From: an uncultured Planctomycetales bacterium
GTDB taxonomy: Bacteria > Omnitrophota > Gorgyraeia > Zapsychrales > JAHFFX01
NCBI GenBank assembly: GCA_964464475.1
Contig: CAYXGG010000002.1
Span: 93,455 to 157,454 of the forward strand
Length of the DNA: 64,000 nucleotides
Direction of reading: 5' to 3'
The notes beneath the pieces were generated by a model. That model was not told the origin of the DNA. It worked only from the letters and a program-made list of their open reading frames with translations, and searched no databases. Numbering within the stretch: position 1 is the stretch's first letter; each line of letters begins with the position of its first letter. Positions 1 to 64,000 of this stretch are shown here, one piece after another. Made by a program: the position numbers and the translations under genes.

Positions 1-608
1 TATTTCTTTTCAATTGAATTCAGCAAATCCAATATTTGCGCCTGGACCAGCATATCAAGCGAAGAGACAGCCTCATCCAGAATCAGCAACTTGGGTCGGA
101 CCAGCAGACTACGGGCGATCGCAATACGCTGGCGTTCGCCGCCACTAAACTCATGGGGAAAACGAGCTAGCACTTTTTCCGGCAGCCCCACCGCGGTCAG
201 GACGTCCGTTTTACGAACACGCCGTTCATCCGCAAAAACCTCCGGCAATAAATTAAAAGCCTCTTCTAAAATGGCGTCAATGGTAAATCGCGGATCCAAG
301 CTGCTCATGGGATCCTGGAAAATCATTTGAAAATGTTTCCGATAAGGTTTTAATTGCCGGTCAGATAAGGACTGGATCTGTTGACCTTCCCAGCTAAGGG
401 TTCCGGCGTCCTCTTTAAGCAGACGCACCATGATTCGACCCAGCGTCGTTTTACCGCTACCGGATTCACCGACGATGCCGACATGCTCTCCGGCCCGAAC
501 CTGTAGACTAACATCATCCACGGCCCGGACCTGCTCGGTCGTTTTACCGACAAAGTTTTTCTTAACCGGAAAATATTTTTTGATGTTCTGTAAAGCTAGA
601 AGTGTCAT
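1..608 (-). CDS. ABC transporter ATP-binding protein (OppF/DppF-like), C-terminally truncated by window edge
   Basis: Not in the ORF track because its stop lies outside the window. Manual translation of the minus strand from ATG at 606-608 gives [57 protein letters not shown]...[15 protein letters not shown]...[36 protein letters not shown], with Walker A, ABC signature and Walker B motifs. Confidence 0.8.
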
Positions 609-610
609 CG

Positions 611-1399
611 TTATACCAACGCCGCTTGCAATAACCGGCCCGTATATTCGTGCCGGGGAGCCCCCATCACTTGCGCCACAGGGCCATGCTCAACGACTTG
701 CCCCGTATTAAGGACATAAACCTGCTGAGCCAGGTGCTTGACCATGCCTAAATCATGTGTGATCAACAGCAGCGTTAATTTCAAATCGGTACAAAGCTTG
801 CGGAATAATTCCATAATTTTGGCCTGAATCGTCACGTCTAAATTACTGGTTGGCTCATCGGCAATGATGAGCTGGGGCGACGCCGCAATGGCCTGAGCGA
901 TCATCGCGCGCTGACGCAAGCCACCGCTTAACTGGTGCGGGTACTGTCCGGCTATTCGCGCTGGATCCAAAATTTCCACTTGCCGCAACAAATCCAAAAC
1001 ACGTTCTTTTCTCTCAACAGAACGTAAACTGGAATGAAAGCATAACACTTCCTCGATCTGAGAACCAATAGTAAATACCGGATTAAACGCATTTAACGGT
1101 TCTTGAAAAATCATACCGACTTTCCGACCTCGGATGTGCGGCCATTGCGCTTCCGCCAATGGCAAGATGTTCTTTCCTTCTAAAATAATTTCTCCGGATT
1201 TTATCTTCAACGCCGGAGCCAATAAATTCATAACCGCCAACCCCAGCGTTGTTTTACCGCTGCCCGATCCTCCTACCAGCGCGGTCATCTCACCTTGTCT
1301 AACGGCCAGCGACGTATCGCGCAGAATAAATTTTTCCTGTTTTTCCAGCGTAACGCTGATCGATAAATTATTTACAACTAAAATCATTGATTTAGTCAT
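611..1399 (-). CDS. oligopeptide/dipeptide ABC transporter ATP-binding protein (OppD/DppD-like)
   Basis: 262 aa. Walker [18 protein letters not shown] signature and Walker [12 protein letters not shown]. Start overlaps the upstream stop (TAATG). Confidence 0.9.
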
Positions 1400-2519
1400 T
1401 AGGAATGAATTTCTTCCGCGCGAAAACGCGGATCCACGGCGTCGCGTAGCGCGTCGCCGATCACGTTAAAACAAATCACGGTCACTAATATCAATCCCCC
1501 GGGAATCAATATCCAAGGCGCAAACTGAATCTGCACGATACCGATCGCTTCTGATAATAAATTCCCCCAGCTGGCATAGGGATCTTGAATGCCCATGCCC
1601 AATAAACTCAGCGCTGATTCTCCCAGAATATAACCGGGGATCGATAGCATAATGGCAATAATAGAGTAGGAAAACGTATGCGGTAACACATGCCGTACAA
1701 TAATCTGCAAGTCAGAATACCCTAATGCCTTGGCGGCTAATACGTATTCCCGTTCTTTTAATGAAAGGCTCATCCCGCGAATGACCCGAGCTAGCCCCGC
1801 CCAGCCGATAAACGAAAGAATAATCACAATCGAGAAATACAATTGTACTGAATTAAAATTATCCGGAACGACCGAACGCAGTGCCAAGAGAAGATAAAAA
1901 CCCGGAACCATCATAAACATCTCACATACACGCATCAACACATTATCGATTTTCCCGCCATAATAACCCGCAAGTCCTCCAATCAATAGCCCCAGACTAA
2001 ATGAAATCGCGACCCCAATCAAACCAATGGATAACGAAATCCTGGCGCCATGTAAGATCCGGGAATACAAATCCCGTCCCCGAGAATCCGCGCCCAATAG
2101 ATAAATTCTGCCAGGTTCATCTACGCCAAATAAATGGACCTTGAGCGGAATGAGACCTAAAAATTTGTATTCATCCCCTTGGACCAGTAGCTTGATCGGA
2201 AACTGTCGATCCGCCACGGGCTCGTAAATTCTTTTGTGATACTGATCGAATCGCAATTGATACTGTCGTACAAACGGCCAGGTTAATCCGCTCTGGTTGA
2301 CCACGTTGATCGCCATCGGCGGGCAATAAGAAAAGTCTCGATTTTCATTTTTAAAAGAATACGGCGCTAAAAAATCGGCAAAAATCGCCAACAGATAAAA
2401 AATCCCTAGAATCCACAGGCAGACCCGCGCCGAACGACTTTGGCCAAACTGCCGCATGGCCAGCTGCCATTGACTGAGCGAATTCCCTGCTATGGATTCA
2501 TTCAAATTAACGTTCATAG
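1399..2519 (-). CDS. oligopeptide ABC transporter permease (OppC/DppC-like)
   Basis: Binding-protein-dependent permease with multi-TM segments and a conserved EAA-loop region (AAKALGYSDLQIIVRHVLP). ORF extends to 2553; ATG at 2517-2519 has an AGGA ribosome-binding site 8 nt upstream and is the likely start. Confidence 0.8.
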
Positions 2520-2571
2520 AGATCCTAAGTTCAATCTTACTACATTGAAACAATAAATTCGTTTCGAACCA

Positions 2572-3726
2572 TTATTTCCCAGCTGCTTTTAGAAAATCTC
2601 CAATAGCTTTAGCCCAATTACCCTGCTGGCGATACAACAACGCTCGATTGTTATACGCAGACCGGTGATTAGGATCCAATTCAATGGCCTTTGTATAATC
2701 ATTGATGGCTTCCTGAATCTTGCCCGAATGAGCCAAGGAAATGCCTCGGTCATAATAACTATCCGCATAGGATGGATTTAATTCGATGGCCTTGTCATAA
2801 TCCTTAATGGCCAGTTCATATTGCTGCATTTGCTCGTAAGTGTTACCACGATTGATAAAAGCAAAGGCATAATTTGGATTCAATTCTAACGCTTTATTTG
2901 CGTCTTCAAGAGATTTTTGGAAGTCACCTTTTAAACTATAGGCTCTCGATCGACCATTATAAGGCGAGGGGAATTGGGGATCCGCTGCCATTGATTTAGT
3001 ATATTCCTCAATCGCTTTCTCTAAATCCCCCATTTCCAGAAAAGCGTTGGCTCGTCCATTTAAAGTACCGGCATCATTTGGATTCTTAGCTAAAATTTGA
3101 TCAAATTCCGCTAATTGTTTTGCCCATTGATCACTAATTCCTTGACCAGATCCTTTCTCAACCAGAAATTTTTGTTCGGCGAGTTTGTTCCCCTTATGAT
3201 AAATTTCAAAAATCCATTCTCCCGGAACAATTTCCCAAGAATCCGCAAAAACCCACGCCGCAGAATCAACTTGGTTTATTAAAGAATACTTCTTTATATG
3301 ATCCTCCTGATAAGATTTATTCTCATTAGGCCGGTTGATCTGAGGATGTTTAATGACAATGCCCAGTTCAACTTGTTTCCCCGAAGGACTCCCTACGACT
3401 TTATAGCCAACCCCGAAAGTCACCCCTAACCCAGCTTGAATTTTATCCGCCGTCTGAACACTTAAAGGATTGTTCATAAATACGCAATTAAGGGCATCCA
3501 TCTTAAAACCTGACATCAACGCAGCCAGTTCAGGAGACAGCGTTCCAAAATGAGTAATCTCAATCTTATCGACAAGTATCTGTGCATCATTTATCTCCTG
3601 TGCTTTTTTGTTGATCTCAGGTGATTCGGTCAGCGGATCTTGAGCCAGTAGACTAGTTGGTATAGCAAGATTCACTAACCCCAGAAATAAAATCAACATC
3701 CCATGTTTGTTCAGAAAGATTTTCAT
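2572..3726 (-). CDS. TPR-repeat protein with N-terminal signal peptide (putative lipoprotein/periplasmic)
   Basis: Signal peptide MKIFLNKHGMLILFLGLVNLAIPTSLLAQ. The C-terminal half contains at least six TPR motifs (AFLEMGDLEKAIEEY..., YNGRSRAYSLKGDFQKSLED..., etc.). GGAGG ribosome-binding site before the ATG at 3726. Confidence 0.7.
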   Translation of the reverse strand: MKIFLNKHGMLILFLGLVNLAIPTSLLAQDPLTESPEINKKAQEINDAQILVDKIEITHFGTLSPELAALMSGFKMDALNCVFMNNPLSVQTADKIQAGLGVTFGVGYKVVGSPSGKQVELGIVIKHPQINRPNENKSYQEDHIKKYSLINQVDSAAWVFADSWEIVPGEWIFEIYHKGNKLAEQKFLVEKGSGQGISDQWAKQLAEFDQILAKNPNDAGTLNGRANAFLEMGDLEKAIEEYTKSMAADPQFPSPYNGRSRAYSLKGDFQKSLEDANKALELNPNYAFAFINRGNTYEQMQQYELAIKDYDKAIELNPSYADSYYDRGISLAHSGKIQEAINDYTKAIELDPNHRSAYNNRALLYRQQGNWAKAIGDFLKAAGK

Positions 3727-3743
3727 GTGTACCTCCACTTAAA

Positions 3744-4712
3744 TTATTTCTCCAACCGTATCCGCGGATCCGCCTTGGCGAGCAACAGATCCGATAACAA
3801 ATTACCGATTAACAACAAGACCCCTCCCATGAGCATACTGGCCATGACCAGATACACGTCCTTCGCGCGCACAGCCGTCAGCATGAGCGATCCCAATCCC
3901 GGCCAAGAACAAATAATTTCCGTCAAGGCCGCACCGCTTAACAAACCCGAGAACTCATAACCTAAAAGCGTAATCAGCGGATTAATGGCGTTGCGTAACG
4001 CGTGGCGGTAAATCACGCGATGTTCCGGGAGTCCCTTCGCCCTCGCGGCCAGTATATATTGCTGGCGCAACACTTCTAACAAATTACCACGCATGATGCG
4101 CTGCAAAGCGCCGATAGATCCCAACGAAATCGCGATTGTGGGAATCACCAAATGAGCCAACAAATCTCCCAGCTTTCCCCAAAAATTGAGCTGATCATAA
4201 TTGGCGCTATGCATCCCGCCCAAAGGCAACCCACCGAACTGACTCGCCGCGTACAATAGCAGCATCGTCAGAAAAAAACTAGGAGTAGAAAGCGCCACGT
4301 AAGAACAGAATTGAACGAATCGATCCGCGAATTTATCTCGTCGTAACGCCGCCCAAATGCCTAAAGGAATCGCGATCCCCCAGGTCACGATCAAACTCGC
4401 CAGGGACAAAATAAACGTATTACCCAATCGCGTTCCGATGACATGCGCGACCGGTACGTTGTAAAAAAAAGAATACCCGAATTCCAGGCGGGCCAAATTC
4501 TTCAGCCAATGGCCAAACTGCAGCCACCAGGGATCGCTCAAATGATAAAATTCTTCGTAACGGGCAATGGTCTCTTTGGATATCTGCGGATCCATTTTTA
4601 ACGTGTCGAAAAAATTCCCCGGTGTCAAATGCATCAAAAAGAACGTCAGCAACGACATCGCCAATAATAGCGGAATCGCGATCAGGATTCTTTTAATAAT
4701 GTAACGGGTCAT
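3744..4712 (-). CDS. oligopeptide ABC transporter permease (OppB/DppB-like)
   Basis: 322 aa. N-terminus MTRYIIKRILIAIPLLLAMSLLTFFLMHLTPGNF is typical of OppB/DppB; six TM segments. TAATG overlap with the upstream gene. Confidence 0.85.
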   Translation of the reverse strand: MTRYIIKRILIAIPLLLAMSLLTFFLMHLTPGNFFDTLKMDPQISKETIARYEEFYHLSDPWWLQFGHWLKNLARLEFGYSFFYNVPVAHVIGTRLGNTFILSLASLIVTWGIAIPLGIWAALRRDKFADRFVQFCSYVALSTPSFFLTMLLLYAASQFGGLPLGGMHSANYDQLNFWGKLGDLLAHLVIPTIAISLGSIGALQRIMRGNLLEVLRQQYILAARAKGLPEHRVIYRHALRNAINPLITLLGYEFSGLLSGAALTEIICSWPGLGSLMLTAVRAKDVYLVMASMLMGGVLLLIGNLLSDLLLAKADPRIRLEK

Positions 4713-6478
4713 TAGCGATACTCTTCCTTTATATAAATCTCTTCAAGATTATGAAACGCGCCGCCCGAAGCCGAAGGTTTCAGATTGCCGAATTTATTGC
4801 GCACCGCGAACAAATTCGCTTCCAAAACCGTATATATCAATGGTAATTCCTTAGAGACTAACAGCTGATGCTCATCATAAAAAATTTTTCGTTTATTCTC
4901 ATCCAGCTCTTGGACGCCTAACTTAAACAACTCATCAACTCGCGCTTCCCAGGACGAGGAAGGTTTGGGGTGGCCTGGATTCCAAAAATGCAATTGACCG
5001 TCTGAACTCCAAACATTCTTTCCAAAATGAGGTTCAACACCACCCGTCAATCCTAACAGCATTGACTCCCATTCATAATTTGAAGTCAGCTTTGCCACCA
5101 GCGCGTTAAATTCTACCGCCTGAAAGTTGATTTTCAAACCCAGCTTCTCTAAATCATGACGAATAATGCCCGCGAACTGCAATCGCTCACTATCACTCGC
5201 ACTCGTAATAAAAGAGAATTCTACTTTATTACCGTCAGGATCCTCACGAATACCATCACCATCGCGATCCTGAAATCCCGCATCGTTAAGAATTTGCCGA
5301 GCGACATTCAAATCATATTCGTATTTACTAACGTCGGGATTATAAAAGAATCCGGCGCTCGGACTCATAGCCGCGTACTGTGGGTAACCTAACCCGTTTA
5401 AAACGATCTCAATCATCTTCTTTTTATCAATGGCATGCGCCACCGCGCGGCGAAAATCAAGATTGGCAAACCATTTTAATTTTATGGGATTCACAAACGG
5501 TTTATTCGTTTCCGAATTGATGCGGGAGTTTTGATTAAAAGCAATAAAATTGGTGCTGAAATCCGGACCGGCATCGTAAACCGTAAAATTACCTTGGGCT
5601 TCTTTGGGTTTTAATAACGGATAGTCAACGCCTCTTAAACCACAAGCATCGACTTCTCCTTCCAGAAACTTCAAAATCACGGTGTCAACGCTTTGTACTA
5701 TGAGCAAGATGACCCGATCCAAGTAAGGCAACGGGTCGCCTTCCGCTGACTTTTTCCAATAGTGAGGATTTTTTTCAAACATAATGCGCTCGCCGGGACG
5801 ATACTGGACCATGCGGAAAGGCCCGGTTCCCACAATTTCACGCGGGTCGGTGTCAATGCCCCAGGTAAAATTAAACTTTCCCGCCTTCAATGCAGGCTCC
5901 AATTTATGTTTAGGCAGGATGTCTTCGGAAAGCGACCGCAAAAATGGAGCAAATTTAAAAGGCAGAATAAAACGAACCGTATAGGCGTCCACCTTTTCAA
6001 TCTTAAAAGGTTGATTATCAACCATAAAAATATCGCGCGAAGAGCTGGGGATCAATTCATTAAAAATCAAATCATTAAAAGTAAAGAGCACATCGTCGGC
6101 TGTTAATGGCACCCCATCCGACCAGCGAACGTCCCGGCGCAGGTGAAACACCCACGTCAATCCATCCTCGCTCACCTCCCACGATTCAGCCAGACTGGGT
6201 ATCACTTTTAACGTAAACGGATCGACCGTAGTTAAGCCTTCAAAAAGCAAAGACAACACCGATGTTGTGGAGGTTTCTTTAGCCAAAAGCGGATTAAAAG
6301 ATTTCGGATCGGACGTGGTGGCGCGCACCAGCGTACCGCCGTATTTGACGCTACGCGTTCCTGCCCAAGCGGGAACGATGCCATAAAACAACATGACCCC
6401 GCTTAAAACAAGCGGGGCCAGTTTGAGAAAATAATCGTGATTGAAAATATTTTGGACGTTACTGTGCCGTTGGCGCAT
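4712..6478 (-). CDS. ABC transporter substrate-binding protein, family 5 (OppA/DppA-like)
   Basis: Signal-peptide-like LKLAPLVLSGVMLFYGIVPAWAG followed by a large SBP_bac_5-type domain. The ORF's first ~51 codons (very basic, R/K/Q-rich) are the alternate-frame shadow of the secG 3' end. Start assigned to the ATG at 6476-6478 (MRQRHS...). Confidence 0.8.
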   Translation of the reverse strand: MRQRHSNVQNIFNHDYFLKLAPLVLSGVMLFYGIVPAWAGTRSVKYGGTLVRATTSDPKSFNPLLAKETSTTSVLSLLFEGLTTVDPFTLKVIPSLAESWEVSEDGLTWVFHLRRDVRWSDGVPLTADDVLFTFNDLIFNELIPSSSRDIFMVDNQPFKIEKVDAYTVRFILPFKFAPFLRSLSEDILPKHKLEPALKAGKFNFTWGIDTDPREIVGTGPFRMVQYRPGERIMFEKNPHYWKKSAEGDPLPYLDRVILLIVQSVDTVILKFLEGEVDACGLRGVDYPLLKPKEAQGNFTVYDAGPDFSTNFIAFNQNSRINSETNKPFVNPIKLKWFANLDFRRAVAHAIDKKKMIEIVLNGLGYPQYAAMSPSAGFFYNPDVSKYEYDLNVARQILNDAGFQDRDGDGIREDPDGNKVEFSFITSASDSERLQFAGIIRHDLEKLGLKINFQAVEFNALVAKLTSNYEWESMLLGLTGGVEPHFGKNVWSSDGQLHFWNPGHPKPSSSWEARVDELFKLGVQELDENKRKIFYDEHQLLVSKELPLIYTVLEANLFAVRNKFGNLKPSASGGAFHNLEEIYIKEEYR

Positions 6479-6869
6479 CTGCGGCCGGGGTTGGCTGCGG
6501 GTTGGCAGAGTTTTTCGGCGCTGACACAGGTTGCGTTGCAGAGGATGAAGGCACAGCCGGGAGACTTGCTTCGGCATTAATTGCCACGGCTTTCGCGGAA
6601 TCCAATTGTTTTTTAACCGCCGCGTTGGCATCCATCAGAGATTGGTTCTGACGGCTGGATAAATAGGCGAGCGTCACGCAGGACACAATAAATAGCGTCG
6701 CGATGACAGCCGTCGTTTTGACCAAATAAACGTTGGCTTTCGCACCAAATACCGATTCCGCGGCAGCAAACTGCTCGGTTAACCCACCGCCCCGACCCGC
6801 TTGCATCAGAATGGTCAAAATAAGAAACGCGCAAATCATTAAATGCAAAAAAATCATGAATGACATCAA
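6459..6869 (-). CDS. secG: preprotein translocase subunit SecG
   Basis: MMSFMIFLHLMICAFLILTILMQAGRGGGL...FGAKA...TTAVIATLFIVSCVTLAYL is the classic SecG two-TM pattern with a glycine-rich loop. Pro/Ala-rich C-terminal tail. Confidence 0.8.
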   Translation of the reverse strand: MMSFMIFLHLMICAFLILTILMQAGRGGGLTEQFAAAESVFGAKANVYLVKTTAVIATLFIVSCVTLAYLSSRQNQSLMDANAAVKKQLDSAKAVAINAEASLPAVPSSSATQPVSAPKNSANPQPTPAADAPTAQ

Positions 6870-6879
6870 TCAACCTCGC

Positions 6880-7656
6880 TTATTTACAAATCCCACAACC
6901 GGATTTGACGATTTTCACAAAACTTTCGGGCTTCAAACTCGCTCCCCCGACCAAAGCGCCATCAATATCTTCCTGCGCGGCCAACTCCGTAATGTTTTCC
7001 GGCGTCACGCTACCGCCATATTGAATGCGCACCCCCGCGGCAATTTCTTCAGAAAATAATTGCACCAACCGTTGTCGAATAAACGCGTGCACTTCCTGGG
7101 CTTGGGCAGGGGTGGCGGTCTTACCTGTTCCGATAGCCCAAACGGGTTCATACGCGATGACCAACTTCTGCATATCCTCCGCCGTTAATCCGACCAATCC
7201 GCCGTCTAAATGATTTTGTACCACGGCAAAGGTACGGTTTTCTTCGCGTTCCTTTAAATTCTCTCCCACGCACAGGATGGGCAACAATCCTGCTTTCAAC
7301 GCCGATTTGATTTTCTTATTCACAGATTCATTCGTTTCGCCAAAATATTGTCGGCGCTCGGAATGACCAATAATCACGTAATCAACACCGATCGATTTCA
7401 GCATCGATCCGGAAATCTCACCGGTAAAAGCGCCGGACACTTCCCAATGCATATTTTGAGCGCCGAGTTTGATGTTGGAATCAAGCAGCACTTCATGCAC
7501 ATCCGAAAGCGCCGTAAAAACCGGACACACCACCATGTCGACTTCCGACACATCACCGATCTCTCTATTTAACGCCGTCGCCAGCTCAATCGCCTCGACC
7601 GACGTTTTGTTCATTTTCCAATTACCGGCGATAATTAATTTTCTTTTTGTACCCAT
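6880..7656 (-). CDS. tpiA: triose-phosphate isomerase
   Basis: LIIAGNWKMNKT N-terminus, active-site HSERR (IIGHSERR), 258 aa. Confidence 0.95.
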   Translation of the reverse strand: MGTKRKLIIAGNWKMNKTSVEAIELATALNREIGDVSEVDMVVCPVFTALSDVHEVLLDSNIKLGAQNMHWEVSGAFTGEISGSMLKSIGVDYVIIGHSERRQYFGETNESVNKKIKSALKAGLLPILCVGENLKEREENRTFAVVQNHLDGGLVGLTAEDMQKLVIAYEPVWAIGTGKTATPAQAQEVHAFIRQRLVQLFSEEIAAGVRIQYGGSVTPENITELAAQEDIDGALVGGASLKPESFVKIVKSGCGICK

Positions 7657-7680
7657 AGCTTATGGCCTTCCTTAACGTCA

Positions 7681-8865
7681 CTATTTTGAATTTAACGCCG
7701 CGATCCCGGGGAGTTCTTTGCCTTCCATATATTCCATAGAAGCGCCGCCACCCGTAGAAATATGCGTCATTTTATCTTCTAAATTGAATTTAGCAATCGC
7801 TGCTGCTGAGTCCCCACCACCGATAATGGAAGTGACCGACTTAAGATTGGCAATAAACTCCGCGATTTCTTTAGTGCCCTTGGCGAAAGCGTCATTTTCA
7901 AACACGCCGACCGGACCGTTCCAAACAATAGTCTTCGAATTCTGCAAAATTTCTTTAAATTCCTTTCGGGTATCGGGACCGATATCGACACCCATCCATC
8001 CGTCAGGAATGTTCTCTTTAACCACTTTCATGTCGGAGGAGGATTCAAATTTGGTGACAATCACAAAATCCTGCGAAAGTCCGATTTTAACTTTCTTCGC
8101 TTTAGCTTTTTCCAAAATCTGTTTAGCCAAGTCCAATTTGTCATTCTCAACGCGAGAAGTCCCAATACTTTTTCCTTGAGCCTTCAGGAACGTATAGGCC
8201 ATTCCGCCACCGATTAAGACCGCGTCGGCCTTACTCAACAAATTTTCGATTAACCCAATTTTATCGGAAATCTTAGCTCCGCCAAAAATGACTGTCAGCG
8301 GACGCTGGGGATTGTTGATCGCTTTATCCAAATATTGAATTTCTTTTTCAATGAGAAAACCCGCAACAGCGGGTAAGTACGCGGCCACGCCAGCGGTGGA
8401 AGCATGAGCGCGGTGGGCGGTTCCAAAAGCATCATTGACATAAATGTCAGCGAGCCGGGCGAGTTTTTTAGCAAACTCGGAATCGTTAGCTTCCTCTTCT
8501 TTATGAAAACGTAAATTCTCGAGCAGAATAACGCGTTCTTTCGCTGCTTTGACTTGTTGTTCTACTTGCGGACCAACGCAATCATCCAAACGCAGAACTT
8601 TCTCTTTGAGCAACTCTTCCAGTCGTTGGGCCACCGGTTTTAACCGCATGGATTCAACAACCTTGTCCTTCGGGCGCCCCAAATGGCTCATCAAAATGAC
8701 TTTACTGGCTCCCTGCTCTAAAGCGTAGCGAATAGTGGGTAGGGCTTCTCTAATACGCCGATCATCTGTGATGCGAAGGGTTTCATCCAAAGGGACATTA
8801 AAATCCGCTCGGATAATCAATCTTTTACCTTGGATCGTCAAATCTTTTAAGGTCTTCTTATTCAT
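7681..8865 (-). CDS. pgk: phosphoglycerate kinase
   Basis: [16 protein letters not shown]-terminus and PGK-length product. ATG at 8863-8865 (MNKKTLKDL) has a GGAG ribosome-binding site 6 nt upstream; the ORF itself extends to 8877. Confidence 0.95.
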
Positions 8866-8919
8866 CAAGAACTCCATTTAGTCTATTTTTTATCTTTATC
8901 GGCTCAGAAAAACTGCTTC

Positions 8920-8947
8920 ATTATATGGAAATGACGGGGTTTGTCAA
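8920..8947 (-). promoter_or_regulatory. consensus sigma70-type promoter (TTGACA-N16-TATAAT) upstream of pgk
   Basis: Read on the minus strand: TTGACA (reverse complement of 8942-8947), a 16-nt spacer, then TATAAT (reverse complement of 8920-8925). This sits about 55 nt upstream of the pgk start. Confidence 0.5.
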
Positions 8948-8975
8948 TTGATTCGACTGTTTCAAAATGATCCAA

Positions 8976-9002
8976 CCCCTCTAACTTCGGAGGTTAGCGG
9001 GG
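8976..9002 (-). terminator. candidate intrinsic terminator hairpin downstream of the 9017-9907 gene
   Basis: CCCC-T-CTAAC TTCGGAG GTTAG-C-GGGG inverted repeat, 15 nt after the stop at 9017. On the minus strand it is followed by UUGGAUCAUUUUG, a weak U tract. Confidence 0.3.
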
Positions 9003-9016
9003 TTGAACAAGAAAGA

Positions 9017-9907
9017 CTATTCACCTTGCGGGATAACGTAAAAAATTTCCAAAAAAGGTCGCTGGAGATGTTCCGAATTATCCAAAGAACCCAACAGGAC
9101 CACGGTATTGGGAACACCCTCCTTGGCAAGCCGCAACAGAAATCCTTCGCGGCGCATTTTCTCCCAATTAACCTCATCCTCCAAAAGATCCAAACCGTAT
9201 TGGGTAAAATTCAAAATAATGGCTCCGGAACGGTCTCCCTGAACCCCCACGCCCGAGGTCGCCACGATATTTTCATTCACATCGTGGGGATATTGAGAGA
9301 CCCCGGGGATTCCCCACGGTAATGTTCCTTTTTGAGCTTCCCGCCAGGTAGCCTCGGGAACTTGGGCAAGGTCACCTTTGCCTTTTCCCGCTTTCCAAGC
9401 CGGAAAAACACTTAAAAGGATCAGCTCCCCGGAAAGCAGATCGTCATCAGCATTTTGGTTGTCTATTTGCCTTACATGCAGCCTGGCGGCAACAACCTGA
9501 AGCTTCTTAGGTAACTTAAAAAAATCTTGAAAACGTAACAAAGAGCGAAACGTTCGTTCCGATGTCAACGTACCCACCTTTAATACAGAAAGAGCTCCAT
9601 AGTTCAAATCCTGTTTAAATTCACCACTGTCAATGAACGTGTCCTCGGAACCGGGCTTTAGCCAGTCAGTGCGATACACCTGAAGCGGTCCGGTTGACTT
9701 TGAAAAATCCTTGCGGACCAAAATATCTTCCGTCTCTTGAGCGCGGGATTCCAAGGCTGTAACGCGCTGCGAGACACCGCGTAACGTCTTAAGCTCTTTT
9801 TCAAGTCGAAACGCTCGACTACTGAGATGATCAATAAATAACGCCATAATGATCACCCCTCCTCCCCAAAAAACGACGAGCCAGCGCTGGGAGCTATCTT
9901 TGAACAT
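9017..9907 (-). CDS. hypothetical membrane-anchored protein (N-terminal TM plus coiled-coil)
   Basis: 296 aa. TM helix WLVVFWGGGVIIMALFI followed by a predicted coiled coil (LEKELKTLRGVSQRVTALESRAQETEDIL). No recognisable catalytic motif. Confidence 0.5.
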   Translation of the reverse strand: MFKDSSQRWLVVFWGGGVIIMALFIDHLSSRAFRLEKELKTLRGVSQRVTALESRAQETEDILVRKDFSKSTGPLQVYRTDWLKPGSEDTFIDSGEFKQDLNYGALSVLKVGTLTSERTFRSLLRFQDFFKLPKKLQVVAARLHVRQIDNQNADDDLLSGELILLSVFPAWKAGKGKGDLAQVPEATWREAQKGTLPWGIPGVSQYPHDVNENIVATSGVGVQGDRSGAIILNFTQYGLDLLEDEVNWEKMRREGFLLRLAKEGVPNTVVLLGSLDNSEHLQRPFLEIFYVIPQGE

Positions 9908-11288
9908 GTTCGGCTTTGCTTATCATAATCGGCGCGATACACAACCCTATCGTTATCCACAATAAATTGCCTAATTGCACAGAATAAAAATTAGTATCTA
10001 GGGCACTCTGGATCAAGAATCCGGTTAAGCCTCCCCACGCACCCCAGCTAACACACAGCAAGAAATCATCCTGAACGGATTTAATCGTACGCATAGCGTA
10101 TTGAAAAATTCTTCCCACAAGCCAAAGAAAAGCGGCCAACCCCACTAACCCCATCTCAGCAGTTAATTGTAAATAACAGTTATGTGGATAACCTCCCCAT
10201 TCCAGTTTCAGGTCCTTGGCCACTTGGGAATAGGTGTTAATGCCCGATCCGAAGATCGGGGAACGCTGAATAATTCTCCCGGCGTCCCGCCAATAAAGAC
10301 TCCGTCCTGAACCGCTATATTTCTTTAGAAAAGAAGTCACATACTCCTCCCAACCTGGATGTTGGGCCTTCGACTGAGCCATCTCTTCGACCGAAGAGCA
10401 AGCCATTTGACTCTCTAAACAATCAGAAAAGATTGAAATTTTTCGATATTTTAACAAGCCTACGGAAAAAAAACTGGCAAAAATAACAATCAAGACAACG
10501 ACTACGGCGAAAGCTTTGATTCGTTGAAAACCGATTAGAAGAATTGCGACAAAAAAAGCCAACCATGCGCCGCGGGAATAAGTTAACCCTAAACACACGA
10601 CCCCAGCAACCAGCAAGATGAGCGAAAGCACTCTGGCTACCTTCAGCCATCCTTCCTGACTAAATTGATATCGTAACCAAGATCCAATTCCTCGACGATA
10701 AACATAAATAAAGCTAAAAGCTAGCGAGAGGGCCACCACCAGATAACCACCCAAATCATTAGGATGTCGAAAAGATGCCGATACCCGACCTCCACCCAGA
10801 GGATTGTTCCACACAAAATCTTCTCCCATGATTTTCTGCCAATAGGCGTTACTTATCGTGATAACCGCCGAAATGGCAAAAACCGACAAAAAAACTTTTA
10901 AACGTTTTCGGGAATTAATGGCCTCAACAAAAATAAAATAAAAAAACGTCCATTCCCAAACTTTCAGCATAAAACCCCGAAAACTAAGCGATTTATACTC
11001 GCTAAAGACAAAAGAAAGGAACGCAGCCAGAATAAATGCGCCCAGAGGCCAATTAAGGGGATTCGTAATCGGAAGAAAAACCATCACCGCCCTTGCTCCC
11101 AACGTTGCCCTTCTCATTGAAAACAAAAAACAGCGCTTAACAAAAAAAGCAACCATCGCAACACCGAAAGAGAATTCCACGATGGCGATAGAAATAGGAA
11201 TAAAATAAATCACGAAACTCAGGGCCACGGCCATGATACGATCACATATCATCAAGGCTCGGGATGAACCTAATTCGGTATTCAGCAT
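9894..11288 (-). CDS. O-antigen ligase / Wzy_C-family polytopic membrane protein
   Basis: At least ten TM segments. The periplasmic loop carries the Wzy_C-type motif region (LTYSRGAWLAFFVAILLIG ... GYPHNCYLQLTAEMGLVGLAAFLWL). Confidence 0.7.
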   Translation of the reverse strand: MLNTELGSSRALMICDRIMAVALSFVIYFIPISIAIVEFSFGVAMVAFFVKRCFLFSMRRATLGARAVMVFLPITNPLNWPLGAFILAAFLSFVFSEYKSLSFRGFMLKVWEWTFFYFIFVEAINSRKRLKVFLSVFAISAVITISNAYWQKIMGEDFVWNNPLGGGRVSASFRHPNDLGGYLVVALSLAFSFIYVYRRGIGSWLRYQFSQEGWLKVARVLSLILLVAGVVCLGLTYSRGAWLAFFVAILLIGFQRIKAFAVVVVLIVIFASFFSVGLLKYRKISIFSDCLESQMACSSVEEMAQSKAQHPGWEEYVTSFLKKYSGSGRSLYWRDAGRIIQRSPIFGSGINTYSQVAKDLKLEWGGYPHNCYLQLTAEMGLVGLAAFLWLVGRIFQYAMRTIKSVQDDFLLCVSWGAWGGLTGFLIQSALDTNFYSVQLGNLLWITIGLCIAPIMISKAEHVQR

Positions 11289-11352
11289 AGGTCAATCCTA
11301 TGGTAAGAAGCGACAAAAAGCATCATTCTCATCATACTCATATAAACCAAAG

Positions 11353-12672
11353 TCATGTGCGATTCTGACGGAAACATTCTCGATGCCCTAGAACTATGGC
11401 CATCCCCAGACCTAAAGCGCTCCATAAGTGGGCCGATAACTGTAAAGAAAAGAAATGCGTATCAACAAAACTGTGCGCGAGAAAAGCCGTGATACCTCCC
11501 GTCAACCCGATAATCACCGGTTGATCACTCACAGCGTTTCCTTCTCTTCTTAAAAAACTCCTGACAGTGCCGTAGAAACGCACCAAGAGCCAGACAAAAG
11601 CGGCGAGCCCCAGCAACCCGTACTCGACCGCCAACTGCAAATAGCAATTATGCGCGTACGTAGGATCATAATAAGTTTCTCCGCGCAATTCACGACCAAA
11701 CTCAGCAAAGACCGGCATGAATGTATTCGGACCGTGACCCAAGAGCGGTCGATTCAACGCAAGTCTCCAGCTGTCTTCCCACAGTTCGCTACGCCAAATC
11801 AGCGTCGACAATAAATTTTGACGCTGAAATGTTTCCAGTGTAATAACTTTCTTAAAGCTTGTAAAGTAAATCAGCGTTCCAATGAGCGTCACCGTTAAAC
11901 CACAAATCAGCCAAGGCCACCAGCGACGCCGCGATACCACGGCCACGAAAAATAGCCCCACTGCCGTCGCCAGAATCCCTCCCCTGGAGAAAGTCAACAC
12001 CAGCACCCAACACGAAAGACAAAGAAACACCGCTGCCAGCCATCGGTCCCGCTTGCCAGAAGCGTTTAATAACATCGAAAACAAAACCGGAATGCCAATC
12101 GTCAAGTACCCCGCAAGCTGATTGGCATTATTAAACGGCCCCGTAACCCTGCCATCGTGAATCACCACGCCAGAAAAAATGTCTCGTTGATTGCCATAAT
12201 ACTGCCACAGTGCGTCCAAGACCACCGCCGCCATTGTCACGCCACCAACCCGTAAGGCCCATAACACTTGACGTTTTTCAACAAAAACACCGGCAAACAA
12301 AAAGAAAATAATAAACCATTCTAGGGTTTTAGTCCAAAACCCATGCCAGGAATGGGCTGGAGCGGTACTATTCAATAAGGATATCAATCCCAAAAATAAA
12401 AAAAGCGCAATGCTTGTGTTAAGGGGGGTTGCCGGGATGAACGTAGAAAGCCACGAAGGATTTGAACGCGCTGCCTGCGGCTGAAAATTCCTGAATAAGG
12501 TGCTTCCATTGCGAATCAACCAAAGCACAAAAGCCACGCAGACTGAAATCTCAATAGCCGCAATACTATAAGGCAACCAGAAAACGAGTAGGCAAAGAAA
12601 AATGGTTAGCCAATTAGTTATGTTAAGCATGGCAACGTGATAATTATTTTCTGATGAATTTATCAGAAGCAA
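11353..12672 (-). CDS. O-antigen ligase / Wzy_C-family polytopic membrane protein (paralog)
   Basis: Motifs TFSRGGILATAVGLFFVAVV ... AHNCYLQLAVEYGLLGLAAFVWLL parallel those of the gene at 9894-11288. Confidence 0.7.
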   Translation of the reverse strand: MLLINSSENNYHVAMLNITNWLTIFLCLLVFWLPYSIAAIEISVCVAFVLWLIRNGSTLFRNFQPQAARSNPSWLSTFIPATPLNTSIALFLFLGLISLLNSTAPAHSWHGFWTKTLEWFIIFFLFAGVFVEKRQVLWALRVGGVTMAAVVLDALWQYYGNQRDIFSGVVIHDGRVTGPFNNANQLAGYLTIGIPVLFSMLLNASGKRDRWLAAVFLCLSCWVLVLTFSRGGILATAVGLFFVAVVSRRRWWPWLICGLTVTLIGTLIYFTSFKKVITLETFQRQNLLSTLIWRSELWEDSWRLALNRPLLGHGPNTFMPVFAEFGRELRGETYYDPTYAHNCYLQLAVEYGLLGLAAFVWLLVRFYGTVRSFLRREGNAVSDQPVIIGLTGGITAFLAHSFVDTHFFSLQLSAHLWSALGLGMAIVLGHRECFRQNRT

Positions 12673-12699
12673 GCAGGGTGGTGGTTAGGGATCAAAAAT

Positions 12700-14124
12700 T
12701 TAATACGCCCCTTTTCCTTTAATGACGACAGGAAAAGTTTGCCAAAGGATATTCAAGTCCAGCCAAAAAGACCAATTATTAATGTACCAGACATCCCAAC
12801 GGACCAGGCGCGAAAAAGAAATATCACTGCGGCCGCGCACTTGCCAAAGCCCGGTAATGCCCGGACGCACCTCCAGACGCTTTAACTGCCGCAAATCTTC
12901 TTTTTCCACTTGATCCATGGGTAAGGGACGAGGGCCGACAAGACTCATGTCGCCCAAAAAAACGTTCAGTAATTGCGGTAATTCATCCAGACTATATTTC
13001 CTCAAAAAACGCCCGAATTTTGTGATTCGCGGATCACGTTTAATTTTAAAAATCGGGCCGTCCACTTCATTCCGACACTTCAAATTATCCAGCAAACCTT
13101 CCGCGTTGCTCACCATACTGCGAAATTTAATCATTTTAAATAACCGGCCCTTTCGGCCATATCGTCGCGAATAATAAAAAATCGGCCCCGGACTATCGAG
13201 TTTGATGGCCAAAGCGATCGCCAGAAAAACTACCGACAACGGAATCAGCAAAACCAAAGAAGATAAAATATCAAATAATCGTTTACCAAATTGACGACGA
13301 TAAGCGTCGACATTGGAGTATTCCAAAATAGGAATCAGCCCGATGTTATATTTTCTAAAATCACTCGCGGTCACGCCATACCCTTGTGGGATCACCCGGA
13401 CTGTCACGTTCATGTCTCTGGCATCCTCCAAAAGCTTGATAAACACTTGGCTATCATGGTGCACCGTAATGAACAGCATACTCACAAATTCTTTGGGAGC
13501 GAGTGCTGTAAAATCGGAAATTTTACCTACCACCCGGTGTTTATGGTCATCCGCGAGGCCCGTTTTGAAATCATCTAAGAATCCCACAACCCGAATTCCT
13601 AAATTCGGCCGCTTGCTTAACTCTTGGGAAAGCGCGACTCCGACTTTACCGGCTCCCACAATCAACGCGTTCCAATTGTTGTAGCCACTGACGACTAAGT
13701 ATTCGACAAAAATACGTTTCAAAACACGCCAAATAGACAAAAGCGCAACCATTGTGACCGTGGCCATCACAAAGATTGATCGAGGGAAATGCCCGATTTT
13801 CAAAACATACAGCGACGCGATCACGGCCAAAGACGCGATCCCCACCGAACGGATAACATTCCAAATCTCTACCCCTTCCAGAACTTCCCGGCGGGTTTCA
13901 TAAAGATTAAAAAGCCGATTGATTAATATGGTGGTTAAAATCCAGAAAACAAAAATGAAACGAAAAGGATTGGTGGGCTCCAACAACAGATGAGTGAAAG
14001 AAACCGGAAAGCTTAACTTGTCTACGTTTAAGGCGCAGGACAAATAAATGGCAAAGTACACGCAGATGACGTCAAATATCGTGTAAGTGGTTTGAATCGT
14101 GACAATGCGTTGCCGAGGGGTCAT
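12700..14124 (-). CDS. polyprenyl-phosphate hexose-1-phosphate transferase (WbaP/CpsE-type initiating PGT)
   Basis: N-terminal TM domain plus Rossmann-like linker. The C-terminal bacterial sugar-transferase domain contains PGPIFY...QRRVGRxG-like GRKGRLFKMIKFRSM and DELPQLLNVFLGDMSLVGPRP. Confidence 0.85.
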   Translation of the reverse strand: MTPRQRIVTIQTTYTIFDVICVYFAIYLSCALNVDKLSFPVSFTHLLLEPTNPFRFIFVFWILTTILINRLFNLYETRREVLEGVEIWNVIRSVGIASLAVIASLYVLKIGHFPRSIFVMATVTMVALLSIWRVLKRIFVEYLVVSGYNNWNALIVGAGKVGVALSQELSKRPNLGIRVVGFLDDFKTGLADDHKHRVVGKISDFTALAPKEFVSMLFITVHHDSQVFIKLLEDARDMNVTVRVIPQGYGVTASDFRKYNIGLIPILEYSNVDAYRRQFGKRLFDILSSLVLLIPLSVVFLAIALAIKLDSPGPIFYYSRRYGRKGRLFKMIKFRSMVSNAEGLLDNLKCRNEVDGPIFKIKRDPRITKFGRFLRKYSLDELPQLLNVFLGDMSLVGPRPLPMDQVEKEDLRQLKRLEVRPGITGLWQVRGRSDISFSRLVRWDVWYINNWSFWLDLNILWQTFPVVIKGKGAY

Positions 14125-14128
14125 AAAA

Positions 14129-14881
14129 TCAGACGCGCTTCTTAAATAAACGATCAGTTAGTAAAAAATAAATAAATTTTGAATTACCCACCAAATACCT
14201 TCGCCACAATCGACGCGGTTCACACAGCAAGCGAAATAGCCATTCGAAACCGCTTTGCTGCATCCAACGCGGCGCTTGTTTTTTAACACCAGCGACAAAA
14301 TCAAAAGCCGCCCCCACCCCCACCATCACCGGAACCGTCAATAATTCTCGATGTCGCGCCATCCAGAAATCCTGTTTTGGGGATCCCAGCCCCACCCAAA
14401 GGATATCCGCCCCTGAGTCCTCAATTTTCCTAAGAATCTCAGCGGACTCAAGTTCGATTTGAGCACGAAACGGTGGTGAAAAACTGCCCACTATCTTAAT
14501 CGTGGGATAACGATTTTGCAAGCTCGCGACCAGGAGGGAAAGCGTTTCCGGCGTTCCACCGAAAAGAAAATGTTTCAATCCCGAAGAGCACCCGTCCAAG
14601 CATATTCTCTGAAATAAATCAGGCCCATACGCGCGCGCTACCTGGGGAAACCCCTGCCTACGCCCCCACCAAACTACAGGCATCCCGTCGGGCGTTACCA
14701 TCTGAGCGGCGTTAACAATTTTTAGGTAATCCGGATTACTTCTTGCTTCAACGATGGTCGATACCGGAGCGACACAGACATACGTCTTGGTCCGATCGCG
14801 CGCCCAATCTTGAATCGTTTGCGCGGCCTCGCCAAGATTCGTGGCGCTTACTTTAACCCCCAATAAATCAAACCTCTGCAT
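14129..14881 (-). CDS. WecB/TagA/CpsF-family glycosyltransferase (N-acetylmannosaminyl-type transferase)
   Basis: 250 aa. MQRFDLLGVKV...VTPDGMPVVWWGRR matches the WecG/TagA family pattern. Confidence 0.8.
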   Translation of the reverse strand: MQRFDLLGVKVSATNLGEAAQTIQDWARDRTKTYVCVAPVSTIVEARSNPDYLKIVNAAQMVTPDGMPVVWWGRRQGFPQVARAYGPDLFQRICLDGCSSGLKHFLFGGTPETLSLLVASLQNRYPTIKIVGSFSPPFRAQIELESAEILRKIEDSGADILWVGLGSPKQDFWMARHRELLTVPVMVGVGAAFDFVAGVKKQAPRWMQQSGFEWLFRLLCEPRRLWRRYLVGNSKFIYFLLTDRLFKKRV

Positions 14882-14891
14882 GAATCAACCC

Positions 14892-16598
14892 TCACCGATT
14901 CAACACAAACACTGAATTTGTACCGCGAACATCAATGGGGACGCTGGCGAAGGCAGCATCGGGATAATCCACAACCAAAACTTTTCCGTACTGACTGTGA
15001 GACAGCATCAGCAACTCACGATCTTTAGCTCGTAATACTTCTGAAATCGGCTTAAAGAAATCATCGCGATGTGCCCGATATACTGAAACAGTTTCCAGCG
15101 CTAAAGACAATAATAGGCAGCCCAACAGCACCTTGGACGGTTTCAGCTGACACGCAAAAACCAAGACCATCATCAGCAACAACGGAATCGTCAGAAAACG
15201 ACTTTGATGCGAACCTAGCCACCAGACCGCCCAAAAGACAACAACCAGAATAGGTAATATCGGTGCGCTACGACGCCAAATACTGCGTACCAAATACACT
15301 CCAAACGGTCCCAGGGTCAAGAGGTATACTAATCCCACCGGATAATCATAGCGGTTATTGACTCCTTGTTCGGGGACCGCCAGCCACCAAAAATGTTCAA
15401 TAAAATCGCGCCAACTGCGCCCTGATCCGTACTGGTCACGCGTGGCGCGAATTTGCTGAGCTTTGACCACCAAAGAATCCCATGCAGAAGAATTCGTGTC
15501 CAGCCCGAGAGGTTCAGTCATGCCGACGGCAAAAGGAAACAATGGCGTTCCGGTATAAAAAATTGACTTTAGAACAAAAGGTCCCCCAATGAAAAGACTA
15601 AAAGATAACAACGCGAAGACCAGCTGCTTTAATCGATTCCCCCAACGAGAAGAATATTCCGTAAAGGTGGTTCCGGCAAAGCCCAGAGTCATGTCTCCGC
15701 ATCGAAATTTCTTAATTGCCCACACGATTACCGGTACGAAGACGGCAAGCAAACCAATTTGTAGCGGATGAAACGATTTGGCCCAAAGATAAAAAGTCAA
15801 TTCTAAAGCGGCCATCGTCACAGAGCCGGTTAAAAAACTTACAATAGCCGCCAAAAATAAATAGGCCAGCGTCAAATCCAACATCCCTGTTCCCAATTGA
15901 ATTCCAACAACATGCGACCCAAAAACCCCGGCGATAGCCAAAAATCCAGCCGTGAAATTCCCCCGGGTTAACAACGTCGTTAAATTCCACACAATCCCCA
16001 GCAATCCCAGAAAAATAATGAATTGCGGGAATTTATTTGGGAGGAAAGTTGACAGTTGGTAGGGTGCCAGCGCGAAATCTACGGGTAGCAAATACAAATC
16101 CGCGGTTGACCAAGGTAACCACGCAAAAGAACCCTGAATCAAATGTTGGCGCGGTACCGTCAGATGGTAATTGAGGACATCCGTCTCCTGGACTAAATGA
16201 GGCGGCAAAACGTGCGCATAAAAAGAAATAAATAATATCAACAACACCAGGACTTTAAACAATAAAAGCCAACATTTCATTCCCAGGTTGATGGAGTTAT
16301 ACCACGCTTTGAAACTTTCCAAACCGGATCGCAAGGGAATCCGCCATTCCCAAAAAGTTTTAATAGCCAACGCCGAAAAAGAAATCCAAGCCAGCCAGGA
16401 CGTCTGACCATGCGGGCAACGCAGGACATATAACTCCAGCCAGAAAGCGATATACCCGATCCACAAAAGGATCGTGGGCAAATGCGCCGGACTTAATATC
16501 CGCGTTCGATGAGAGTTTTGCATCTCCATAATAAATACACTAGGGTGATCAGCACCCAATAAAAGTCCGCACGGTGACTTCGCAAAAACTGTCGCCAA
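14892..16598 (-). CDS. hypothetical polytopic membrane protein (possible GT-C-type transferase or polymerase)
   Basis: 568 aa with at least twelve hydrophobic segments and a soluble C-terminal segment. No diagnostic motif recognised. Confidence 0.45.
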   Translation of the reverse strand: MATVFAKSPCGLLLGADHPSVFIMEMQNSHRTRILSPAHLPTILLWIGYIAFWLELYVLRCPHGQTSWLAWISFSALAIKTFWEWRIPLRSGLESFKAWYNSINLGMKCWLLLFKVLVLLILFISFYAHVLPPHLVQETDVLNYHLTVPRQHLIQGSFAWLPWSTADLYLLPVDFALAPYQLSTFLPNKFPQFIIFLGLLGIVWNLTTLLTRGNFTAGFLAIAGVFGSHVVGIQLGTGMLDLTLAYLFLAAIVSFLTGSVTMAALELTFYLWAKSFHPLQIGLLAVFVPVIVWAIKKFRCGDMTLGFAGTTFTEYSSRWGNRLKQLVFALLSFSLFIGGPFVLKSIFYTGTPLFPFAVGMTEPLGLDTNSSAWDSLVVKAQQIRATRDQYGSGRSWRDFIEHFWWLAVPEQGVNNRYDYPVGLVYLLTLGPFGVYLVRSIWRRSAPILPILVVVFWAVWWLGSHQSRFLTIPLLLMMVLVFACQLKPSKVLLGCLLLSLALETVSVYRAHRDDFFKPISEVLRAKDRELLMLSHSQYGKVLVVDYPDAAFASVPIDVRGTNSVFVLNR

Positions 16599-16601
16599 CG
16601 A

Positions 16602-17771
16602 CTATCGGTTACCATGGCGTTGCTCCCCAGAAATAATCAACTGACAGGCGGTAATCATACGCTGGGCGTATACTTCCGGGGTGAAATGGGCGAGATACAG
16701 CTGCCGGCTGGTTTGCCCCATTCTTCTTCTTAAGACAGAATCACGAGCAAGGGTGACAATTTTTGTGGCCAAAGATTCCCAATCACCTTTCGGAAACAAA
16801 AATCCATTTTCCAAGTCTTTTACGATTTCGGGAATGGCACCTTCTTTAGATGCAATCACCGGCAGCCCTTCGGCCATCGCGTGCAGCAAAACTAACCCAA
16901 AAACATCACGGTGAGTTGGAAAAATAAAAATATCATGTTGGCGAAATATTTCCGTACGCCGTGCGTCGTCCCCCACATAGCCTAAATAATCGACATAATC
17001 ATTTAATTTTTGATCATCCAAATATCTCTGTATTTCGTCACGTAACGTCTCCGATTCCATGGGACCAGCGAAAGAAAAGCGCACCTGCGGATACTGGGCC
17101 ACGACCTGAGGAATAGCTTTTAACGCCGTCCAAACGCCTTTAGAAACACTCAAAAAAGAAAAATACAAAACTTTTACGGTCGGGACCGCGTGGACGGATA
17201 ACGTACCGCTTTTGGGAGTTGGCAAAGTATAAGAATCCTCCACGCTCCCAGGTACAGCTAAAACCCGTCGGGTATCCATCAACCCTTCGTACACCTGACG
17301 TGTGGCTTCTCCGAGCACAATGCTGGCAGTGGTATGCTTCATGAGCCAACGAAACAGTTTGGCCTGTGTTTTTCCTAAAGATTCATACAAGTCACGGGCA
17401 TACTGCCCCATATCGTGAAGAATTATTTTAGCGCCAAATAAATGCCCTAAGAAACAGAATAAAACATCTTTCAAAAAAGGCATTTTATCAAAACTCATGT
17501 TATATAAAACATACTGCGGCCGACGACGAATCAATATCCACAGGTACTGCCCCAGATAAACGACCAGCTTCCAAAGTTTCCCCAGCGTTACCCTTTTATG
17601 TTGACCATACGTCCAGAAATGCAAATTAAGGAAAGTCACATCAAATTCCTGCAAAAAACGCGAGGACATCAACATTTTATACATCATGCTGTGACCAAAA
17701 TAAGGCGGCGGCAGAATACCGCAAATGAGAATCCTCGGTTTAAGCGTGTCGCTGGTTGTGGCTGGCTTCAT
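16602..17771 (-). CDS. glycosyltransferase family 4 (GT-B)
   Basis: C-terminal EGLPVIASKEGAIPEIV...NGFLF is the GT4 E-x7-E region. Confidence 0.8.
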   Translation of the reverse strand: MKPATTSDTLKPRILICGILPPPYFGHSMMYKMLMSSRFLQEFDVTFLNLHFWTYGQHKRVTLGKLWKLVVYLGQYLWILIRRRPQYVLYNMSFDKMPFLKDVLFCFLGHLFGAKIILHDMGQYARDLYESLGKTQAKLFRWLMKHTTASIVLGEATRQVYEGLMDTRRVLAVPGSVEDSYTLPTPKSGTLSVHAVPTVKVLYFSFLSVSKGVWTALKAIPQVVAQYPQVRFSFAGPMESETLRDEIQRYLDDQKLNDYVDYLGYVGDDARRTEIFRQHDIFIFPTHRDVFGLVLLHAMAEGLPVIASKEGAIPEIVKDLENGFLFPKGDWESLATKIVTLARDSVLRRRMGQTSRQLYLAHFTPEVYAQRMITACQLIISGEQRHGNR

Positions 17772-18636
17772 AAATGTCCTGCAAGATGTTTTTAATTCCT
17801 AGACGGGCCTCCCACCCCAATAAGGCCTTGGCTTTCGCCGAACTAACGCGCGAAAAAGCGGGTGCCCGGTCGGTATTTAATTGCGTTGTCGATGTTGAAC
17901 CCGTCAAACGGATCACCTCAGAGGCGATATCAAACAATGTCCACGCATCCAGCCCGGAGAGATTGATCTTCTCGAGCCTGGAGGGGGTTATGTTTAATAA
18001 GCCATCAAACGCCTCCAGCAAGTCAGACAGAGCTAACAATTGCAAACGCGTTTCCTGAGGCGCAAAAATATTGAGCGGTTGACCGGCCCAGGCCTGCGCG
18101 AATAAAACCGGCAACAAAGCTTTTTCCGCCTGGCCGGGCCCCACGATATTCACTGGCCTGACGATGGTCACGCACCGATTCTTGCCCAAACGCTCCACAA
18201 CCTCTTCGGCGGCCAATTTACTTCGAGCATAATCTCCCTGTGGATCCAAGGGAGACTGTTCATCAATATCGCGACCGCTGGATAGATAAACTTTAGCCGT
18301 AGAAACAAAAATGAAATGCCGACACGCAACAGCCTTAAGCAGATTGGCCGTCCCGTCCACATTGACCCGAACATAATCCTCATACGCCGCCTGACCAACA
18401 TGAGTTACATTCAGTGCGGCCAAATGAATAACCGCGTCAAAATTTTGATGGATTTGGAAAGATTGCGCAATATTTTGTTCAAAAAAATGGTTGGGCTTAA
18501 GTAGCGGAATCGCCGCGCCAGGACGATGATCGAGACCGAATACTTCATATTGGGGGTAAGTGCGCAAACGCGCGATGAGATGCCGACCCACAAAACCATT
18601 GGCGCCAGTAACCAGAATATTAAGCGGATTTGGCAT
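17740..18636 (-). CDS. NAD-dependent epimerase/dehydratase family protein
   Basis: ILVTGANGFVGRHL Rossmann motif and YARSKLAAE (YxxxK). Confidence 0.8.
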   Translation of the reverse strand: MPNPLNILVTGANGFVGRHLIARLRTYPQYEVFGLDHRPGAAIPLLKPNHFFEQNIAQSFQIHQNFDAVIHLAALNVTHVGQAAYEDYVRVNVDGTANLLKAVACRHFIFVSTAKVYLSSGRDIDEQSPLDPQGDYARSKLAAEEVVERLGKNRCVTIVRPVNIVGPGQAEKALLPVLFAQAWAGQPLNIFAPQETRLQLLALSDLLEAFDGLLNITPSRLEKINLSGLDAWTLFDIASEVIRLTGSTSTTQLNTDRAPAFSRVSSAKAKALLGWEARLGIKNILQDIYEASHNQRHA

Positions 18637-19381
18637 GGCGAAAGCGACGTCGTCGCTCGCGATCTTCCCATTGTTTCATTAAGACCGTAGCGCGATACAG
18701 CGATTCAAATGTTCCGGCGTCGGTCCAGGAAGATTTAAGGATCGAGTAACTTAGTTGCCCTAAGCGGGCATAGTGAGCGAGGACGTCGGTCATTTCATAT
18801 TCTCCGCGCGGGCTTTTTTTAATTTCTTTAAGATGATCAAAAACTTCCGGGAGAAACATCCACAAACCGGTGTTGACAAACGACGAGGACGGACGCTGAG
18901 GCTTTTCAACAATATCCGTAATGGCCTTACCTTTGAACGTCACCACCCCATATTTACTCGGGTCTTTGACTTTAGCGATTAAAATTTTGGCTTTATAGGT
19001 CGTCTTCTCACGTTGAAACTCTTCGACGAACCTTTTCACGTTTTCGCTGACCACATTATCCCCCAACACCACCATAAATTCTTCGTCCTTGACGAAATCT
19101 TCTGCCAGCATCAGAGCCGCGCCTGTCCCGCTGGGGCCGTCCTGTATTTCATAGCTAAATCGCGCCCCCCACTGCTTACCGCTACCCAATAACCGAAAAA
19201 AATCGCCGACATACTCACCGCCCGTCACAATCATAATGTCGCGAATCCCAGCGTTTAACAGTGTCTCCAAGGGATAGTAAATCATCGGCTTTTTGTAGAC
19301 CGGCAGCAAATGTTTATTGGTCACGCTCGTTAATGGTTTAAGCCGAGTCGCGGTTCCCCCGGCGAGCAAAACGCCCCTCAT
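18620..19381 (-). CDS. sugar-1-phosphate nucleotidyltransferase (RmlA/short glucose-1-phosphate thymidylyltransferase-like)
   Basis: MRGVLLAGGTATRLKPLT...KHLLPVYKKPMIYYPLETL. Confidence 0.8.
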   Translation of the reverse strand: MRGVLLAGGTATRLKPLTSVTNKHLLPVYKKPMIYYPLETLLNAGIRDIMIVTGGEYVGDFFRLLGSGKQWGARFSYEIQDGPSGTGAALMLAEDFVKDEEFMVVLGDNVVSENVKRFVEEFQREKTTYKAKILIAKVKDPSKYGVVTFKGKAITDIVEKPQRPSSSFVNTGLWMFLPEVFDHLKEIKKSPRGEYEMTDVLAHYARLGQLSYSILKSSWTDAGTFESLYRATVLMKQWEDRERRRRFRHAKSA

Positions 19382-20394
19382 GTTTTAGCCCCCCAATACC
19401 CGGCAATGTAGCGTTGCTCCATTTTATTTTTTAGTGGTCGCCACCAAGCTTCGTTCTGCCGGTACCATTCGATCGTTTTAGACAATCCTTCTTTCAAATT
19501 GACCCGAGGCTTCCAGCCTAACCGTTTCAATTTTGTGCAATCCAAGCTATACCGAAAATCATGACCCGGCCGATCCTGAACATACTTAATAAACGATTCG
19601 TCTTTTCGCATGGCCAATAAAATATCCCGCGTTAACTGCAGGTTGGTACATTCCTGGCTGCCACCCACATTATAAACCTGGCCGTCGCGTCCCTTGTCAA
19701 TTAACAAATGAATGGCGGCGCAATGATCTTCAACATACAGCCAATCCCGAACCTGCTGGCCACTACCATAAACCGGTACAGGCAAGCCGTCGATCAAATT
19801 GGTAATAAAAAGCGGAATGACTTTTTCAGGATAAGCGCGCGGGCCATAATTATTAGAAGCACGGGTAATGATGACCGGTAAACCGTACGTTTCAAAAAAA
19901 CTGTAAGCGAGTCGATCGCCACCGGCTTTTGAAGCGGCATAGGGGTTACGCGGTCGCAATTCTGACGTTTCTTTAAAACTGCCGCTGAGAATATGACCAT
20001 ACACTTCATCCGTTGAAATCTGGATAAATCGTTTCAATTTTTTCTGTTCACGAGCCTCCTGCAACAGCGTATAGACTCCCATGATATCAGTCTTAAGAAA
20101 AGCTTCCGGATCGCTGATGGAACGGTCTACAGCGACTTCGGCGGCGAAGTTGACCACGACGTCCACGTCGGTCATCACTTTCTTGACGAGACGAGCGTCG
20201 CCAATATCTCCCTTGATAAATTCAAAACCCCGACGAGATTCAAATTCTTTAAGATTATCGGGGTTGCCCGCGTAAGTCATTTTGTCCAACACGCGCACGC
20301 GCGGGTGCCCTTCTTTCTCATACACATAACGAACAAAATTACTGCCAATAAAACCGGCACCACCGGTAATCAGATAAGATTTAGGTGTGTTCAT
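19378..20394 (-). CDS. rfbB: dTDP-glucose 4,6-dehydratase
   Basis: YLITGGAGFIGSNFVRY, YAASKAGGD and a product length typical of RmlB. Start taken at the ATG at 20392-20394 (MNTPKSY); the ORF's upstream extension overlaps the neighbouring gene. Confidence 0.85.
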   Translation of the reverse strand: MNTPKSYLITGGAGFIGSNFVRYVYEKEGHPRVRVLDKMTYAGNPDNLKEFESRRGFEFIKGDIGDARLVKKVMTDVDVVVNFAAEVAVDRSISDPEAFLKTDIMGVYTLLQEAREQKKLKRFIQISTDEVYGHILSGSFKETSELRPRNPYAASKAGGDRLAYSFFETYGLPVIITRASNNYGPRAYPEKVIPLFITNLIDGLPVPVYGSGQQVRDWLYVEDHCAAIHLLIDKGRDGQVYNVGGSQECTNLQLTRDILLAMRKDESFIKYVQDRPGHDFRYSLDCTKLKRLGWKPRVNLKEGLSKTIEWYRQNEAWWRPLKNKMEQRYIAGYWGAKT

Positions 20395-21925
20395 AATAAT
20401 TTTTCTGGAAAAACAACTCCCCTTTCCTGACCTTTTCCGCGTAAGCGAGCGCCGCCCCAAATAGACTCCAAGAGGGAATCGCGTAATAGGGTAGTTCCCA
20501 GACTACCAACGAATTAGCCATGCCCCACCAGTACAAAACAATCGCGATAAACAAACACCCCGCCAACGAGCGCGCTTGAATCACGTTGATCATCATGCGA
20601 CCTAATAAAGCCACTAAAACGGCGATTAGTATAACACCGACCAGACCCGCGCGGTACAGGATGTGTAAAAAGGAATTGTGTGGCGCGATCCAGCCGTCCC
20701 GCAGCCATTCTGAATCACCCCAGCCTAAAATTTCCAAAGAAATCGACCGCTGTGGGTGACCAAAAGAAAAACCACCCCAGGCTTGCTGGTCTTTTAATTC
20801 TCGCAGCATGTCTCGCCAAACAAAAAGTCTAAACAACGTATTAATGTGCGTGGTGGCTAAGGACCTTTGCCCTTGTTTGACGTCCACTTCGCCCAAATCT
20901 ACTTTTTTCCCCTGCCCCAAATTAATAACAAAGGGATTAGGGGCCGCAGTGACCTGCCCCGCCGGGCTCTCCGTGACAGCAAATCTACGTCGAGCAATAT
21001 TAATATAGTTATCGTTGTAGCGACGCATTTGAGCATCCCGTTCATCCTTGTCCCGAGGACTATACGATTGCGTGGGGATATCACGCGGAGCATAATTTTC
21101 TTTCCCCATCGCAACTTGTAAGTCATACTCGGTAAAAAGCGTCTGGATAGTACGCCAGGAGGTAATAGCCTTCATCGCGCTTATATCATTAAATCGCTTA
21201 AGCCCTCCGCCAATTAAAACAACCAATAGGAGCGCCAGCAGCGCCCAAAGCCTCTTAGACCGGGAGGTCAACACCTGCAAACAAAAATACATGGCCAGCC
21301 ACGCCCCTACCAAAAGTAATCCGAGCAAATGAGATCGGCTTCCCGGCAAAAGCCACTGCCATTGCCAAGATAAACCCAACATTATCAGCATCAGGATCCC
21401 TTTCATAAAAGGATTCTTTGTTAACAAAACCCAAATGGCCAACAAAAACACATAAGTTAACCGGAAATAACCATCAACCGTGGCCCACGCGATGGCCCCA
21501 CTTAAAGCCAAAATCAATGCTACCCCCAACCACGACCAGGACTGCGATTGTCGAACAAAAACAAAAGCAAAAACGGCGACAAAAATATAGTAAAACAACG
21601 CCGCGTTACGCAAAGCCAGCACGCCTCCCGTCGCGTAACCACTCAGCGCTTTGGCCGCTATCCAAACCGCAAAAATGCCCAACAACCATTTCTGACGACG
21701 GGAGAAAAGGTCCTCACGAAAGAAACAAGGTAAGGCCAGCAGTGCGCAACAAAAAAGTAGGATCTCTCCAATAAAAACAGGAAAGGGCAGGCCGGGAAAT
21801 TCTAAATGCAATTCCGCGAAATTTACTTTCGCGACAGACGCGCCAAATCCATAGAAAGCCAACAGCGCTAACCCCAGCCGGTTTAAGTGTAGCTGCAGCT
21901 GCGAATTCTTAGGATTAGGCATCAA
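20381..21925 (-). CDS. Wzy_C/O-antigen-ligase-domain membrane protein with large periplasmic loop
   Basis: Multi-TM N-terminal half, a hydrophilic domain of about 170 aa, then WIAPHNSFLHILYRAGLVGVILIAVL, a Wzy_C-type motif. Confidence 0.6.
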   Translation of the reverse strand: MMPNPKNSQLQLHLNRLGLALLAFYGFGASVAKVNFAELHLEFPGLPFPVFIGEILLFCCALLALPCFFREDLFSRRQKWLLGIFAVWIAAKALSGYATGGVLALRNAALFYYIFVAVFAFVFVRQSQSWSWLGVALILALSGAIAWATVDGYFRLTYVFLLAIWVLLTKNPFMKGILMLIMLGLSWQWQWLLPGSRSHLLGLLLVGAWLAMYFCLQVLTSRSKRLWALLALLLVVLIGGGLKRFNDISAMKAITSWRTIQTLFTEYDLQVAMGKENYAPRDIPTQSYSPRDKDERDAQMRRYNDNYINIARRRFAVTESPAGQVTAAPNPFVINLGQGKKVDLGEVDVKQGQRSLATTHINTLFRLFVWRDMLRELKDQQAWGGFSFGHPQRSISLEILGWGDSEWLRDGWIAPHNSFLHILYRAGLVGVILIAVLVALLGRMMINVIQARSLAGCLFIAIVLYWWGMANSLVVWELPYYAIPSWSLFGAALAYAEKVRKGELFFQKNYYEHT

Positions 21926-23438
21926 CGGTCTCTGAATTGGCGGGGTTATTCAACCTGGCGGGCATTTTCCGAAAATAAGCGAACAAAAATCCCAACAAGC
22001 TCCAAAAAGGTATGGCTGTATAAGGAACTTCCAAAAATAAAGAAAACGAAGCTAAACCGATCCAATAGCAAAGAATGGCCAGCAACAATCCACCGGTAAA
22101 TGACCGTGCGGCAAGAAAGCCGCTCGTTAATTTTATTAACGCGACCATCAACACGCCGATCAATCCAATCCCCACCCAACCCGCGCGATAGACCATGTGA
22201 AAAAATGAATTATGCGGCACAATCCATCCGGCATCAATGATTTCACGGACATTCCAACCCAAGATTTCCAGTGATTTTGATCGCTGCGGGATACCCCAGT
22301 TTATTCCCCACCAAGCCCGCTCTTTTAAAAGGTCTCGCCACATGTCGCGCCAGATAAAAACTCTATAGAGGGCGTTGATCTGCGCAGTATCTAACGAGCG
22401 CCAGTCCATTGAAGAATTAATCGTGGACAGCAACCGATTATCAAATTGTTTGTCATGGATATCTTGAGGATTAAGCCCCTGTAATTTAGAAAGGACAACC
22501 GCCTCCAACCCCTGACGAACAGCTCTCTCGTTATTAAGACGGACTTCCCCCTTAAGACGACCATCAAATTGATCCGGTGTGAAAACCTCGTATTGGACTG
22601 GTTCAAAAATGTAGTAGGCTTCACCTTCTCGGATAATCGTATCGTAATAAGTAAATTTTGCTTTAAGAGAATCCCACCGTGTAAACGAGTTAATGGCATT
22701 ACGGTCTGCGAATACCAGCACGCAAACCAAACCCGCCAATAGAAAAGCCAAACAGCCTCCCAGCTTCACCATTCTTTTCGCGCGCCACATGCCAAACAAG
22801 AAATACACCGAGAGAAAACTAAGCGTTAAAAAATAACCTATCATATGCGCGCGAGTGCCCGTGGAGAAACCTTTATACTTAAGCAGGATGGCTACTCCGT
22901 TAGCGATAAACGCGGCCCGAAAAACGGGCTGCCTCATCCGTAAGGCAATGGCCAACAGAACCAAAAAAGCCGGCAGCTGCGCGTAATCCTGCAGACATTT
23001 TCCCCACAACAACGCGGATACAATGACCGCGATCGCAAATAAAATAACATTAGACCTATCTTTATTTCTAAAAAATTCAAAAGCCAACAACACGAAAAAT
23101 GCGTAATAAAACAACGCTGCGTTGCGCAAGGCCAAAACGCCATAGGCCGAAACACCAGTCAGCGCCTTGATCATAAGCCAGACCCCAAAAACAACCCAAG
23201 CCCAATGCCAGAGTTGCCACGTTTCAGCCATAGCTAACCGGCGCCATAGCCACAACAGGAACAGTCCAAAGAGCAATAATTCTCCAACAAAAATGGGCAA
23301 GCCAATGGCGGCCACGTAAAAATGTTTTTCCGCGAATTGACTTTTTAAACACCAATAAAGACCGGTAAATACCAATAAGGTGATTCCAGCGATCCGGTTT
23401 AAAAGAATAGCTAGCGGATTGGGTAAAGCAGATTCCAT
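21915..23438 (-). CDS. Wzy_C/O-antigen-ligase-domain membrane protein (tandem paralog of 20381-21925)
   Basis: Same architecture as its neighbour: WIVPHNSFFHMVYRAGWVGIGLIGVL and a similar hydrophilic insert. Confidence 0.6.
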   Translation of the reverse strand: MESALPNPLAILLNRIAGITLLVFTGLYWCLKSQFAEKHFYVAAIGLPIFVGELLLFGLFLLWLWRRLAMAETWQLWHWAWVVFGVWLMIKALTGVSAYGVLALRNAALFYYAFFVLLAFEFFRNKDRSNVILFAIAVIVSALLWGKCLQDYAQLPAFLVLLAIALRMRQPVFRAAFIANGVAILLKYKGFSTGTRAHMIGYFLTLSFLSVYFLFGMWRAKRMVKLGGCLAFLLAGLVCVLVFADRNAINSFTRWDSLKAKFTYYDTIIREGEAYYIFEPVQYEVFTPDQFDGRLKGEVRLNNERAVRQGLEAVVLSKLQGLNPQDIHDKQFDNRLLSTINSSMDWRSLDTAQINALYRVFIWRDMWRDLLKERAWWGINWGIPQRSKSLEILGWNVREIIDAGWIVPHNSFFHMVYRAGWVGIGLIGVLMVALIKLTSGFLAARSFTGGLLLAILCYWIGLASFSLFLEVPYTAIPFWSLLGFLFAYFRKMPARLNNPANSETVDA

Positions 23439-23652
23439 GATGATTGACCTTTCAACGATAAAAGCTGGCCTGAAAAATTCTAATTCCTGGCCTTTTCCCT
23501 ACTAAAATCACTAGCGAAAAGGTCGATAGATTTCTCGAGATAGCTAAATGAGCGAACGCAGACTTGGATACCATCTTCTTAAAAAAAATCATTCCCTATC
23601 CAAAATAGATCGGTGCTCCGGGTGTATTTGGTCAATAGAAGGCCGCTGTTGA

Positions 23653-24780
23653 CTAACGAGCCGCGTTTAGTCCAGGAAAAGAAGATTTCATCAATTTGAA
23701 ACGAGTCGACATTTTCAGACCCATTTCATAGGCCAACGGTAAAGCTCCCAGACAAAATGAGCCCAAGAAAGACAAATAAAAAACCGTCTGAAACAATTTA
23801 CCCGAGCCGAATTCCTTCTGATGTTCTCGGGCCAACTGCCGAACCGCTGGCAATTCTTTTCGGGAAATTAACGCAAACAGCCTTTTGACATCCATCGTTT
23901 TTAAAGTCTTGCGACTCACCCGCTGGGCTCGTTCGACTTCTATTCCCCACTCCGGACGAACGTTTTGATAAATACGGCGCAAAAAATCTTTACCTTCCTT
24001 AAATTCCACCGCGGAAAGATTTTCTACCGCGTAAACGCATTTCCACAACAACTTCGCCGTCTCCAAACTGCAAGGCGCGGTGGTCAACCGCAGAATATTC
24101 TGGTGCATAATTTGCGACATTTCTTCTAGATCCCTTTGCCCCCGCGCCATAACGCTCTGCGACTGTTCATGAACTCGGATGGCAACACCCCACTCCGGAC
24201 GGGTCGTAATAAGAAATCCTCGCCGCACCAACTCAGACCATAATTCAAAATCCGCAGCGATACGGAATTTCTCGTTATAACCGCCCACCTCTTGAATGAT
24301 TTTCTTCTGCATCAGGCAACCGACATGATTAATAGGGGAAGCCACCAACGATCGCAGCACGATATCGCGAATGTCCTGTGGGGGTTTGAGCGGCTTTTTG
24401 ATTTTACCCTGTCCATTAATAATCACCGCCTGGCAGCTAACCACCGCATAATGCGGATTTTCATTAATAAAACTAATCTGCTTTTCCAGCCATCCGGGAA
24501 AAGCTAAATCATCCGCATCCATGCGGGCAATCCATCGCCCCTGCGCGTTGTGCAAACCAATATTCAAAGATTTGGTTTGTCCACAATTCACCTGATTCGT
24601 AATCACTCGAATGCGATCGTCTTTGAATGAGCGAATGACTTTTAACGTTGCGTCACTGCTCGCGTCGTTAACAATCAACAATTCAAAATCAGAATACGTT
24701 TGTTTTAACAGGCTGCGCAATGTATCCGGCAGATACTTGGCTCCGTTAAAAACCGTCATGAGAACCGTTAATTTACTCAT
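23653..24780 (-). CDS. glycosyltransferase family 2
   Basis: LTVLMTVFNGAKYL...DFELLIVNDASSD...ARMDADD gives the GT2 DxD and acceptor motifs. Confidence 0.85.
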   Translation of the reverse strand: MSKLTVLMTVFNGAKYLPDTLRSLLKQTYSDFELLIVNDASSDATLKVIRSFKDDRIRVITNQVNCGQTKSLNIGLHNAQGRWIARMDADDLAFPGWLEKQISFINENPHYAVVSCQAVIINGQGKIKKPLKPPQDIRDIVLRSLVASPINHVGCLMQKKIIQEVGGYNEKFRIAADFELWSELVRRGFLITTRPEWGVAIRVHEQSQSVMARGQRDLEEMSQIMHQNILRLTTAPCSLETAKLLWKCVYAVENLSAVEFKEGKDFLRRIYQNVRPEWGIEVERAQRVSRKTLKTMDVKRLFALISRKELPAVRQLAREHQKEFGSGKLFQTVFYLSFLGSFCLGALPLAYEMGLKMSTRFKLMKSSFPGLNAAR

Positions 24781-24922
24781 TGTGACTCCTTACTGGCCTT
24801 TTCTCTTCCAACAATTGTAAAGGAAGCCAGCCCGCCTGCCGGCGAGGCAGGTATTAGACCTTTCTTCTCTTCGAGAAAAGGCGGTATTGACTACCTCAAA
24901 TTAATCATTAGTAGTAGAAAGG

Positions 24923-25606
24923 TCAATAACCAAGTTGTTCGACAAAAGGCGCAATCGTTGGGGCGCACAAACTTCCCACCCAAAAATTGAATTTACGACG
25001 CTGTCCGGGGAAGTATTTGCCGCTGTCCAACAATCGCCCGTGAGGGTATTGCGCCAAATTAACCCGATAATGATCTTTCTGTGCGTCATGCAGGAAAACG
25101 ACTCCCTCCGGCCGCAAGCATCTGAGAGCCACTTCCAAACACCGACGGCGAAAACGCGCATCAACAAATATCAAATCGTATTTCTTGCCCAGCTTACTAG
25201 GCAATTCAATATAATCCTGTTCTTCTTTTTGCGTAGGCGCAAATTCTCCGCAACGAGGAGCCGCCTCCCAACGCCAATGCGGCTTTTCAAAACAAGGTCG
25301 AAAAGGAAATACGTGTAACGACACGTGTTTGGCTAGTCCCGATTGATCAATGAGCTGGTGAACCCGATGATACCAATCGAGGTTATTATCCACGGAATCC
25401 CAACTAAACTGAATACCTTTCTTGCTTAAAAATTTGGCAAAGTACAACGTTGAATAGCCCGACCCATATTCAAAAACATTCAGCTGTCCGCGTTGTGATA
25501 ATTTCAGTAATAACGTCTTGAAAGCATTTCTCTCGACCGCCGTCATTGCGGGTAGACGCAACCAAGAATGCAGTTTCATGATCATATCTAAACCGGATAA
25601 ATTCAT
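24923..25606 (-). CDS. class I SAM-dependent methyltransferase (CmcI/TylF-type, Methyltransf_24-like)
   Basis: VFEYGSGYST glycine-rich motif and LIFVDA...FLHDAQ. Confidence 0.55.
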   Translation of the reverse strand: MNLSGLDMIMKLHSWLRLPAMTAVERNAFKTLLLKLSQRGQLNVFEYGSGYSTLYFAKFLSKKGIQFSWDSVDNNLDWYHRVHQLIDQSGLAKHVSLHVFPFRPCFEKPHWRWEAAPRCGEFAPTQKEEQDYIELPSKLGKKYDLIFVDARFRRRCLEVALRCLRPEGVVFLHDAQKDHYRVNLAQYPHGRLLDSGKYFPGQRRKFNFWVGSLCAPTIAPFVEQLGY

Positions 25607-26535
25607 GAGAGCGTTCGCAAATAACGAAGTAGATTTTGAGTCGCCTGAATTTCCATTTCTAATCTAGATTCGGCCGTTAGCGTCGCGATATGTGGCGTTA
25701 AGACCACGTTGGCACAATCGGTCAATTTTCCGGAATACGGTTCACTGGGAAAAACATCCAGCGCCGCACCGGCCAAATGACCGTTGTTCAATAATTCCAC
25801 TAAAGCATCTTCATCAATTTGGTGACCACGGGAGACATTAATCACGTAAGCACCTTTTGGGAGACGGGACAATTGCGCGCGACTCAACTTCCAAGGACGT
25901 TGCGGATCATCAGCCACATGCAACGAGATAACTTGAGAAGATTTCAATAATTGAGGCAGCGTCAGCATCGTTACGCCATTCTTTCTGGCCCAAGTGAGAT
26001 CCGCTTTCGGATCAAAACCACTGACCTTCGCTTCTAATTTGACCAACATTTCCGCCACCTTGCGCCCAATGCGCCCCAAACCGACAATGCCAATCGGCTT
26101 ACCTTTTAAAAGAGAGCCGCCTTCTTTCTTCCATTCGCGTCGCTTCATCCAAGTCGTATGCAACGACAATCGACGCAACACGTCAAAGATCATCCCGATC
26201 GTCATTTCCGCCACGGGCTGAACAACGACCTCAGGTGTATTAAAAATTTTGATACCTTTTCGGGAACACCATGACGCATCAATATTATCCACACCAACAC
26301 CACAGCGACTTAAGCATCGCAATTGGGATAATTGGCTTAATACTGTCGCGTCATAAATTTCCACGCCAGCAATGATTCCCGCACAATTGCGACCCAAATC
26401 CAGAATCTGAGTTGATGTCAGCCTCTTACCGGTTGAATTTAAGGTAAAAGAAAAACCGCTTTTCTTCAGCAGTTTTAAAGGTTCCTGCCCGTACTCCGCG
26501 AAAGTTGATAAAGCGACCAGAACCTGTGGTTTCAT
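25603..26535 (-). CDS. D-isomer-specific 2-hydroxyacid dehydrogenase
   Basis: GIVGLGRIGRKVAEM NAD-binding motif and a catalytic R/E/H-region pattern. Confidence 0.85.
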   Translation of the reverse strand: MKPQVLVALSTFAEYGQEPLKLLKKSGFSFTLNSTGKRLTSTQILDLGRNCAGIIAGVEIYDATVLSQLSQLRCLSRCGVGVDNIDASWCSRKGIKIFNTPEVVVQPVAEMTIGMIFDVLRRLSLHTTWMKRREWKKEGGSLLKGKPIGIVGLGRIGRKVAEMLVKLEAKVSGFDPKADLTWARKNGVTMLTLPQLLKSSQVISLHVADDPQRPWKLSRAQLSRLPKGAYVINVSRGHQIDEDALVELLNNGHLAGAALDVFPSEPYSGKLTDCANVVLTPHIATLTAESRLEMEIQATQNLLRYLRTLS

Positions 26536-27305
26536 GCGCGTAAAATGCTCTCGTATAATTTCTTTTGCCTACCGTCTTTTGCCAGCGCCGCTTCAATCTT
26601 GGCGACATCTCCGGGGTTATCAACGCCAATGGTCTTCTGATCATAAATCACGCCGCGGATCGAAAAACCATGCTCCAGAATTCGCAACAAATCTATCGAC
26701 TCCGAAATTTCAAGCGGTGTCGGAGTTAATTTTGAAAATTGATGAATAAATTCTTTGGAAAACGCCGCCAGGCCGGTCTGCCGATAAAAAACTGGCCGAA
26801 TTTTGGTCCGCACATAAGGAATCGGCGAGCGAGAAAAATACAGAACATCCTGTCGTGCGTTAATAACCGCCTTGACCACGTTGATATCAGGAACATCTTC
26901 CTCATCCTTGATGGTGGACAATAAATTCGTACATCTAATAGCCGAATCCGCCAGCATAGGTGCTACGAGCTGGTTAATGACTTGCGGCTCAAAAAGTGGT
27001 TCATCCCCCTGGACGATGACCACAATATCCGCCGACAAATTTTGCGCGGCTTCCTCTACCCGGTCGGTACAACGTTCATGAGTGTCCGCCGTCATCACCG
27101 CCCGACCACCAAAACTTTTGACGGTCTTCACAATGGCGTCATCGCAAGTCGCCACAATCACGTCATCCAATAGTTCGCATAACGCGACCCGTCGCCTCAC
27201 ATGTTCAATCATGGGAAGATCCAAAATCTTAACTAAAGGCTTCCCCGGAAAACGCGAAGCCGCCATGCGCGCGGGAATCACCGCTACAATTCGCTTCTTA
27301 TTCAT
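26532..27305 (-). CDS. KdsB-like 3-deoxy-ulosonate cytidylyltransferase (CMP-sugar synthetase)
   Basis: IVAVIPARMAASRFPGKPL is the KdsB/CMP-Kdo synthetase N-terminal signature; 257 aa. Confidence 0.8.
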   Translation of the reverse strand: MNKKRIVAVIPARMAASRFPGKPLVKILDLPMIEHVRRRVALCELLDDVIVATCDDAIVKTVKSFGGRAVMTADTHERCTDRVEEAAQNLSADIVVIVQGDEPLFEPQVINQLVAPMLADSAIRCTNLLSTIKDEEDVPDINVVKAVINARQDVLYFSRSPIPYVRTKIRPVFYRQTGLAAFSKEFIHQFSKLTPTPLEISESIDLLRILEHGFSIRGVIYDQKTIGVDNPGDVAKIEAALAKDGRQKKLYESILRA

Positions 27306-28264
27306 TGATCACCATCACTTATTCTTTGATTCCTTAATGTTAATTCAGAAATAACAACACCCAATCGCTGCAGAGACTGATAAGCCATCTGACGAACGCC
27401 ATAAACATCCCAAACACTTTTTCCTGCAGAAGAAATCACTTGTTCAGTATGCGTACTCGTATCCATTAATAGTTTCTTTAGATTCCGGACGCTTTCTTCC
27501 CCAGGATAACTAGCCAAAAGCTGTGCTGCTAGAATCCGATCTTCGTATTTTTCAGAACCACTTAATACTTGGGCCTTCTGTAAGTATTCCTTATCCGCAG
27601 GGACAATAAGAAAACAGGAGCTACCACTCCATAAAACCCGATAAGCCTCCGAATCTTCAGGAACTCTTAATGTCACGGCACCATTGGGCGTCCTTCCAAA
27701 GCCAAGGGCAATCTCTGGATGACTCACTTGAGGCAAAACATGATCAGCAGCATTCAGACTACTTAAACGTGCTTTGACTGCCGATAAAATCACGTCAGCC
27801 ATTTTAGGAGTAGTCATGTTTGCCAATACGGGTGGGCGGTCAAAAGTTTCTATATTAACCGGAACATACGGATAGCCGTCATACAAAACCCATTTCTGAC
27901 TAAAGTCTGTTCCGTAATAATCTTTACTGCCTCGTTTCAAGAAAAACAATCGCTCCTGTTGATCTGTTTTCCAAAGTTCAGCCGATTCAAAACCCACATT
28001 GTCCCAGAGCCAAGTTAAAGTGGGTTGATTGATATCACCTTTTAATACTTCCTGAATTTGCACCATCACTTCCTGAGTGCTCCACAGGGGCTGCTGAGGA
28101 ACCAATCCCGAGCTCGTTTTCACATCGACAACGACACCACGAATAATGACCGGGGCCTCCACCGTCATCCATTCAAGACTTTTACCAACATGGATCTCCG
28201 CACAAGCTGATGAATTTATCTCCAAAATGATCAACGCGATGATGGCGAATACTTTATTTTTCAT
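27302..28264 (-). CDS. hypothetical secreted protein
   Basis: Signal peptide MKNKVFAIIALIILEINSSACA; no recognisable domain. Confidence 0.5.
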   Translation of the reverse strand: MKNKVFAIIALIILEINSSACAEIHVGKSLEWMTVEAPVIIRGVVVDVKTSSGLVPQQPLWSTQEVMVQIQEVLKGDINQPTLTWLWDNVGFESAELWKTDQQERLFFLKRGSKDYYGTDFSQKWVLYDGYPYVPVNIETFDRPPVLANMTTPKMADVILSAVKARLSSLNAADHVLPQVSHPEIALGFGRTPNGAVTLRVPEDSEAYRVLWSGSSCFLIVPADKEYLQKAQVLSGSEKYEDRILAAQLLASYPGEESVRNLKKLLMDTSTHTEQVISSAGKSVWDVYGVRQMAYQSLQRLGVVISELTLRNQRISDGDQ

Positions 28265-28295
28265 TAAGGACTAAACTTATTCCTCTGGTCACTAT

Positions 28296-29054
28296 TTATT
28301 GTGGTAATACGCCGCAGTCTACATTAATGGATTGACCGGTGATCGCACTGGCCGCATCAGACGCTAGAAACAAACAGGTTTGCGCAACTTCCGTCGCCAA
28401 CGGCAACCGTAACAAAGCGCTTTGGGACAACGCGAAATCTTTTAAATACGAATCAACATTTCTTCCTCGAGCGGGAGACGCTTTCGCTTTTAAAGCCGAT
28501 TTTAGTCCCGCCGTTTCCACATAGACAGGACACACCGCATTGACCCGAATTCCTTTGGGTCCCAATTCCTTGGCCAGGGCCTGAGTTAATCCCACCACGC
28601 CAAATTTGGATGCGCAGTAAGCGCTATTATGCGCTGAGCCGCGCTTTCCGGCCAAACTAGCCAGATTAATCAGAGAACCGCCTTCTTTGAGGTGAGCGGC
28701 GGCCGCTTTACATCCCCATAACGTTCCCTTCAAATTAGTATCCAGCAGATCGGTCAACAGCTGATCACTGATGTCCGCGAGCGCTGCCCACTGCGAGAAA
28801 CCCGCGCAATTCACATAAACATCCAGGCGTCCGGTTTTCTTCATCGCCAGTTGAACCAATTTTAAATGATCTTTTTCATATCGAACATCCATGGCCAAAC
28901 TGACACATTGTTTTTCCGATCTGATGGGCACCCCTTTAACTTGACGGGCGCCCACGACCACAAAATAACCCGCTTGCACAAAAGCTTGCGTCACGGCCGC
29001 GCCAATCCCTTGCGTTCCACCTGTAATGACAGCGGTTTTCATATCCTTTGACAT
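28296..29054 (-). CDS. SDR-family oxidoreductase
   Basis: TAVITGGTQGIG and YCASKFGV (YxxxK). Confidence 0.85.
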   Translation of the reverse strand: MSKDMKTAVITGGTQGIGAAVTQAFVQAGYFVVVGARQVKGVPIRSEKQCVSLAMDVRYEKDHLKLVQLAMKKTGRLDVYVNCAGFSQWAALADISDQLLTDLLDTNLKGTLWGCKAAAAHLKEGGSLINLASLAGKRGSAHNSAYCASKFGVVGLTQALAKELGPKGIRVNAVCPVYVETAGLKSALKAKASPARGRNVDSYLKDFALSQSALLRLPLATEVAQTCLFLASDAASAITGQSINVDCGVLPQ

Positions 29055-29118
29055 CGGTTAGCAAATCATTTCGTTTTGAATTTCAGAATTATTTAGAATT
29101 TCTTATCTTCATTTTCTT

Positions 29119-29901
29119 TTAAATAGACATACACGTAAACCCGCCATCCACCGGAACTTCCGCCCCCGTGACGAATCCGGAAGCATCTGAACATAACCAA
29201 ATAACCGTGCTGACCAACTCCTCCGGCTTGCCAAAACGCCCCATGGGGGTATGGTTAAGAATCGCCCGTTGGCGATCCGGTGTAATAAAATTCCTCATGC
29301 TCCATTCCGTGGGAAAAAATCCTGGGCGCAACGCGTTGACTCGGACATTAAACGGGGCCCATTCTCGAGCCAAATTCTCGGTTAAGTTTTTGACGCCCGC
29401 TTTCGCGACCGAATAGGAAAAAGCCTTCGGCAAAGGCGGACCCGAGGAAACCGAAGAAAGATTAATAATACAGCCCCTTTTTCTTTTCACCATATACTCA
29501 CCAAAAACCTGACAGCCCAAAAAAGTGGCTTTGACATGACTATCCAGAATAGCCGTCCACTCTTCTTCGGTAATCTTAAAAAAAGGCGTGGGCGCGTTAA
29601 TTCCCGCACCATTAATCAGAATATCCACCCTGCCTAATTCCGCCAAGATCGCCCGCAACGCCATCTCATGATACTCTTTACGCGTCACATCGATCACAAA
29701 AGTCATGACCTTGACGCCAGTTTTTCGTCGGATGACTTTGGCAATCTGAGTCATGGTCTTTTCGTTACGGTCTAAAATCGCGATGTCCGCTCCCGATCGC
29801 GCCAAGGCCAGCGCCATTTGACTACATAAATACCCTCCGCCTCCGATCACCACCGCGACCTTATTTTTGAGCTGAAACATTTTAGATAAAAATTGATTCA
29901 C
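29119..29901 (-). CDS. SDR-family oxidoreductase
   Basis: VAVVIGGGGYL and YSVAKAGV. Confidence 0.85.
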   Translation of the reverse strand: MNQFLSKMFQLKNKVAVVIGGGGYLCSQMALALARSGADIAILDRNEKTMTQIAKVIRRKTGVKVMTFVIDVTRKEYHEMALRAILAELGRVDILINGAGINAPTPFFKITEEEWTAILDSHVKATFLGCQVFGEYMVKRKRGCIINLSSVSSGPPLPKAFSYSVAKAGVKNLTENLAREWAPFNVRVNALRPGFFPTEWSMRNFITPDRQRAILNHTPMGRFGKPEELVSTVIWLCSDASGFVTGAEVPVDGGFTCMSI

Positions 29902-31565
29902 GAGATATTCCCTTCTTTCGACGTTCTACCCTGAGTCAATACATCGGTCGCTAATTCCAAGCGCGACAAACGATGCCAATTATCCCCGTCAAAATAACCG
30001 ATAAACGGAACCCGCATCCCTCCGAGAATCAGACCGCGTTGCGTCTTTTGAGTAGTAAAAAAATATTTGTGCCACGGTACTGGGCCATCCACGAAATGTA
30101 AATCTTTCGGCTTCCAAGGATACTCCTTAAACCGAGAAACCTCACCACTAGGCATAATCTTTTCTTCCCGATTGCCGCAATAAAACAGATGATCCTCACT
30201 CAGATTGCGACGCAAGAACGCAAAATAGCGAGCAACGGACGCAGCGTTCATTTCCTGCATCGAGGCAATGTTGATCGCCAAATCAAAACGAAGCCCCTCC
30301 AGTGCGTCCAGAAATTCCGCGGGAACGAAGACAAAATCCGCCGTGCGAACATCATCCACACTTCTTTTTTGTTCCCAGAGCTGATGCTCTTTGCCGGGAA
30401 AAGCCCTCGTTAAATGCCGCGCCTGAAAAAGCAACGTCTTCCCCAAATCAACCATAAAAATGCGCGATTGGGGAAAAACTATTTTAATCATCCCGGAAAA
30501 AAAACCATAACCGTCGCCAATGTTCAAAACATTGAACCGGCTATTCCTCGCAAAATTCTTTTGAATCAACGCCAATGCGCATAGCTGACGAAAACAATCA
30601 TAAGTAAAATTTAATCCCATCCGGCGTGCGAGCTCTCGCCCCTGAGTCATGAGCCGCGTAAGGCGCCGACGATCGGATAGCTGGACTAAATAACAACCCA
30701 TCGTAGCCCACGAACAAACGCGATAAACCCAGGACGCATTTTCTAAATCGCCAAACCCTTCGCCGTGCAAACGTTCCAATCGATTCGCTGATTTGTGAAT
30801 CTTGACCCGCTGATGAAACTGCTTCCAATGAGAGGAGACCAAATGTTCGGGAGTCTGATTTTCTTCGTAGTAATCGGTAATCAACCGGTGGATGATCTCG
30901 TCATGCCGACGAGTTAAACTGGGGACATGCGATTGAAAATAATCTTTAATATCGGCTAAATCCGCAAACACCGGAGCAGAAACTCCTTTGAGTCTATGAC
31001 TCGGGTCACGACCGACAAAAACGACCCCCGCTTCGCTAGCGGACCGATAGTCTTCGAGGCTATCACCCACAAAAGCAACTTCGGCCGGATCCAGATCGCC
31101 GCGACGCATTATCTCTCTAAGAGCTTCCGTTTTCTTCCAGGGAACAGCGTAAATCCCGCTAAAGAACTTTTCCAACCCTTTTCTTTTTAGAATCCGCGTC
31201 AAATCCCCGACAGGATTAATCGTGGCCAGGTAAAGAGGGACCCTTTGAAAAAAGAATTCCAAGAATTCTTTCACGCCATGGACTAAGGGGCAATCAATAG
31301 TTTTCTGTACGACCAGCTGAGAAAATTTCTGACTTAATTCTGCCTGCAAATGCTCTGAGTACGGCTGTTTTAAAATATGTTCGGCAATAAAACGAAATTT
31401 CTCAAACCTGATGATGGCGTTGTGCGCTCGATGATAAGCCATGATGGCGGGTAACTGAGCCGGATAATCCTTATACAATTCCTCAAACGCCCGGTCTTTA
31501 ATGACCACCGATTCCACAATGACGCCGTCGAAATCGAGCACGATCGCCCGCAACGGAGCATCCAT
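29898..31565 (-). CDS. HAD-superfamily phosphatase fused to a putative sugar O-methyltransferase-like domain
   Basis: N-terminus carries HAD motif I (IVLDFDGVIV), motif III K and motif IV (FVGDSLEDY). The C-terminal ~350 aa carry NVLNIGDGYGFFSG, a class-I methyltransferase-like glycine motif. Start taken at the ATG at 31563-31565 (MDAPLRAIVLDFDG), which is a TAATG overlap; the ORF extends to 31625. Confidence 0.65.
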   Translation of the reverse strand: MDAPLRAIVLDFDGVIVESVVIKDRAFEELYKDYPAQLPAIMAYHRAHNAIIRFEKFRFIAEHILKQPYSEHLQAELSQKFSQLVVQKTIDCPLVHGVKEFLEFFFQRVPLYLATINPVGDLTRILKRKGLEKFFSGIYAVPWKKTEALREIMRRGDLDPAEVAFVGDSLEDYRSASEAGVVFVGRDPSHRLKGVSAPVFADLADIKDYFQSHVPSLTRRHDEIIHRLITDYYEENQTPEHLVSSHWKQFHQRVKIHKSANRLERLHGEGFGDLENASWVYRVCSWATMGCYLVQLSDRRRLTRLMTQGRELARRMGLNFTYDCFRQLCALALIQKNFARNSRFNVLNIGDGYGFFSGMIKIVFPQSRIFMVDLGKTLLFQARHLTRAFPGKEHQLWEQKRSVDDVRTADFVFVPAEFLDALEGLRFDLAINIASMQEMNAASVARYFAFLRRNLSEDHLFYCGNREEKIMPSGEVSRFKEYPWKPKDLHFVDGPVPWHKYFFTTQKTQRGLILGGMRVPFIGYFDGDNWHRLSRLELATDVLTQGRTSKEGNIS

Positions 31566-32362
31566 TAAGCGCGGTTGGCTTTGACCTGCAGCAAGCATTC
31601 TTGAAGTCGCTGTGTCCATTTCCAAAGAACGAAAACATCGGAAGCCAAGACAGTAAACGTATATCCCTTATCAAAAGCCTTTATAATCCCGTCGGTATCC
31701 GGCTCAATCAAATGCGTCCCGACCGATTTCTTATAACGATGACAAGCCTTCAACACGATCTCAGATGCTTCCTGCACCTTCTGATGAGTTAACTGTCCCG
31801 GGATCCCTAATGATCCGGAAATATCATACGGACCAATCATAACGCCATCAATATCCTCAGAATCCAGAATACTATCTATATTCTTCACGGCCTTAACCGA
31901 CTCAATCTGAACGATGACCACCGACGTCTCATTCCAAGTTGAAATATACTTATCAAAATCAAATCCATATCCCTGCGCGCGGGAAATACCAAAGCCTCGC
32001 TTCCCTACCGGAGGATATTTGCACCAGTCAATGATCTCTTTGACTTCGCCCGCCGACGAAACCATTGGGACGATCAAACCATCGGCCCCCGAATCCAGCA
32101 ACCGACGCGTCATTTCCGGATTATGTGACGCGACCCGAGGCAAACATAAGGAGCCATTGGCCTGGCAAGCTGCCACAATCCGCTGGGATTGTTCCTGATC
32201 AATCGTGCTGTGCTCAAGGTCGATACCGATAAAATCAAAACCTGCCCGAGTAAAGATTTCCGTGATGGAAGGATGCGCGAAGGAGTTCCAGCCCGCAAAC
32301 ACACGTTCACGGTTACGCATTTTGTTTTTAAGTAGTTGTCTTCGGGATATTAATTCTTTCAT
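31565..32362 (-). CDS. HpcH/HpaI-family aldolase (2-keto-3-deoxy-acid aldolase type)
   Basis: FIGIDLEHSTIDQEQ...LIVPMVSSAGEVKEIID gives the HpcH/HpaI TIM-barrel pattern. Confidence 0.75.
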   Translation of the reverse strand: MKELISRRQLLKNKMRNRERVFAGWNSFAHPSITEIFTRAGFDFIGIDLEHSTIDQEQSQRIVAACQANGSLCLPRVASHNPEMTRRLLDSGADGLIVPMVSSAGEVKEIIDWCKYPPVGKRGFGISRAQGYGFDFDKYISTWNETSVVIVQIESVKAVKNIDSILDSEDIDGVMIGPYDISGSLGIPGQLTHQKVQEASEIVLKACHRYKKSVGTHLIEPDTDGIIKAFDKGYTFTVLASDVFVLWKWTQRLQECLLQVKANRA

Positions 32363-33078
32363 TATTTTCTTTTGGGAGCGGGTGTCGAGGCCTGAGCTAG
32401 CGATTCTCCCTTGGCAGCGTCATCTAAAAACATTTGGACGGTCTCTTTCGAGTAAGGGTGCACGATCATACCATCCAGGAAAGAAGGAATGACCGTAACA
32501 ATATGCGAGCCGGCTTCCAGCCATTCAATAACGTTAATGACCTCACGAGTGGAGGCAAGAATAATTTGCGATTTCAGCTCATACGCGTCCAATAACTTAC
32601 GCAATTTGCGAATTTCCTCAATACAGTTATAACCCATGTTATTGACACGGCCACCCAGCATGGACACATACGACGCTCCCGCAAGAGCGGCGAGAAAACA
32701 TTGCTGCGCACTCATCATGGCGGTCACGTTGATGCGCACGTCATGCTTGGTTTCCAATTCATGAATGACTTCCAGATTGTCCAGTTCGCCTTTGGGACCG
32801 TGAATCGTAATTTTTACGGTAATATTTTTCGCCCAGCCGGCAATATCCAAAGCCTGTTTAAGCATTTCTTTCTTATCATTAGTTGTGACTTCCACAGATA
32901 GCGGATAAGGATGAATGAATTCCGCAATCTCAACGGTACGGGCCTTAATGCCCTTCATGCCCCCCGTCACCCCTTCTTTTAGGAGAATCGAAGGATTGGT
33001 CGTGACCCCGCGAATGATGCCCATACGATGATATTTTTTGATTAAATCCAAGTTGCCGGTGTCTAAAAAAATAGCCAT
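32362..33078 (-). CDS. fructose-6-phosphate aldolase / transaldolase-family protein
   Basis: MAIFLDTGNLDLIKKY...GVTTNPSIL gives the Tal/FSA signature; 238 aa is the short FSA/TalC size. Confidence 0.85.
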   Translation of the reverse strand: MAIFLDTGNLDLIKKYHRMGIIRGVTTNPSILLKEGVTGGMKGIKARTVEIAEFIHPYPLSVEVTTNDKKEMLKQALDIAGWAKNITVKITIHGPKGELDNLEVIHELETKHDVRINVTAMMSAQQCFLAALAGASYVSMLGGRVNNMGYNCIEEIRKLRKLLDAYELKSQIILASTREVINVIEWLEAGSHIVTVIPSFLDGMIVHPYSKETVQMFLDDAAKGESLAQASTPAPKRK

Positions 33079-33099
33079 TGGTTCTCCTGATTGATCACA

Positions 33100-33146
33100 A
33101 AATTCTAAGGACTAAACTCTAAAAAACACAAAATTTAGTCCTTAAG
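33100..33146 (-). terminator. hairpin spanning the stop codon of the SIS-isomerase gene, followed by a U tract and a ribosome-binding site (candidate internal terminator/attenuator)
   Basis: Inverted repeat of about 12 bp, CTAAGGACTAAA (33105-33116) and TTTAGTCCTTAAG (33133-33145), with a 16-nt loop. On the minus strand it is followed by AAUUUUGUG, then AGGAGA and the AUG at 33078. Confidence 0.35.
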
Positions 33147-33771
33147 GTTTAGAATTTATTCTCTCTCTTTTTTCCTGGGCGACATGCTCCCATTTATTCG
33201 ACATCTGCATGATACGGGGATCACAGACGATCAGATGCCAAATCACCGCGGCAAAACTTTCCGCGTGCGGCGTTACGGTCGCCGGATTCACGGTCGGAAC
33301 CACAACACAGGCATCAGCCACTTGAGCTGTAAATCCCCCATCGCGGCCGACCACTCCCATGATTTTCGCCTGCTGCGCTTTCGCATATTCCAATGCGTAA
33401 ACAAGGTTGGCGCTAATATTCTTCTCCTTACTACCCCCACCGACAGAAAAAACTATGACGCCATCTTGGGCACAGAGACCGGAAGTTTTAAGCCAGCCCG
33501 CAAAAACGGTTTCCCACCCTTCATCATTCGTACGCGCAGTCAACTCGGAAACGTTATCCACCGGGGAGTAAGCTTCAAAACCAGCTATCTTACGAAAATC
33601 ATTGACGGCGTGAGAGCAATTACCGGCGCTTCCGCCCACGCCCAAGAAAAACAAACGCCCCTTTTTCTCGCGAATTTCCAACAACAGCCTAATCATCTTT
33701 TCTACCACGGCCTGGTCAATCTGGCGGATAATCGCGACCGCCTCCTGCAAATACTGTTCCACATGATTCAT
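33142..33771 (-). CDS. SIS-domain sugar-phosphate isomerase (GmhA/phosphoheptose isomerase-like)
   Basis: LFFLGVGGSAGNCSHAVNDF ... VFSVGGGS; single SIS domain, 209 aa. Confidence 0.8.
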   Translation of the reverse strand: MNHVEQYLQEAVAIIRQIDQAVVEKMIRLLLEIREKKGRLFFLGVGGSAGNCSHAVNDFRKIAGFEAYSPVDNVSELTARTNDEGWETVFAGWLKTSGLCAQDGVIVFSVGGGSKEKNISANLVYALEYAKAQQAKIMGVVGRDGGFTAQVADACVVVPTVNPATVTPHAESFAAVIWHLIVCDPRIMQMSNKWEHVAQEKRERINSKP

Positions 33772-34796
33772 GTTGATGACCCCTTTTTACGCAGCACGAC
33801 CCGACAATACGAACTCATTAAACCTGTTTGTAAAAACTCCTGAAACGCCCGACGCACTTCGACGTCTTTGCGAGACAACAAACTTTTGACAAAACGCGGC
33901 AATTCAATCTTAGAATCATCTTTAACCGCCCGAGCCACGATTTCAACATCCAGCACACCCGGAGTGCTCAACTCAATACATTCAAAACCGTGACGGTCAA
34001 CCAAAGCGCGCAAACCTTCAACAGAGAAAACATTCATCCGATCCGGAGGATAAAGATTCTCCGCCTGGTCCCATAACACTTGAATATCAAAACCGGTCGC
34101 CACAATCGCCGTCAAGAAAACCAAGCCCTGTGGACGAAGCATTTCTTTAATTTTCTTAAATAATACGTCGGGTTGGGCACTGCGATCCGCGACTTCAAAA
34201 ACAGAAATCACATCCACCGCGTCTTTTAAATCCACTTCCCACCATGGAGCCTCCCACACATGACCCCCGTCAATATCTTTAAGTTTCGGAATTTTAACAA
34301 AAGGGTTAATTAACGTCTTGCGGGAGAAATTCTCCGCGTGAGCGAGCTCTTCGAGATAACCCCACTGATTGGTATTGATATCCGCAAAATGCTTGGCGGC
34401 CGGAAAATATTCCTGAGTCGACTCAACGATCCATTGAAAACGAGGTTTGATAATTTTCTCGTCACGTTTTTTCTTGGTCGCGTTGGATAGCTCCTCTCGC
34501 CAAAAAACGCGTGACGGCGCCGCATGATAAAACTCATTAATGGTTTTCTCATCCGGCCGGGGCGAAATAAATAACGTATGACAACTCTGGCAAGAACAAT
34601 AAGACAAACCTAATTTCTTAAAAGCCGGTTCAAATCGATTCGAAAAACAGGCAGGGCACAAACATTCTTCCAAACTCTTACTTTTCAGAAAAAACTTAGC
34701 GACGTCCTCACGGGTTAAATCTATATACTCCTTGATCAATCCGGAGGGCTTCAGATCAATCTCACGATACTCGTCAAAGACGACAATGTTCTTCAT
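33768..34796 (-). CDS. class I SAM-dependent methyltransferase with N-terminal Cys4 zinc-ribbon (sugar C-/O-methyltransferase-like)
   Basis: CPACFSNRF...CSCQSCHTLF zinc ribbon, then a Rossmann-like methyltransferase core (GLVFLTAIVATGFDIQ). Confidence 0.5.
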   Translation of the reverse strand: MKNIVVFDEYREIDLKPSGLIKEYIDLTREDVAKFFLKSKSLEECLCPACFSNRFEPAFKKLGLSYCSCQSCHTLFISPRPDEKTINEFYHAAPSRVFWREELSNATKKKRDEKIIKPRFQWIVESTQEYFPAAKHFADINTNQWGYLEELAHAENFSRKTLINPFVKIPKLKDIDGGHVWEAPWWEVDLKDAVDVISVFEVADRSAQPDVLFKKIKEMLRPQGLVFLTAIVATGFDIQVLWDQAENLYPPDRMNVFSVEGLRALVDRHGFECIELSTPGVLDVEIVARAVKDDSKIELPRFVKSLLSRKDVEVRRAFQEFLQTGLMSSYCRVVLRKKGSST

Positions 34797-35823
34797 TAAT
34801 TTTTCCTAGGGTGTGGGACTGTTGAGCGGCGTCCGCGTAAGCACGATCGATGAGTTCCATGACGCGCAGGGCATCCTCTGAGGAGCTGACGGTGACCGGC
34901 TTCTTTTCTTTAATACATTTAACAAACTCTTCCACTTCCAAATCCCAAGACAGATCTCGGTCAAAGTAAGTTACTTCCTCGGAGGGATTTCCGACTGCTT
35001 CCGTTTCATCTTCAAATTGCCGTCGGCCAACGATCAGTTTTTCCCGTCCATAGCTGCCGGTTTTGGAAAGCAACCCTTCCACAACTAAATAGCCTTCCTC
35101 TAACGTAATAAAAATTGAAAACGTATGTTTCCACATCGTCGCCGAGGAATGCAGGCACGCGCTTTGCGATTTCTTATTATGCAAAATCACGAACGCATTA
35201 TCTTCCATGGAAAATTTCCAGTAAGTATTCGCGGTAAAACACTTAACGAACTCAAAATCACCGCATAGATAGCGAAACAAATCCAGCATGTGAATTCCTT
35301 GATCCAACAAAATCCCGCCGCCGGAGATGTCCTTGTCATTGCGCCAGGATTTATTAAAATTTTTGCCGCCGGATTTCCCGTAAATCCCACGAACGTTAAT
35401 GATTTTGCCAAAACGCCCGCTTTCGATAATGACTTTAGCTTTAATAATTCCGGGATGAAAACGATGATTGAACCCGAACATAAGCCGCGTGCGAGACGTT
35501 TCGTACTTGATAATATTACGGATATCTTCAACGTGGCAACCCGGAGGTTTTTCACAAAAGACATGTTTGCCGGCCTGCATGGCCTTGATGCAGAAATCAG
35601 GAGAATATCGATTAGGGGTACAGACAAAAATGATGTCAGGAGAAGCGGCTAAAAGCTCATCAAAAGAAGCAAAGGCAGGACAACCAGAAATTTTTTGCAG
35701 CGTAGTTGACTGTGTATCGCAAATACCAACCAACGAAAGGTCCGGATTGCGCTCAATAACGCCACGGCGTATTTCGCCCATATAGCCGTACCCAATAATG
35801 CCGCATTTAAGTTGTTTATTCAT
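34774..35823 (-). CDS. Gfo/Idh/MocA-family NAD(P)-dependent oxidoreductase
   Basis: LKCGIIGYGYMGEIR N-terminal Rossmann motif plus EKP and a C-terminal GFH-domain pattern. Confidence 0.85.
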   Translation of the reverse strand: MNKQLKCGIIGYGYMGEIRRGVIERNPDLSLVGICDTQSTTLQKISGCPAFASFDELLAASPDIIFVCTPNRYSPDFCIKAMQAGKHVFCEKPPGCHVEDIRNIIKYETSRTRLMFGFNHRFHPGIIKAKVIIESGRFGKIINVRGIYGKSGGKNFNKSWRNDKDISGGGILLDQGIHMLDLFRYLCGDFEFVKCFTANTYWKFSMEDNAFVILHNKKSQSACLHSSATMWKHTFSIFITLEEGYLVVEGLLSKTGSYGREKLIVGRRQFEDETEAVGNPSEEVTYFDRDLSWDLEVEEFVKCIKEKKPVTVSSSEDALRVMELIDRAYADAAQQSHTLGKINEEHCRL

Positions 35824-35837
35824 AAGCCTCTACGATT

Positions 35838-35962
35838 ATCCCAAATTTTGCAATAGAAGCCCTTTTCTCAACCTGAGAAGCTAGCACAAAAAGTGCTTCC
35901 AAAATTTGGGATTACCCCGCCAAAGGCGGCCCTTTGGGCGGATTTTGCTAATGCAAAATCCG
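35838..35962. promoter_or_regulatory. cluster of dyad-symmetric elements in the divergent intergenic region (candidate operator/RNA structure)
   Basis: Three elements: ATCCCAAATTTTG...GAAGC (35838-35860) is inverted at GCTTCCAAAATTTGGGAT (35895-35912); paired mini-hairpins CCGCCAAAGGCGG and GCCCTTTGGGC lie at 35917-35939; a perfect 10-bp palindrome CGGATTTTGC-TAAT-GCAAAATCCG lies at 35939-35962. Confidence 0.35.
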
Positions 35963-36217
35963 GGATTAATCTTTCTTAGAAAAACGGGGGCCATTTTAAC
36001 ACAATTTTCGGGGAAGGAATAGTTTTTATTCTTTATCGATAGGGTCAAATCAAGCCGCCTTTCCTGATGCGCGTTTCTAGAGGAACTCCCCTTTGCTCGA
36101 TATTTCTCAAATATTTTGATTGACCTTGTTAGACTCAAAACGAAGCGGGAACTACTGCCAGGAATAGCTCTCCTCGCTCCACCCCCTATAGGACTAAACA
36201 AAAAAAGCAGAAGGCCA

Positions 36218-36246
36218 TTGACTTATCCTTTCCCTAAAATTACTAT
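36218..36246 (+). promoter_or_regulatory. possible promoter for the plus-strand SRPBCC gene (TTGACT-N17-TACTAT)
   Basis: TTGACT at 36218-36223 and TACTAT at 36241-36246. The ATG at 36255 has no Shine-Dalgarno sequence, so the transcript may be leaderless. Confidence 0.25.
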
Positions 36247-36254
36247 CCTCAATC

Positions 36255-36722
36255 ATGGTCTATTGCTTTCGGCAAAAACAACATCTTTCCCTTTCTGTAG
36301 AGAAGGCCTGGGATTTCTTCTCTAATCCGGCCAATTTGGCCACGATTACGCCACCCAAACTTAATTTTCAAATTACCAGCGAACTGCCCGAAGGAATTTA
36401 TGCCGGCCTCATCATCACTTACCACGTGACTCCCCTTTTTGGAATTCCCTTATCCTGGACGACAGAGATCACGCAATGCCGTAAGCCTGACTACTTTGTC
36501 GATTATCAGCTGTCCGGACCTTACAAAATCTGGCACCATCAGCATCACTTTCGTCCGCTGCCGTCCGGCGTTGAAATGGTAGACATCGTTTATTATGAAA
36601 TTGGCTATGGGTGGCTTGATCCGGTTTTAAACCGCTTGGTGATCGGCCCGCAATTAAACCACATCTTTGCTTACCGGAAGAAAATTTTAATGGAGAAATT
36701 TGGCCTAGCGACTCGGCCCTAG
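36255..36722 (+). CDS. SRPBCC-family ligand-binding domain protein (COG4276-like)
   Basis: 155 aa. KIWHHQHHFRP motif and a length typical of the START/Bet v1-like SRPBCC family. Only plus-strand gene in the window; its stop overlaps the convergent stop of 36719-38545 (CTAG). Confidence 0.65.
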   Translation: MVYCFRQKQHLSLSVEKAWDFFSNPANLATITPPKLNFQITSELPEGIYAGLIITYHVTPLFGIPLSWTTEITQCRKPDYFVDYQLSGPYKIWHHQHHFRPLPSGVEMVDIVYYEIGYGWLDPVLNRLVIGPQLNHIFAYRKKILMEKFGLATRP

Positions 36723-38545
36723 ACTAAAAATTGGGCCATCGCCGCATCCGTAACCGGTAGGAAATATCGTCCCAGATAAGCTTTAGCGTTGGCCCGGCGG
36801 CGTTCAAACTCGATCGCCGGCAACTGATCAATCGTTTGTAAAACCTGAACAAAATCGTCGCGCTCAGTCACCGTCCACTTCAAATCAGGGCATTGAAACA
36901 ATGGGTCATAACTAAGCATATGACCCATGTCAAAATTGATCAACGGCTTACCAACAGATAAGGCTTCCAACGCTCCCGTACTGCCCCAATACACCACCAC
37001 ATCGGACCACTTGATATCGTCCACAATAGAGGTTTCTTGAGACAAACGAAAATCTTTTCCCAGTTTAAATTCGGAGTCCAAGTTTCCGACAAAAGCGTTT
37101 AAAGGCAACGTCGGGTGCGTGCGCAACAATACCTCATATCCCTTCGTACCGCGCAGACCGCGCAAGCAATAGTTGACCAGCTTCGCGACATCAGCAACAC
37201 CCTCCAACATTAAAAGAATTCTAGAGATCGGCCTGCGAGGCTCCACGGGAAGATTTAACAAATATTCAAATCTCAGTCCGCCGGCCGCCACGACTTTCTG
37301 AGGCGCGACCGCACTGTACTGAAGAATGATGCGTCGGGTCTCCTCACCCACGGTTAAAATTTTATCAGGACCCGGAGTGATATCTCGATCCCGCCGGCTG
37401 ACAAACATGCCGGCCGCCGCTTGCGGAACCACCGTATGCTGGTACCCGGCAATAGCTACTGGCTTACCGGAATCTCGAGCAGCCAGAATACACATCCGTT
37501 CCCAGGGATTATTTTCATAAGTCAATAATAACTGACTGACCGGGATATTTTGCAACACTCGCGTCATCACCTGATAGTGCACGTACTGATACAACTGGAC
37601 TTTATATCGGGTGCGGTTTAGTTCCGCGTTAATCAATGCTTGCACATTAAAACCGTAGAAATCAACCTTTTCATCCAGCTTAATTCGATAAAAAAATAAT
37701 TCCCAGGCCGCAACCACCAGCTCCCCCAAAGTTAGAAAAAACTCGATGGGAAAGATGTTGGCGTTAGGACACTGACGCATTTTCTCCAAGCAGGGACCGT
37801 AATCGCCAAAAACAAACGCCAAAAACAAACAGGATCGCTGCTTTTTCAAGAATTCCGGCAATTGTCCAAAGAATACATCGCCGTAGCTGCCGTCCGGACG
37901 GAAAGAATGGTTATAGACAAAGGTTTTGATGACGTGCGCGTTATCCCCCGCCGACGTCCTGGCCTGTTGCCAGCGATCTTGCAAAGCTCTTCTCGCCTGA
38001 ATTCCCTTCCAGGAGATGGTAAGAACATCTTTTAGTAATGATCCTGCCCGTCGAACAATAGCAGCGATCATCTCCCTTATCTGCGCCAGTTCGTCAGTCA
38101 CGAGTTCAACCGTGATGCCTCGCTTCACCAAAGCTTCTCGTAATGTCTCCAGTAATACCCCGGGGACCTCTGGCACCAACAAACAATCATAGGTTTCTTT
38201 CTGAGCCACTTCGAGGATCATCCAGAATTCTTGCAGCAGGTGAGAATACCGCGATAAAAAACGATTCTTGGAAGAGAGGTCCGTTGCCCACCAGCGTCGA
38301 CTGGAGAACCGTTGATTCAACGCCCCCAGCAAATCCACGTACTCGCTACAAAATCGGTCTCGTTCTTCTAAGCTAATGGGACCAAAATGAAGACACTGCC
38401 ATTCTTCTCCCAAACACTCGGCAACATTTATTTTTGAAGACCGCGCGGGCGGCAAAAAATATTTCTTGTGCGTGGCGTGACGAGGAACAACTCTTTTCGC
38501 GATCGTAAGTAGGACCCCTTCCTGCACCAAAACAACTTTAGACAT
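36719..38545 (-). CDS. large hypothetical protein with GT-B-type C-terminal motif (candidate glycosyl/ulosonate transferase)
   Basis: About 608 aa from the MSKVV start. The C-terminal YWGSTGALEALSVGKPLI resembles the GT-B donor-binding G-x-G-T-x-x-E-A-x-x-x-G-x-P motif. Paralogous to the upstream gene. Confidence 0.45.
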   Translation of the reverse strand: MSKVVLVQEGVLLTIAKRVVPRHATHKKYFLPPARSSKINVAECLGEEWQCLHFGPISLEERDRFCSEYVDLLGALNQRFSSRRWWATDLSSKNRFLSRYSHLLQEFWMILEVAQKETYDCLLVPEVPGVLLETLREALVKRGITVELVTDELAQIREMIAAIVRRAGSLLKDVLTISWKGIQARRALQDRWQQARTSAGDNAHVIKTFVYNHSFRPDGSYGDVFFGQLPEFLKKQRSCLFLAFVFGDYGPCLEKMRQCPNANIFPIEFFLTLGELVVAAWELFFYRIKLDEKVDFYGFNVQALINAELNRTRYKVQLYQYVHYQVMTRVLQNIPVSQLLLTYENNPWERMCILAARDSGKPVAIAGYQHTVVPQAAAGMFVSRRDRDITPGPDKILTVGEETRRIILQYSAVAPQKVVAAGGLRFEYLLNLPVEPRRPISRILLMLEGVADVAKLVNYCLRGLRGTKGYEVLLRTHPTLPLNAFVGNLDSEFKLGKDFRLSQETSIVDDIKWSDVVVYWGSTGALEALSVGKPLINFDMGHMLSYDPLFQCPDLKWTVTERDDFVQVLQTIDQLPAIEFERRRANAKAYLGRYFLPVTDAAMAQFLV

Positions 38546-40613
38546 CGAGCGCCCCTCGGATAATCTTGTCCTCGCCCCACTGTCGAGCAAAGCTTTCTGC
38601 GACGGTTTGAATCGCCACTTCACGAGTCTGCCCGTTTTTTAACTCATGCAATAAATGCTGCAGAAAGTTTCCCATCCGTTGCGCCGCCTGACCATCACGA
38701 TACGGGTCCAGTTCAGGCAAAAACGTTGACCAATTGCCCAATATTTTGCGCTCCTGAGGATCATGAAAAAATCGCTCAACATTATTCCAAAGCTCTTCCC
38801 AGGTTAGAAAGACTGACTTACCGATGCCTAATTGATATAACGGACTTTTGACCCAACCCTCGCGATCCAATAAAAAGGTGGGAACCCCAGACAGCGCAGA
38901 CTCCAGCCCCGCCGTCCCAGCCCCCAAACTTTCATGAATAGCCAAGTCCGCGGCCAACGCTGCTGCTGCCGGAGAATATGCGCCCTGCAAAGCCCCTTCC
39001 CGAAAAACATAACAGCGTCCGGTGGCCTCAGCCTCTAATAATTTCTGACTGACGCGACCTAAGCGTTGTATCAAATTACGCGGAGTCTTCGGCTTGATGA
39101 TTAAGCCTAACGTTGAATCTCTCAAAACCGCGTCTAGGACAAATTCATAATTTTCCTGAGTAAATTCATGCCCCGTAAACCAGCGACTATCATCCAGGGA
39201 GTTTTCATCAAAGAAAGCGACAATCTTTTTCGCTCCGGCCTGGCGCAAGCGCTGACGAAGCCCCGCGCACAAATCTTTTAAAGGAGCAAAACGATAGTCT
39301 CCCACATACCCAACCACCACATAATAGTTAAAACGCGACCCACCGGCTTTCTCCACCTCCGCGCTGCGCCGCGAGAACCCAAAGACGATATCGGTGGACA
39401 CCGCGGTTCCCGCCGATGGGTTAGACTCGTAAGCGCGTTGATACAGTGTGGCGACCCCGCCAACTTCCTTGAGAGCGTCAGCCATCACCATGTGCTGGGC
39501 ATCATATTTGTACCAGCTCGTTGTCAATTTAATATTATTTTCCCGAAACAGCTGTTTCCAATAATTCTTCAAACGGTAATAGGCTTGCGTTTGTTCCCAT
39601 AAATAAACGGATTCGTGAGTAGACTTGTCAAGCTTCAGCACCGGAAGATTCGCAGTTTGTGGCGTGAAGGTCACCGCCTCAGTCGCGGATAATAAGTTTG
39701 CCTGAGGAGTAAGCGCGATTGCGGATAAGCCGTGTCGATGCAACACTCTCCATTTGCTTTCATCCAAAGGATCTAACATAGAGTTAAACAACAGCGTAAC
39801 TTCTTCACCTCGCAAGCGACTTCCCTGCAGGAACAATAAATCCGAGTTGCATTCCGGCCGGTCCAGGTTCAAATACCCCCAATATTCCGTCGCCAATCGC
39901 GGTGGAGAAACAACCGGGGAAGGAGTCGACGGCAATATCCAAATTTTCTTCAAGTAATGCAACACTACTTTCTGGCAAGCTCGGAAATTCTTTAATTTGG
40001 GAAGCAGCTGTTTTATTTTCAGGAGAGGAGATTTTCGTGACTGAAAAGCACCACTAAGATGTAAAGTGACCTGCTGTGCCTGCGCGTAACGACTCAACTC
40101 GTCAAACCACGGCCGGTTATTAATAAATAGCCGCGCCGCCACGTTATCTTGCTGCCACGAGCTTAAATGCCAGCGCACCACGGCAATGAGCGTGAGCACA
40201 TGCCAGAGTTGGTTAAATTTAGCTGGCCCATTAAAATCATAGTCGCACACCGCGCCCTTGGCGAGAAATAGTGACAAACGGTCATCGGAAGGATAGTGCG
40301 CAAGGAACTCTTTGACGTGTGACGATGTCTCCAAGCTCGCCCGCAGCTGCGCCAAATCTTCATAAAGTAAACGAAATTGCAGCGACTGGCCCAATTCATC
40401 CCGTAAATCAACAATCTTAAAATCCAACTGCACCAATTGGATGCCTTGGGCAGTGGCCAGGGTGTTCAACGCGGGCCACTGCCCAGTCGCCACATCAAAC
40501 ACATGTAACCGCTTCACTCGCCGCTTCATTAATTCCGGCAAAATCACCTGCCGCCAATTGTTCACGGATAACCACTCAACAAAAATAACTTCGCTGGAAT
40601 CTCCCGCGTTCAT
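38538..40613 (-). CDS. large hypothetical protein with GT-B-type C-terminal motif (paralog of 36719-38545)
   Basis: 691 aa. HESLGAGTAGLESALSGVPTFLL matches the GT-B (GT1-like) nucleotide-sugar-binding signature. The N-terminal ~400 aa are unassigned. Confidence 0.45.
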   Translation of the reverse strand: MNAGDSSEVIFVEWLSVNNWRQVILPELMKRRVKRLHVFDVATGQWPALNTLATAQGIQLVQLDFKIVDLRDELGQSLQFRLLYEDLAQLRASLETSSHVKEFLAHYPSDDRLSLFLAKGAVCDYDFNGPAKFNQLWHVLTLIAVVRWHLSSWQQDNVAARLFINNRPWFDELSRYAQAQQVTLHLSGAFQSRKSPLLKIKQLLPKLKNFRACQKVVLHYLKKIWILPSTPSPVVSPPRLATEYWGYLNLDRPECNSDLLFLQGSRLRGEEVTLLFNSMLDPLDESKWRVLHRHGLSAIALTPQANLLSATEAVTFTPQTANLPVLKLDKSTHESVYLWEQTQAYYRLKNYWKQLFRENNIKLTTSWYKYDAQHMVMADALKEVGGVATLYQRAYESNPSAGTAVSTDIVFGFSRRSAEVEKAGGSRFNYYVVVGYVGDYRFAPLKDLCAGLRQRLRQAGAKKIVAFFDENSLDDSRWFTGHEFTQENYEFVLDAVLRDSTLGLIIKPKTPRNLIQRLGRVSQKLLEAEATGRCYVFREGALQGAYSPAAAALAADLAIHESLGAGTAGLESALSGVPTFLLDREGWVKSPLYQLGIGKSVFLTWEELWNNVERFFHDPQERKILGNWSTFLPELDPYRDGQAAQRMGNFLQHLLHELKNGQTREVAIQTVAESFARQWGEDKIIRGALDV

Positions 40614-42241
40614 TCTTTACTTCCTTCAATTGAATTATTTGACCGCTTTTCCCACCAGGACTTCAACAACCTTTTCTCCGGGCTTTTATAGAGCGGATCA
40701 AAACCGCGCGCTTTCAACTCACGCAAATGGAATAACACTACGTCACGGTCAAAACTAACCAAACCACACGCCCTTAAGTTGGACAGAATCTGAACAGAAG
40801 GCACCATTTCTTTCAAAAATCTAAAAACCTCGCTGGGGGGCGAACGGTCTTCACCCGTCGTCCATTGATAAAGACGGTCACGCCATTGATATTCATCCGA
40901 ATATAAAAAATAAATCTTCCCTACCGATATTCCTTCCAATAGCGCGATTAATCGGTCCACTTCCTGCCAGTCTTGCCCCGCCTTAATCGGAACCACCTGG
41001 GGGATTAACGCCGCTCCTCCCTGTATTTGCAAATGCGTCATGTAAACCAGAATGGTATCCGTCGGTTGCACGTTCTGTTTCAACCAGCGAATCGGCACCC
41101 GTAAATTATTTCGATCTAGATAAAAGTTACCGACCGATAGCAGCGTGTTAATCAGTAAATACCCGCTGATGAGAAACCTTTGACGATCCCTAAGTAAAGG
41201 TTCCGTGGCCAGCCTCCCCGCGAACCCCAAGACCGCGAGGATAATCGGAATATAAAAAAACCTGGAGAAAAAAACATGATTATGCGGCGTAAACAAACCC
41301 GTCGCGATTCCGGAAATTATCCCGGTCCAGTACAACCAAATCCAAAATTGGCGATGTCCGTCTTTAACCGACGTCGCTTTCCAAAACATACCCAAACAGA
41401 CCACATTAAGTTCTAATATAAATCTGCTCAGGCCCAGCAGATTATCCCAATACGTTACGAAAGTCCGTCCGATGACACGATTGCCAATAGATAATGAACT
41501 CATGGCGACATCATTGAACATCACAATGACCGGGGCCACCAGCAACAATAATCCGACCCCGGCCGCCACCAAGCCCCGATAGCGTTCCAACCACTCTTGG
41601 CAGCGTGATATTTTAAGAGCAGCGGCAATGAGTATGGCAAAAACCAAAATCTGAGCGTGCTGAATTTGCCAGTGATCAAGTATTGGAAAGAGAAAAGCGG
41701 CGCCCAGCAGTAACCCGCAAAATAAAACGTTGCGCCGAGGACCATGCAGCCAACCGTTCCACGCTTCCCAAAAAGCGAGGAAAGCGACCAGCGCCAAACA
41801 CGCCAACGGCGGATAAAAGCGAAGATACAAAGCTTTCTCCAACACCACCGCTTGACCTAAAAAAAAGATAACCACTAACGCCAATCCTAAAGCGGACAAT
41901 TGTTGACGCACGCGGGCATAAATTAAAAAAGCCCCCAACAGGAGCACAGTAAACACCAACGGAATCGCGCGCACCGCTAACAGCGATTCTCCCCCCCCAC
42001 GCATAACCTGCGCGGTCATCCCCGTCATGGTCAAAGCGCGGGTATATTCGTGTCCGTCAAATCGTCCCGTATCAAAATTCCAACAAACCGGACGGCCTTT
42101 TTCGATAAACCCCTTGGCCGCCTGCAAATGCGATACTTCATCTCCCCACAAAGGGAGAGACTGGGCTAAAAGTAGCCAAGCTCCCGCAAAAGCAACAATG
42201 ACGACCCCGAGAATAAAGTTTAAAGACGCGTCGCGATTCAT
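40610..42241 (-). CDS. GT-C family membrane glycosyltransferase (ArnT/PMT-like, GT83/GT39 type)
   Basis: 543 aa. At least eleven TM helices, an early periplasmic loop with a DE motif (LPLWGDEVSH) and a C-terminal periplasmic domain. Confidence 0.6.
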   Translation of the reverse strand: MNRDASLNFILGVVIVAFAGAWLLLAQSLPLWGDEVSHLQAAKGFIEKGRPVCWNFDTGRFDGHEYTRALTMTGMTAQVMRGGGESLLAVRAIPLVFTVLLLGAFLIYARVRQQLSALGLALVVIFFLGQAVVLEKALYLRFYPPLACLALVAFLAFWEAWNGWLHGPRRNVLFCGLLLGAAFLFPILDHWQIQHAQILVFAILIAAALKISRCQEWLERYRGLVAAGVGLLLLVAPVIVMFNDVAMSSLSIGNRVIGRTFVTYWDNLLGLSRFILELNVVCLGMFWKATSVKDGHRQFWIWLYWTGIISGIATGLFTPHNHVFFSRFFYIPIILAVLGFAGRLATEPLLRDRQRFLISGYLLINTLLSVGNFYLDRNNLRVPIRWLKQNVQPTDTILVYMTHLQIQGGAALIPQVVPIKAGQDWQEVDRLIALLEGISVGKIYFLYSDEYQWRDRLYQWTTGEDRSPPSEVFRFLKEMVPSVQILSNLRACGLVSFDRDVVLFHLRELKARGFDPLYKSPEKRLLKSWWEKRSNNSIEGSKE

Positions 42242-42242
42242 A

Positions 42243-43832
42243 TCAGGTAAATTCCCGAGTGATCACCCACGCCTCGGCATCGGGTTTTCCTTCCTTGAGG
42301 AGAAAATTCTGCACCGGAGCATCGGACAAATTCTCGCGTTCAAACCAACGACACGAAGGAACATACACAAATGACAATTTGGCCCCCATCGTCACGCGAT
42401 CTTCCGGCGATAATCCGGAAATCCTATCCTGAATCACGACCCGTCCCGCGGTCACGGTCACCGCTCGCCGTAAACGCGCGCCAGAAGATTTTTGAGCGAG
42501 AATCAATTTCTCTCTCAAGAAATCCTTGATCAATTTATTAATGAAAGCAAAACGGCCCAACGTTAATTGAAACACATTGAGTAAGATAACGTTAAACGGC
42601 GTCATCAAATTAGTTTTGAATTTCAGAAAGTCACCTTCCACCGTAAAGCCCTTGGCATCGACGTTCAAAATCGTGGTGGATTGATAAAACGCGGTGCATA
42701 GTTTTCTTGCGGCCACCAAGACCCCGCTGTCAGAAATCCGATGTCCCGACTTTAACGCGACGAAAGCACCAACTTTCTTTAAGCTCGCAATTAATTCCAG
42801 TTTATCCTGACGATAAATAACCACCCCCGCGTTGGGATAATAGTGAAACGCCGCAAAAACCCTCTGAGGTCGTATTAATTCTTCCACGCCATCCAACCCC
42901 GCCTGCAAATAGGTATAACCCACATACATTAAATAGCGGTCGTCCAGCGAATGTAAAGAAACACCGCGCTGATTAACTAATCCATCCCGGATGTTCCAGG
43001 CCACCCAAGCGGCATTTTTATCTCGGTCTGCCCAAAGTTCAAATCCGTGCGCGATCAAATATTCCGTGTCTCGGCTGGTATAAACTCCCCCTGCCGTCCC
43101 ATCGGAGAGAATGAACTCAGCCAAAAAAGCCATGGCCTTATTAACAACGAGAGTAATTTTCTCCGATTTTGTTTTTTGGACATATTTGGACAAATAATCA
43201 ATGGCGAGCGACAGATAGCCAATATCAACCCCGGCGTACTCCTTAAACCAGCCCTCCGGATCCTGACAGCTTGCAATCAAGTCTTCATAATGAAACGCGG
43301 CTTGGCGCAGCTCTTCATCCTGAGTCAGCTCAAACGTATTATGAATGGCTAACAAAGCACCCGTCTGCTGATTACATACACTTTTCTGATGGCGCGTCTT
43401 AAGCCACGTGGCCGAACGACGCAACCCGGCCACGGACGCGGCATAATTTCGGATACGCTCTTTACCTAGCAATAACAACGTTTCGGAAATGGCATAGGAA
43501 GAAAACGCGGTGGCCACATAACTTCCCTCGTGAACATACCATTCATTAAACGATCCGTCGGTTTCCTGCATGCCAATCCAGAAATCCACCATCGCGTTGA
43601 TCAACTCCAGCAGCAATGGCTGACCTCGATACGGGGTTGAACACTTGTCATAAAGCAACGCCAGAGTTAATACCGCCTCCTGATAACGCGCGTTGGGAAA
43701 ACCCACGACTTTATTGTGCCAGTAGTGTCGGTCCCCGCAGCCATAAGTCGGTAACCCGGGATTCGTGTTGATCTGCCCTAGCAAACGCGGCAACTGCGTT
43801 AAAACAGCGTCAAAATAAATCTGTCTACGCAT
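42243..43832 (-). CDS. hypothetical protein (about 530 aa, soluble; no family assignable)
   Basis: No recognisable motif; secondary-structure impression is alpha-rich N-terminus and beta-rich C-terminus. The ATG at 43830-43832 avoids a long overlap with the upstream gene; the ORF itself starts with TTG at 43853. Confidence 0.45.
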   Translation of the reverse strand: MRRQIYFDAVLTQLPRLLGQINTNPGLPTYGCGDRHYWHNKVVGFPNARYQEAVLTLALLYDKCSTPYRGQPLLLELINAMVDFWIGMQETDGSFNEWYVHEGSYVATAFSSYAISETLLLLGKERIRNYAASVAGLRRSATWLKTRHQKSVCNQQTGALLAIHNTFELTQDEELRQAAFHYEDLIASCQDPEGWFKEYAGVDIGYLSLAIDYLSKYVQKTKSEKITLVVNKAMAFLAEFILSDGTAGGVYTSRDTEYLIAHGFELWADRDKNAAWVAWNIRDGLVNQRGVSLHSLDDRYLMYVGYTYLQAGLDGVEELIRPQRVFAAFHYYPNAGVVIYRQDKLELIASLKKVGAFVALKSGHRISDSGVLVAARKLCTAFYQSTTILNVDAKGFTVEGDFLKFKTNLMTPFNVILLNVFQLTLGRFAFINKLIKDFLREKLILAQKSSGARLRRAVTVTAGRVVIQDRISGLSPEDRVTMGAKLSFVYVPSCRWFERENLSDAPVQNFLLKEGKPDAEAWVITREFT

Positions 43833-45195
43833 GATTTTTTTGTTTGAACTCAAAAGTTAACACGGCCAGCGACCCCCAACGAGTAGCGCGATCTCCCTGC
43901 CAACGCAAAATCGCGTCCAGGCAACGAGTGAAAAAATTCTCATGGCGTTCACGATGCAAATAGCTGGTCTTCCCACTTTTAAAATACTGAATCATCATCT
44001 GCAGGATCTGCTGAAAAAAAGCGGGAATGAGAAAGAATTCTTCCCGTGACAACTCACCCCAGCCGTGTCTGGTCAACACGCCTGACCACTGATTCAGGTC
44101 AATGGGCGCATACGGACCCCAAAAAGAATAAATTCCAGTTTTACGGATATCGTTACCAAAAAGCATTTTTAACAGCGCGTGAAAACAATTTAAGAACAGA
44201 TTATTTTTGCGCGCGATGATATATAGCTTGGTCCCGGGAAGAAGCTGGCCCGTTAACTTACGTAATAAATCCTCAAAAACAACTACCGAGATTCTTTCCG
44301 CTTTCATGACCAGGGTGACGCTTTGCACCGATGATAAAGGAACCTCTGCGGCCGCAAGATCCGAAAGCGTCAACATTCTTAATTTAAGGGCCGGCTCCAC
44401 GCGCTGTGCCGCTCTTTCCACGTATTGACCCGTGGCCGCGTTTAAGTTCAGCGAATACACTTCCTGACCTGCGAAATACTTCAAATAACTTCCGTCATAA
44501 GAAAACACATCCAGCACGGGACCCGACACCTTTTTTAACACCGCTTCAACTTTAGCCAACTCCGCCGCCGCATTAAGATCCATTTCCTTACCTAGGGTCG
44601 TTTTGCGACAGAAATATTGTTGGTAATCGGCCAACTGCTCCAAACTCCAATCCGCCGGAGAATAGGATTTACGGTATTCGCGTGTTGCATTAAATCCGTT
44701 AAAAGAAACCATCTCTTCAACGGGCCGACGAGGAATAACGGAAATATCGGCGTTGGTCACATCCGGGGAGTAGCCCAGTGCCACGAAAGCACAGATGACG
44801 TATTGTTGCGGAATGTTCAATAGCTTTTTGATGACCGTCGCGTTCCCAAAGCTATTCATGGCGGTTGATCCCAACCCCAATTCGCAACAGCGGTTGAGCA
44901 TATTCATGATCGCCATAGATCCAGCTTGGATCGCTTCCTTATAATTCCAGCCATCATACATAACGATGATAATCGCCGCGGCGCGGCGAATCAGCGTCGA
45001 AGAATAAGCCTGGGCAATGAGTTCGTCTTTGACTTTCGGATCATCAACCACCACAAAACGCCACAACTGCTGGTTGCAGGAAGTGGGTGCCGCAGCCCCC
45101 GCGCGTAGGATGTCATAGATCAATTCGCGCGAGACCGACTGATCGGAAAAATGACGAACGCTTTTACGTTTTAGTAATATATCCTGGAATTCCAT
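43825..45195 (-). CDS. nitroreductase-family domain fused to an uncharacterised ~300-aa C-terminal domain
   Basis: N-terminus MEFQDILLKRKSVRHFSDQ...CNQQLWRFVVV is the canonical NADH/flavin nitroreductase fold start. The remainder has no assignable motif. Confidence 0.65.
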   Translation of the reverse strand: MEFQDILLKRKSVRHFSDQSVSRELIYDILRAGAAAPTSCNQQLWRFVVVDDPKVKDELIAQAYSSTLIRRAAAIIIVMYDGWNYKEAIQAGSMAIMNMLNRCCELGLGSTAMNSFGNATVIKKLLNIPQQYVICAFVALGYSPDVTNADISVIPRRPVEEMVSFNGFNATREYRKSYSPADWSLEQLADYQQYFCRKTTLGKEMDLNAAAELAKVEAVLKKVSGPVLDVFSYDGSYLKYFAGQEVYSLNLNAATGQYVERAAQRVEPALKLRMLTLSDLAAAEVPLSSVQSVTLVMKAERISVVVFEDLLRKLTGQLLPGTKLYIIARKNNLFLNCFHALLKMLFGNDIRKTGIYSFWGPYAPIDLNQWSGVLTRHGWGELSREEFFLIPAFFQQILQMMIQYFKSGKTSYLHRERHENFFTRCLDAILRWQGDRATRWGSLAVLTFEFKQKNHA

Positions 45196-45199
45196 CGGT

Positions 45200-46177
45200 T
45201 TAGGAGACCGGATTAAAACCGATTTTCTCGGTGACCTGAGTGTCACCGGCTTGAGATTCAGAATTGCGGACCAGCAGTTCGGCAATCAACCCGAGTGAAA
45301 TAAACTGCACGCCCATGATGGTCATCATGATGCCAAAAGACAACAAGGGTCTGGTTCCAATGTGATGCCCACTGAACCAAACCAACGTCAAATAAAATAG
45401 TATCCCGCCACCGATCGCCGCGAACGCGAGCCCCACCCCACCAAATAAATGACCGGGCCGACGCAAATACCGCGTGATGGCGATGACCGTCAATAAATCC
45501 AAAAATCCGCGAATATAGCGTTCAAGACCATACTTGGATTTACCGTGTTTGCGCGGGAGATGGTTGACAACCATTTCCCCGACTCGAAAGCCCTCATGAT
45601 GCGCCAGAATAGGGATATAGCGATGCAATTCTCCATAAACTTTAATCGCTTTCAGAACGTCTACACGGTAGACCTTAAACCCGCAATTAAAATCATGTAG
45701 GGTCATCCCCGACATGGCGCGGGCTACGGCGTTAAAAAGACGTGACGGCAAGGTTTTGGATAGCGGATCATGACGTTTGAACTTCCAGCCAGAAACCAGG
45801 TCAAATCCTTCGTTCAATTTGTTCAGAAAATTAGGAATTTCCTGGGGGTCATCCTGAAGATCCGCGTCCATCGTAAAAATCACTTCCCCCCTCACCAAAT
45901 GAAATCCCGTGGACAACGCTTGGGCCTTGCCAAAATTCTTGCGAAACTTCACCCCCCGGACTATCCCCGGGAAATGTTTCACCAACGCCGCGATATTTTC
46001 CCACGAACCGTCGCGACTCCCATCATCGACAAAAATAACTTCAAAAAATCCCACCTGATTTTCTTTAACCACGTTGGAAATCTTCTCAAAAAGCGGCACA
46101 ATCGTCGCTTCTTCATTGTAAACGGGAATGACAAAACTGATAAATCGGGAAGAAAAAGCCAAATCGCTAGTTTTCAT
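45200..46177 (-). CDS. GT2 polyprenyl-phosphate sugar transferase (ArnC/DPM1/GtrB-like) with C-terminal TM helices
   Basis: FVIPVYNEEATI...FEVIFVDDGSRDGS...MDADLQDDP, plus two C-terminal TM segments. Confidence 0.8.
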   Translation of the reverse strand: MKTSDLAFSSRFISFVIPVYNEEATIVPLFEKISNVVKENQVGFFEVIFVDDGSRDGSWENIAALVKHFPGIVRGVKFRKNFGKAQALSTGFHLVRGEVIFTMDADLQDDPQEIPNFLNKLNEGFDLVSGWKFKRHDPLSKTLPSRLFNAVARAMSGMTLHDFNCGFKVYRVDVLKAIKVYGELHRYIPILAHHEGFRVGEMVVNHLPRKHGKSKYGLERYIRGFLDLLTVIAITRYLRRPGHLFGGVGLAFAAIGGGILFYLTLVWFSGHHIGTRPLLSFGIMMTIMGVQFISLGLIAELLVRNSESQAGDTQVTEKIGFNPVS

Positions 46178-46181
46178 AAAA

Positions 46182-47354
46182 TTAATTTGGGTGTGTGATT
46201 AATTTAATAACCTTATCTTGTTGCTCCACCGTCAACCCGACGGATGACGGCAAACTCACGGCCTCGGCGTATAACCGAGGCGCGACCTCAATCGCGTGCG
46301 CATAGCAGGAAGAAAATATTTTTAACCCGGAAAGCGGATGCCACACCGGACGGGCTTCGATCATGTTCGCTTTCAAACGCTGGATCAACTGACGGCTGGT
46401 TTCTTTATATTTCTTAGCGTTCACGCGAATTGTGTACAGCCAAGCATTCCACCGCGCTTGAGGCGAATCGGAAGGAATCAGAATCCCTTCTCGAGCATGG
46501 AAAGCTCGGTCATAACGCTGGGCCAAACGTCGCTTTGCCAAAACGAACTCCTCGAGCAATTCCATTTGAGCAACACCCACCGCCGCCTGTAAATTTGTCA
46601 ACCGGTAATTATAACCAACTTCCTCATGAATATATTCTACAGGATCGTTCTTGGCCTGGGTGGTTAAATACCGCACCCGGTCTGCCAATTTTGCGGATGA
46701 CGTGACCACCATGCCTCCTCCGCCGGTCGTGATAATCTTGTTGCCATTAAAACTAAAAATACCGCAGTCGCCAAACGTTCCGGTGTGTTGCTGCGCATAC
46801 TTAGAGCCCAGACTTTCGCTGGCATCCTCGATAACTTTCAAACGATAGCGCCGCGCTAATTTCAATAAGGGCGCCATCTCAACCGGGTGCCCCATGACGT
46901 GGACCGGCAATAGCGCCGAGACGTTTCGCTTAGTAACGGTATTAATGAGTTTACCGGCCTGCACGCGACATTTTTTCTTAAGAAAATCTTCCAGCTTCGC
47001 CATATCCAACTGCCAATAGCGATCTTCAACATCAATAAATACCGGCCAGGCCCCGCAATAACGAACCGCATTAGCGGGCGCCACAAAACTGATCGCAGGA
47101 ACAATCACTTCATCCTCAGGTTTGACTCCACACACCAGAAGCGCGACATGGAGCGCCGAAGTACCGTTAACACAAGCAACCGCGTGCTTCGCGTCGACAT
47201 ATTGCGCCACTTTACTTTCAAATAAATTTACGAATTTTCCGACCGATGAAACCCACCGAGTGTCCAGACATTCCTTCACGTAGGCCCATTCATTACCGCG
47301 GACCTCAGGTTCACATAGACCAATGGATTTATTCTTGTTCGAAAAATAAATCAT
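46182..47354 (-). CDS. DegT/DnrJ/EryC1/StrS-family PLP-dependent sugar aminotransferase (ArnB/LegC/PseC-like)
   Basis: Family hallmarks: NGTSALHVAL, FSFNGNKIITTGGGGMVVT with the Lys of the PLP site, 390 aa. Confidence 0.85.
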   Translation of the reverse strand: MIYFSNKNKSIGLCEPEVRGNEWAYVKECLDTRWVSSVGKFVNLFESKVAQYVDAKHAVACVNGTSALHVALLVCGVKPEDEVIVPAISFVAPANAVRYCGAWPVFIDVEDRYWQLDMAKLEDFLKKKCRVQAGKLINTVTKRNVSALLPVHVMGHPVEMAPLLKLARRYRLKVIEDASESLGSKYAQQHTGTFGDCGIFSFNGNKIITTGGGGMVVTSSAKLADRVRYLTTQAKNDPVEYIHEEVGYNYRLTNLQAAVGVAQMELLEEFVLAKRRLAQRYDRAFHAREGILIPSDSPQARWNAWLYTIRVNAKKYKETSRQLIQRLKANMIEARPVWHPLSGLKIFSSCYAHAIEVAPRLYAEAVSLPSSVGLTVEQQDKVIKLITHPN

Positions 47355-48430
47355 ATCTTCTTAACGTTCGGTATTTTTAAATCTTTCTGAACCTTTTGAT
47401 AATCCGCCGGTTTCCCGACATCAATCCAATACTCCTGAATGGGAAAACAAATCACGCGACGCGTAGCGTCAATCAGGCAACGTACCAGATCCGGCATATC
47501 AAATCTCTTACCGCGGGGAATATATTCAAACGCTTGCGGTTCCAGCAGATAAACCCCCGCATTGACCATAAACGCCTGTTGGGGTTTTTCCACCAAATCT
47601 TTAATCAAAATATCATCGGACTCGACCACGCCGTAAGGAATTTCCAAATCATATTTGCGCACGCCCACTGTCATCATCGCCGAGTGACTTTGATGAAAAT
47701 CCAACATCGTACGAAAATCCAATTGAGTCAAAACATCACCGTTAATAATCAGCACCGGCCCCGTCGGCTTTTCCATCAGGCTAAGCGCCCCGGCGGTTCC
47801 CAACGGTTCACTTTCATTAATATACCCGATGTCAACGCCGAACTTATTACCATCGCCAAAATGATTGACGATAACATCGGCCTTATAATTGGTGCTGATA
47901 TTGACCTTACGAATTCCGGAATTTTTTAAATGCTCAATGGTGTGCTCCATGAGCGGACGATCATTGATCGGGAGCATAGGTTTAGGCACTTCTTGCGTCA
48001 ACGGCATCAATCGCTGCCCTTTCCCCCCGGCCATGACCACGGCTGTTAACGGCAGCGGATGGTGGTCATCCGGAATCAATTCTGATAGCAGCGCTAACTC
48101 CCGCACCCGCCTTTGATCGTCCACCAAAGGAATCTGGCGCAGGACTTTTTCTTTCATTAAACGTAATAATTCTTCTGGCGCTGTCCCTACCGAAGCCACG
48201 GTGGGCGGCGGATGATGCAGCGACTTTAAACTGAGAACCTTGCTGACCCGAGTCCCTAAAGATACTTTATTTAATACCGCCCGACGAATATCTCCATCGG
48301 TAATGGTTCCCACCAGACGCTTTTTATCATCCACCACTAGCGCAATTCCCACCCCACCCGTTTGTAACGTCAGAATGGTTTTCTTGAGGGTTGTGTTAAG
48401 ACCGATTATTATTTTCTTAATGTTCTTCAT
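47351..48430 (-). CDS. CBS-pair domain fused to sugar-phosphate nucleotidyltransferase (PtmE-like)
   Basis: N-terminal tandem CBS domains, then AVVMAGGKGQRLMPLTQEVPKPMLPI, the NTP_transferase G-loop. Confidence 0.8.
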   Translation of the reverse strand: MKNIKKIIIGLNTTLKKTILTLQTGGVGIALVVDDKKRLVGTITDGDIRRAVLNKVSLGTRVSKVLSLKSLHHPPPTVASVGTAPEELLRLMKEKVLRQIPLVDDQRRVRELALLSELIPDDHHPLPLTAVVMAGGKGQRLMPLTQEVPKPMLPINDRPLMEHTIEHLKNSGIRKVNISTNYKADVIVNHFGDGNKFGVDIGYINESEPLGTAGALSLMEKPTGPVLIINGDVLTQLDFRTMLDFHQSHSAMMTVGVRKYDLEIPYGVVESDDILIKDLVEKPQQAFMVNAGVYLLEPQAFEYIPRGKRFDMPDLVRCLIDATRRVICFPIQEYWIDVGKPADYQKVQKDLKIPNVKKI

Positions 48431-48440
48431 GCTCGATTCA

Positions 48441-49670
48441 CTAGGCCGTTGCCGCGGTCTCCTGGGTCAGAGACTGCACTTTATGCTTTAACCGCCATTC
48501 TCCATTATGTCGTTCCCACAAATGCGGTCCCATTTCCCGATAAAAATTAATAACCTGCCAGAACTCCTCGTCCGTGATTCCTAAATATTCCAGAAATTCT
48601 TTATAGTATTTTTGCGGAAATTCACCGTCATAGCGATGCACCAACGCGACCCCTTCATCGCGAGTCAAATGACCATCGCGAATTTCATGCGCGGCGTCCG
48701 AAGTGGCGCGCGCGATGCCAAACTTAATGTACGCCAGATAAAAATGAAAACCATCCGTCTTATCATCCAGACTTGCGTACTTAGAGTACGTCCCTTCTGA
48801 ACGGCCGTCATAATTGGCCTGAAAACCGGTGTGATCGACGGCGTAATAGTAATTTTCCTGAGGAACCCATTTTTTGTAAAAAGAAAACCAATGCATGGCG
48901 GGGTTTAAATCCTGCAGATCCTTAGGGCTAGGCGGACGATACAGCTCAAAGTTATTATCCTTCAACTCTTCCGGTTTAAAATAGCCGCATTTAAGACCGT
49001 GCTCCAAGATTTCGTCAATACCTGACCCTTTAAAATAAAAATCTTTCCAATCGGCGATGGGTTCCGCGGGCTTATCCCAGTTCTTCATCGATCCGCCATA
49101 TTCGATCTCACCGCTTTCTCCATAAAAAATCAGCGGAATTTTAAACTTACAGGCGATATGAAATGCATAAGCCTTCTGGCCATACGCGAAAGGTTCCCAC
49201 GCATCCCCCAACAATTCAAACGCCAAGCGCGCGAGTTTGCGATGATAAATGCCGTTAGGAAAACACAACAAATTATCAAACCCATGATCCTTAAACGCCA
49301 GATAATTCGCCCAACCGACTTCCGTATACATAAAGGGCGCCCACGTAATCGTCAAAGGATGCATGCCGTAGCGATATTTCAACTGATGCGCGACATAAGC
49401 GCTGTCCTTCCCGCCGCTACCGGGCACAACGCAATCATAACTGCCATCTTTCGAACGGTATTTATCCAATAATTCAACCAGCATGGCCTCGCGCTTGGTC
49501 CAATCAATGACGTTGTGTTTCATATGGGCATACTGACAGGCACTGCAGACACCGTGCTCATCAAAGGTAATCCGCGGACGCTGATTTGAGACGACGCATT
49601 TACGGCAATACTTGACCTCCTTCGGACGATTAGCTTGCTGACGATCTAGAGTTTTATTGGGAAACAACAT
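48441..49670 (-). CDS. N-acetyl sugar amidotransferase (WbpG/LfnA/PseA-type PP-loop ATPase)
   Basis: N-terminal Cys4 ribbon CRKCVVSNQRPRITFDEHGVCSACQ, then the PP-loop SGGKDS (VVPGSGGKDSAY). Confidence 0.8.
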   Translation of the reverse strand: MLFPNKTLDRQQANRPKEVKYCRKCVVSNQRPRITFDEHGVCSACQYAHMKHNVIDWTKREAMLVELLDKYRSKDGSYDCVVPGSGGKDSAYVAHQLKYRYGMHPLTITWAPFMYTEVGWANYLAFKDHGFDNLLCFPNGIYHRKLARLAFELLGDAWEPFAYGQKAYAFHIACKFKIPLIFYGESGEIEYGGSMKNWDKPAEPIADWKDFYFKGSGIDEILEHGLKCGYFKPEELKDNNFELYRPPSPKDLQDLNPAMHWFSFYKKWVPQENYYYAVDHTGFQANYDGRSEGTYSKYASLDDKTDGFHFYLAYIKFGIARATSDAAHEIRDGHLTRDEGVALVHRYDGEFPQKYYKEFLEYLGITDEEFWQVINFYREMGPHLWERHNGEWRLKHKVQSLTQETAATA

Positions 49671-49680
49671 AATGAACCTC

Positions 49681-50325
49681 CTAAACTGAATGGATAAAAT
49701 TTTTCAAAATGGTCATGCCCACATCCGCGCTCACTTCCGGATGAAACTGACATCCCGTTAAATTCTCTTTTTTCACCACCGAACAAAAGCGATTGATACC
49801 GTAATCCGTCTCGGCCACAATATGACTTCTCTCCTGGGGCTGGACCATAAAGGAATGCACGAAATAGACACAGGATTCCACAGGCACATCGCGTAAAACG
49901 GACTCCTTCCAAATAGCAGCATTCTCTGCAAGTCGTAAACGATTCCAACCCACGTGCGGAATTTTATGAACCGTACCCCCATTAGCATTCTGCAAGCGGC
50001 GCACATGCCCGGGGATCAAATCCAATCCCTCATGCAAGCCAAACTCTTCGCTATCCGACAATAATAACTGCATTCCCAAACATATGCCCAAAAGAGGCTT
50101 TCCCGTCAAAGCAAACTGCTGAATCGCTTCCACAAAATGTCGCGCTTTTAGATTCACCATGCCGTCGCCAAACGCCCCCACGCCCGGTAAAATGACCCGA
50201 TCAGCCTTAAGAACCGGCTCGGGCTCCTGAGTCACGACCGAACGACCGCCGCAATGAGTGACGACCTTTTCTAAATTAAATAAATTCCCCATCCCATAAT
50301 CGATGATGACGACTTCGGGTTTCAT
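49681..50325 (-). CDS. imidazole-glycerol-phosphate synthase HisH-like glutamine amidotransferase (polysaccharide-locus paralog)
   Basis: VVIIDYGMGNL, the catalytic Cys in GICLGMQLL, and HVGWN. Confidence 0.85.
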   Translation of the reverse strand: MKPEVVIIDYGMGNLFNLEKVVTHCGGRSVVTQEPEPVLKADRVILPGVGAFGDGMVNLKARHFVEAIQQFALTGKPLLGICLGMQLLLSDSEEFGLHEGLDLIPGHVRRLQNANGGTVHKIPHVGWNRLRLAENAAIWKESVLRDVPVESCVYFVHSFMVQPQERSHIVAETDYGINRFCSVVKKENLTGCQFHPEVSADVGMTILKNFIHSV

Positions 50326-51209
50326 AGCGCGATCTGGTGGGCAACGTTGCCCGTCATTCTACAGGCAATACCGGCGGATGACAATTGTTCCTTCACTTGA
50401 ATCACGCTGGAAGCCTGAATTCTGTTTTTCATAAAATCAATCGTGTCCCGACTACGCTTTAAAAACTCGACATTGCCTTCTGCTTGAAATTTATCCGCGT
50501 TCGCCAGTGCTGCTAAACGGTGATAATGAAAAATCGAAGCCGCGCACACCGCGTCCGGACGAGCTTCCAAAACCAATTCGCTAAAATGTTCCGGCTTTCC
50601 CGCGCCCCCACAGGCAATGACCGGCACGGGCACGCTTTGCGCTATTTTCTTAATCAACGCCAGATCAAATCCCCGTCCCGTACCTTCTTTGTCAACGCTA
50701 GTGATCAACAGTTCTCCTGCGCCTAAATCCACTGCTTCTCGAGCCCAATCCCAAACATCCTTCCCACTCTTTTCTCTGGAATTATCCGTCATGGCTTCGT
50801 ACCGACCAGGCTCGCGCATTTTTGCCTGAATAGAAATAACGATGCACTGCGAACCAAAGACCCGGGCCGCTTCTTTAATAAATCCCGGGTTACGAATGGC
50901 CGCCGTGTTAATGGCGACTTTATCCGCCCCAGCGCGCAATAAATGCCGGATATCATCGATCGACCGAATCCCCCCACCTGCTGTCAGCGGAATAAAGTTG
51001 TCTGCGGCAGCGCGTCTCACAATATCCAATAAATTCTGTCGACCATAGAGGCTGGCCACGCTATCGATATAAATTAATTCATCAGCGCCGTCCTGATAAT
51101 ATTTGGAAGCAAAATCTTCCGGCTTACCTAGGACGCGGAGGCCTTCAAAATGCACGCCCTTGACCAAATTGGGCCCCTTTATATCTAATCGCACAATGAC
51201 GCGGATCAT
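50322..51209 (-). CDS. imidazole-glycerol-phosphate synthase HisF-like cyclase subunit (polysaccharide-locus paralog)
   Basis: MIRVIVRLDIKG...DELIYIDS...GGGIRS give the HisF TIM-barrel motifs. Confidence 0.85.
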   Translation of the reverse strand: MIRVIVRLDIKGPNLVKGVHFEGLRVLGKPEDFASKYYQDGADELIYIDSVASLYGRQNLLDIVRRAAADNFIPLTAGGGIRSIDDIRHLLRAGADKVAINTAAIRNPGFIKEAARVFGSQCIVISIQAKMREPGRYEAMTDNSREKSGKDVWDWAREAVDLGAGELLITSVDKEGTGRGFDLALIKKIAQSVPVPVIACGGAGKPEHFSELVLEARPDAVCAASIFHYHRLAALANADKFQAEGNVEFLKRSRDTIDFMKNRIQASSVIQVKEQLSSAGIACRMTGNVAHQIAL

Positions 51210-51318
51210 AAAATAGTTCTCGTAGAAATTCCTAGATTCTCAGCAAGTATCATCATTATTTAAGTTGCTTTGAATAAAGAACCTTTCGTACTTCGGTAAC
51301 CTAGTCAACATTAACCGT

Positions 51319-51996
51319 TTAGTTATGCGCTGATTCTTCATCCACTTTTACCGCCGGAACCCCCACCGCCGTGACGTGGCCGGCCAAGTGCTTTACCACC
51401 ACCGCTCCCGCTCCGACCAGCGTTTTTTCCCCAATGGTAATCCCTTGAATGACCGTGGCTCCGGTTCCAATATGCGATCCCGCGCCCACAGTGACATTCC
51501 CGGATAGCGTCACTCCCGGCGCGATATGCGTGTGCGCGCCAATCACGCAATCATGATCAATGGTCGCGCGCGTATTAATAATCACGTTTTCACCAATCTG
51601 AGCCCCGGGATTGATGACGGCCCCGGCCATGACCTGCGCGCCCATCGCTAATTTTGCCGATCGCGAAATGATGGCCTGCGGATGAATGACCGACAAAAAT
51701 TCAAAACCACGCTCTACGTACGTGTCAAAGATCTGCTGACGCTGTTGAGGTAATCGAACCGATCCGATCCCATTAACTAAAATTACTTTCCGGGAAGAAT
51801 ACTTCTGTAAAGAATCATCCGTTCCCAAATATTTCAACCCAAGGTCTTCATTAGGTTTTAAATCGGTGTATCCGAGAATTTCACATTCTGGCGTTAGGTC
51901 TAAAATATCTTTTAATACCCGCGCGTGCCCACCACCTCCCAAGAGGATGACTGAGCGCGCGACCGCTGGCGATTTCTGTTTAGCCAATTTTTTCAT
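51319..51996 (-). CDS. PglD/NeuD-family hexapeptide-repeat sugar N-/O-acetyltransferase
   Basis: ILLGGGGHARVLKDIL N-terminal Rossmann-like region. C-terminal left-handed beta-helix hexapeptide repeats (IGAHTHIAPGVTLSGNVTVGAGSHIGTGATVIQG). Confidence 0.8.
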   Translation of the reverse strand: MKKLAKQKSPAVARSVILLGGGGHARVLKDILDLTPECEILGYTDLKPNEDLGLKYLGTDDSLQKYSSRKVILVNGIGSVRLPQQRQQIFDTYVERGFEFLSVIHPQAIISRSAKLAMGAQVMAGAVINPGAQIGENVIINTRATIDHDCVIGAHTHIAPGVTLSGNVTVGAGSHIGTGATVIQGITIGEKTLVGAGAVVVKHLAGHVTAVGVPAVKVDEESAHN

Positions 51997-53137
51997 AGAA
52001 TTTTTTTGCCAACAATTGTTTTAAGTCCACGTTTGCTAGCTTTTGAACAATGCGTCGCGCGGCGTGTCCATCCCCATAAGGATTAGTCATCGCACGCAAA
52101 GATTGCTTAAATCGAGCGGATAGCGCCTGCTTAATGCCCCGTTCAATAGCTACGGCGGTCGGCAACACATCAATCACGTTGCGTCCCCGCAGTCGACCGG
52201 CCTGACGATTACCTACATTGACCACCGGCAACTTAAAACTCGCCGCCTCGATGATTCCGCTCGATGAATTTCCCACCATCGCCGCGGCCTGAGCGAGCAG
52301 ACTAACATACCCACGCTGACCGAAACTGGCCACAAAAGTCGCGTTGGAATTCAATTTGACAAAGCGAAGGAGATGTTTTTTTATTTGAATCCCCGCCGGG
52401 TCGGCATTAGGCGCCGTAAAAACCAGCGAACATTCCCGAAAACGAGACAGCGCGGCAAGTAAATTCCGGATATAACCATCAGTTTTGGATAACTCTAACG
52501 TCACGGGATGAAACGTAACGACCACTAAAGGTCGGTCCGTGTTAAATCCCCATTGCCGACCTAGTTCATCTCGGCTCATCCGCGGTAATAACCGTAAATT
52601 ATCCAAACCCGGCGCGCCGCTAACCGAAACGCGCCAAGGCTCCTCGCCCATTAAATAAAGTCGTCGAGCGAATTCTGGGGTCGCGGGAAAATGCAAATGA
52701 CTTAATTTAGTCAACGAATGTCGAAACAATTCATCAATCGCTCCATAAGTCGTTTCTCCCCCATGTAAATGCGCCAAAGGAATATTAAACGGCACCGCCG
52801 CCAGCGCCGCCGCGTGCATTTCGTAGCGATCCCCGAGTACCAGTACAATATCCGGCCGTGTCTTCTTAAAAACCTGCGCGAAACCACGCGTCACTTCCCC
52901 CATCGTCCCGGCTATCCCCGCCGCCGAATCATCAGCCAGCGACACCTTGACTTGAGCACGAATCGGAAAGCCATCCCGCTTAATAAATTTAATGGTCTGT
53001 CCATGCGCAGCGGACAAATGCGAACCGGTGACATACAGCTGTAACGTTAAGTCCGAATGACGCATGATTTCAGCGAGGACCGGAAAATAAATCCCATAAT
53101 CCGCGCGGCTCGTTGTGATGACACCGATGGTTCTCAC
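51980..53137 (-). CDS. neuC: UDP-N-acetylglucosamine 2-epimerase (hydrolysing), NeuC/LegG-like
   Basis: MRTIGVITTSRADYGIYFPV...DIVLVLGDRYEMHAAALAA...HLHGGE gives the NeuC-family pattern. Confidence 0.85.
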   Translation of the reverse strand: MRTIGVITTSRADYGIYFPVLAEIMRHSDLTLQLYVTGSHLSAAHGQTIKFIKRDGFPIRAQVKVSLADDSAAGIAGTMGEVTRGFAQVFKKTRPDIVLVLGDRYEMHAAALAAVPFNIPLAHLHGGETTYGAIDELFRHSLTKLSHLHFPATPEFARRLYLMGEEPWRVSVSGAPGLDNLRLLPRMSRDELGRQWGFNTDRPLVVVTFHPVTLELSKTDGYIRNLLAALSRFRECSLVFTAPNADPAGIQIKKHLLRFVKLNSNATFVASFGQRGYVSLLAQAAAMVGNSSSGIIEAASFKLPVVNVGNRQAGRLRGRNVIDVLPTAVAIERGIKQALSARFKQSLRAMTNPYGDGHAARRIVQKLANVDLKQLLAKKFYEKIG

Positions 53138-54186
53138 GTAAACATCTCCAAAGATAATAATTTGTCTTTACCAATGTTGACCTTGGCGGTTTTCCCTAAT
53201 AAAGAAGAGCGCATCACCGGCGGTAGCCCGGTTCCGGGACGCTTCACCGCGATCATCGCCTCAGTCACCACCGTTCCGGCTTTAATGTCCACGGCCGCCA
53301 CCAAACTTTTACGTACCAATGCCGCAGTATGAATCTCCGTTTCCGTCGGCTTTCGTTCTCCAACGCCCAGCGCGACCTGCACATTACGAATCCCCCGGAC
53401 CAACTCTTTTAATTGTTTGGGATCCAATGAAATCTTGTGATCTGGTCCTTCTTCATCGGTGTTCAAGGTAAAATGTTTTTCAATCACGCAAGCCCCCAGC
53501 GCCACCGCCGCCAACGGCACTTCCAACCCCAAGGTATGATCAGAAAATCCAACCGGCACATGAAATTTCTGGGCAAGCGTGCGCATAAACGACAAGTGCA
53601 CGTCTTCGGGACTTGTCGGATAATCACTCACACAGTGAAGCAAGACCAAGTCCTTATTTCCCGTGGCGCGAATTGATTTGACCGCGAGTTCAATCTCATC
53701 CATCAAGGCCATGCCGGTTGACACAATCATGGGCTTTCCCTTTTTCGCAACATGAATTAAAAAGGGAATGTTGGTGATTTCGCCGGAAGGAATTTTAAAA
53801 ACTTTCAATCCCAGTTTATTCAAGAAATCCGCGCTTTTGATATCAAACGGCGTTGATAAAAAATTAATCTTCTTATCTAAACAATATTCATAAAGTTCAA
53901 ATTGATCGGCCGCCGACAGTTCCAGTTTCTTGAGCATCGACAACTGCGATCCACCCGATTTGGTGTTTTTCTTTTGATACGCCGCTTTGGGCGCCTCATC
54001 GGTAACCAGTTCTTCAGCGTGAAAACTCTGAAATTTGATCGCGTCCGCGCCAGCTTCCGCGGCCACATCGACCATCTTCTTGGCAATTTTTAACTCGCCG
54101 TTGTGGTTAACCCCCGCCTCGGCAATGACAAAACAATGTTCAGGATCAATGACTTTCTGCCAGACCGGTTTTACCATGCCGTCCAA
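53134..54186 (-). CDS. neuB: N-acetylneuraminate-type (nonulosonate) synthase, NeuB/LegI-like
   Basis: FVIAEAGVNHNG...KFQ...FKIPSGEITN...IVSTGM and a C-terminal SAF/antifreeze-like domain. Confidence 0.9.
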   Translation of the reverse strand: MDGMVKPVWQKVIDPEHCFVIAEAGVNHNGELKIAKKMVDVAAEAGADAIKFQSFHAEELVTDEAPKAAYQKKNTKSGGSQLSMLKKLELSAADQFELYEYCLDKKINFLSTPFDIKSADFLNKLGLKVFKIPSGEITNIPFLIHVAKKGKPMIVSTGMALMDEIELAVKSIRATGNKDLVLLHCVSDYPTSPEDVHLSFMRTLAQKFHVPVGFSDHTLGLEVPLAAVALGACVIEKHFTLNTDEEGPDHKISLDPKQLKELVRGIRNVQVALGVGERKPTETEIHTAALVRKSLVAAVDIKAGTVVTEAMIAVKRPGTGLPPVMRSSLLGKTAKVNIGKDKLLSLEMFT

Positions 54187-54974
54187 CCTCCATCCACGAC
54201 GAGATTATGCCCCGTCACGTACGCGGACAAATCGCTCGCCAAATAGACAATCGCGCCTTTTAAATCTTCTTCCGTGGCCATCCGGCGTAACGGGGTACGG
54301 GCGACGTATTTCTTCAAAAAACTTTTAGGCTGATTACGAAAAACGCCACCCACGGAAATCATGTTGGCGCGCACCTGCGGAGCCAATGCCGTCGATAACC
54401 AACGCGTGAATTGCAATAGTCCACCTTTGCTGGCCGCGTAGGCGGCGGGATTGCCCAAGCCAGTTCCCGCGTATAAACTTAAATCCGGTCCCACCATTCC
54501 GTAAATTGAACCGATGTTAATGATCGCGCCGTGACCGGATTTCTTAAGCAAAGGCTCACACGCTTGGATCAAAGAAAACGTCGCCGTCAGATTAACTTCC
54601 AGTGCCTGGCGCCAGGTATGTACATCCTGTTTGGCAAACGGCACGGCCCACCCTTTAAGTTGGGACGTACCCACCAAGGCAGCGCAATTAATGAGCACAT
54701 CCAATCGACCCAACATTTTGCTGACGATATTAGGAACGAGTTGGCTCGCGCCATCCTGAGCCAAATCCAGGACTAAAGGGAGTACTTTGACTTTAAATCG
54801 CTGTTGCAACGCACGTGCGGTTTTCTCGCAACCGGACCGGTTTAAATCTAACAATACTAAATTCGCACCCTGTTCGGCCAGTGCTTGGGCCAACACACAC
54901 CCGATGTGCCCTGCCCCGCCGGTGATCAGCGCCACGCGATTTCTTAAATTGCTTAATTCCTTAACGGTCTTCAT
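54171..54974 (-). CDS. SDR-family oxidoreductase
   Basis: VALITGGAGHIG and YAASKGGL. Confidence 0.8.
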   Translation of the reverse strand: MKTVKELSNLRNRVALITGGAGHIGCVLAQALAEQGANLVLLDLNRSGCEKTARALQQRFKVKVLPLVLDLAQDGASQLVPNIVSKMLGRLDVLINCAALVGTSQLKGWAVPFAKQDVHTWRQALEVNLTATFSLIQACEPLLKKSGHGAIINIGSIYGMVGPDLSLYAGTGLGNPAAYAASKGGLLQFTRWLSTALAPQVRANMISVGGVFRNQPKSFLKKYVARTPLRRMATEEDLKGAIVYLASDLSAYVTGHNLVVDGGWTAW

Positions 54975-55672
54975 GTTGTCCCTCGCTTCATCAAAAATTC
55001 CGCCAGTTTAAAATCAAACAACGTGTCAATATCCAAGGCCCGCTCAACCGGAACTTCAACCGCCTTCACCCGACCCGACAAAATAGAAGTTGTTGTCATG
55101 ACATAATCTCGACGCGCGGCATAGGCGACGGTGGTCACATCGTAGACTTTGGGCGCGGCCTGACGTTGAAAAAATTTCTTTTGAGAAATCACCACGGCCG
55201 CGTTCGCGGCTTTATCAACGGTCACCATATTAAAATACGGACTGCGCTGCGCGGGAGTCACCGTAATCACGGCGTCCGCATCAGTTGCCAATAGCTTATC
55301 CAAACAGCGCTGAATATCTTCCGGTTTCCTCAAAGGCGACGTCGTAGGAATCGTTACGATGACATCGACTCGCCGCCCCAACTGGGCTTCTACCGATCGG
55401 ATCGCGTGTTGCCAGGCTAGCAACTCCGGCGCCCGGTCCGTGGCTAACTCAGCCGGGCGCCGAAAAGGAACCTCAGCGCCAAACTGTTTTGCGACCCGCG
55501 CGATCTGAGCATCATCCGTAGACACAATCAAGCGATTGAGCCCTTTGACGCGCCGCGCCTGCTCAATCGCATAAGCAATGAGCGGTTGGCCGTTCAGCAG
55601 CTTGATATTTTTGCGAGGAACGCCTTTAGATCCCCCGCGGGCAAAAATAGCACCGAGCACAAATGGTTTCAT
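54971..55672 (-). CDS. neuA: acylneuraminate (nonulosonate) cytidylyltransferase, NeuA/LegF-like
   Basis: AIFARGGSKGVPRKNIKLLNGQPLIAYAI gives the CMP-NeuAc synthetase N-terminal signature. Confidence 0.85.
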   Translation of the reverse strand: MKPFVLGAIFARGGSKGVPRKNIKLLNGQPLIAYAIEQARRVKGLNRLIVSTDDAQIARVAKQFGAEVPFRRPAELATDRAPELLAWQHAIRSVEAQLGRRVDVIVTIPTTSPLRKPEDIQRCLDKLLATDADAVITVTPAQRSPYFNMVTVDKAANAAVVISQKKFFQRQAAPKVYDVTTVAYAARRDYVMTTTSILSGRVKAVEVPVERALDIDTLFDFKLAEFLMKRGTT

Positions 55673-55766
55673 AGAATAACTTTCTGCAGGACGAACGACG
55701 CTAGACGAGGGACGACTATTCTTCTGGTCCTGACACCCTTCTCTCTCATTCCTCGCAACATTCGGA

Positions 55767-56768
55767 TCATACCTTCACCGTTTTCCCCAGCTTCGCCGAT
55801 TCCTTAGCCGCGAGAGCAAGCTTTAGCACGCGCTGTCCGTCTTCTCCGGTGACCAACGGCTTTTGTCGCTTCTTGACACACGTAAAAAAATGCCGCAGTT
55901 CGTCAATAAACATCTGGTTATAATCGAGCGAAGGGACTGGCAATAGATTAATCCACTCTTTCTTGCCTGGATCAAAAAATCCAGTGTACGGCTGCGGACT
56001 CGAGTCCCAAACCAGCGTGCCTTCTGAGCCGATGACTCGACACGAACGATTCTGCGCCCGATCCACCATATCCAAATGAATATTACCTACGGCGTTATTT
56101 TTAAACTTAACGGTGATTTCCGCGAGATCTTCGACCTGGATCGGAAAATCACTCACTTTATGGACCACCGCGCTGACCTCTTTGATTTCACCGGCCAACC
56201 AACGGATATAATCTAACTCATGACTTAATTCAAAAACCACACCCCCGCCGAGATTCTTGCGCGCGCTGACATTGGTACGATAATCCGTTCCCGGTCGCCA
56301 TTCGGGAAGATAGCGACCGACAGTAGCCCGGATAGCCAGCACGCGACCAATACGCCCTTGGTCAATCAGACCTTTAAATAATTTTAAAGGTTCAAAAAAT
56401 CTTAGAACATATCCGACCATGAGGACCGTCCCCAACTTCCGGCATTCTTTAATGACCGGATCAATCTCCTCGACTTTCATCGCCATCGGTTTCTCAATAA
56501 ATAAATGACAACCCAGCTGCGCGAACGTTTTGGCCGTGGGCATATGCAGATTAGCCGGATTGCAAACGAAGACCGCGTCAGGACGCCAATTAATAGCGTC
56601 GATCGTACGCACAAAAACTTCAGACACTAAGGATTGATATTCTCCAATCTCCGTTTCTTTCGACTGTTGGCGCAAAACCGACACGGAAAATGACGGATCA
56701 ATGGCTTGCAAATTCTTTAAATGCCGTTTGCCGATGCTGCCAAACCCCACAATCAATACTTTCATCAC
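55767..56768 (-). CDS. Gfo/Idh/MocA-family oxidoreductase
   Basis: MKVLIVGFGSIGKRHL and EKP. Confidence 0.8.
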   Translation of the reverse strand: MMKVLIVGFGSIGKRHLKNLQAIDPSFSVSVLRQQSKETEIGEYQSLVSEVFVRTIDAINWRPDAVFVCNPANLHMPTAKTFAQLGCHLFIEKPMAMKVEEIDPVIKECRKLGTVLMVGYVLRFFEPLKLFKGLIDQGRIGRVLAIRATVGRYLPEWRPGTDYRTNVSARKNLGGGVVFELSHELDYIRWLAGEIKEVSAVVHKVSDFPIQVEDLAEITVKFKNNAVGNIHLDMVDRAQNRSCRVIGSEGTLVWDSSPQPYTGFFDPGKKEWINLLPVPSLDYNQMFIDELRHFFTCVKKRQKPLVTGEDGQRVLKLALAAKESAKLGKTVKV

Positions 56769-57736
56769 GCCCTCGCTACGGCTTGCATCTCGTCCGTCAA
56801 ACGCTCCGCGAGCTGCATCGTTTTTAAAGAACCTTCCAAATCCTGATCCGGCCAGCGTGTTTTGCCCGAAAGAACCATATCGCGCAAGGCCTCCATTTGC
56901 CGGTAAAAACCGGCTTTATACGTGACATCCTGTGGTTCCGGAACCAGCTCATGAGTTTGATAATCGCTGTCTACCCACCAGCCTTTTTCTAACGGTTTAA
57001 ACTCAACCGTTACGCCTTGACCATAAAGCACAACCCGCCATCCACCCGGTGAATACCAATGCGAAATGTACTGTCCGATGCCGCCCCGCTCTAATTCCAT
57101 GATCGCCCCAAACTGATCTCCTCGTTTTTCTAACAGCGAATGGCAAATAGTTTTAAGTTGCGATGGCTCTCCGCCAAAGAAACGCAATAAATCAATGGTG
57201 TGAATGCTGTTAGCGTACAGCCATTCATCCAACGCCAAAGGAGAGAACCGATTCATCGCTCGCACCTGCGGCATGCGTTCATGGCCTTCCACCAAGACCC
57301 CTAAAAGCCGACCGTGACGCTTCACCACCTCTAAGCCCTGATGAAAAATCGAATAATACCGACGATTAAACCCGACGAGTGTTGGTAATTTCTTAGCTTG
57401 GGCCAACTCGACCAGGGCTTTGTTTTCAGCAACGGAAATACCGGCCGGTTTCTCCACAAATAGCGGCAGCCCGAAGGCCAACGCTGCTTTCGTCACCGCA
57501 AACATCTGATCAATGGAAACCATCACCATTAAGGCGTCAGGCTTCGCGACACGCACCATCGTTTCGAGATTGTCTTCGCATACCGGAATACCATACTCTC
57601 CGGCCAACTCCTTAGCCTGTGGCAAAGAACGCGACATCAACCCCACCGCAGTCAAACCTTCAACGCCCTTAATCGCGTCCAAATGCAAGCGCGCGATACT
57701 TCCCGCGCCAATCAATCCAAGCCGTACTGTTTTCAT
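56765..57736 (-). CDS. Gfo/Idh/MocA-family oxidoreductase
   Basis: VRLGLIGAGSIARLHL and EKP. Confidence 0.8.
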   Translation of the reverse strand: MKTVRLGLIGAGSIARLHLDAIKGVEGLTAVGLMSRSLPQAKELAGEYGIPVCEDNLETMVRVAKPDALMVMVSIDQMFAVTKAALAFGLPLFVEKPAGISVAENKALVELAQAKKLPTLVGFNRRYYSIFHQGLEVVKRHGRLLGVLVEGHERMPQVRAMNRFSPLALDEWLYANSIHTIDLLRFFGGEPSQLKTICHSLLEKRGDQFGAIMELERGGIGQYISHWYSPGGWRVVLYGQGVTVEFKPLEKGWWVDSDYQTHELVPEPQDVTYKAGFYRQMEALRDMVLSGKTRWPDQDLEGSLKTMQLAERLTDEMQAVARA

Positions 57737-57817
57737 TGATCTCCCCGCCGAGGATGACGAAACAACGCAATGCTACCGTCTGCTTTCATCCCGCGGCTTT
57801 CCTCATTGTCTCAATTA

Positions 57818-58804
57818 TTAGGTCACCGGACAACTATTGAGCTGTTTGCCCATCAATTTCTCAAAATGTGGTTTTAATGTGCTTAATATAAAATCATGCG
57901 CCGGATAACATTCTTTTAAAGTCGGCAGCGCGCACATTCCTTTAAACAAAATATCCGTCGCGATTTCCCGTGTTGTACGACTCACCACCCAATTCCCGTC
58001 GATAGGAATCTGCTGCCATTTCCAGCCGGCCTCTTCCAAACTCTGATAGGCATTTTCGTGGATATGATCAACCATAAAACGTCCGCGTGGAGTGATAACG
58101 TTCATGATGTCCGGTGTTTTGTGCGCGCCCGAAAAAGACATCAACAGATGACTACCCTTTTCGGTATAGCCGGTAATAATCCCGCTTAAATCAAACAAAT
58201 CTTTCCCGCGCTTCGAGGGATGCAGCGCCGGTTCAATCTGAGCGCGGGCGAGTTTGATTTCGGAACTGCCATCAAAATGCAAAAACAAATCCGCCACGTG
58301 CACGCCATACGTCGCGAGGCCATGGTTACCGCCCACGTCGCTTAAAATGACCGGGTCCTCCGGACGAATCAGCCGTTTAATATATTGATCCACCGAAAAA
58401 GTCCGTGTCTGACAGTTGACCCAAGCTCGAATACCGTGCTGTTCACTAAATCGTACCAAATCCTGATATTCTCCCAGAGAGGGCGTCACAATTTTCTCAA
58501 TCATAAAAATCCGATAGCAGAGATCCTGAGCAATTTTCTTAAATAAAGGACCGCGTCCTTGCGCCTGAGTGGCCATGAGACACAAATCTCCCCCCACCGG
58601 AATTTTACTCATATCATCAAACCAACTCAGACGAATATTCGGATTAGCGTCGGCGACTTCCCGGACCCGAAATTGCCCCAGCTCAAGAGAAGCGGGATTG
58701 GGATCTAACACAAAAATTTCCGCGACGTCTTTGAGAGCGACCAAAGCCTGCAAATGCCGGCTCCCCAACTGACCGCACCCCACTAATAAAATACGCTTTG
58801 ACAT
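57818..58804 (-). CDS. NAD(P)-binding Rossmann oxidoreductase (Gfo/Idh/MocA-like)
   Basis: MSKRILLVGCGQLGSRHLQAL. The ATG at 58802-58804 has a GAAGGGG ribosome-binding site. The ORF's upstream TTG-start extension was rejected. Confidence 0.55.
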   Translation of the reverse strand: MSKRILLVGCGQLGSRHLQALVALKDVAEIFVLDPNPASLELGQFRVREVADANPNIRLSWFDDMSKIPVGGDLCLMATQAQGRGPLFKKIAQDLCYRIFMIEKIVTPSLGEYQDLVRFSEQHGIRAWVNCQTRTFSVDQYIKRLIRPEDPVILSDVGGNHGLATYGVHVADLFLHFDGSSEIKLARAQIEPALHPSKRGKDLFDLSGIITGYTEKGSHLLMSFSGAHKTPDIMNVITPRGRFMVDHIHENAYQSLEEAGWKWQQIPIDGNWVVSRTTREIATDILFKGMCALPTLKECYPAHDFILSTLKPHFEKLMGKQLNSCPVT

Positions 58805-58814
58805 GTTGACCCCT

Positions 58815-59612
58815 TCATCGTTGTGTAACAAAAGTTGCGACGAGCTTGGAACTATCCCTTTGCTGCAATTGTTCAACCAACGCTCTGGGCGCAGGAAGCC
58901 GATGCAAATATTCCTGAACCACCGCGTCGGTAAAATCCTTTTTGCGCGTGTAACGCAGCTGACGTGTTTTATCCTGCGCTACCGGCGTCAGTCGTGATAA
59001 TTCACCGCTAACCCATTTGCTAATAAGTCCCTGCTGAGCACTGCGCACAGCCAGCATCCCTAAGTCAAAAGGATTCTCTGCAATCGGCGGCAACGCGTGA
59101 AACAAAATCGGTCCCGAATCCAAACCTTTAGTCAGGCGATGGATTGTGGCGCCGACATAATCAAATCTGCGATCAAAGCCAGCCCAAAAATTACAAGAAT
59201 TTCCTCGGTAAAAAGGCGACACGCCCATATGCAGGTTCACTGCCTGGCGCTCTACCAAGAAATCAGCCAGCGGACCTTGAATAAAACTCGCACCAAAGAC
59301 TACATAGCCATCGGCCTTCAGCGCCGGCTCCAAATCCTCCATTGCAACCCGACTCAAATCACCCGAACGCAGCACTAACGAGCGTACCGCTTCGGGCAAA
59401 AATCGCGGTCGACCGAAAATCTTCTCTTCCGCCGCCATGACTTTAGTAAAATATTCACGCATGACCGGCGAGTCCGGATAAAAGTCCGCCATTTTTCCGG
59501 GAAAAATAGTCGTTGATTCAATCACTGCAAAAACCGAAATTGAATGTTGCATCAATAACTCAATGAACGCTAGGTGCCGCGGTTGATTTGACGTAAAAAC
59601 AGTAACGTTCAC
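58815..59612 (-). CDS. formyltransferase-family protein (Fmt/ArnA-N-like)
   Basis: NLHMGVSPFYRGNSCNFWA resembles the formyl_trans_N N-x-H-x-S-L-L-P-x-y-R-G motif. Confidence 0.6.
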   Translation of the reverse strand: MNVTVFTSNQPRHLAFIELLMQHSISVFAVIESTTIFPGKMADFYPDSPVMREYFTKVMAAEEKIFGRPRFLPEAVRSLVLRSGDLSRVAMEDLEPALKADGYVVFGASFIQGPLADFLVERQAVNLHMGVSPFYRGNSCNFWAGFDRRFDYVGATIHRLTKGLDSGPILFHALPPIAENPFDLGMLAVRSAQQGLISKWVSGELSRLTPVAQDKTRQLRYTRKKDFTDAVVQEYLHRLPAPRALVEQLQQRDSSKLVATFVTQR

Positions 59613-60619
59613 TATTTAATCTCTTTAATCAAATACGCGTGATCTAATCTTGGAAACTCTAACGCGGAATGTTTGACTTTCGCCATATTGGAACAAAAAC
59701 CTACCTGTATCCCCATCTTTTTTAAAATATCCAATGTTTGTTCATTGTAAGAATTACACGGATGCGACATGACCACGATGTCATCCTCAATCAACTGCTG
59801 AAGAATCCGATGGTTTTGATTATATTCCGCTTCCTGGGTGATACGGCTTAGCTCGCCCATGTTGTAGGGATGCGAATGGCTATGCAAACCAATTAAATGG
59901 CCGTGCTTCTTTAAATCTCTTAGGCAGGCCCCGTCCATCCAAAGAATATCCGCCACCGCCTCTTCATCAAACCCATGATCTGCCATCATCGCGTCCATCA
60001 GGCGACAATAATTATCTTTCCCCAAAATCCGATCTCGCACGTAGCGAAAACGTTTATCAGATCGGGAGTAAAACGTGAAATCTTTCAGGTACGCTTCCGG
60101 GTCAAACTGCTTCAGCCCGCGCGTACACGCTTCCTTAAACGTCGAATGCGCAACGGCCTGATCAAAAGCCTGATAAAATTCTTCAATGTCCGCAAATTCT
60201 TTAGTACGAAAATAACGATACATTTCTATTTTCTCAAAATTATGTACTAATGGTGCCGTATAAATGAGCCAAAAAGCTTTGATGCCCAATTTCTCCAGAA
60301 CAGGAAAAGCGACGTCATACTGACAACGTAAAGAATCATCAAAGGTCAAACAAACATCCTTGGGCGATAACGCATGCTGGCAAGCCCGCTTGAGCCATTC
60401 CTCGGCGGAAAGCACATTATGCGTTTTTTGATAAAACTTTATCATTGCCGTTAATTCAGCGGCATTGATAGAACCCTGAGAAACGATATGTTTATGGGCA
60501 TCATGAAAGTGGTGAAACATCAACCCATGCGCCATCAAGGGACGATGATCCGTTCGTTTGATCATGGTAGGCTCCGGCAAAACCAAGGTCCGCTGCGAAA
60601 AATCAGGCAATTTAGACAT
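59612..60619 (-). CDS. polysaccharide deacetylase (CE4/NodB-fold; ArnD-like deformylase candidate)
   Basis: LTFDDSLRCQYD is the CE4 motif 1 (TFDD). Start at MSKLPDF. Confidence 0.7.
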   Translation of the reverse strand: MSKLPDFSQRTLVLPEPTMIKRTDHRPLMAHGLMFHHFHDAHKHIVSQGSINAAELTAMIKFYQKTHNVLSAEEWLKRACQHALSPKDVCLTFDDSLRCQYDVAFPVLEKLGIKAFWLIYTAPLVHNFEKIEMYRYFRTKEFADIEEFYQAFDQAVAHSTFKEACTRGLKQFDPEAYLKDFTFYSRSDKRFRYVRDRILGKDNYCRLMDAMMADHGFDEEAVADILWMDGACLRDLKKHGHLIGLHSHSHPYNMGELSRITQEAEYNQNHRILQQLIEDDIVVMSHPCNSYNEQTLDILKKMGIQVGFCSNMAKVKHSALEFPRLDHAYLIKEIK

Positions 60620-61586
60620 TATATTTTTCCGTTTTATAAAGATGGGTTTGTTGTCGAACAAATTGGATGGTTGCTTTTAACCCCTGACTCAAATCGGTGG
60701 CTGGTTTCCAGTTAGTGTGCGAAAGCGCACGCGTGTTGTCGCACAACAAACGTTCCACTTCGCTGTTGGAGGGACGAATACGTTCGCGCGAAGATGCGAT
60801 GGTAATCTTCGCTTTCATCAACGCGGCAATTTTTAACGCCAGTTCACCGATAGCGATCTCCTGACCGCTTCCTAAATTCGTGGCTTGCCCCTCTAAACCT
60901 TTGGCCTGCGCGACCGCTAAAATACCTGCCGCGGTGTCCGTGACAAAAGTTAAATCCCTGGTTGGCGTCACATTACCTAGCGTGATCTTGCGTTTACCCG
61001 ACGCAATTTGGGAGATGATTGTCGGAATGATAGCCCGTGCTGACTGCCGGGGGCCATAGGTATTAAAGGGACGCACGATTTTGACAGGTAATCCGAATGA
61101 CCGATAAAAACTGATCCCTAACTGATCTGCGGCAATCTTGGACGCGGCATAAGGAGACTGTCCCACGGACGGATGTTCTTCGTTAATAGGCACGTACTGC
61201 GCAGTGCCATAGGTTTCGCTGGTCGAAGTCAATACAATGGTTTTTAACGACTGCTCCCGCGCAGACTGAAGCACGTTATAAGTGCCTTCAATGTTAGTTT
61301 TGATGTACGCGAGCGGGGAAAGATAAGAATATGGAATTCCAATTAACGCCGCTAAGTGCAACACGGCATCACAGCCTTGAGTCGCGGCAAATACCGAATC
61401 AAAATCACGAATGTCTCCGGCGATGACTTCGATTTTACTTCTAGCTGGCGATTGCTCAAGCCAGCCCCAGGAGCCGCCGGAATTATAATGTGTGAACGCG
61501 CGCACCCTGAGCCCTCGGGCAACGCACAACTCCACCAAATGCGACCCGATAAATCCTCCTGCGCCGGTGATCAACACTTTCTTCAT
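60612..61586 (-). CDS. extended-SDR UDP-glucuronate decarboxylase-like enzyme (UXS/ArnA-C family)
   Basis: VLITGAGGFIGSHL, LTSTSETYG (the UXS/ArnA STSEVYG motif) and YAASKIAAD. ATGA overlap with the upstream gene. Confidence 0.7.
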   Translation of the reverse strand: MKKVLITGAGGFIGSHLVELCVARGLRVRAFTHYNSGGSWGWLEQSPARSKIEVIAGDIRDFDSVFAATQGCDAVLHLAALIGIPYSYLSPLAYIKTNIEGTYNVLQSAREQSLKTIVLTSTSETYGTAQYVPINEEHPSVGQSPYAASKIAADQLGISFYRSFGLPVKIVRPFNTYGPRQSARAIIPTIISQIASGKRKITLGNVTPTRDLTFVTDTAAGILAVAQAKGLEGQATNLGSGQEIAIGELALKIAALMKAKITIASSRERIRPSNSEVERLLCDNTRALSHTNWKPATDLSQGLKATIQFVRQQTHLYKTEKYNV

Positions 61587-62398
61587 ATCAGTCCCCTCTT
61601 CCAAGACTTATCACTGTACACATTCAAATTTTTCTTAACCGACTTCAAGGTATCTTCCCGTTCAATCAACAAACCCGCGCAAAGCTGATGTCCGGCCTCT
61701 GTCAGATGATGACCATCGGTCTCATCAATATAAGTTTCCAACGGCTCTGGAGCATCTTTAATGTGCTGATAAAGATCAATCACGAGCACATTCTTTACTT
61801 CCTGATCCTTGTGCGCGGTTTTTAGAATTTGGTTAAACAGTTCAATACTCGCGGTAAATCCCGGAGAGTGCTGCTCTACTTTATCTAAGGTGGGGATAAT
61901 CGTCAGCACATAAATTCGCGTGAAGTCTTGACTCGCTTGCTTGATCCATTGTGCATATATGTTCCGAAACTTCTTTGGGGAGGTGACTCGAAAACGAAAC
62001 CCCGCTTTAATAAGAAAGGGGCGATTATGATGCAAAAACCGCACTATCGGCTGGCGTATGCTTAAGGGCAGTTTAGCGAGTATATTATTTTTAAACCACG
62101 TGGGCACCGGCCGAGGTGGTGCGTCAACAACGCCGACCTCCAAAATCATCACCCGATCCGCCTGGCGGTCAAAATAGTCTCGGTCTTTTTGATAAACGTT
62201 ATGCAACCCTTCAATATCAATGGCCCCCTGGGAACGATTATATAAATAGACTTTCTTTTCCGGATAGGTCGCTTCCATCCAAGTGCGATACAACTCTGGA
62301 TAAATTTTGGCGACCCCGATACCCCGCTCAATACGCGGCAAGCTTACCGAGTCACCATATACTTGAATTATGATTTGCTCGTGATCAGTGGGGAACAT
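61583..62398 (-). CDS. SGNH/GDSL-hydrolase-like protein
   Basis: N-terminal VYGDSVS (GDS block I) and C-terminal DGHHLTEAGH (DxxH block V). Confidence 0.55.
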   Translation of the reverse strand: MFPTDHEQIIIQVYGDSVSLPRIERGIGVAKIYPELYRTWMEATYPEKKVYLYNRSQGAIDIEGLHNVYQKDRDYFDRQADRVMILEVGVVDAPPRPVPTWFKNNILAKLPLSIRQPIVRFLHHNRPFLIKAGFRFRVTSPKKFRNIYAQWIKQASQDFTRIYVLTIIPTLDKVEQHSPGFTASIELFNQILKTAHKDQEVKNVLVIDLYQHIKDAPEPLETYIDETDGHHLTEAGHQLCAGLLIEREDTLKSVKKNLNVYSDKSWKRGLI

Positions 62399-63488
62399 AG
62401 GTTTTGATTTTTAGTTTCTTTTCTTCCGAAACGTTTTTGGTCACCGCTTCATAGACCGGCGCAAAATGAGTGTAATACACTGAGTTTTTATTGAGTAATG
62501 ACGCCAGCGAGGTCGGGGCCTGAGATACGACCGTCGAACGGACTGCTCGCCAGGCCGGCAATAACAGCTGGCGCGCGCCGGGAAAAGACTGTAGCGCGCG
62601 CCGGGCTTTCGTTTTGGGCTTCACTAACCCTAGTCCATGTAAATTCTGCAACTGGTGGTTCATCTCTTTACTCAGATGAAACCAAAAATATATTTTAACT
62701 ACCTGCCGGGCATCTTCCGCCGATAACCCATCCACGCGTTGCAATGCAGCCACCAAACTATCGGTAAATTGCTCTTGATCCGGATGCCACTCACGGCTGG
62801 TGACCCAGTCATAAATATCTTTTAAAATATTACGGCGATCATGCCCTTGACGAATGAGATACAGCGTTGTCAAATGCTTGATCTTCCCATAGCAAGCGGA
62901 CAGACAGCAGGGTAACAATTCCGCAGCGAACGCGGTGTCCCGCATGGCCTCCACAGGTCGCCACATCGACTTCCAGGCCTCGGTGCGATGCACGCTAAAC
63001 AACGCCACAAAATAATCGCTTAAAATATTTTTGAGCCGATCAGCGCCGGTGTCCCATTCCAATCCCTGCATTTTATAATGACCAATCTCTTTAAATTCTC
63101 CCGAACAGCCGCTTTGTTTCAGAAAGAAAATGATGGCCTGACCATTGGCGGCAGTATATTCCTTATTAACCTCCAAAAAGCTGATCGCCTGCTCAATCCC
63201 CTGAGTCGTAATAAAATCATCGTCTGGAACCAAAGTTGCATACGGCGTCTCCACCTCTTTATTTAACGTGAACACGGTGTGCGCGATGGATTGGCCCGGA
63301 AGATGCCGATAACGAATTCTTAATTTGCTGTCAAATTGTTTGACCACTTCACGCATCTTGCTGGCGCGGGCTTCATCGCTGGCATCACCGATCAATATGT
63401 CATGGCGATAGCCGGTAGCCGCGTAATAGTCCAACAAACGTTGCAAAAAATCAGAACGATTTAACGTTGGAATCAATAGCGTAATCAT
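62385..63488 (-). CDS. glycosyltransferase (GT2-like, TIGR00180-type)
   Basis: ITLLIPTLNRSDFL...ILIGDASDE...LVPDDD. Confidence 0.55.
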   Translation of the reverse strand: MITLLIPTLNRSDFLQRLLDYYAATGYRHDILIGDASDEARASKMREVVKQFDSKLRIRYRHLPGQSIAHTVFTLNKEVETPYATLVPDDDFITTQGIEQAISFLEVNKEYTAANGQAIIFFLKQSGCSGEFKEIGHYKMQGLEWDTGADRLKNILSDYFVALFSVHRTEAWKSMWRPVEAMRDTAFAAELLPCCLSACYGKIKHLTTLYLIRQGHDRRNILKDIYDWVTSREWHPDQEQFTDSLVAALQRVDGLSAEDARQVVKIYFWFHLSKEMNHQLQNLHGLGLVKPKTKARRALQSFPGARQLLLPAWRAVRSTVVSQAPTSLASLLNKNSVYYTHFAPVYEAVTKNVSEEKKLKIKTYVPH

Positions 63489-64000
63489 CGCGCTACTCCC
63501 GCCGAGCTCTCTGCCACCGGATCAAGGTTTTGCATTTGGACCAACTTTTTATAATGTCCTCCTAAAGCCAGTAGTTGGGCCGGCGCTCCCTGCTCTACAA
63601 TCCGTCCCTGATCCATCACAATTAATAAATCTGAATCCATCACGGTTGACAATCGGTGCGCGATAGTGATAACCGTTTTCCCGGCGCCGACTTCTTTCAG
63701 GGCCAATTGCACAATTTCTTCTGATTCCGAGTCTAACGCCGAGGTGGCCTCATCCAGCAACAAGATGGGTGGATCCCCCAGAATGGCTCTAGCCAGAGCA
63801 ATCCGCTGCCGTTGACCGCCGGAGAGCTTTAATCCCCGTTCACCGATTAGCGTCTCATACCCTTGCGGCAACTGCGTGATAAAATCGTGCGCGTGCGCAC
63901 GACGACTCGCGCGCTCAATGACCTCCTGAGTGACTTCTGGCTTTGCAAACGCAATGTTTGCCCGAATGGAATCATTAAAAAGAAAAATGTCCTGAGTCAC
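63485..64000 (-). CDS. ABC exporter ATP-binding domain (MsbA-like permease-ATPase fusion), 5' part beyond window
   Basis: LSGGQRQRIALARAIL, LLLDEATSALD and the H-loop TVITIAHRLST. Confidence 0.8.
   Translation of the reverse strand: MTQDIFLFNDSIRANIAFAKPEVTQEVIERASRRAHAHDFITQLPQGYETLIGERGLKLSGGQRQRIALARAILGDPPILLLDEATSALDSESEEIVQLALKEVGAGKTVITIAHRLSTVMDSDLLIVMDQGRIVEQGAPAQLLALGGHYKKLVQMQNLDPVAESSAGVAR

Follow-up and report, generated by a model that had tools for sequence, protein, structure and literature searches.

Which sugar is assembled by a gene cluster in which an N-acetyl sugar amidotransferase and paralogs of HisH and HisF sit among nonulosonate biosynthesis genes? Such a cluster lies in the window, the 64-kb stretch of DNA analyzed here, which derives from an uncultured Omnitrophota bacterium. 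Acetamidino chemistry is already known, and the lineage is what is new. The original prediction placed ten ORFs of this kind at positions 46182-55672; the module, as delimited here, contains the following features.

46182-47354, minus strand: LegC-type PLP aminotransferase (TIGR04181, 482 bits; cutoff, 420)
47351-48430, minus strand: CBS-domain sugar-1-phosphate nucleotidyltransferase, PtmE-like (CBS and NTP_transferase domains)
48441-49670, minus strand: WbuX/NASAT N-acetyl sugar amidotransferase, a PP-loop ATP pyrophosphatase (TIGR03573, 341.3 bits; cutoff, 203.2)
49681-50325, minus strand: HisH2-type class I glutaminase (TIGR01855, 204 bits; cutoff, 105)
50322-51209, minus strand: HisF2-type (beta/alpha)8 barrel, probable ammonia conduit (PF00977, 208 bits)
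51319-51996, minus strand: NeuD/PglD-type N-acetyltransferase, LegH role (TIGR03570, 226.9 bits; cutoff, 160.8)
51980-53137, minus strand: hydrolyzing NDP-sugar 2-epimerase, LegG/NeuC (TIGR03568, 427.8 bits; cutoff, 236)
53134-54186, minus strand: nonulosonate synthase, NeuB/LegI (TIGR03569, 462.9 bits; cutoff, 399.65)
54171-54974, minus strand: SDR, PtmA/ElaC-like trio member (adh_short_C2, 158.8 bits)
54971-55672, minus strand: CMP-nonulosonate synthetase, LegF/NeuA family (PF02348, 82 bits)
55767-56768, minus strand: Gfo/Idh/MocA oxidoreductase 1, PtmF/ElaA-like trio member (PF01408, PF02894, and PF22725)
56765-57736, minus strand: Gfo/Idh/MocA oxidoreductase 2 (PF01408, 65.6 bits)
57818-58876, minus strand: Gfo/Idh/MocA-like oxidoreductase 3 (PF01408, 25.6 bits)
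58815-59612, minus strand: divergent formyltransferase-family protein, probable N-formyltransferase (PF00551, 25 bits)
59612-60661, minus strand: CE4 polysaccharide-deacetylase-family protein, probable de-N-acetylase (PF01522, 62.7 bits)
60612-61604, minus strand: LegB-type NAD-dependent nucleotide-GlcNAc 4,6-dehydratase (TIGR04180, 456.6 bits; E value, 3e-137; cutoff, 475)

All ten ORFs at 46182-55672 were found where they had been placed, on the minus strand, and profile matches backed the families assigned to them earlier (aminotransferase, CBS-nucleotidyltransferase, amidotransferase triad, and NeuD-, NeuC-, NeuB- and NeuA-like proteins). Protein identity, motifs, and gene linkage could be read directly from the window, as could intactness: HMM matches spanned the profiles of the ten genes end to end, including those of the triad, whose decay into pseudogenes the original prediction had named as a point against itself. 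Neighboring genes among the ten overlapped by 4 to 17 nt or were separated by gaps of ≤10 nt, except for a 109-nt gap before the HisF-like gene. The module extends beyond 55672 to 61604, with LegB at its far end and five genes (three Gfo/Idh/MocA, the deacetylase, and the formyltransferase) between LegB and the CMP-synthetase. The original prediction made no mention of LegB, the SDR, the Gfo/Idh/MocA genes, or the deacetylase/formyltransferase pair. The setting is a Wzy/WbaP-type polysaccharide locus, and the module is an operon-like part of this Omnitrophota surface-glycan locus.

Curated cutoffs were passed by LegC, WbuX, NeuD, NeuC, and NeuB, while LegB fell slightly short of its own; equivalog cutoffs were missed by LegB, the CMP-synthetase, the SDR, and the HisF-like protein. 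LegB is of the short soluble SDR type and shares 71% identity with its copy in the related locus L004. The best PDB match of LegC was GDP-perosamine synthase (293 bits), and the best NCBIfam and PDB relatives of the PtmE-like protein were mannose-1-phosphate and heptose-1-phosphate guanylyltransferases, which suggests that this nucleotidyltransferase is probably a guanylyltransferase. PglD_N and hexapeptide repeats were identified in the NeuD/PglD-type protein (51319-51996). The epimerase best matched 5ZLR/5XVS, annotated [quoted passage not shown] (270 bits; human GNE reached 174 bits). The PDB matches of the synthase were without discrimination (SpsE, 203 bits; NmNeuB, 188 bits; PseI, 175 bits), and its TIGR03569 NeuB-type model also includes true Neu5Ac synthases. 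A database record (P0001; 347 amino acids) is 100% identical to the synthase but starts 3 codons later, at 54177.

Because LegB, LegC, LegH, a LegG-like epimerase, and a PtmE-like guanylyltransferase surround the synthase, a legionaminic rather than a Neu5Ac product is favored. The module most likely makes a CMP-activated 5,7-diamino-3,5,7,9-tetradeoxy-nonulosonic acid of the legionaminic type, in which one N-acetyl group has been made acetamidino. The order of steps, drawn from knowledge of the families, would begin with a GDP-hexosamine from the PtmE-like enzyme, followed by C4/C6 dehydration of GDP-GlcNAc by LegB as the first committed step, C4 amination by LegC, and acetylation of the new amine by the NeuD/PglD enzyme. 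The LegG-type enzyme would then remove the nucleotide and epimerize C2, the NeuB-type synthase would condense the hexose with phosphoenolpyruvate, and the cytidylyltransferase would form the CMP-sugar. Usage of GDP likewise follows family knowledge: for both LegC and the PtmE-like protein, the nearest homologs with solved structures are enzymes that work on GDP-sugars or consume GTP. GlmU and phosphoglucosamine mutase, which are required for the GDP route, were absent from the 64-kb window. The stage of amidination and the nitrogen modified are also proposed by family resemblance. In Campylobacter the Am group arises at the CMP-sugar stage (PMC5378307; preprint 10.64898/2026.04.20.719630), and the "5-N" position given in the original prediction is an analogy that may apply here.

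The configuration of the backbone at C8 bears on this assignment. The first Gfo/Idh/MocA gene, the CMP-synthetase gene, and the SDR gene (55767-56768, 54971-55672, and 54171-54974) match the family makeup of ElaA, ElaB, and ElaC (Gfo/Idh/MocA, CMP-transferase, and SDR), the 8-epimerase cassette of A. baumannii KL49 and V. vulnificus, whose genes are neighbors within a Leg cluster (PMC13656337). The trio may thus epimerize C8, and the sugar could be 8-epi-legionaminic acid or another stereoisomer formed by an ElaA-ElaB-ElaC-like CMP-Leg 8-epimerase, with the acetamidino step unchanged. The trio is kept beside the pathway in many related loci: Gfo1 adjoins the genes for the CMP-synthetase and SDR not only in the window but also in L001, L004, L008, L009, L015, L016, L018, L028, and L032, with SDR identities of 75% in L004 and 61% in L001 from Methanoregula. 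Two additional Gfo/Idh/MocA genes follow the trio; the second is kept in L004 (67%) and L032 (51%), and the third occupies the same position in L004 (63%) and L032 (45%). However, PtmF, LegF, and PtmA also occur together in Campylobacter and in the Leg cluster of Plesiomonas, organisms for which legionaminic acid is the reported sugar (PMC4481668), and the presence of the trio therefore does not predict an 8-epimer. The SDR scored 132 bits against the PtmA model (cutoff, 350), and its best PDB match was an unnamed dehydrogenase. An 8-epimeric backbone is thus a tentative reading, less probable than legionaminic acid itself.

The original prediction of an amidotransferase triad within a nonulosonate operon held, with WbuX well above the TIGR03573 cutoff and its closest solved relative being the L. 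pneumophila NASAT 8WEX (E value, 8e-107; 49% identity over 385 residues). The PP-loop and Zn tetracysteine motifs are present in WbuX, with SGGKDS (85-90) and Cys22/25/42/45 invariant. The catalytic triad of HisH is intact (PGVG oxyanion strand, Cys in GICLGMQ, and His/Glu in QFHPEVS), and its gene begins 4 nt before the end of that for HisF2. The three extra genes probably convert an N-acetyl into an acetamidino group, which carries a positive charge. The HisH-like glutaminase would free ammonia from glutamine, the ammonia would travel through the HisF-like barrel, whose own cyclase chemistry would have been lost, and WbuX would activate the acetamido carbonyl with ATP and add the ammonia, yielding acetamidine, AMP, and pyrophosphate. 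We infer the ATP use and the substrate of NASAT, since no in vitro NASAT assay is on record (PMC10607449). In P. aeruginosa, HisF2 coprecipitates with WbpG in co-IP, and delivery of ammonia by HisH2/HisF2 was proposed earlier (PMC11445079).

The same three-protein logic, in which an acetamidino sugar is formed by a PP-loop amidotransferase together with a glutaminase and a HisF-like barrel, is seen in WbuX-WbuY-WbuZ of E. coli O145, WbpG-HisH2-HisF2 of P. aeruginosa O5, and AglX-AglY-AglZ of Methanococcus maripaludis, but their substrates are of the FucNAc or ManNAc3NAcA type. The genetics of the characterized WbuX (E. coli O145) and WbpG (P. aeruginosa O5) point to FucNAc and ManNAc3NAcA rather than nonulosonates (PMC10607449). 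The locus also encodes other sugar pathways that may supply alternative N-acetyl substrates; at 17740-20460 of the window it contains additional genes of the NDP-sugar dehydratase, epimerase, and nucleotidyltransferase types. It could be argued that the triad amidinates one of these sugars (e.g., a 6-deoxy-hexosamine or hexosaminuronic acid) and is merely housed in the nonulosonate operon. This appears improbable, given that the triad is flanked by legH and ptmE/legC, with downstream-side gaps of ≤10 nt, and that WbuX relatives (55 to 79% identity) adjoin NeuB/LegG/LegF homologs in 15 of 17 loci of ≥10 kb, from unrelated lineages of both bacteria and archaea. The HisF-HisH-WbuX order recurs in at least 12 loci; those with these genes beside NulO genes include Methanoregula and Desulfobacula MAGs. 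The solved relative closest to WbuX, from L. pneumophila, also argues for a nonulosonate substrate. The O-antigen of L. pneumophila is a polymer of acetamidino legionaminic acid.

The Legionella LPS locus and the window share a PP-loop Zn-tetracysteine amidotransferase (PDB 8WEX), NeuA/NeuB/NeuC-type genes in a surface-glycan context, and the expected product class, acetamidino legionaminic acid. The Legionella route begins at UDP-diNAcBac, whereas the window carries GDP-route markers (the PtmE-like guanylyltransferase, a short LegB, and LegC). In addition, the zinc ribbon of LpNASAT has a 15-residue insert that the window WbuX lacks, and the host belongs to the Gammaproteobacteria rather than the Omnitrophota. 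The ptm/leg flagellin genes of Campylobacter jejuni/coli (LegB, C, H, G, I, F, PtmE, PtmA, PtmF, and PtmG) have the Leg enzymes and PtmE in common with the window, but the target there is flagellin and not a Wzy/WbaP-type polysaccharide. PtmG of Campylobacter is not known to have dedicated HisH/HisF partners, whereas the window amidotransferase is accompanied by both. PtmG is the WbuX-family amidotransferase that makes Leg5Am7Ac (PMC4481668; PMC5378307; preprint 10.64898/2026.04.20.719630).

The original prediction had left legionaminic and pseudaminic acid as alternatives, and the gene content retains the former and speaks against the latter. LegG and PtmE are present and PseG is not, the pattern by which Leg is told from Pse (PMC5378307). 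A pseudaminic acid or ordinary N-acetylneuraminic acid product could be read from the names given by NCBI to the matching NeuB and NeuC models (N-acetylneuraminate synthase and UDP-GlcNAc 2-epimerase) and from the CMP-synthetase, for which PseF ranked first among the NCBIfam models. However, PseF (149.6 bits; cutoff, 205.7), PseC (267 bits for LegC; cutoff, 423.5), PseI (302.9 bits for the synthase; cutoff, 340.25), and PseB (only 66 bits for LegB) models all scored below their cutoffs, PseH was not found, and the Pse route proceeds without a hydrolyzing 2-epimerase (PMC5378307), one of which is present in the module. For Neu5Ac, LegB, LegC, and the N-acetyltransferase would be needless, and the epimerase is far closer to the diNAcBac 2-epimerase than to GNE. 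Either product is very unlikely.

The HisF-like protein fell under three model cutoffs (HisF, 270.8 versus 294.55; WbuZ, 264.6 versus 299.7; and AglZ/HisF2, 196.6 versus 310). It keeps the ammonia-gate residues R5/E46/K99/E167 and the phosphate sites, but Gln replaces the cyclase catalytic Asp130, Arg is found at position 9, and 30 to 36 amino acids are inserted after beta-8. In a two-class split of 150 representatives, it was placed in the non-Asp class, of which R/V/N at positions 9, 53, and 144 is the signature. The HisF2 clade with this signature is invariably arranged as HisF-HisH-WbuX. Among 21 WbuX-linked HisF copies, position 130 was E, Q, A, or G and in none D, with gate and phosphate sites invariant. 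Glu occupies this position in 9 of the 21, a conservative change from which loss of the chemistry may not necessarily follow. L002 and 16 representatives carry HisF and HisH as a single fused protein. Because the WbuZ and AglZ/HisF2 cutoffs were missed, the protein is assigned on sequence grounds to a separate, nonulosonate-linked HisF2 branch. That HisH and HisF are a housekeeping imidazole glycerol phosphate synthase found here by chance, as the HisH match to TIGR01855 and hisF as best NCBIfam match of the barrel could suggest, is scarcely credible, given the missed HisF cutoff, the missing Asp130, the R/V/N signature, the recurrent gene order, and the lack of any His-family match beyond this pair among ∼60 window ORFs of ≥150 amino acids searched against Pfam and/or NCBIfam.

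The deacetylase and formyltransferase genes, both accessory, have a counterpart in Candidatus Kuenenia stuttgartiensis, in which both functions occur among legB/legC/legF/neuB/legG homologs and have been connected with CMP-nonulosonates that bear a free amine and an N-formyl group. In contrast to the window, no amidotransferase triad is reported in the Kuenenia cluster, and the window pair is an insertion absent from the closest relatives; the deacetylase gene is missing from L004 and L032. Deacetylase homologs lie directly upstream of a formyltransferase-like gene in L042-L044, and the pair is also found in other genomes away from nonulosonate genes. The formyltransferase-like protein belongs to a family of ∼264-amino-acid members that are 53 to 59% identical; its PDB matches were GART (4DS3) and "formyltransferase PseJ" (6CI2), with the alignment covering the catalytic N-x-H...D motif (NLH, SPFYRG, and LDSGP). 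Together, the two enzymes may swap an acetyl for a formyl group.

All ten ORFs of the proposed acetamidino-nonulosonate module were found at 46182-55672, and families could be assigned to each using Pfam and NCBIfam. Profiles were matched end to end across the ten, and thus no pseudogene is present among them; this includes the triad of WbuX amidotransferase, HisH-like glutaminase (HisH2) and HisF-like barrel (HisF2), for which decay had been raised as a possibility. The module continues past 55672 on its transcriptionally upstream side as far as LegB, ending at 61604. The interpretation offered in the original prediction was supported in its main part, while the SDR, Gfo, LegB and deacetylase/formyltransferase genes had been overlooked.

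Features of the nonulosonate module and its upstream continuation (window positions)
46182-55672, minus strand: ten ORFs, families assigned by Pfam and NCBIfam
within 46182-55672, minus strand: LegC aminotransferase (TIGR04181, 482 bits; cutoff, 420)
within 46182-55672, minus strand: CBS plus nucleotidyltransferase protein (Pfam/NCBIfam)
within 46182-55672, minus strand: WbuX N-acetyl sugar amidotransferase (TIGR03573, 341.3 bits; cutoff, 203.2)
within 46182-55672, minus strand: HisH-type glutaminase and HisF-type barrel (Pfam/NCBIfam)
within 46182-55672, minus strand: NeuD/PglD acetyltransferase, NeuC-type hydrolysing 2-epimerase and NeuB-type synthase (Pfam/NCBIfam)
54171-54974, minus strand: short-chain dehydrogenase (SDR; Pfam/NCBIfam)
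54971-55672, minus strand: CMP-sugar cytidylyltransferase (Pfam/NCBIfam)
55767-58876, minus strand: three Gfo/Idh/MocA-type oxidoreductases, Gfo1 at 55767-56768 (profile search)
58815-59612, minus strand: formyltransferase-like gene (profile search)
59612-60661, minus strand: CE4 deacetylase-family gene (profile search)
60612-61604, minus strand: LegB-type 4,6-dehydratase (TIGR04180, 456.6 bits; cutoff, 475)

Across the whole window, all assigned genes and all ORFs of at least 150 aa lie on the minus strand, except for three short antisense ORFs; GC content is 43 to 52% and GC skew is negative throughout. Within 46182-55672, neighboring genes overlap by 4 to 17 nt or are separated by gaps of at most 10 nt; only the HisF-like gene is preceded by a longer gap, of 109 nt. 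A promoter and terminator scan of 44500-64000 gave no signal above shuffled expectation, and operon boundaries could thus not be called. No RNA family was identified in an Rfam search of the window, and inspection by eye of the gaps before hisF2 and legF revealed nothing striking. A GDSL-family gene, a TIGR04440 glycosyltransferase and an ABC exporter lie upstream of LegB, and an ArnC-like GT2 lies downstream of the module. The region from ∼9000 to 64000 is a single surface-glycan locus, which also carries a WbaP-type initiating transferase, WecG and several Wzy_C proteins; the housekeeping genes pgk and tpi start at 8877. Database proteins that match the NeuB and PGK of the window at 100% identity both come from one NCBI contig of 164,287 bp, and every named relative of the PGK, at 67 to 72% identity, belongs to a Candidatus Omnitrophota MAG.

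The match of WbuX to its family profile covered positions 1 to 343 of 344. Members of the N-acetyl sugar amidotransferase (NASAT) family are defined by a PP-loop (SGGxDS) and a tetracysteine CxxC...CxxC zinc motif, and an in vitro assay of ATP-dependent acetamidine formation has been reported for none of them (PMC10607449). The window protein carries SGGKDS at residues 85 to 90, together with Cys22, Cys25, Cys42 and Cys45, which were invariant in the alignment. Its sole solved relative is 8WEX from Legionella pneumophila (E value, 8e-107; 49% identity over 385 residues). These features argue for membership in the NASAT family, and WbuX is predicted to form acetamidine. HisH2 scored 204 bits against TIGR01855 (cutoff, 105.4) and, when aligned to HisH structures, retained the Cys-His-Glu triad, with the Cys in GICLGMQ and the His and Glu in QFHPEVS.

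HisF2 fell below the cutoffs of all three relevant models: HisF TIGR00735 (270.8 bits; cutoff, 294.55), WbuZ TIGR03572 (264.6 bits; cutoff, 299.7) and AglZ/HisF2 NF038364 (196.6 bits; cutoff, 310). Over the full length of the barrel it could be aligned with structures of true HisF, and it kept Asp11, the ammonia-gate residues R5, E46, K99 and E167, and the phosphate-binding glycines. The second catalytic aspartate, Asp130 in HisF numbering, is replaced by Gln. Asp was found at this position in none of 21 WbuX-linked HisF copies (Glu in nine, Gln in seven, Ala in four and Gly in one), and the gate and phosphate sites were invariant in all 21. The best 150 representatives from a library of 1.8 billion proteins could be split into two classes. 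Asp130 was kept in 68, together with Cys9, Ser/Thr53 and Gly144, and fusions in this class were mostly HisH-HisF. The remaining 82, lacking Asp130, carried Arg/Lys9, Val53 and Asn144, and 16 of 16 fusions were HisF-HisH; the window protein falls in this class. Since Asp was never present in the 21 linked copies and the 150 representatives divided in this manner, loss of Asp130 is a property of the clade and not an accident. A housekeeping histidine pair, against which the original prediction had advised a check, can be rejected for the HisF copy because the HisF cutoff was missed, Asp130 was replaced by Gln and the protein belongs to the non-Asp130 class. An insertion of 30 to 36 residues after beta-8 is present in the window HisF2 and common to most WbuX-linked copies. 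An AlphaFold single-sequence model of HisF2 had a mean pLDDT of 48.9, too poor for use.

HisF2 probably works like WbuZ and AglZ but sits on a separate branch, outside both curated models. HisF2 and HisH2 often form one protein in the order HisF-HisH, as at 8361-9941 of the Desulfobacula locus and in the representative proteins P0121, P0123 and P0125, among others; the Asp130-keeping class shows the reverse order, HisH-HisF. Residues R/K9, V53, non-Asp130 and N144, coupled with the HisF-HisH fusion order, provide a practical rule for separating HisF2 from true HisF. Genes of the HisF2 class at present carry the name imidazole glycerol phosphate synthase and can lead to overprediction of histidine biosynthesis in MAGs. 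For genome annotation, this residue signature is the most useful by-product of the analysis.

In a genome scan, the closest relatives of WbuX were found in Methanoregula (63% identity) and Desulfobacula (61% identity) MAGs, where HisF, HisH and WbuX adjoin NeuB, NeuC and CMP-synthetase homologues; HisF and HisH form one fused ORF in Desulfobacula. A metagenome scan identified 36 further WbuX loci (55 to 79% identity). Nonulosonate genes lay beside WbuX in 15 of the 17 loci that extend over 10 kb or more, and HisF-HisH-WbuX were contiguous, in constant order, in the window and at least 12 related loci. Locus L032 (WbuX, 79% identity) matches the window nearly gene for gene. L004, the closest locus by NeuB (67% identity), reads LegB-Gfo3-Gfo2-Gfo1-LegF-SDR-LegI-LegG-LegH-HisF-HisH before the contig ends. 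This linkage argues that the substrate of the triad is the nonulosonate or a precursor, rather than another sugar of the locus. No match to the triad was found at the DNA level in E. coli genomes. In L004, two small ORFs of 91 and 86 aa separate legF from the SDR gene (8675-9207), and hisH2 is followed by an AbiEii/NTP_transf_5 gene together with its 58-aa partner (14601-15340); these look like toxin-antitoxin insertions. In environmental metagenomes, a cassette combining legionaminic acid genes with the amidotransferase occurs across both bacteria and methanogenic archaea.

The synthase passed TIGR03569 and failed the PseI model. Its scores against solved structures (SpsE, 203 bits; NmNeuB, 188 bits; PseI, 175 bits) and the names of its close homologues, a mixture of NeuB and LegI, do not discriminate between types, and the assignment to legionaminic acid therefore rests on pathway content. 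LegC exceeded the cutoff of its model, and its closest solved relative is GDP-perosamine synthase. LegB, of the short, soluble type, scored slightly below its TIGR04180 cutoff and reached 66 bits against the PseB model; its PDB relatives were generic SDRs and uninformative. The 2-epimerase (TIGR03568, 427.8 bits) had as best solved relative the GDP/UDP-diNAcBac 2-epimerase 5ZLR/5XVS (270 bits), and fits the predicted role of LegG, the hydrolysing enzyme for diNAcBac. The PtmE-like protein has a CBS plus NTP_transferase architecture, and its closest families are guanylyltransferases. Putative markers of a GDP route are thus present in the CBS-nucleotidyltransferase, the short soluble LegB and a LegC near GDP-perosamine synthase. 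Plain Neu5Ac is an unlikely product: its route has no use for LegB, LegC or the N-acetyltransferase, and the epimerase is nearer the diNAcBac enzyme than human GNE (174 bits). Pseudaminic acid, the other product named in the original prediction, is excluded as far as sequence allows, given that PseB (66 versus 408 bits), PseC (267 versus 423.5), PseI (303 versus 340) and PseF (150 versus 206) all scored under cutoff, PseG and PseH were not found in profile searches of the module, and a hydrolysing 2-epimerase, foreign to the pseudaminic acid route, is present (criteria of PMC5378307).

From the functions of these families, HisH2 would hydrolyse glutamine, the released ammonia would pass across the HisF2 barrel, and WbuX would adenylate the acetamido oxygen before addition of ammonia yields the amidine. 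By analogy, the window triad would work like WbuXYZ, WbpG/HisH2/HisF2 and AglXYZ. In Pseudomonas aeruginosa, HisF2 co-precipitates with WbpG, and supply of ammonia to WbpG by HisH2/HisF2 was proposed earlier (PMC11445079). Amidination most likely follows CMP activation, because the acetamidino forms of Campylobacter have been detected as CMP-sugars (PMC5378307; preprint 10.64898/2026.04.20.719630).

The neighboring Gfo1 (55767-56768), CMP-transferase (LegF; 54971-55672) and SDR (54171-54974) genes match, by family make-up, the composition of ElaA-ElaB-ElaC, a CMP-legionaminic acid 8-epimerase described in 2026 (PMC13656337). PtmF-LegF-PtmA has the same composition and occurs in organisms reported as legionaminic acid makers (PMC4481668); the trio is compatible with either configuration at C8. 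The formyltransferase-like protein retains an Asn-His-Asp motif, and its weak PDB matches include the nonulosonate formyltransferase PseJ. Homologues of ∼264 aa were 53 to 59% identical, and in three other genomes the deacetylase gene precedes the homologue with a 4-nt overlap.

Positions of the CE4 deacetylase and formyltransferase pair
58815-60661: window
9105-10795: locus L042
9096-10795: locus L043
9069-10792: locus L044

Glycan loci of Omnitrophota, of Gimesia and of a genome of 6.7 Mb share this conserved pair, in which the stop codon of one gene overlaps the start codon of the next. Nonulosonate genes lie near it in one of the three other genomes, at the Gimesia locus, and neither L004 nor L032 carries the pair. 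The pair looks like a portable cassette that may swap N-acetyl for N-formyl. A similar arrangement in Kuenenia has been linked to free-amine and N-formyl nonulosonates (preprint 10.64898/2026.04.20.719630). The GDSL-family acylhydrolase gene (61583-62398), located between the TIGR04440 glycosyltransferase and legB and absent from L004, may encode an O-acetyl-handling enzyme for the nonulosonate.

A more speculative reading, which we consider improbable, gives HisF2 a role beyond that of a passive pipe: it could take up the nucleotide-sugar, or WbuX loaded with it, and gate the glutaminase as PRFAR does in histidine biosynthesis. On this reading the cluster, aided also by the trio and by the deacetylase/formyltransferase pair, could make an undescribed legionaminic acid derivative, acetamidino and formyl bearing and possibly C8-epimerised, on the Omnitrophota cell surface. 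The features behind an active HisF2 are the loss of Asp130, retention of both phosphate sites, gain of Arg/Lys9 and the beta-8 insertion, which should be placed on the catalytic face.

The predicted product class, an acetamidino legionaminic acid, matches those of Legionella and Campylobacter. Compared with known systems, the window joins a predicted GDP-type legionaminic acid route with a dedicated HisH2/HisF2 pair, and the host phylum, Omnitrophota, differs. An acetamidino group leaves an otherwise acidic nonulosonate with no net charge at physiological pH (preprint 10.64898/2026.04.20.719630). Such charge neutralisation may alter recognition by phage, predator or host. Omnitrophota is an uncultured phylum, for which the module provides a concrete, testable surface-sugar prediction; current understanding is not overturned by any of these findings.

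Elsewhere in the locus, the minus-strand genes at 24923-35823 appear to form a second CMP-sugar pathway, of an unusual kind.

Features of the region at 24923-35823
26532-27305, minus strand: KdsB-subfamily cytidylyltransferase (293 bits; cutoff, 255)
29898-31625, minus strand: HAD domain fused to a NanM-like sugar O-methyltransferase
31565-32362, minus strand: HpaI/HpcH-type pyruvate aldolase
32362-33078, minus strand: fructose-6-phosphate-aldolase-like protein
33142-33771, minus strand: GmhA-like SIS isomerase
within 24923-35823, minus strand: two SDRs, a D-2-hydroxyacid dehydrogenase and a further Gfo/Idh/MocA gene

No KdsA- or NeuB-type synthase is present in this region, which might yield an ulosonic acid that is non-canonical and possibly O-methylated. 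The stretch at 36719-43853 is occupied by four large ORFs (634, 691, 543 and 536 aa); three are soluble and one has ∼9 hydrophobic segments. No Pfam family was identified in the four, and they proved mutually unrelated when compared as possible paralogous transferases. The 634-aa ORF gave weak matches to TIGR04326 (43.6 bits) and the Tannerella BFO_1060 glycosyltransferase family (20.6 bits), and is a candidate nonulosonate transferase. The gene between the large ORFs and the GT2 (43825-45285) encodes a protein of 486 aa whose N-terminal domain is a nitroreductase, which is odd in a glycan locus. Two adjacent Wzy_C (O-antigen ligase/polymerase-like) membrane proteins at 9894-12672 and a pair of multi-pass membrane paralogues (35% identical) at 20381-23438 suggest that the locus handles more than one polymer or acceptor.
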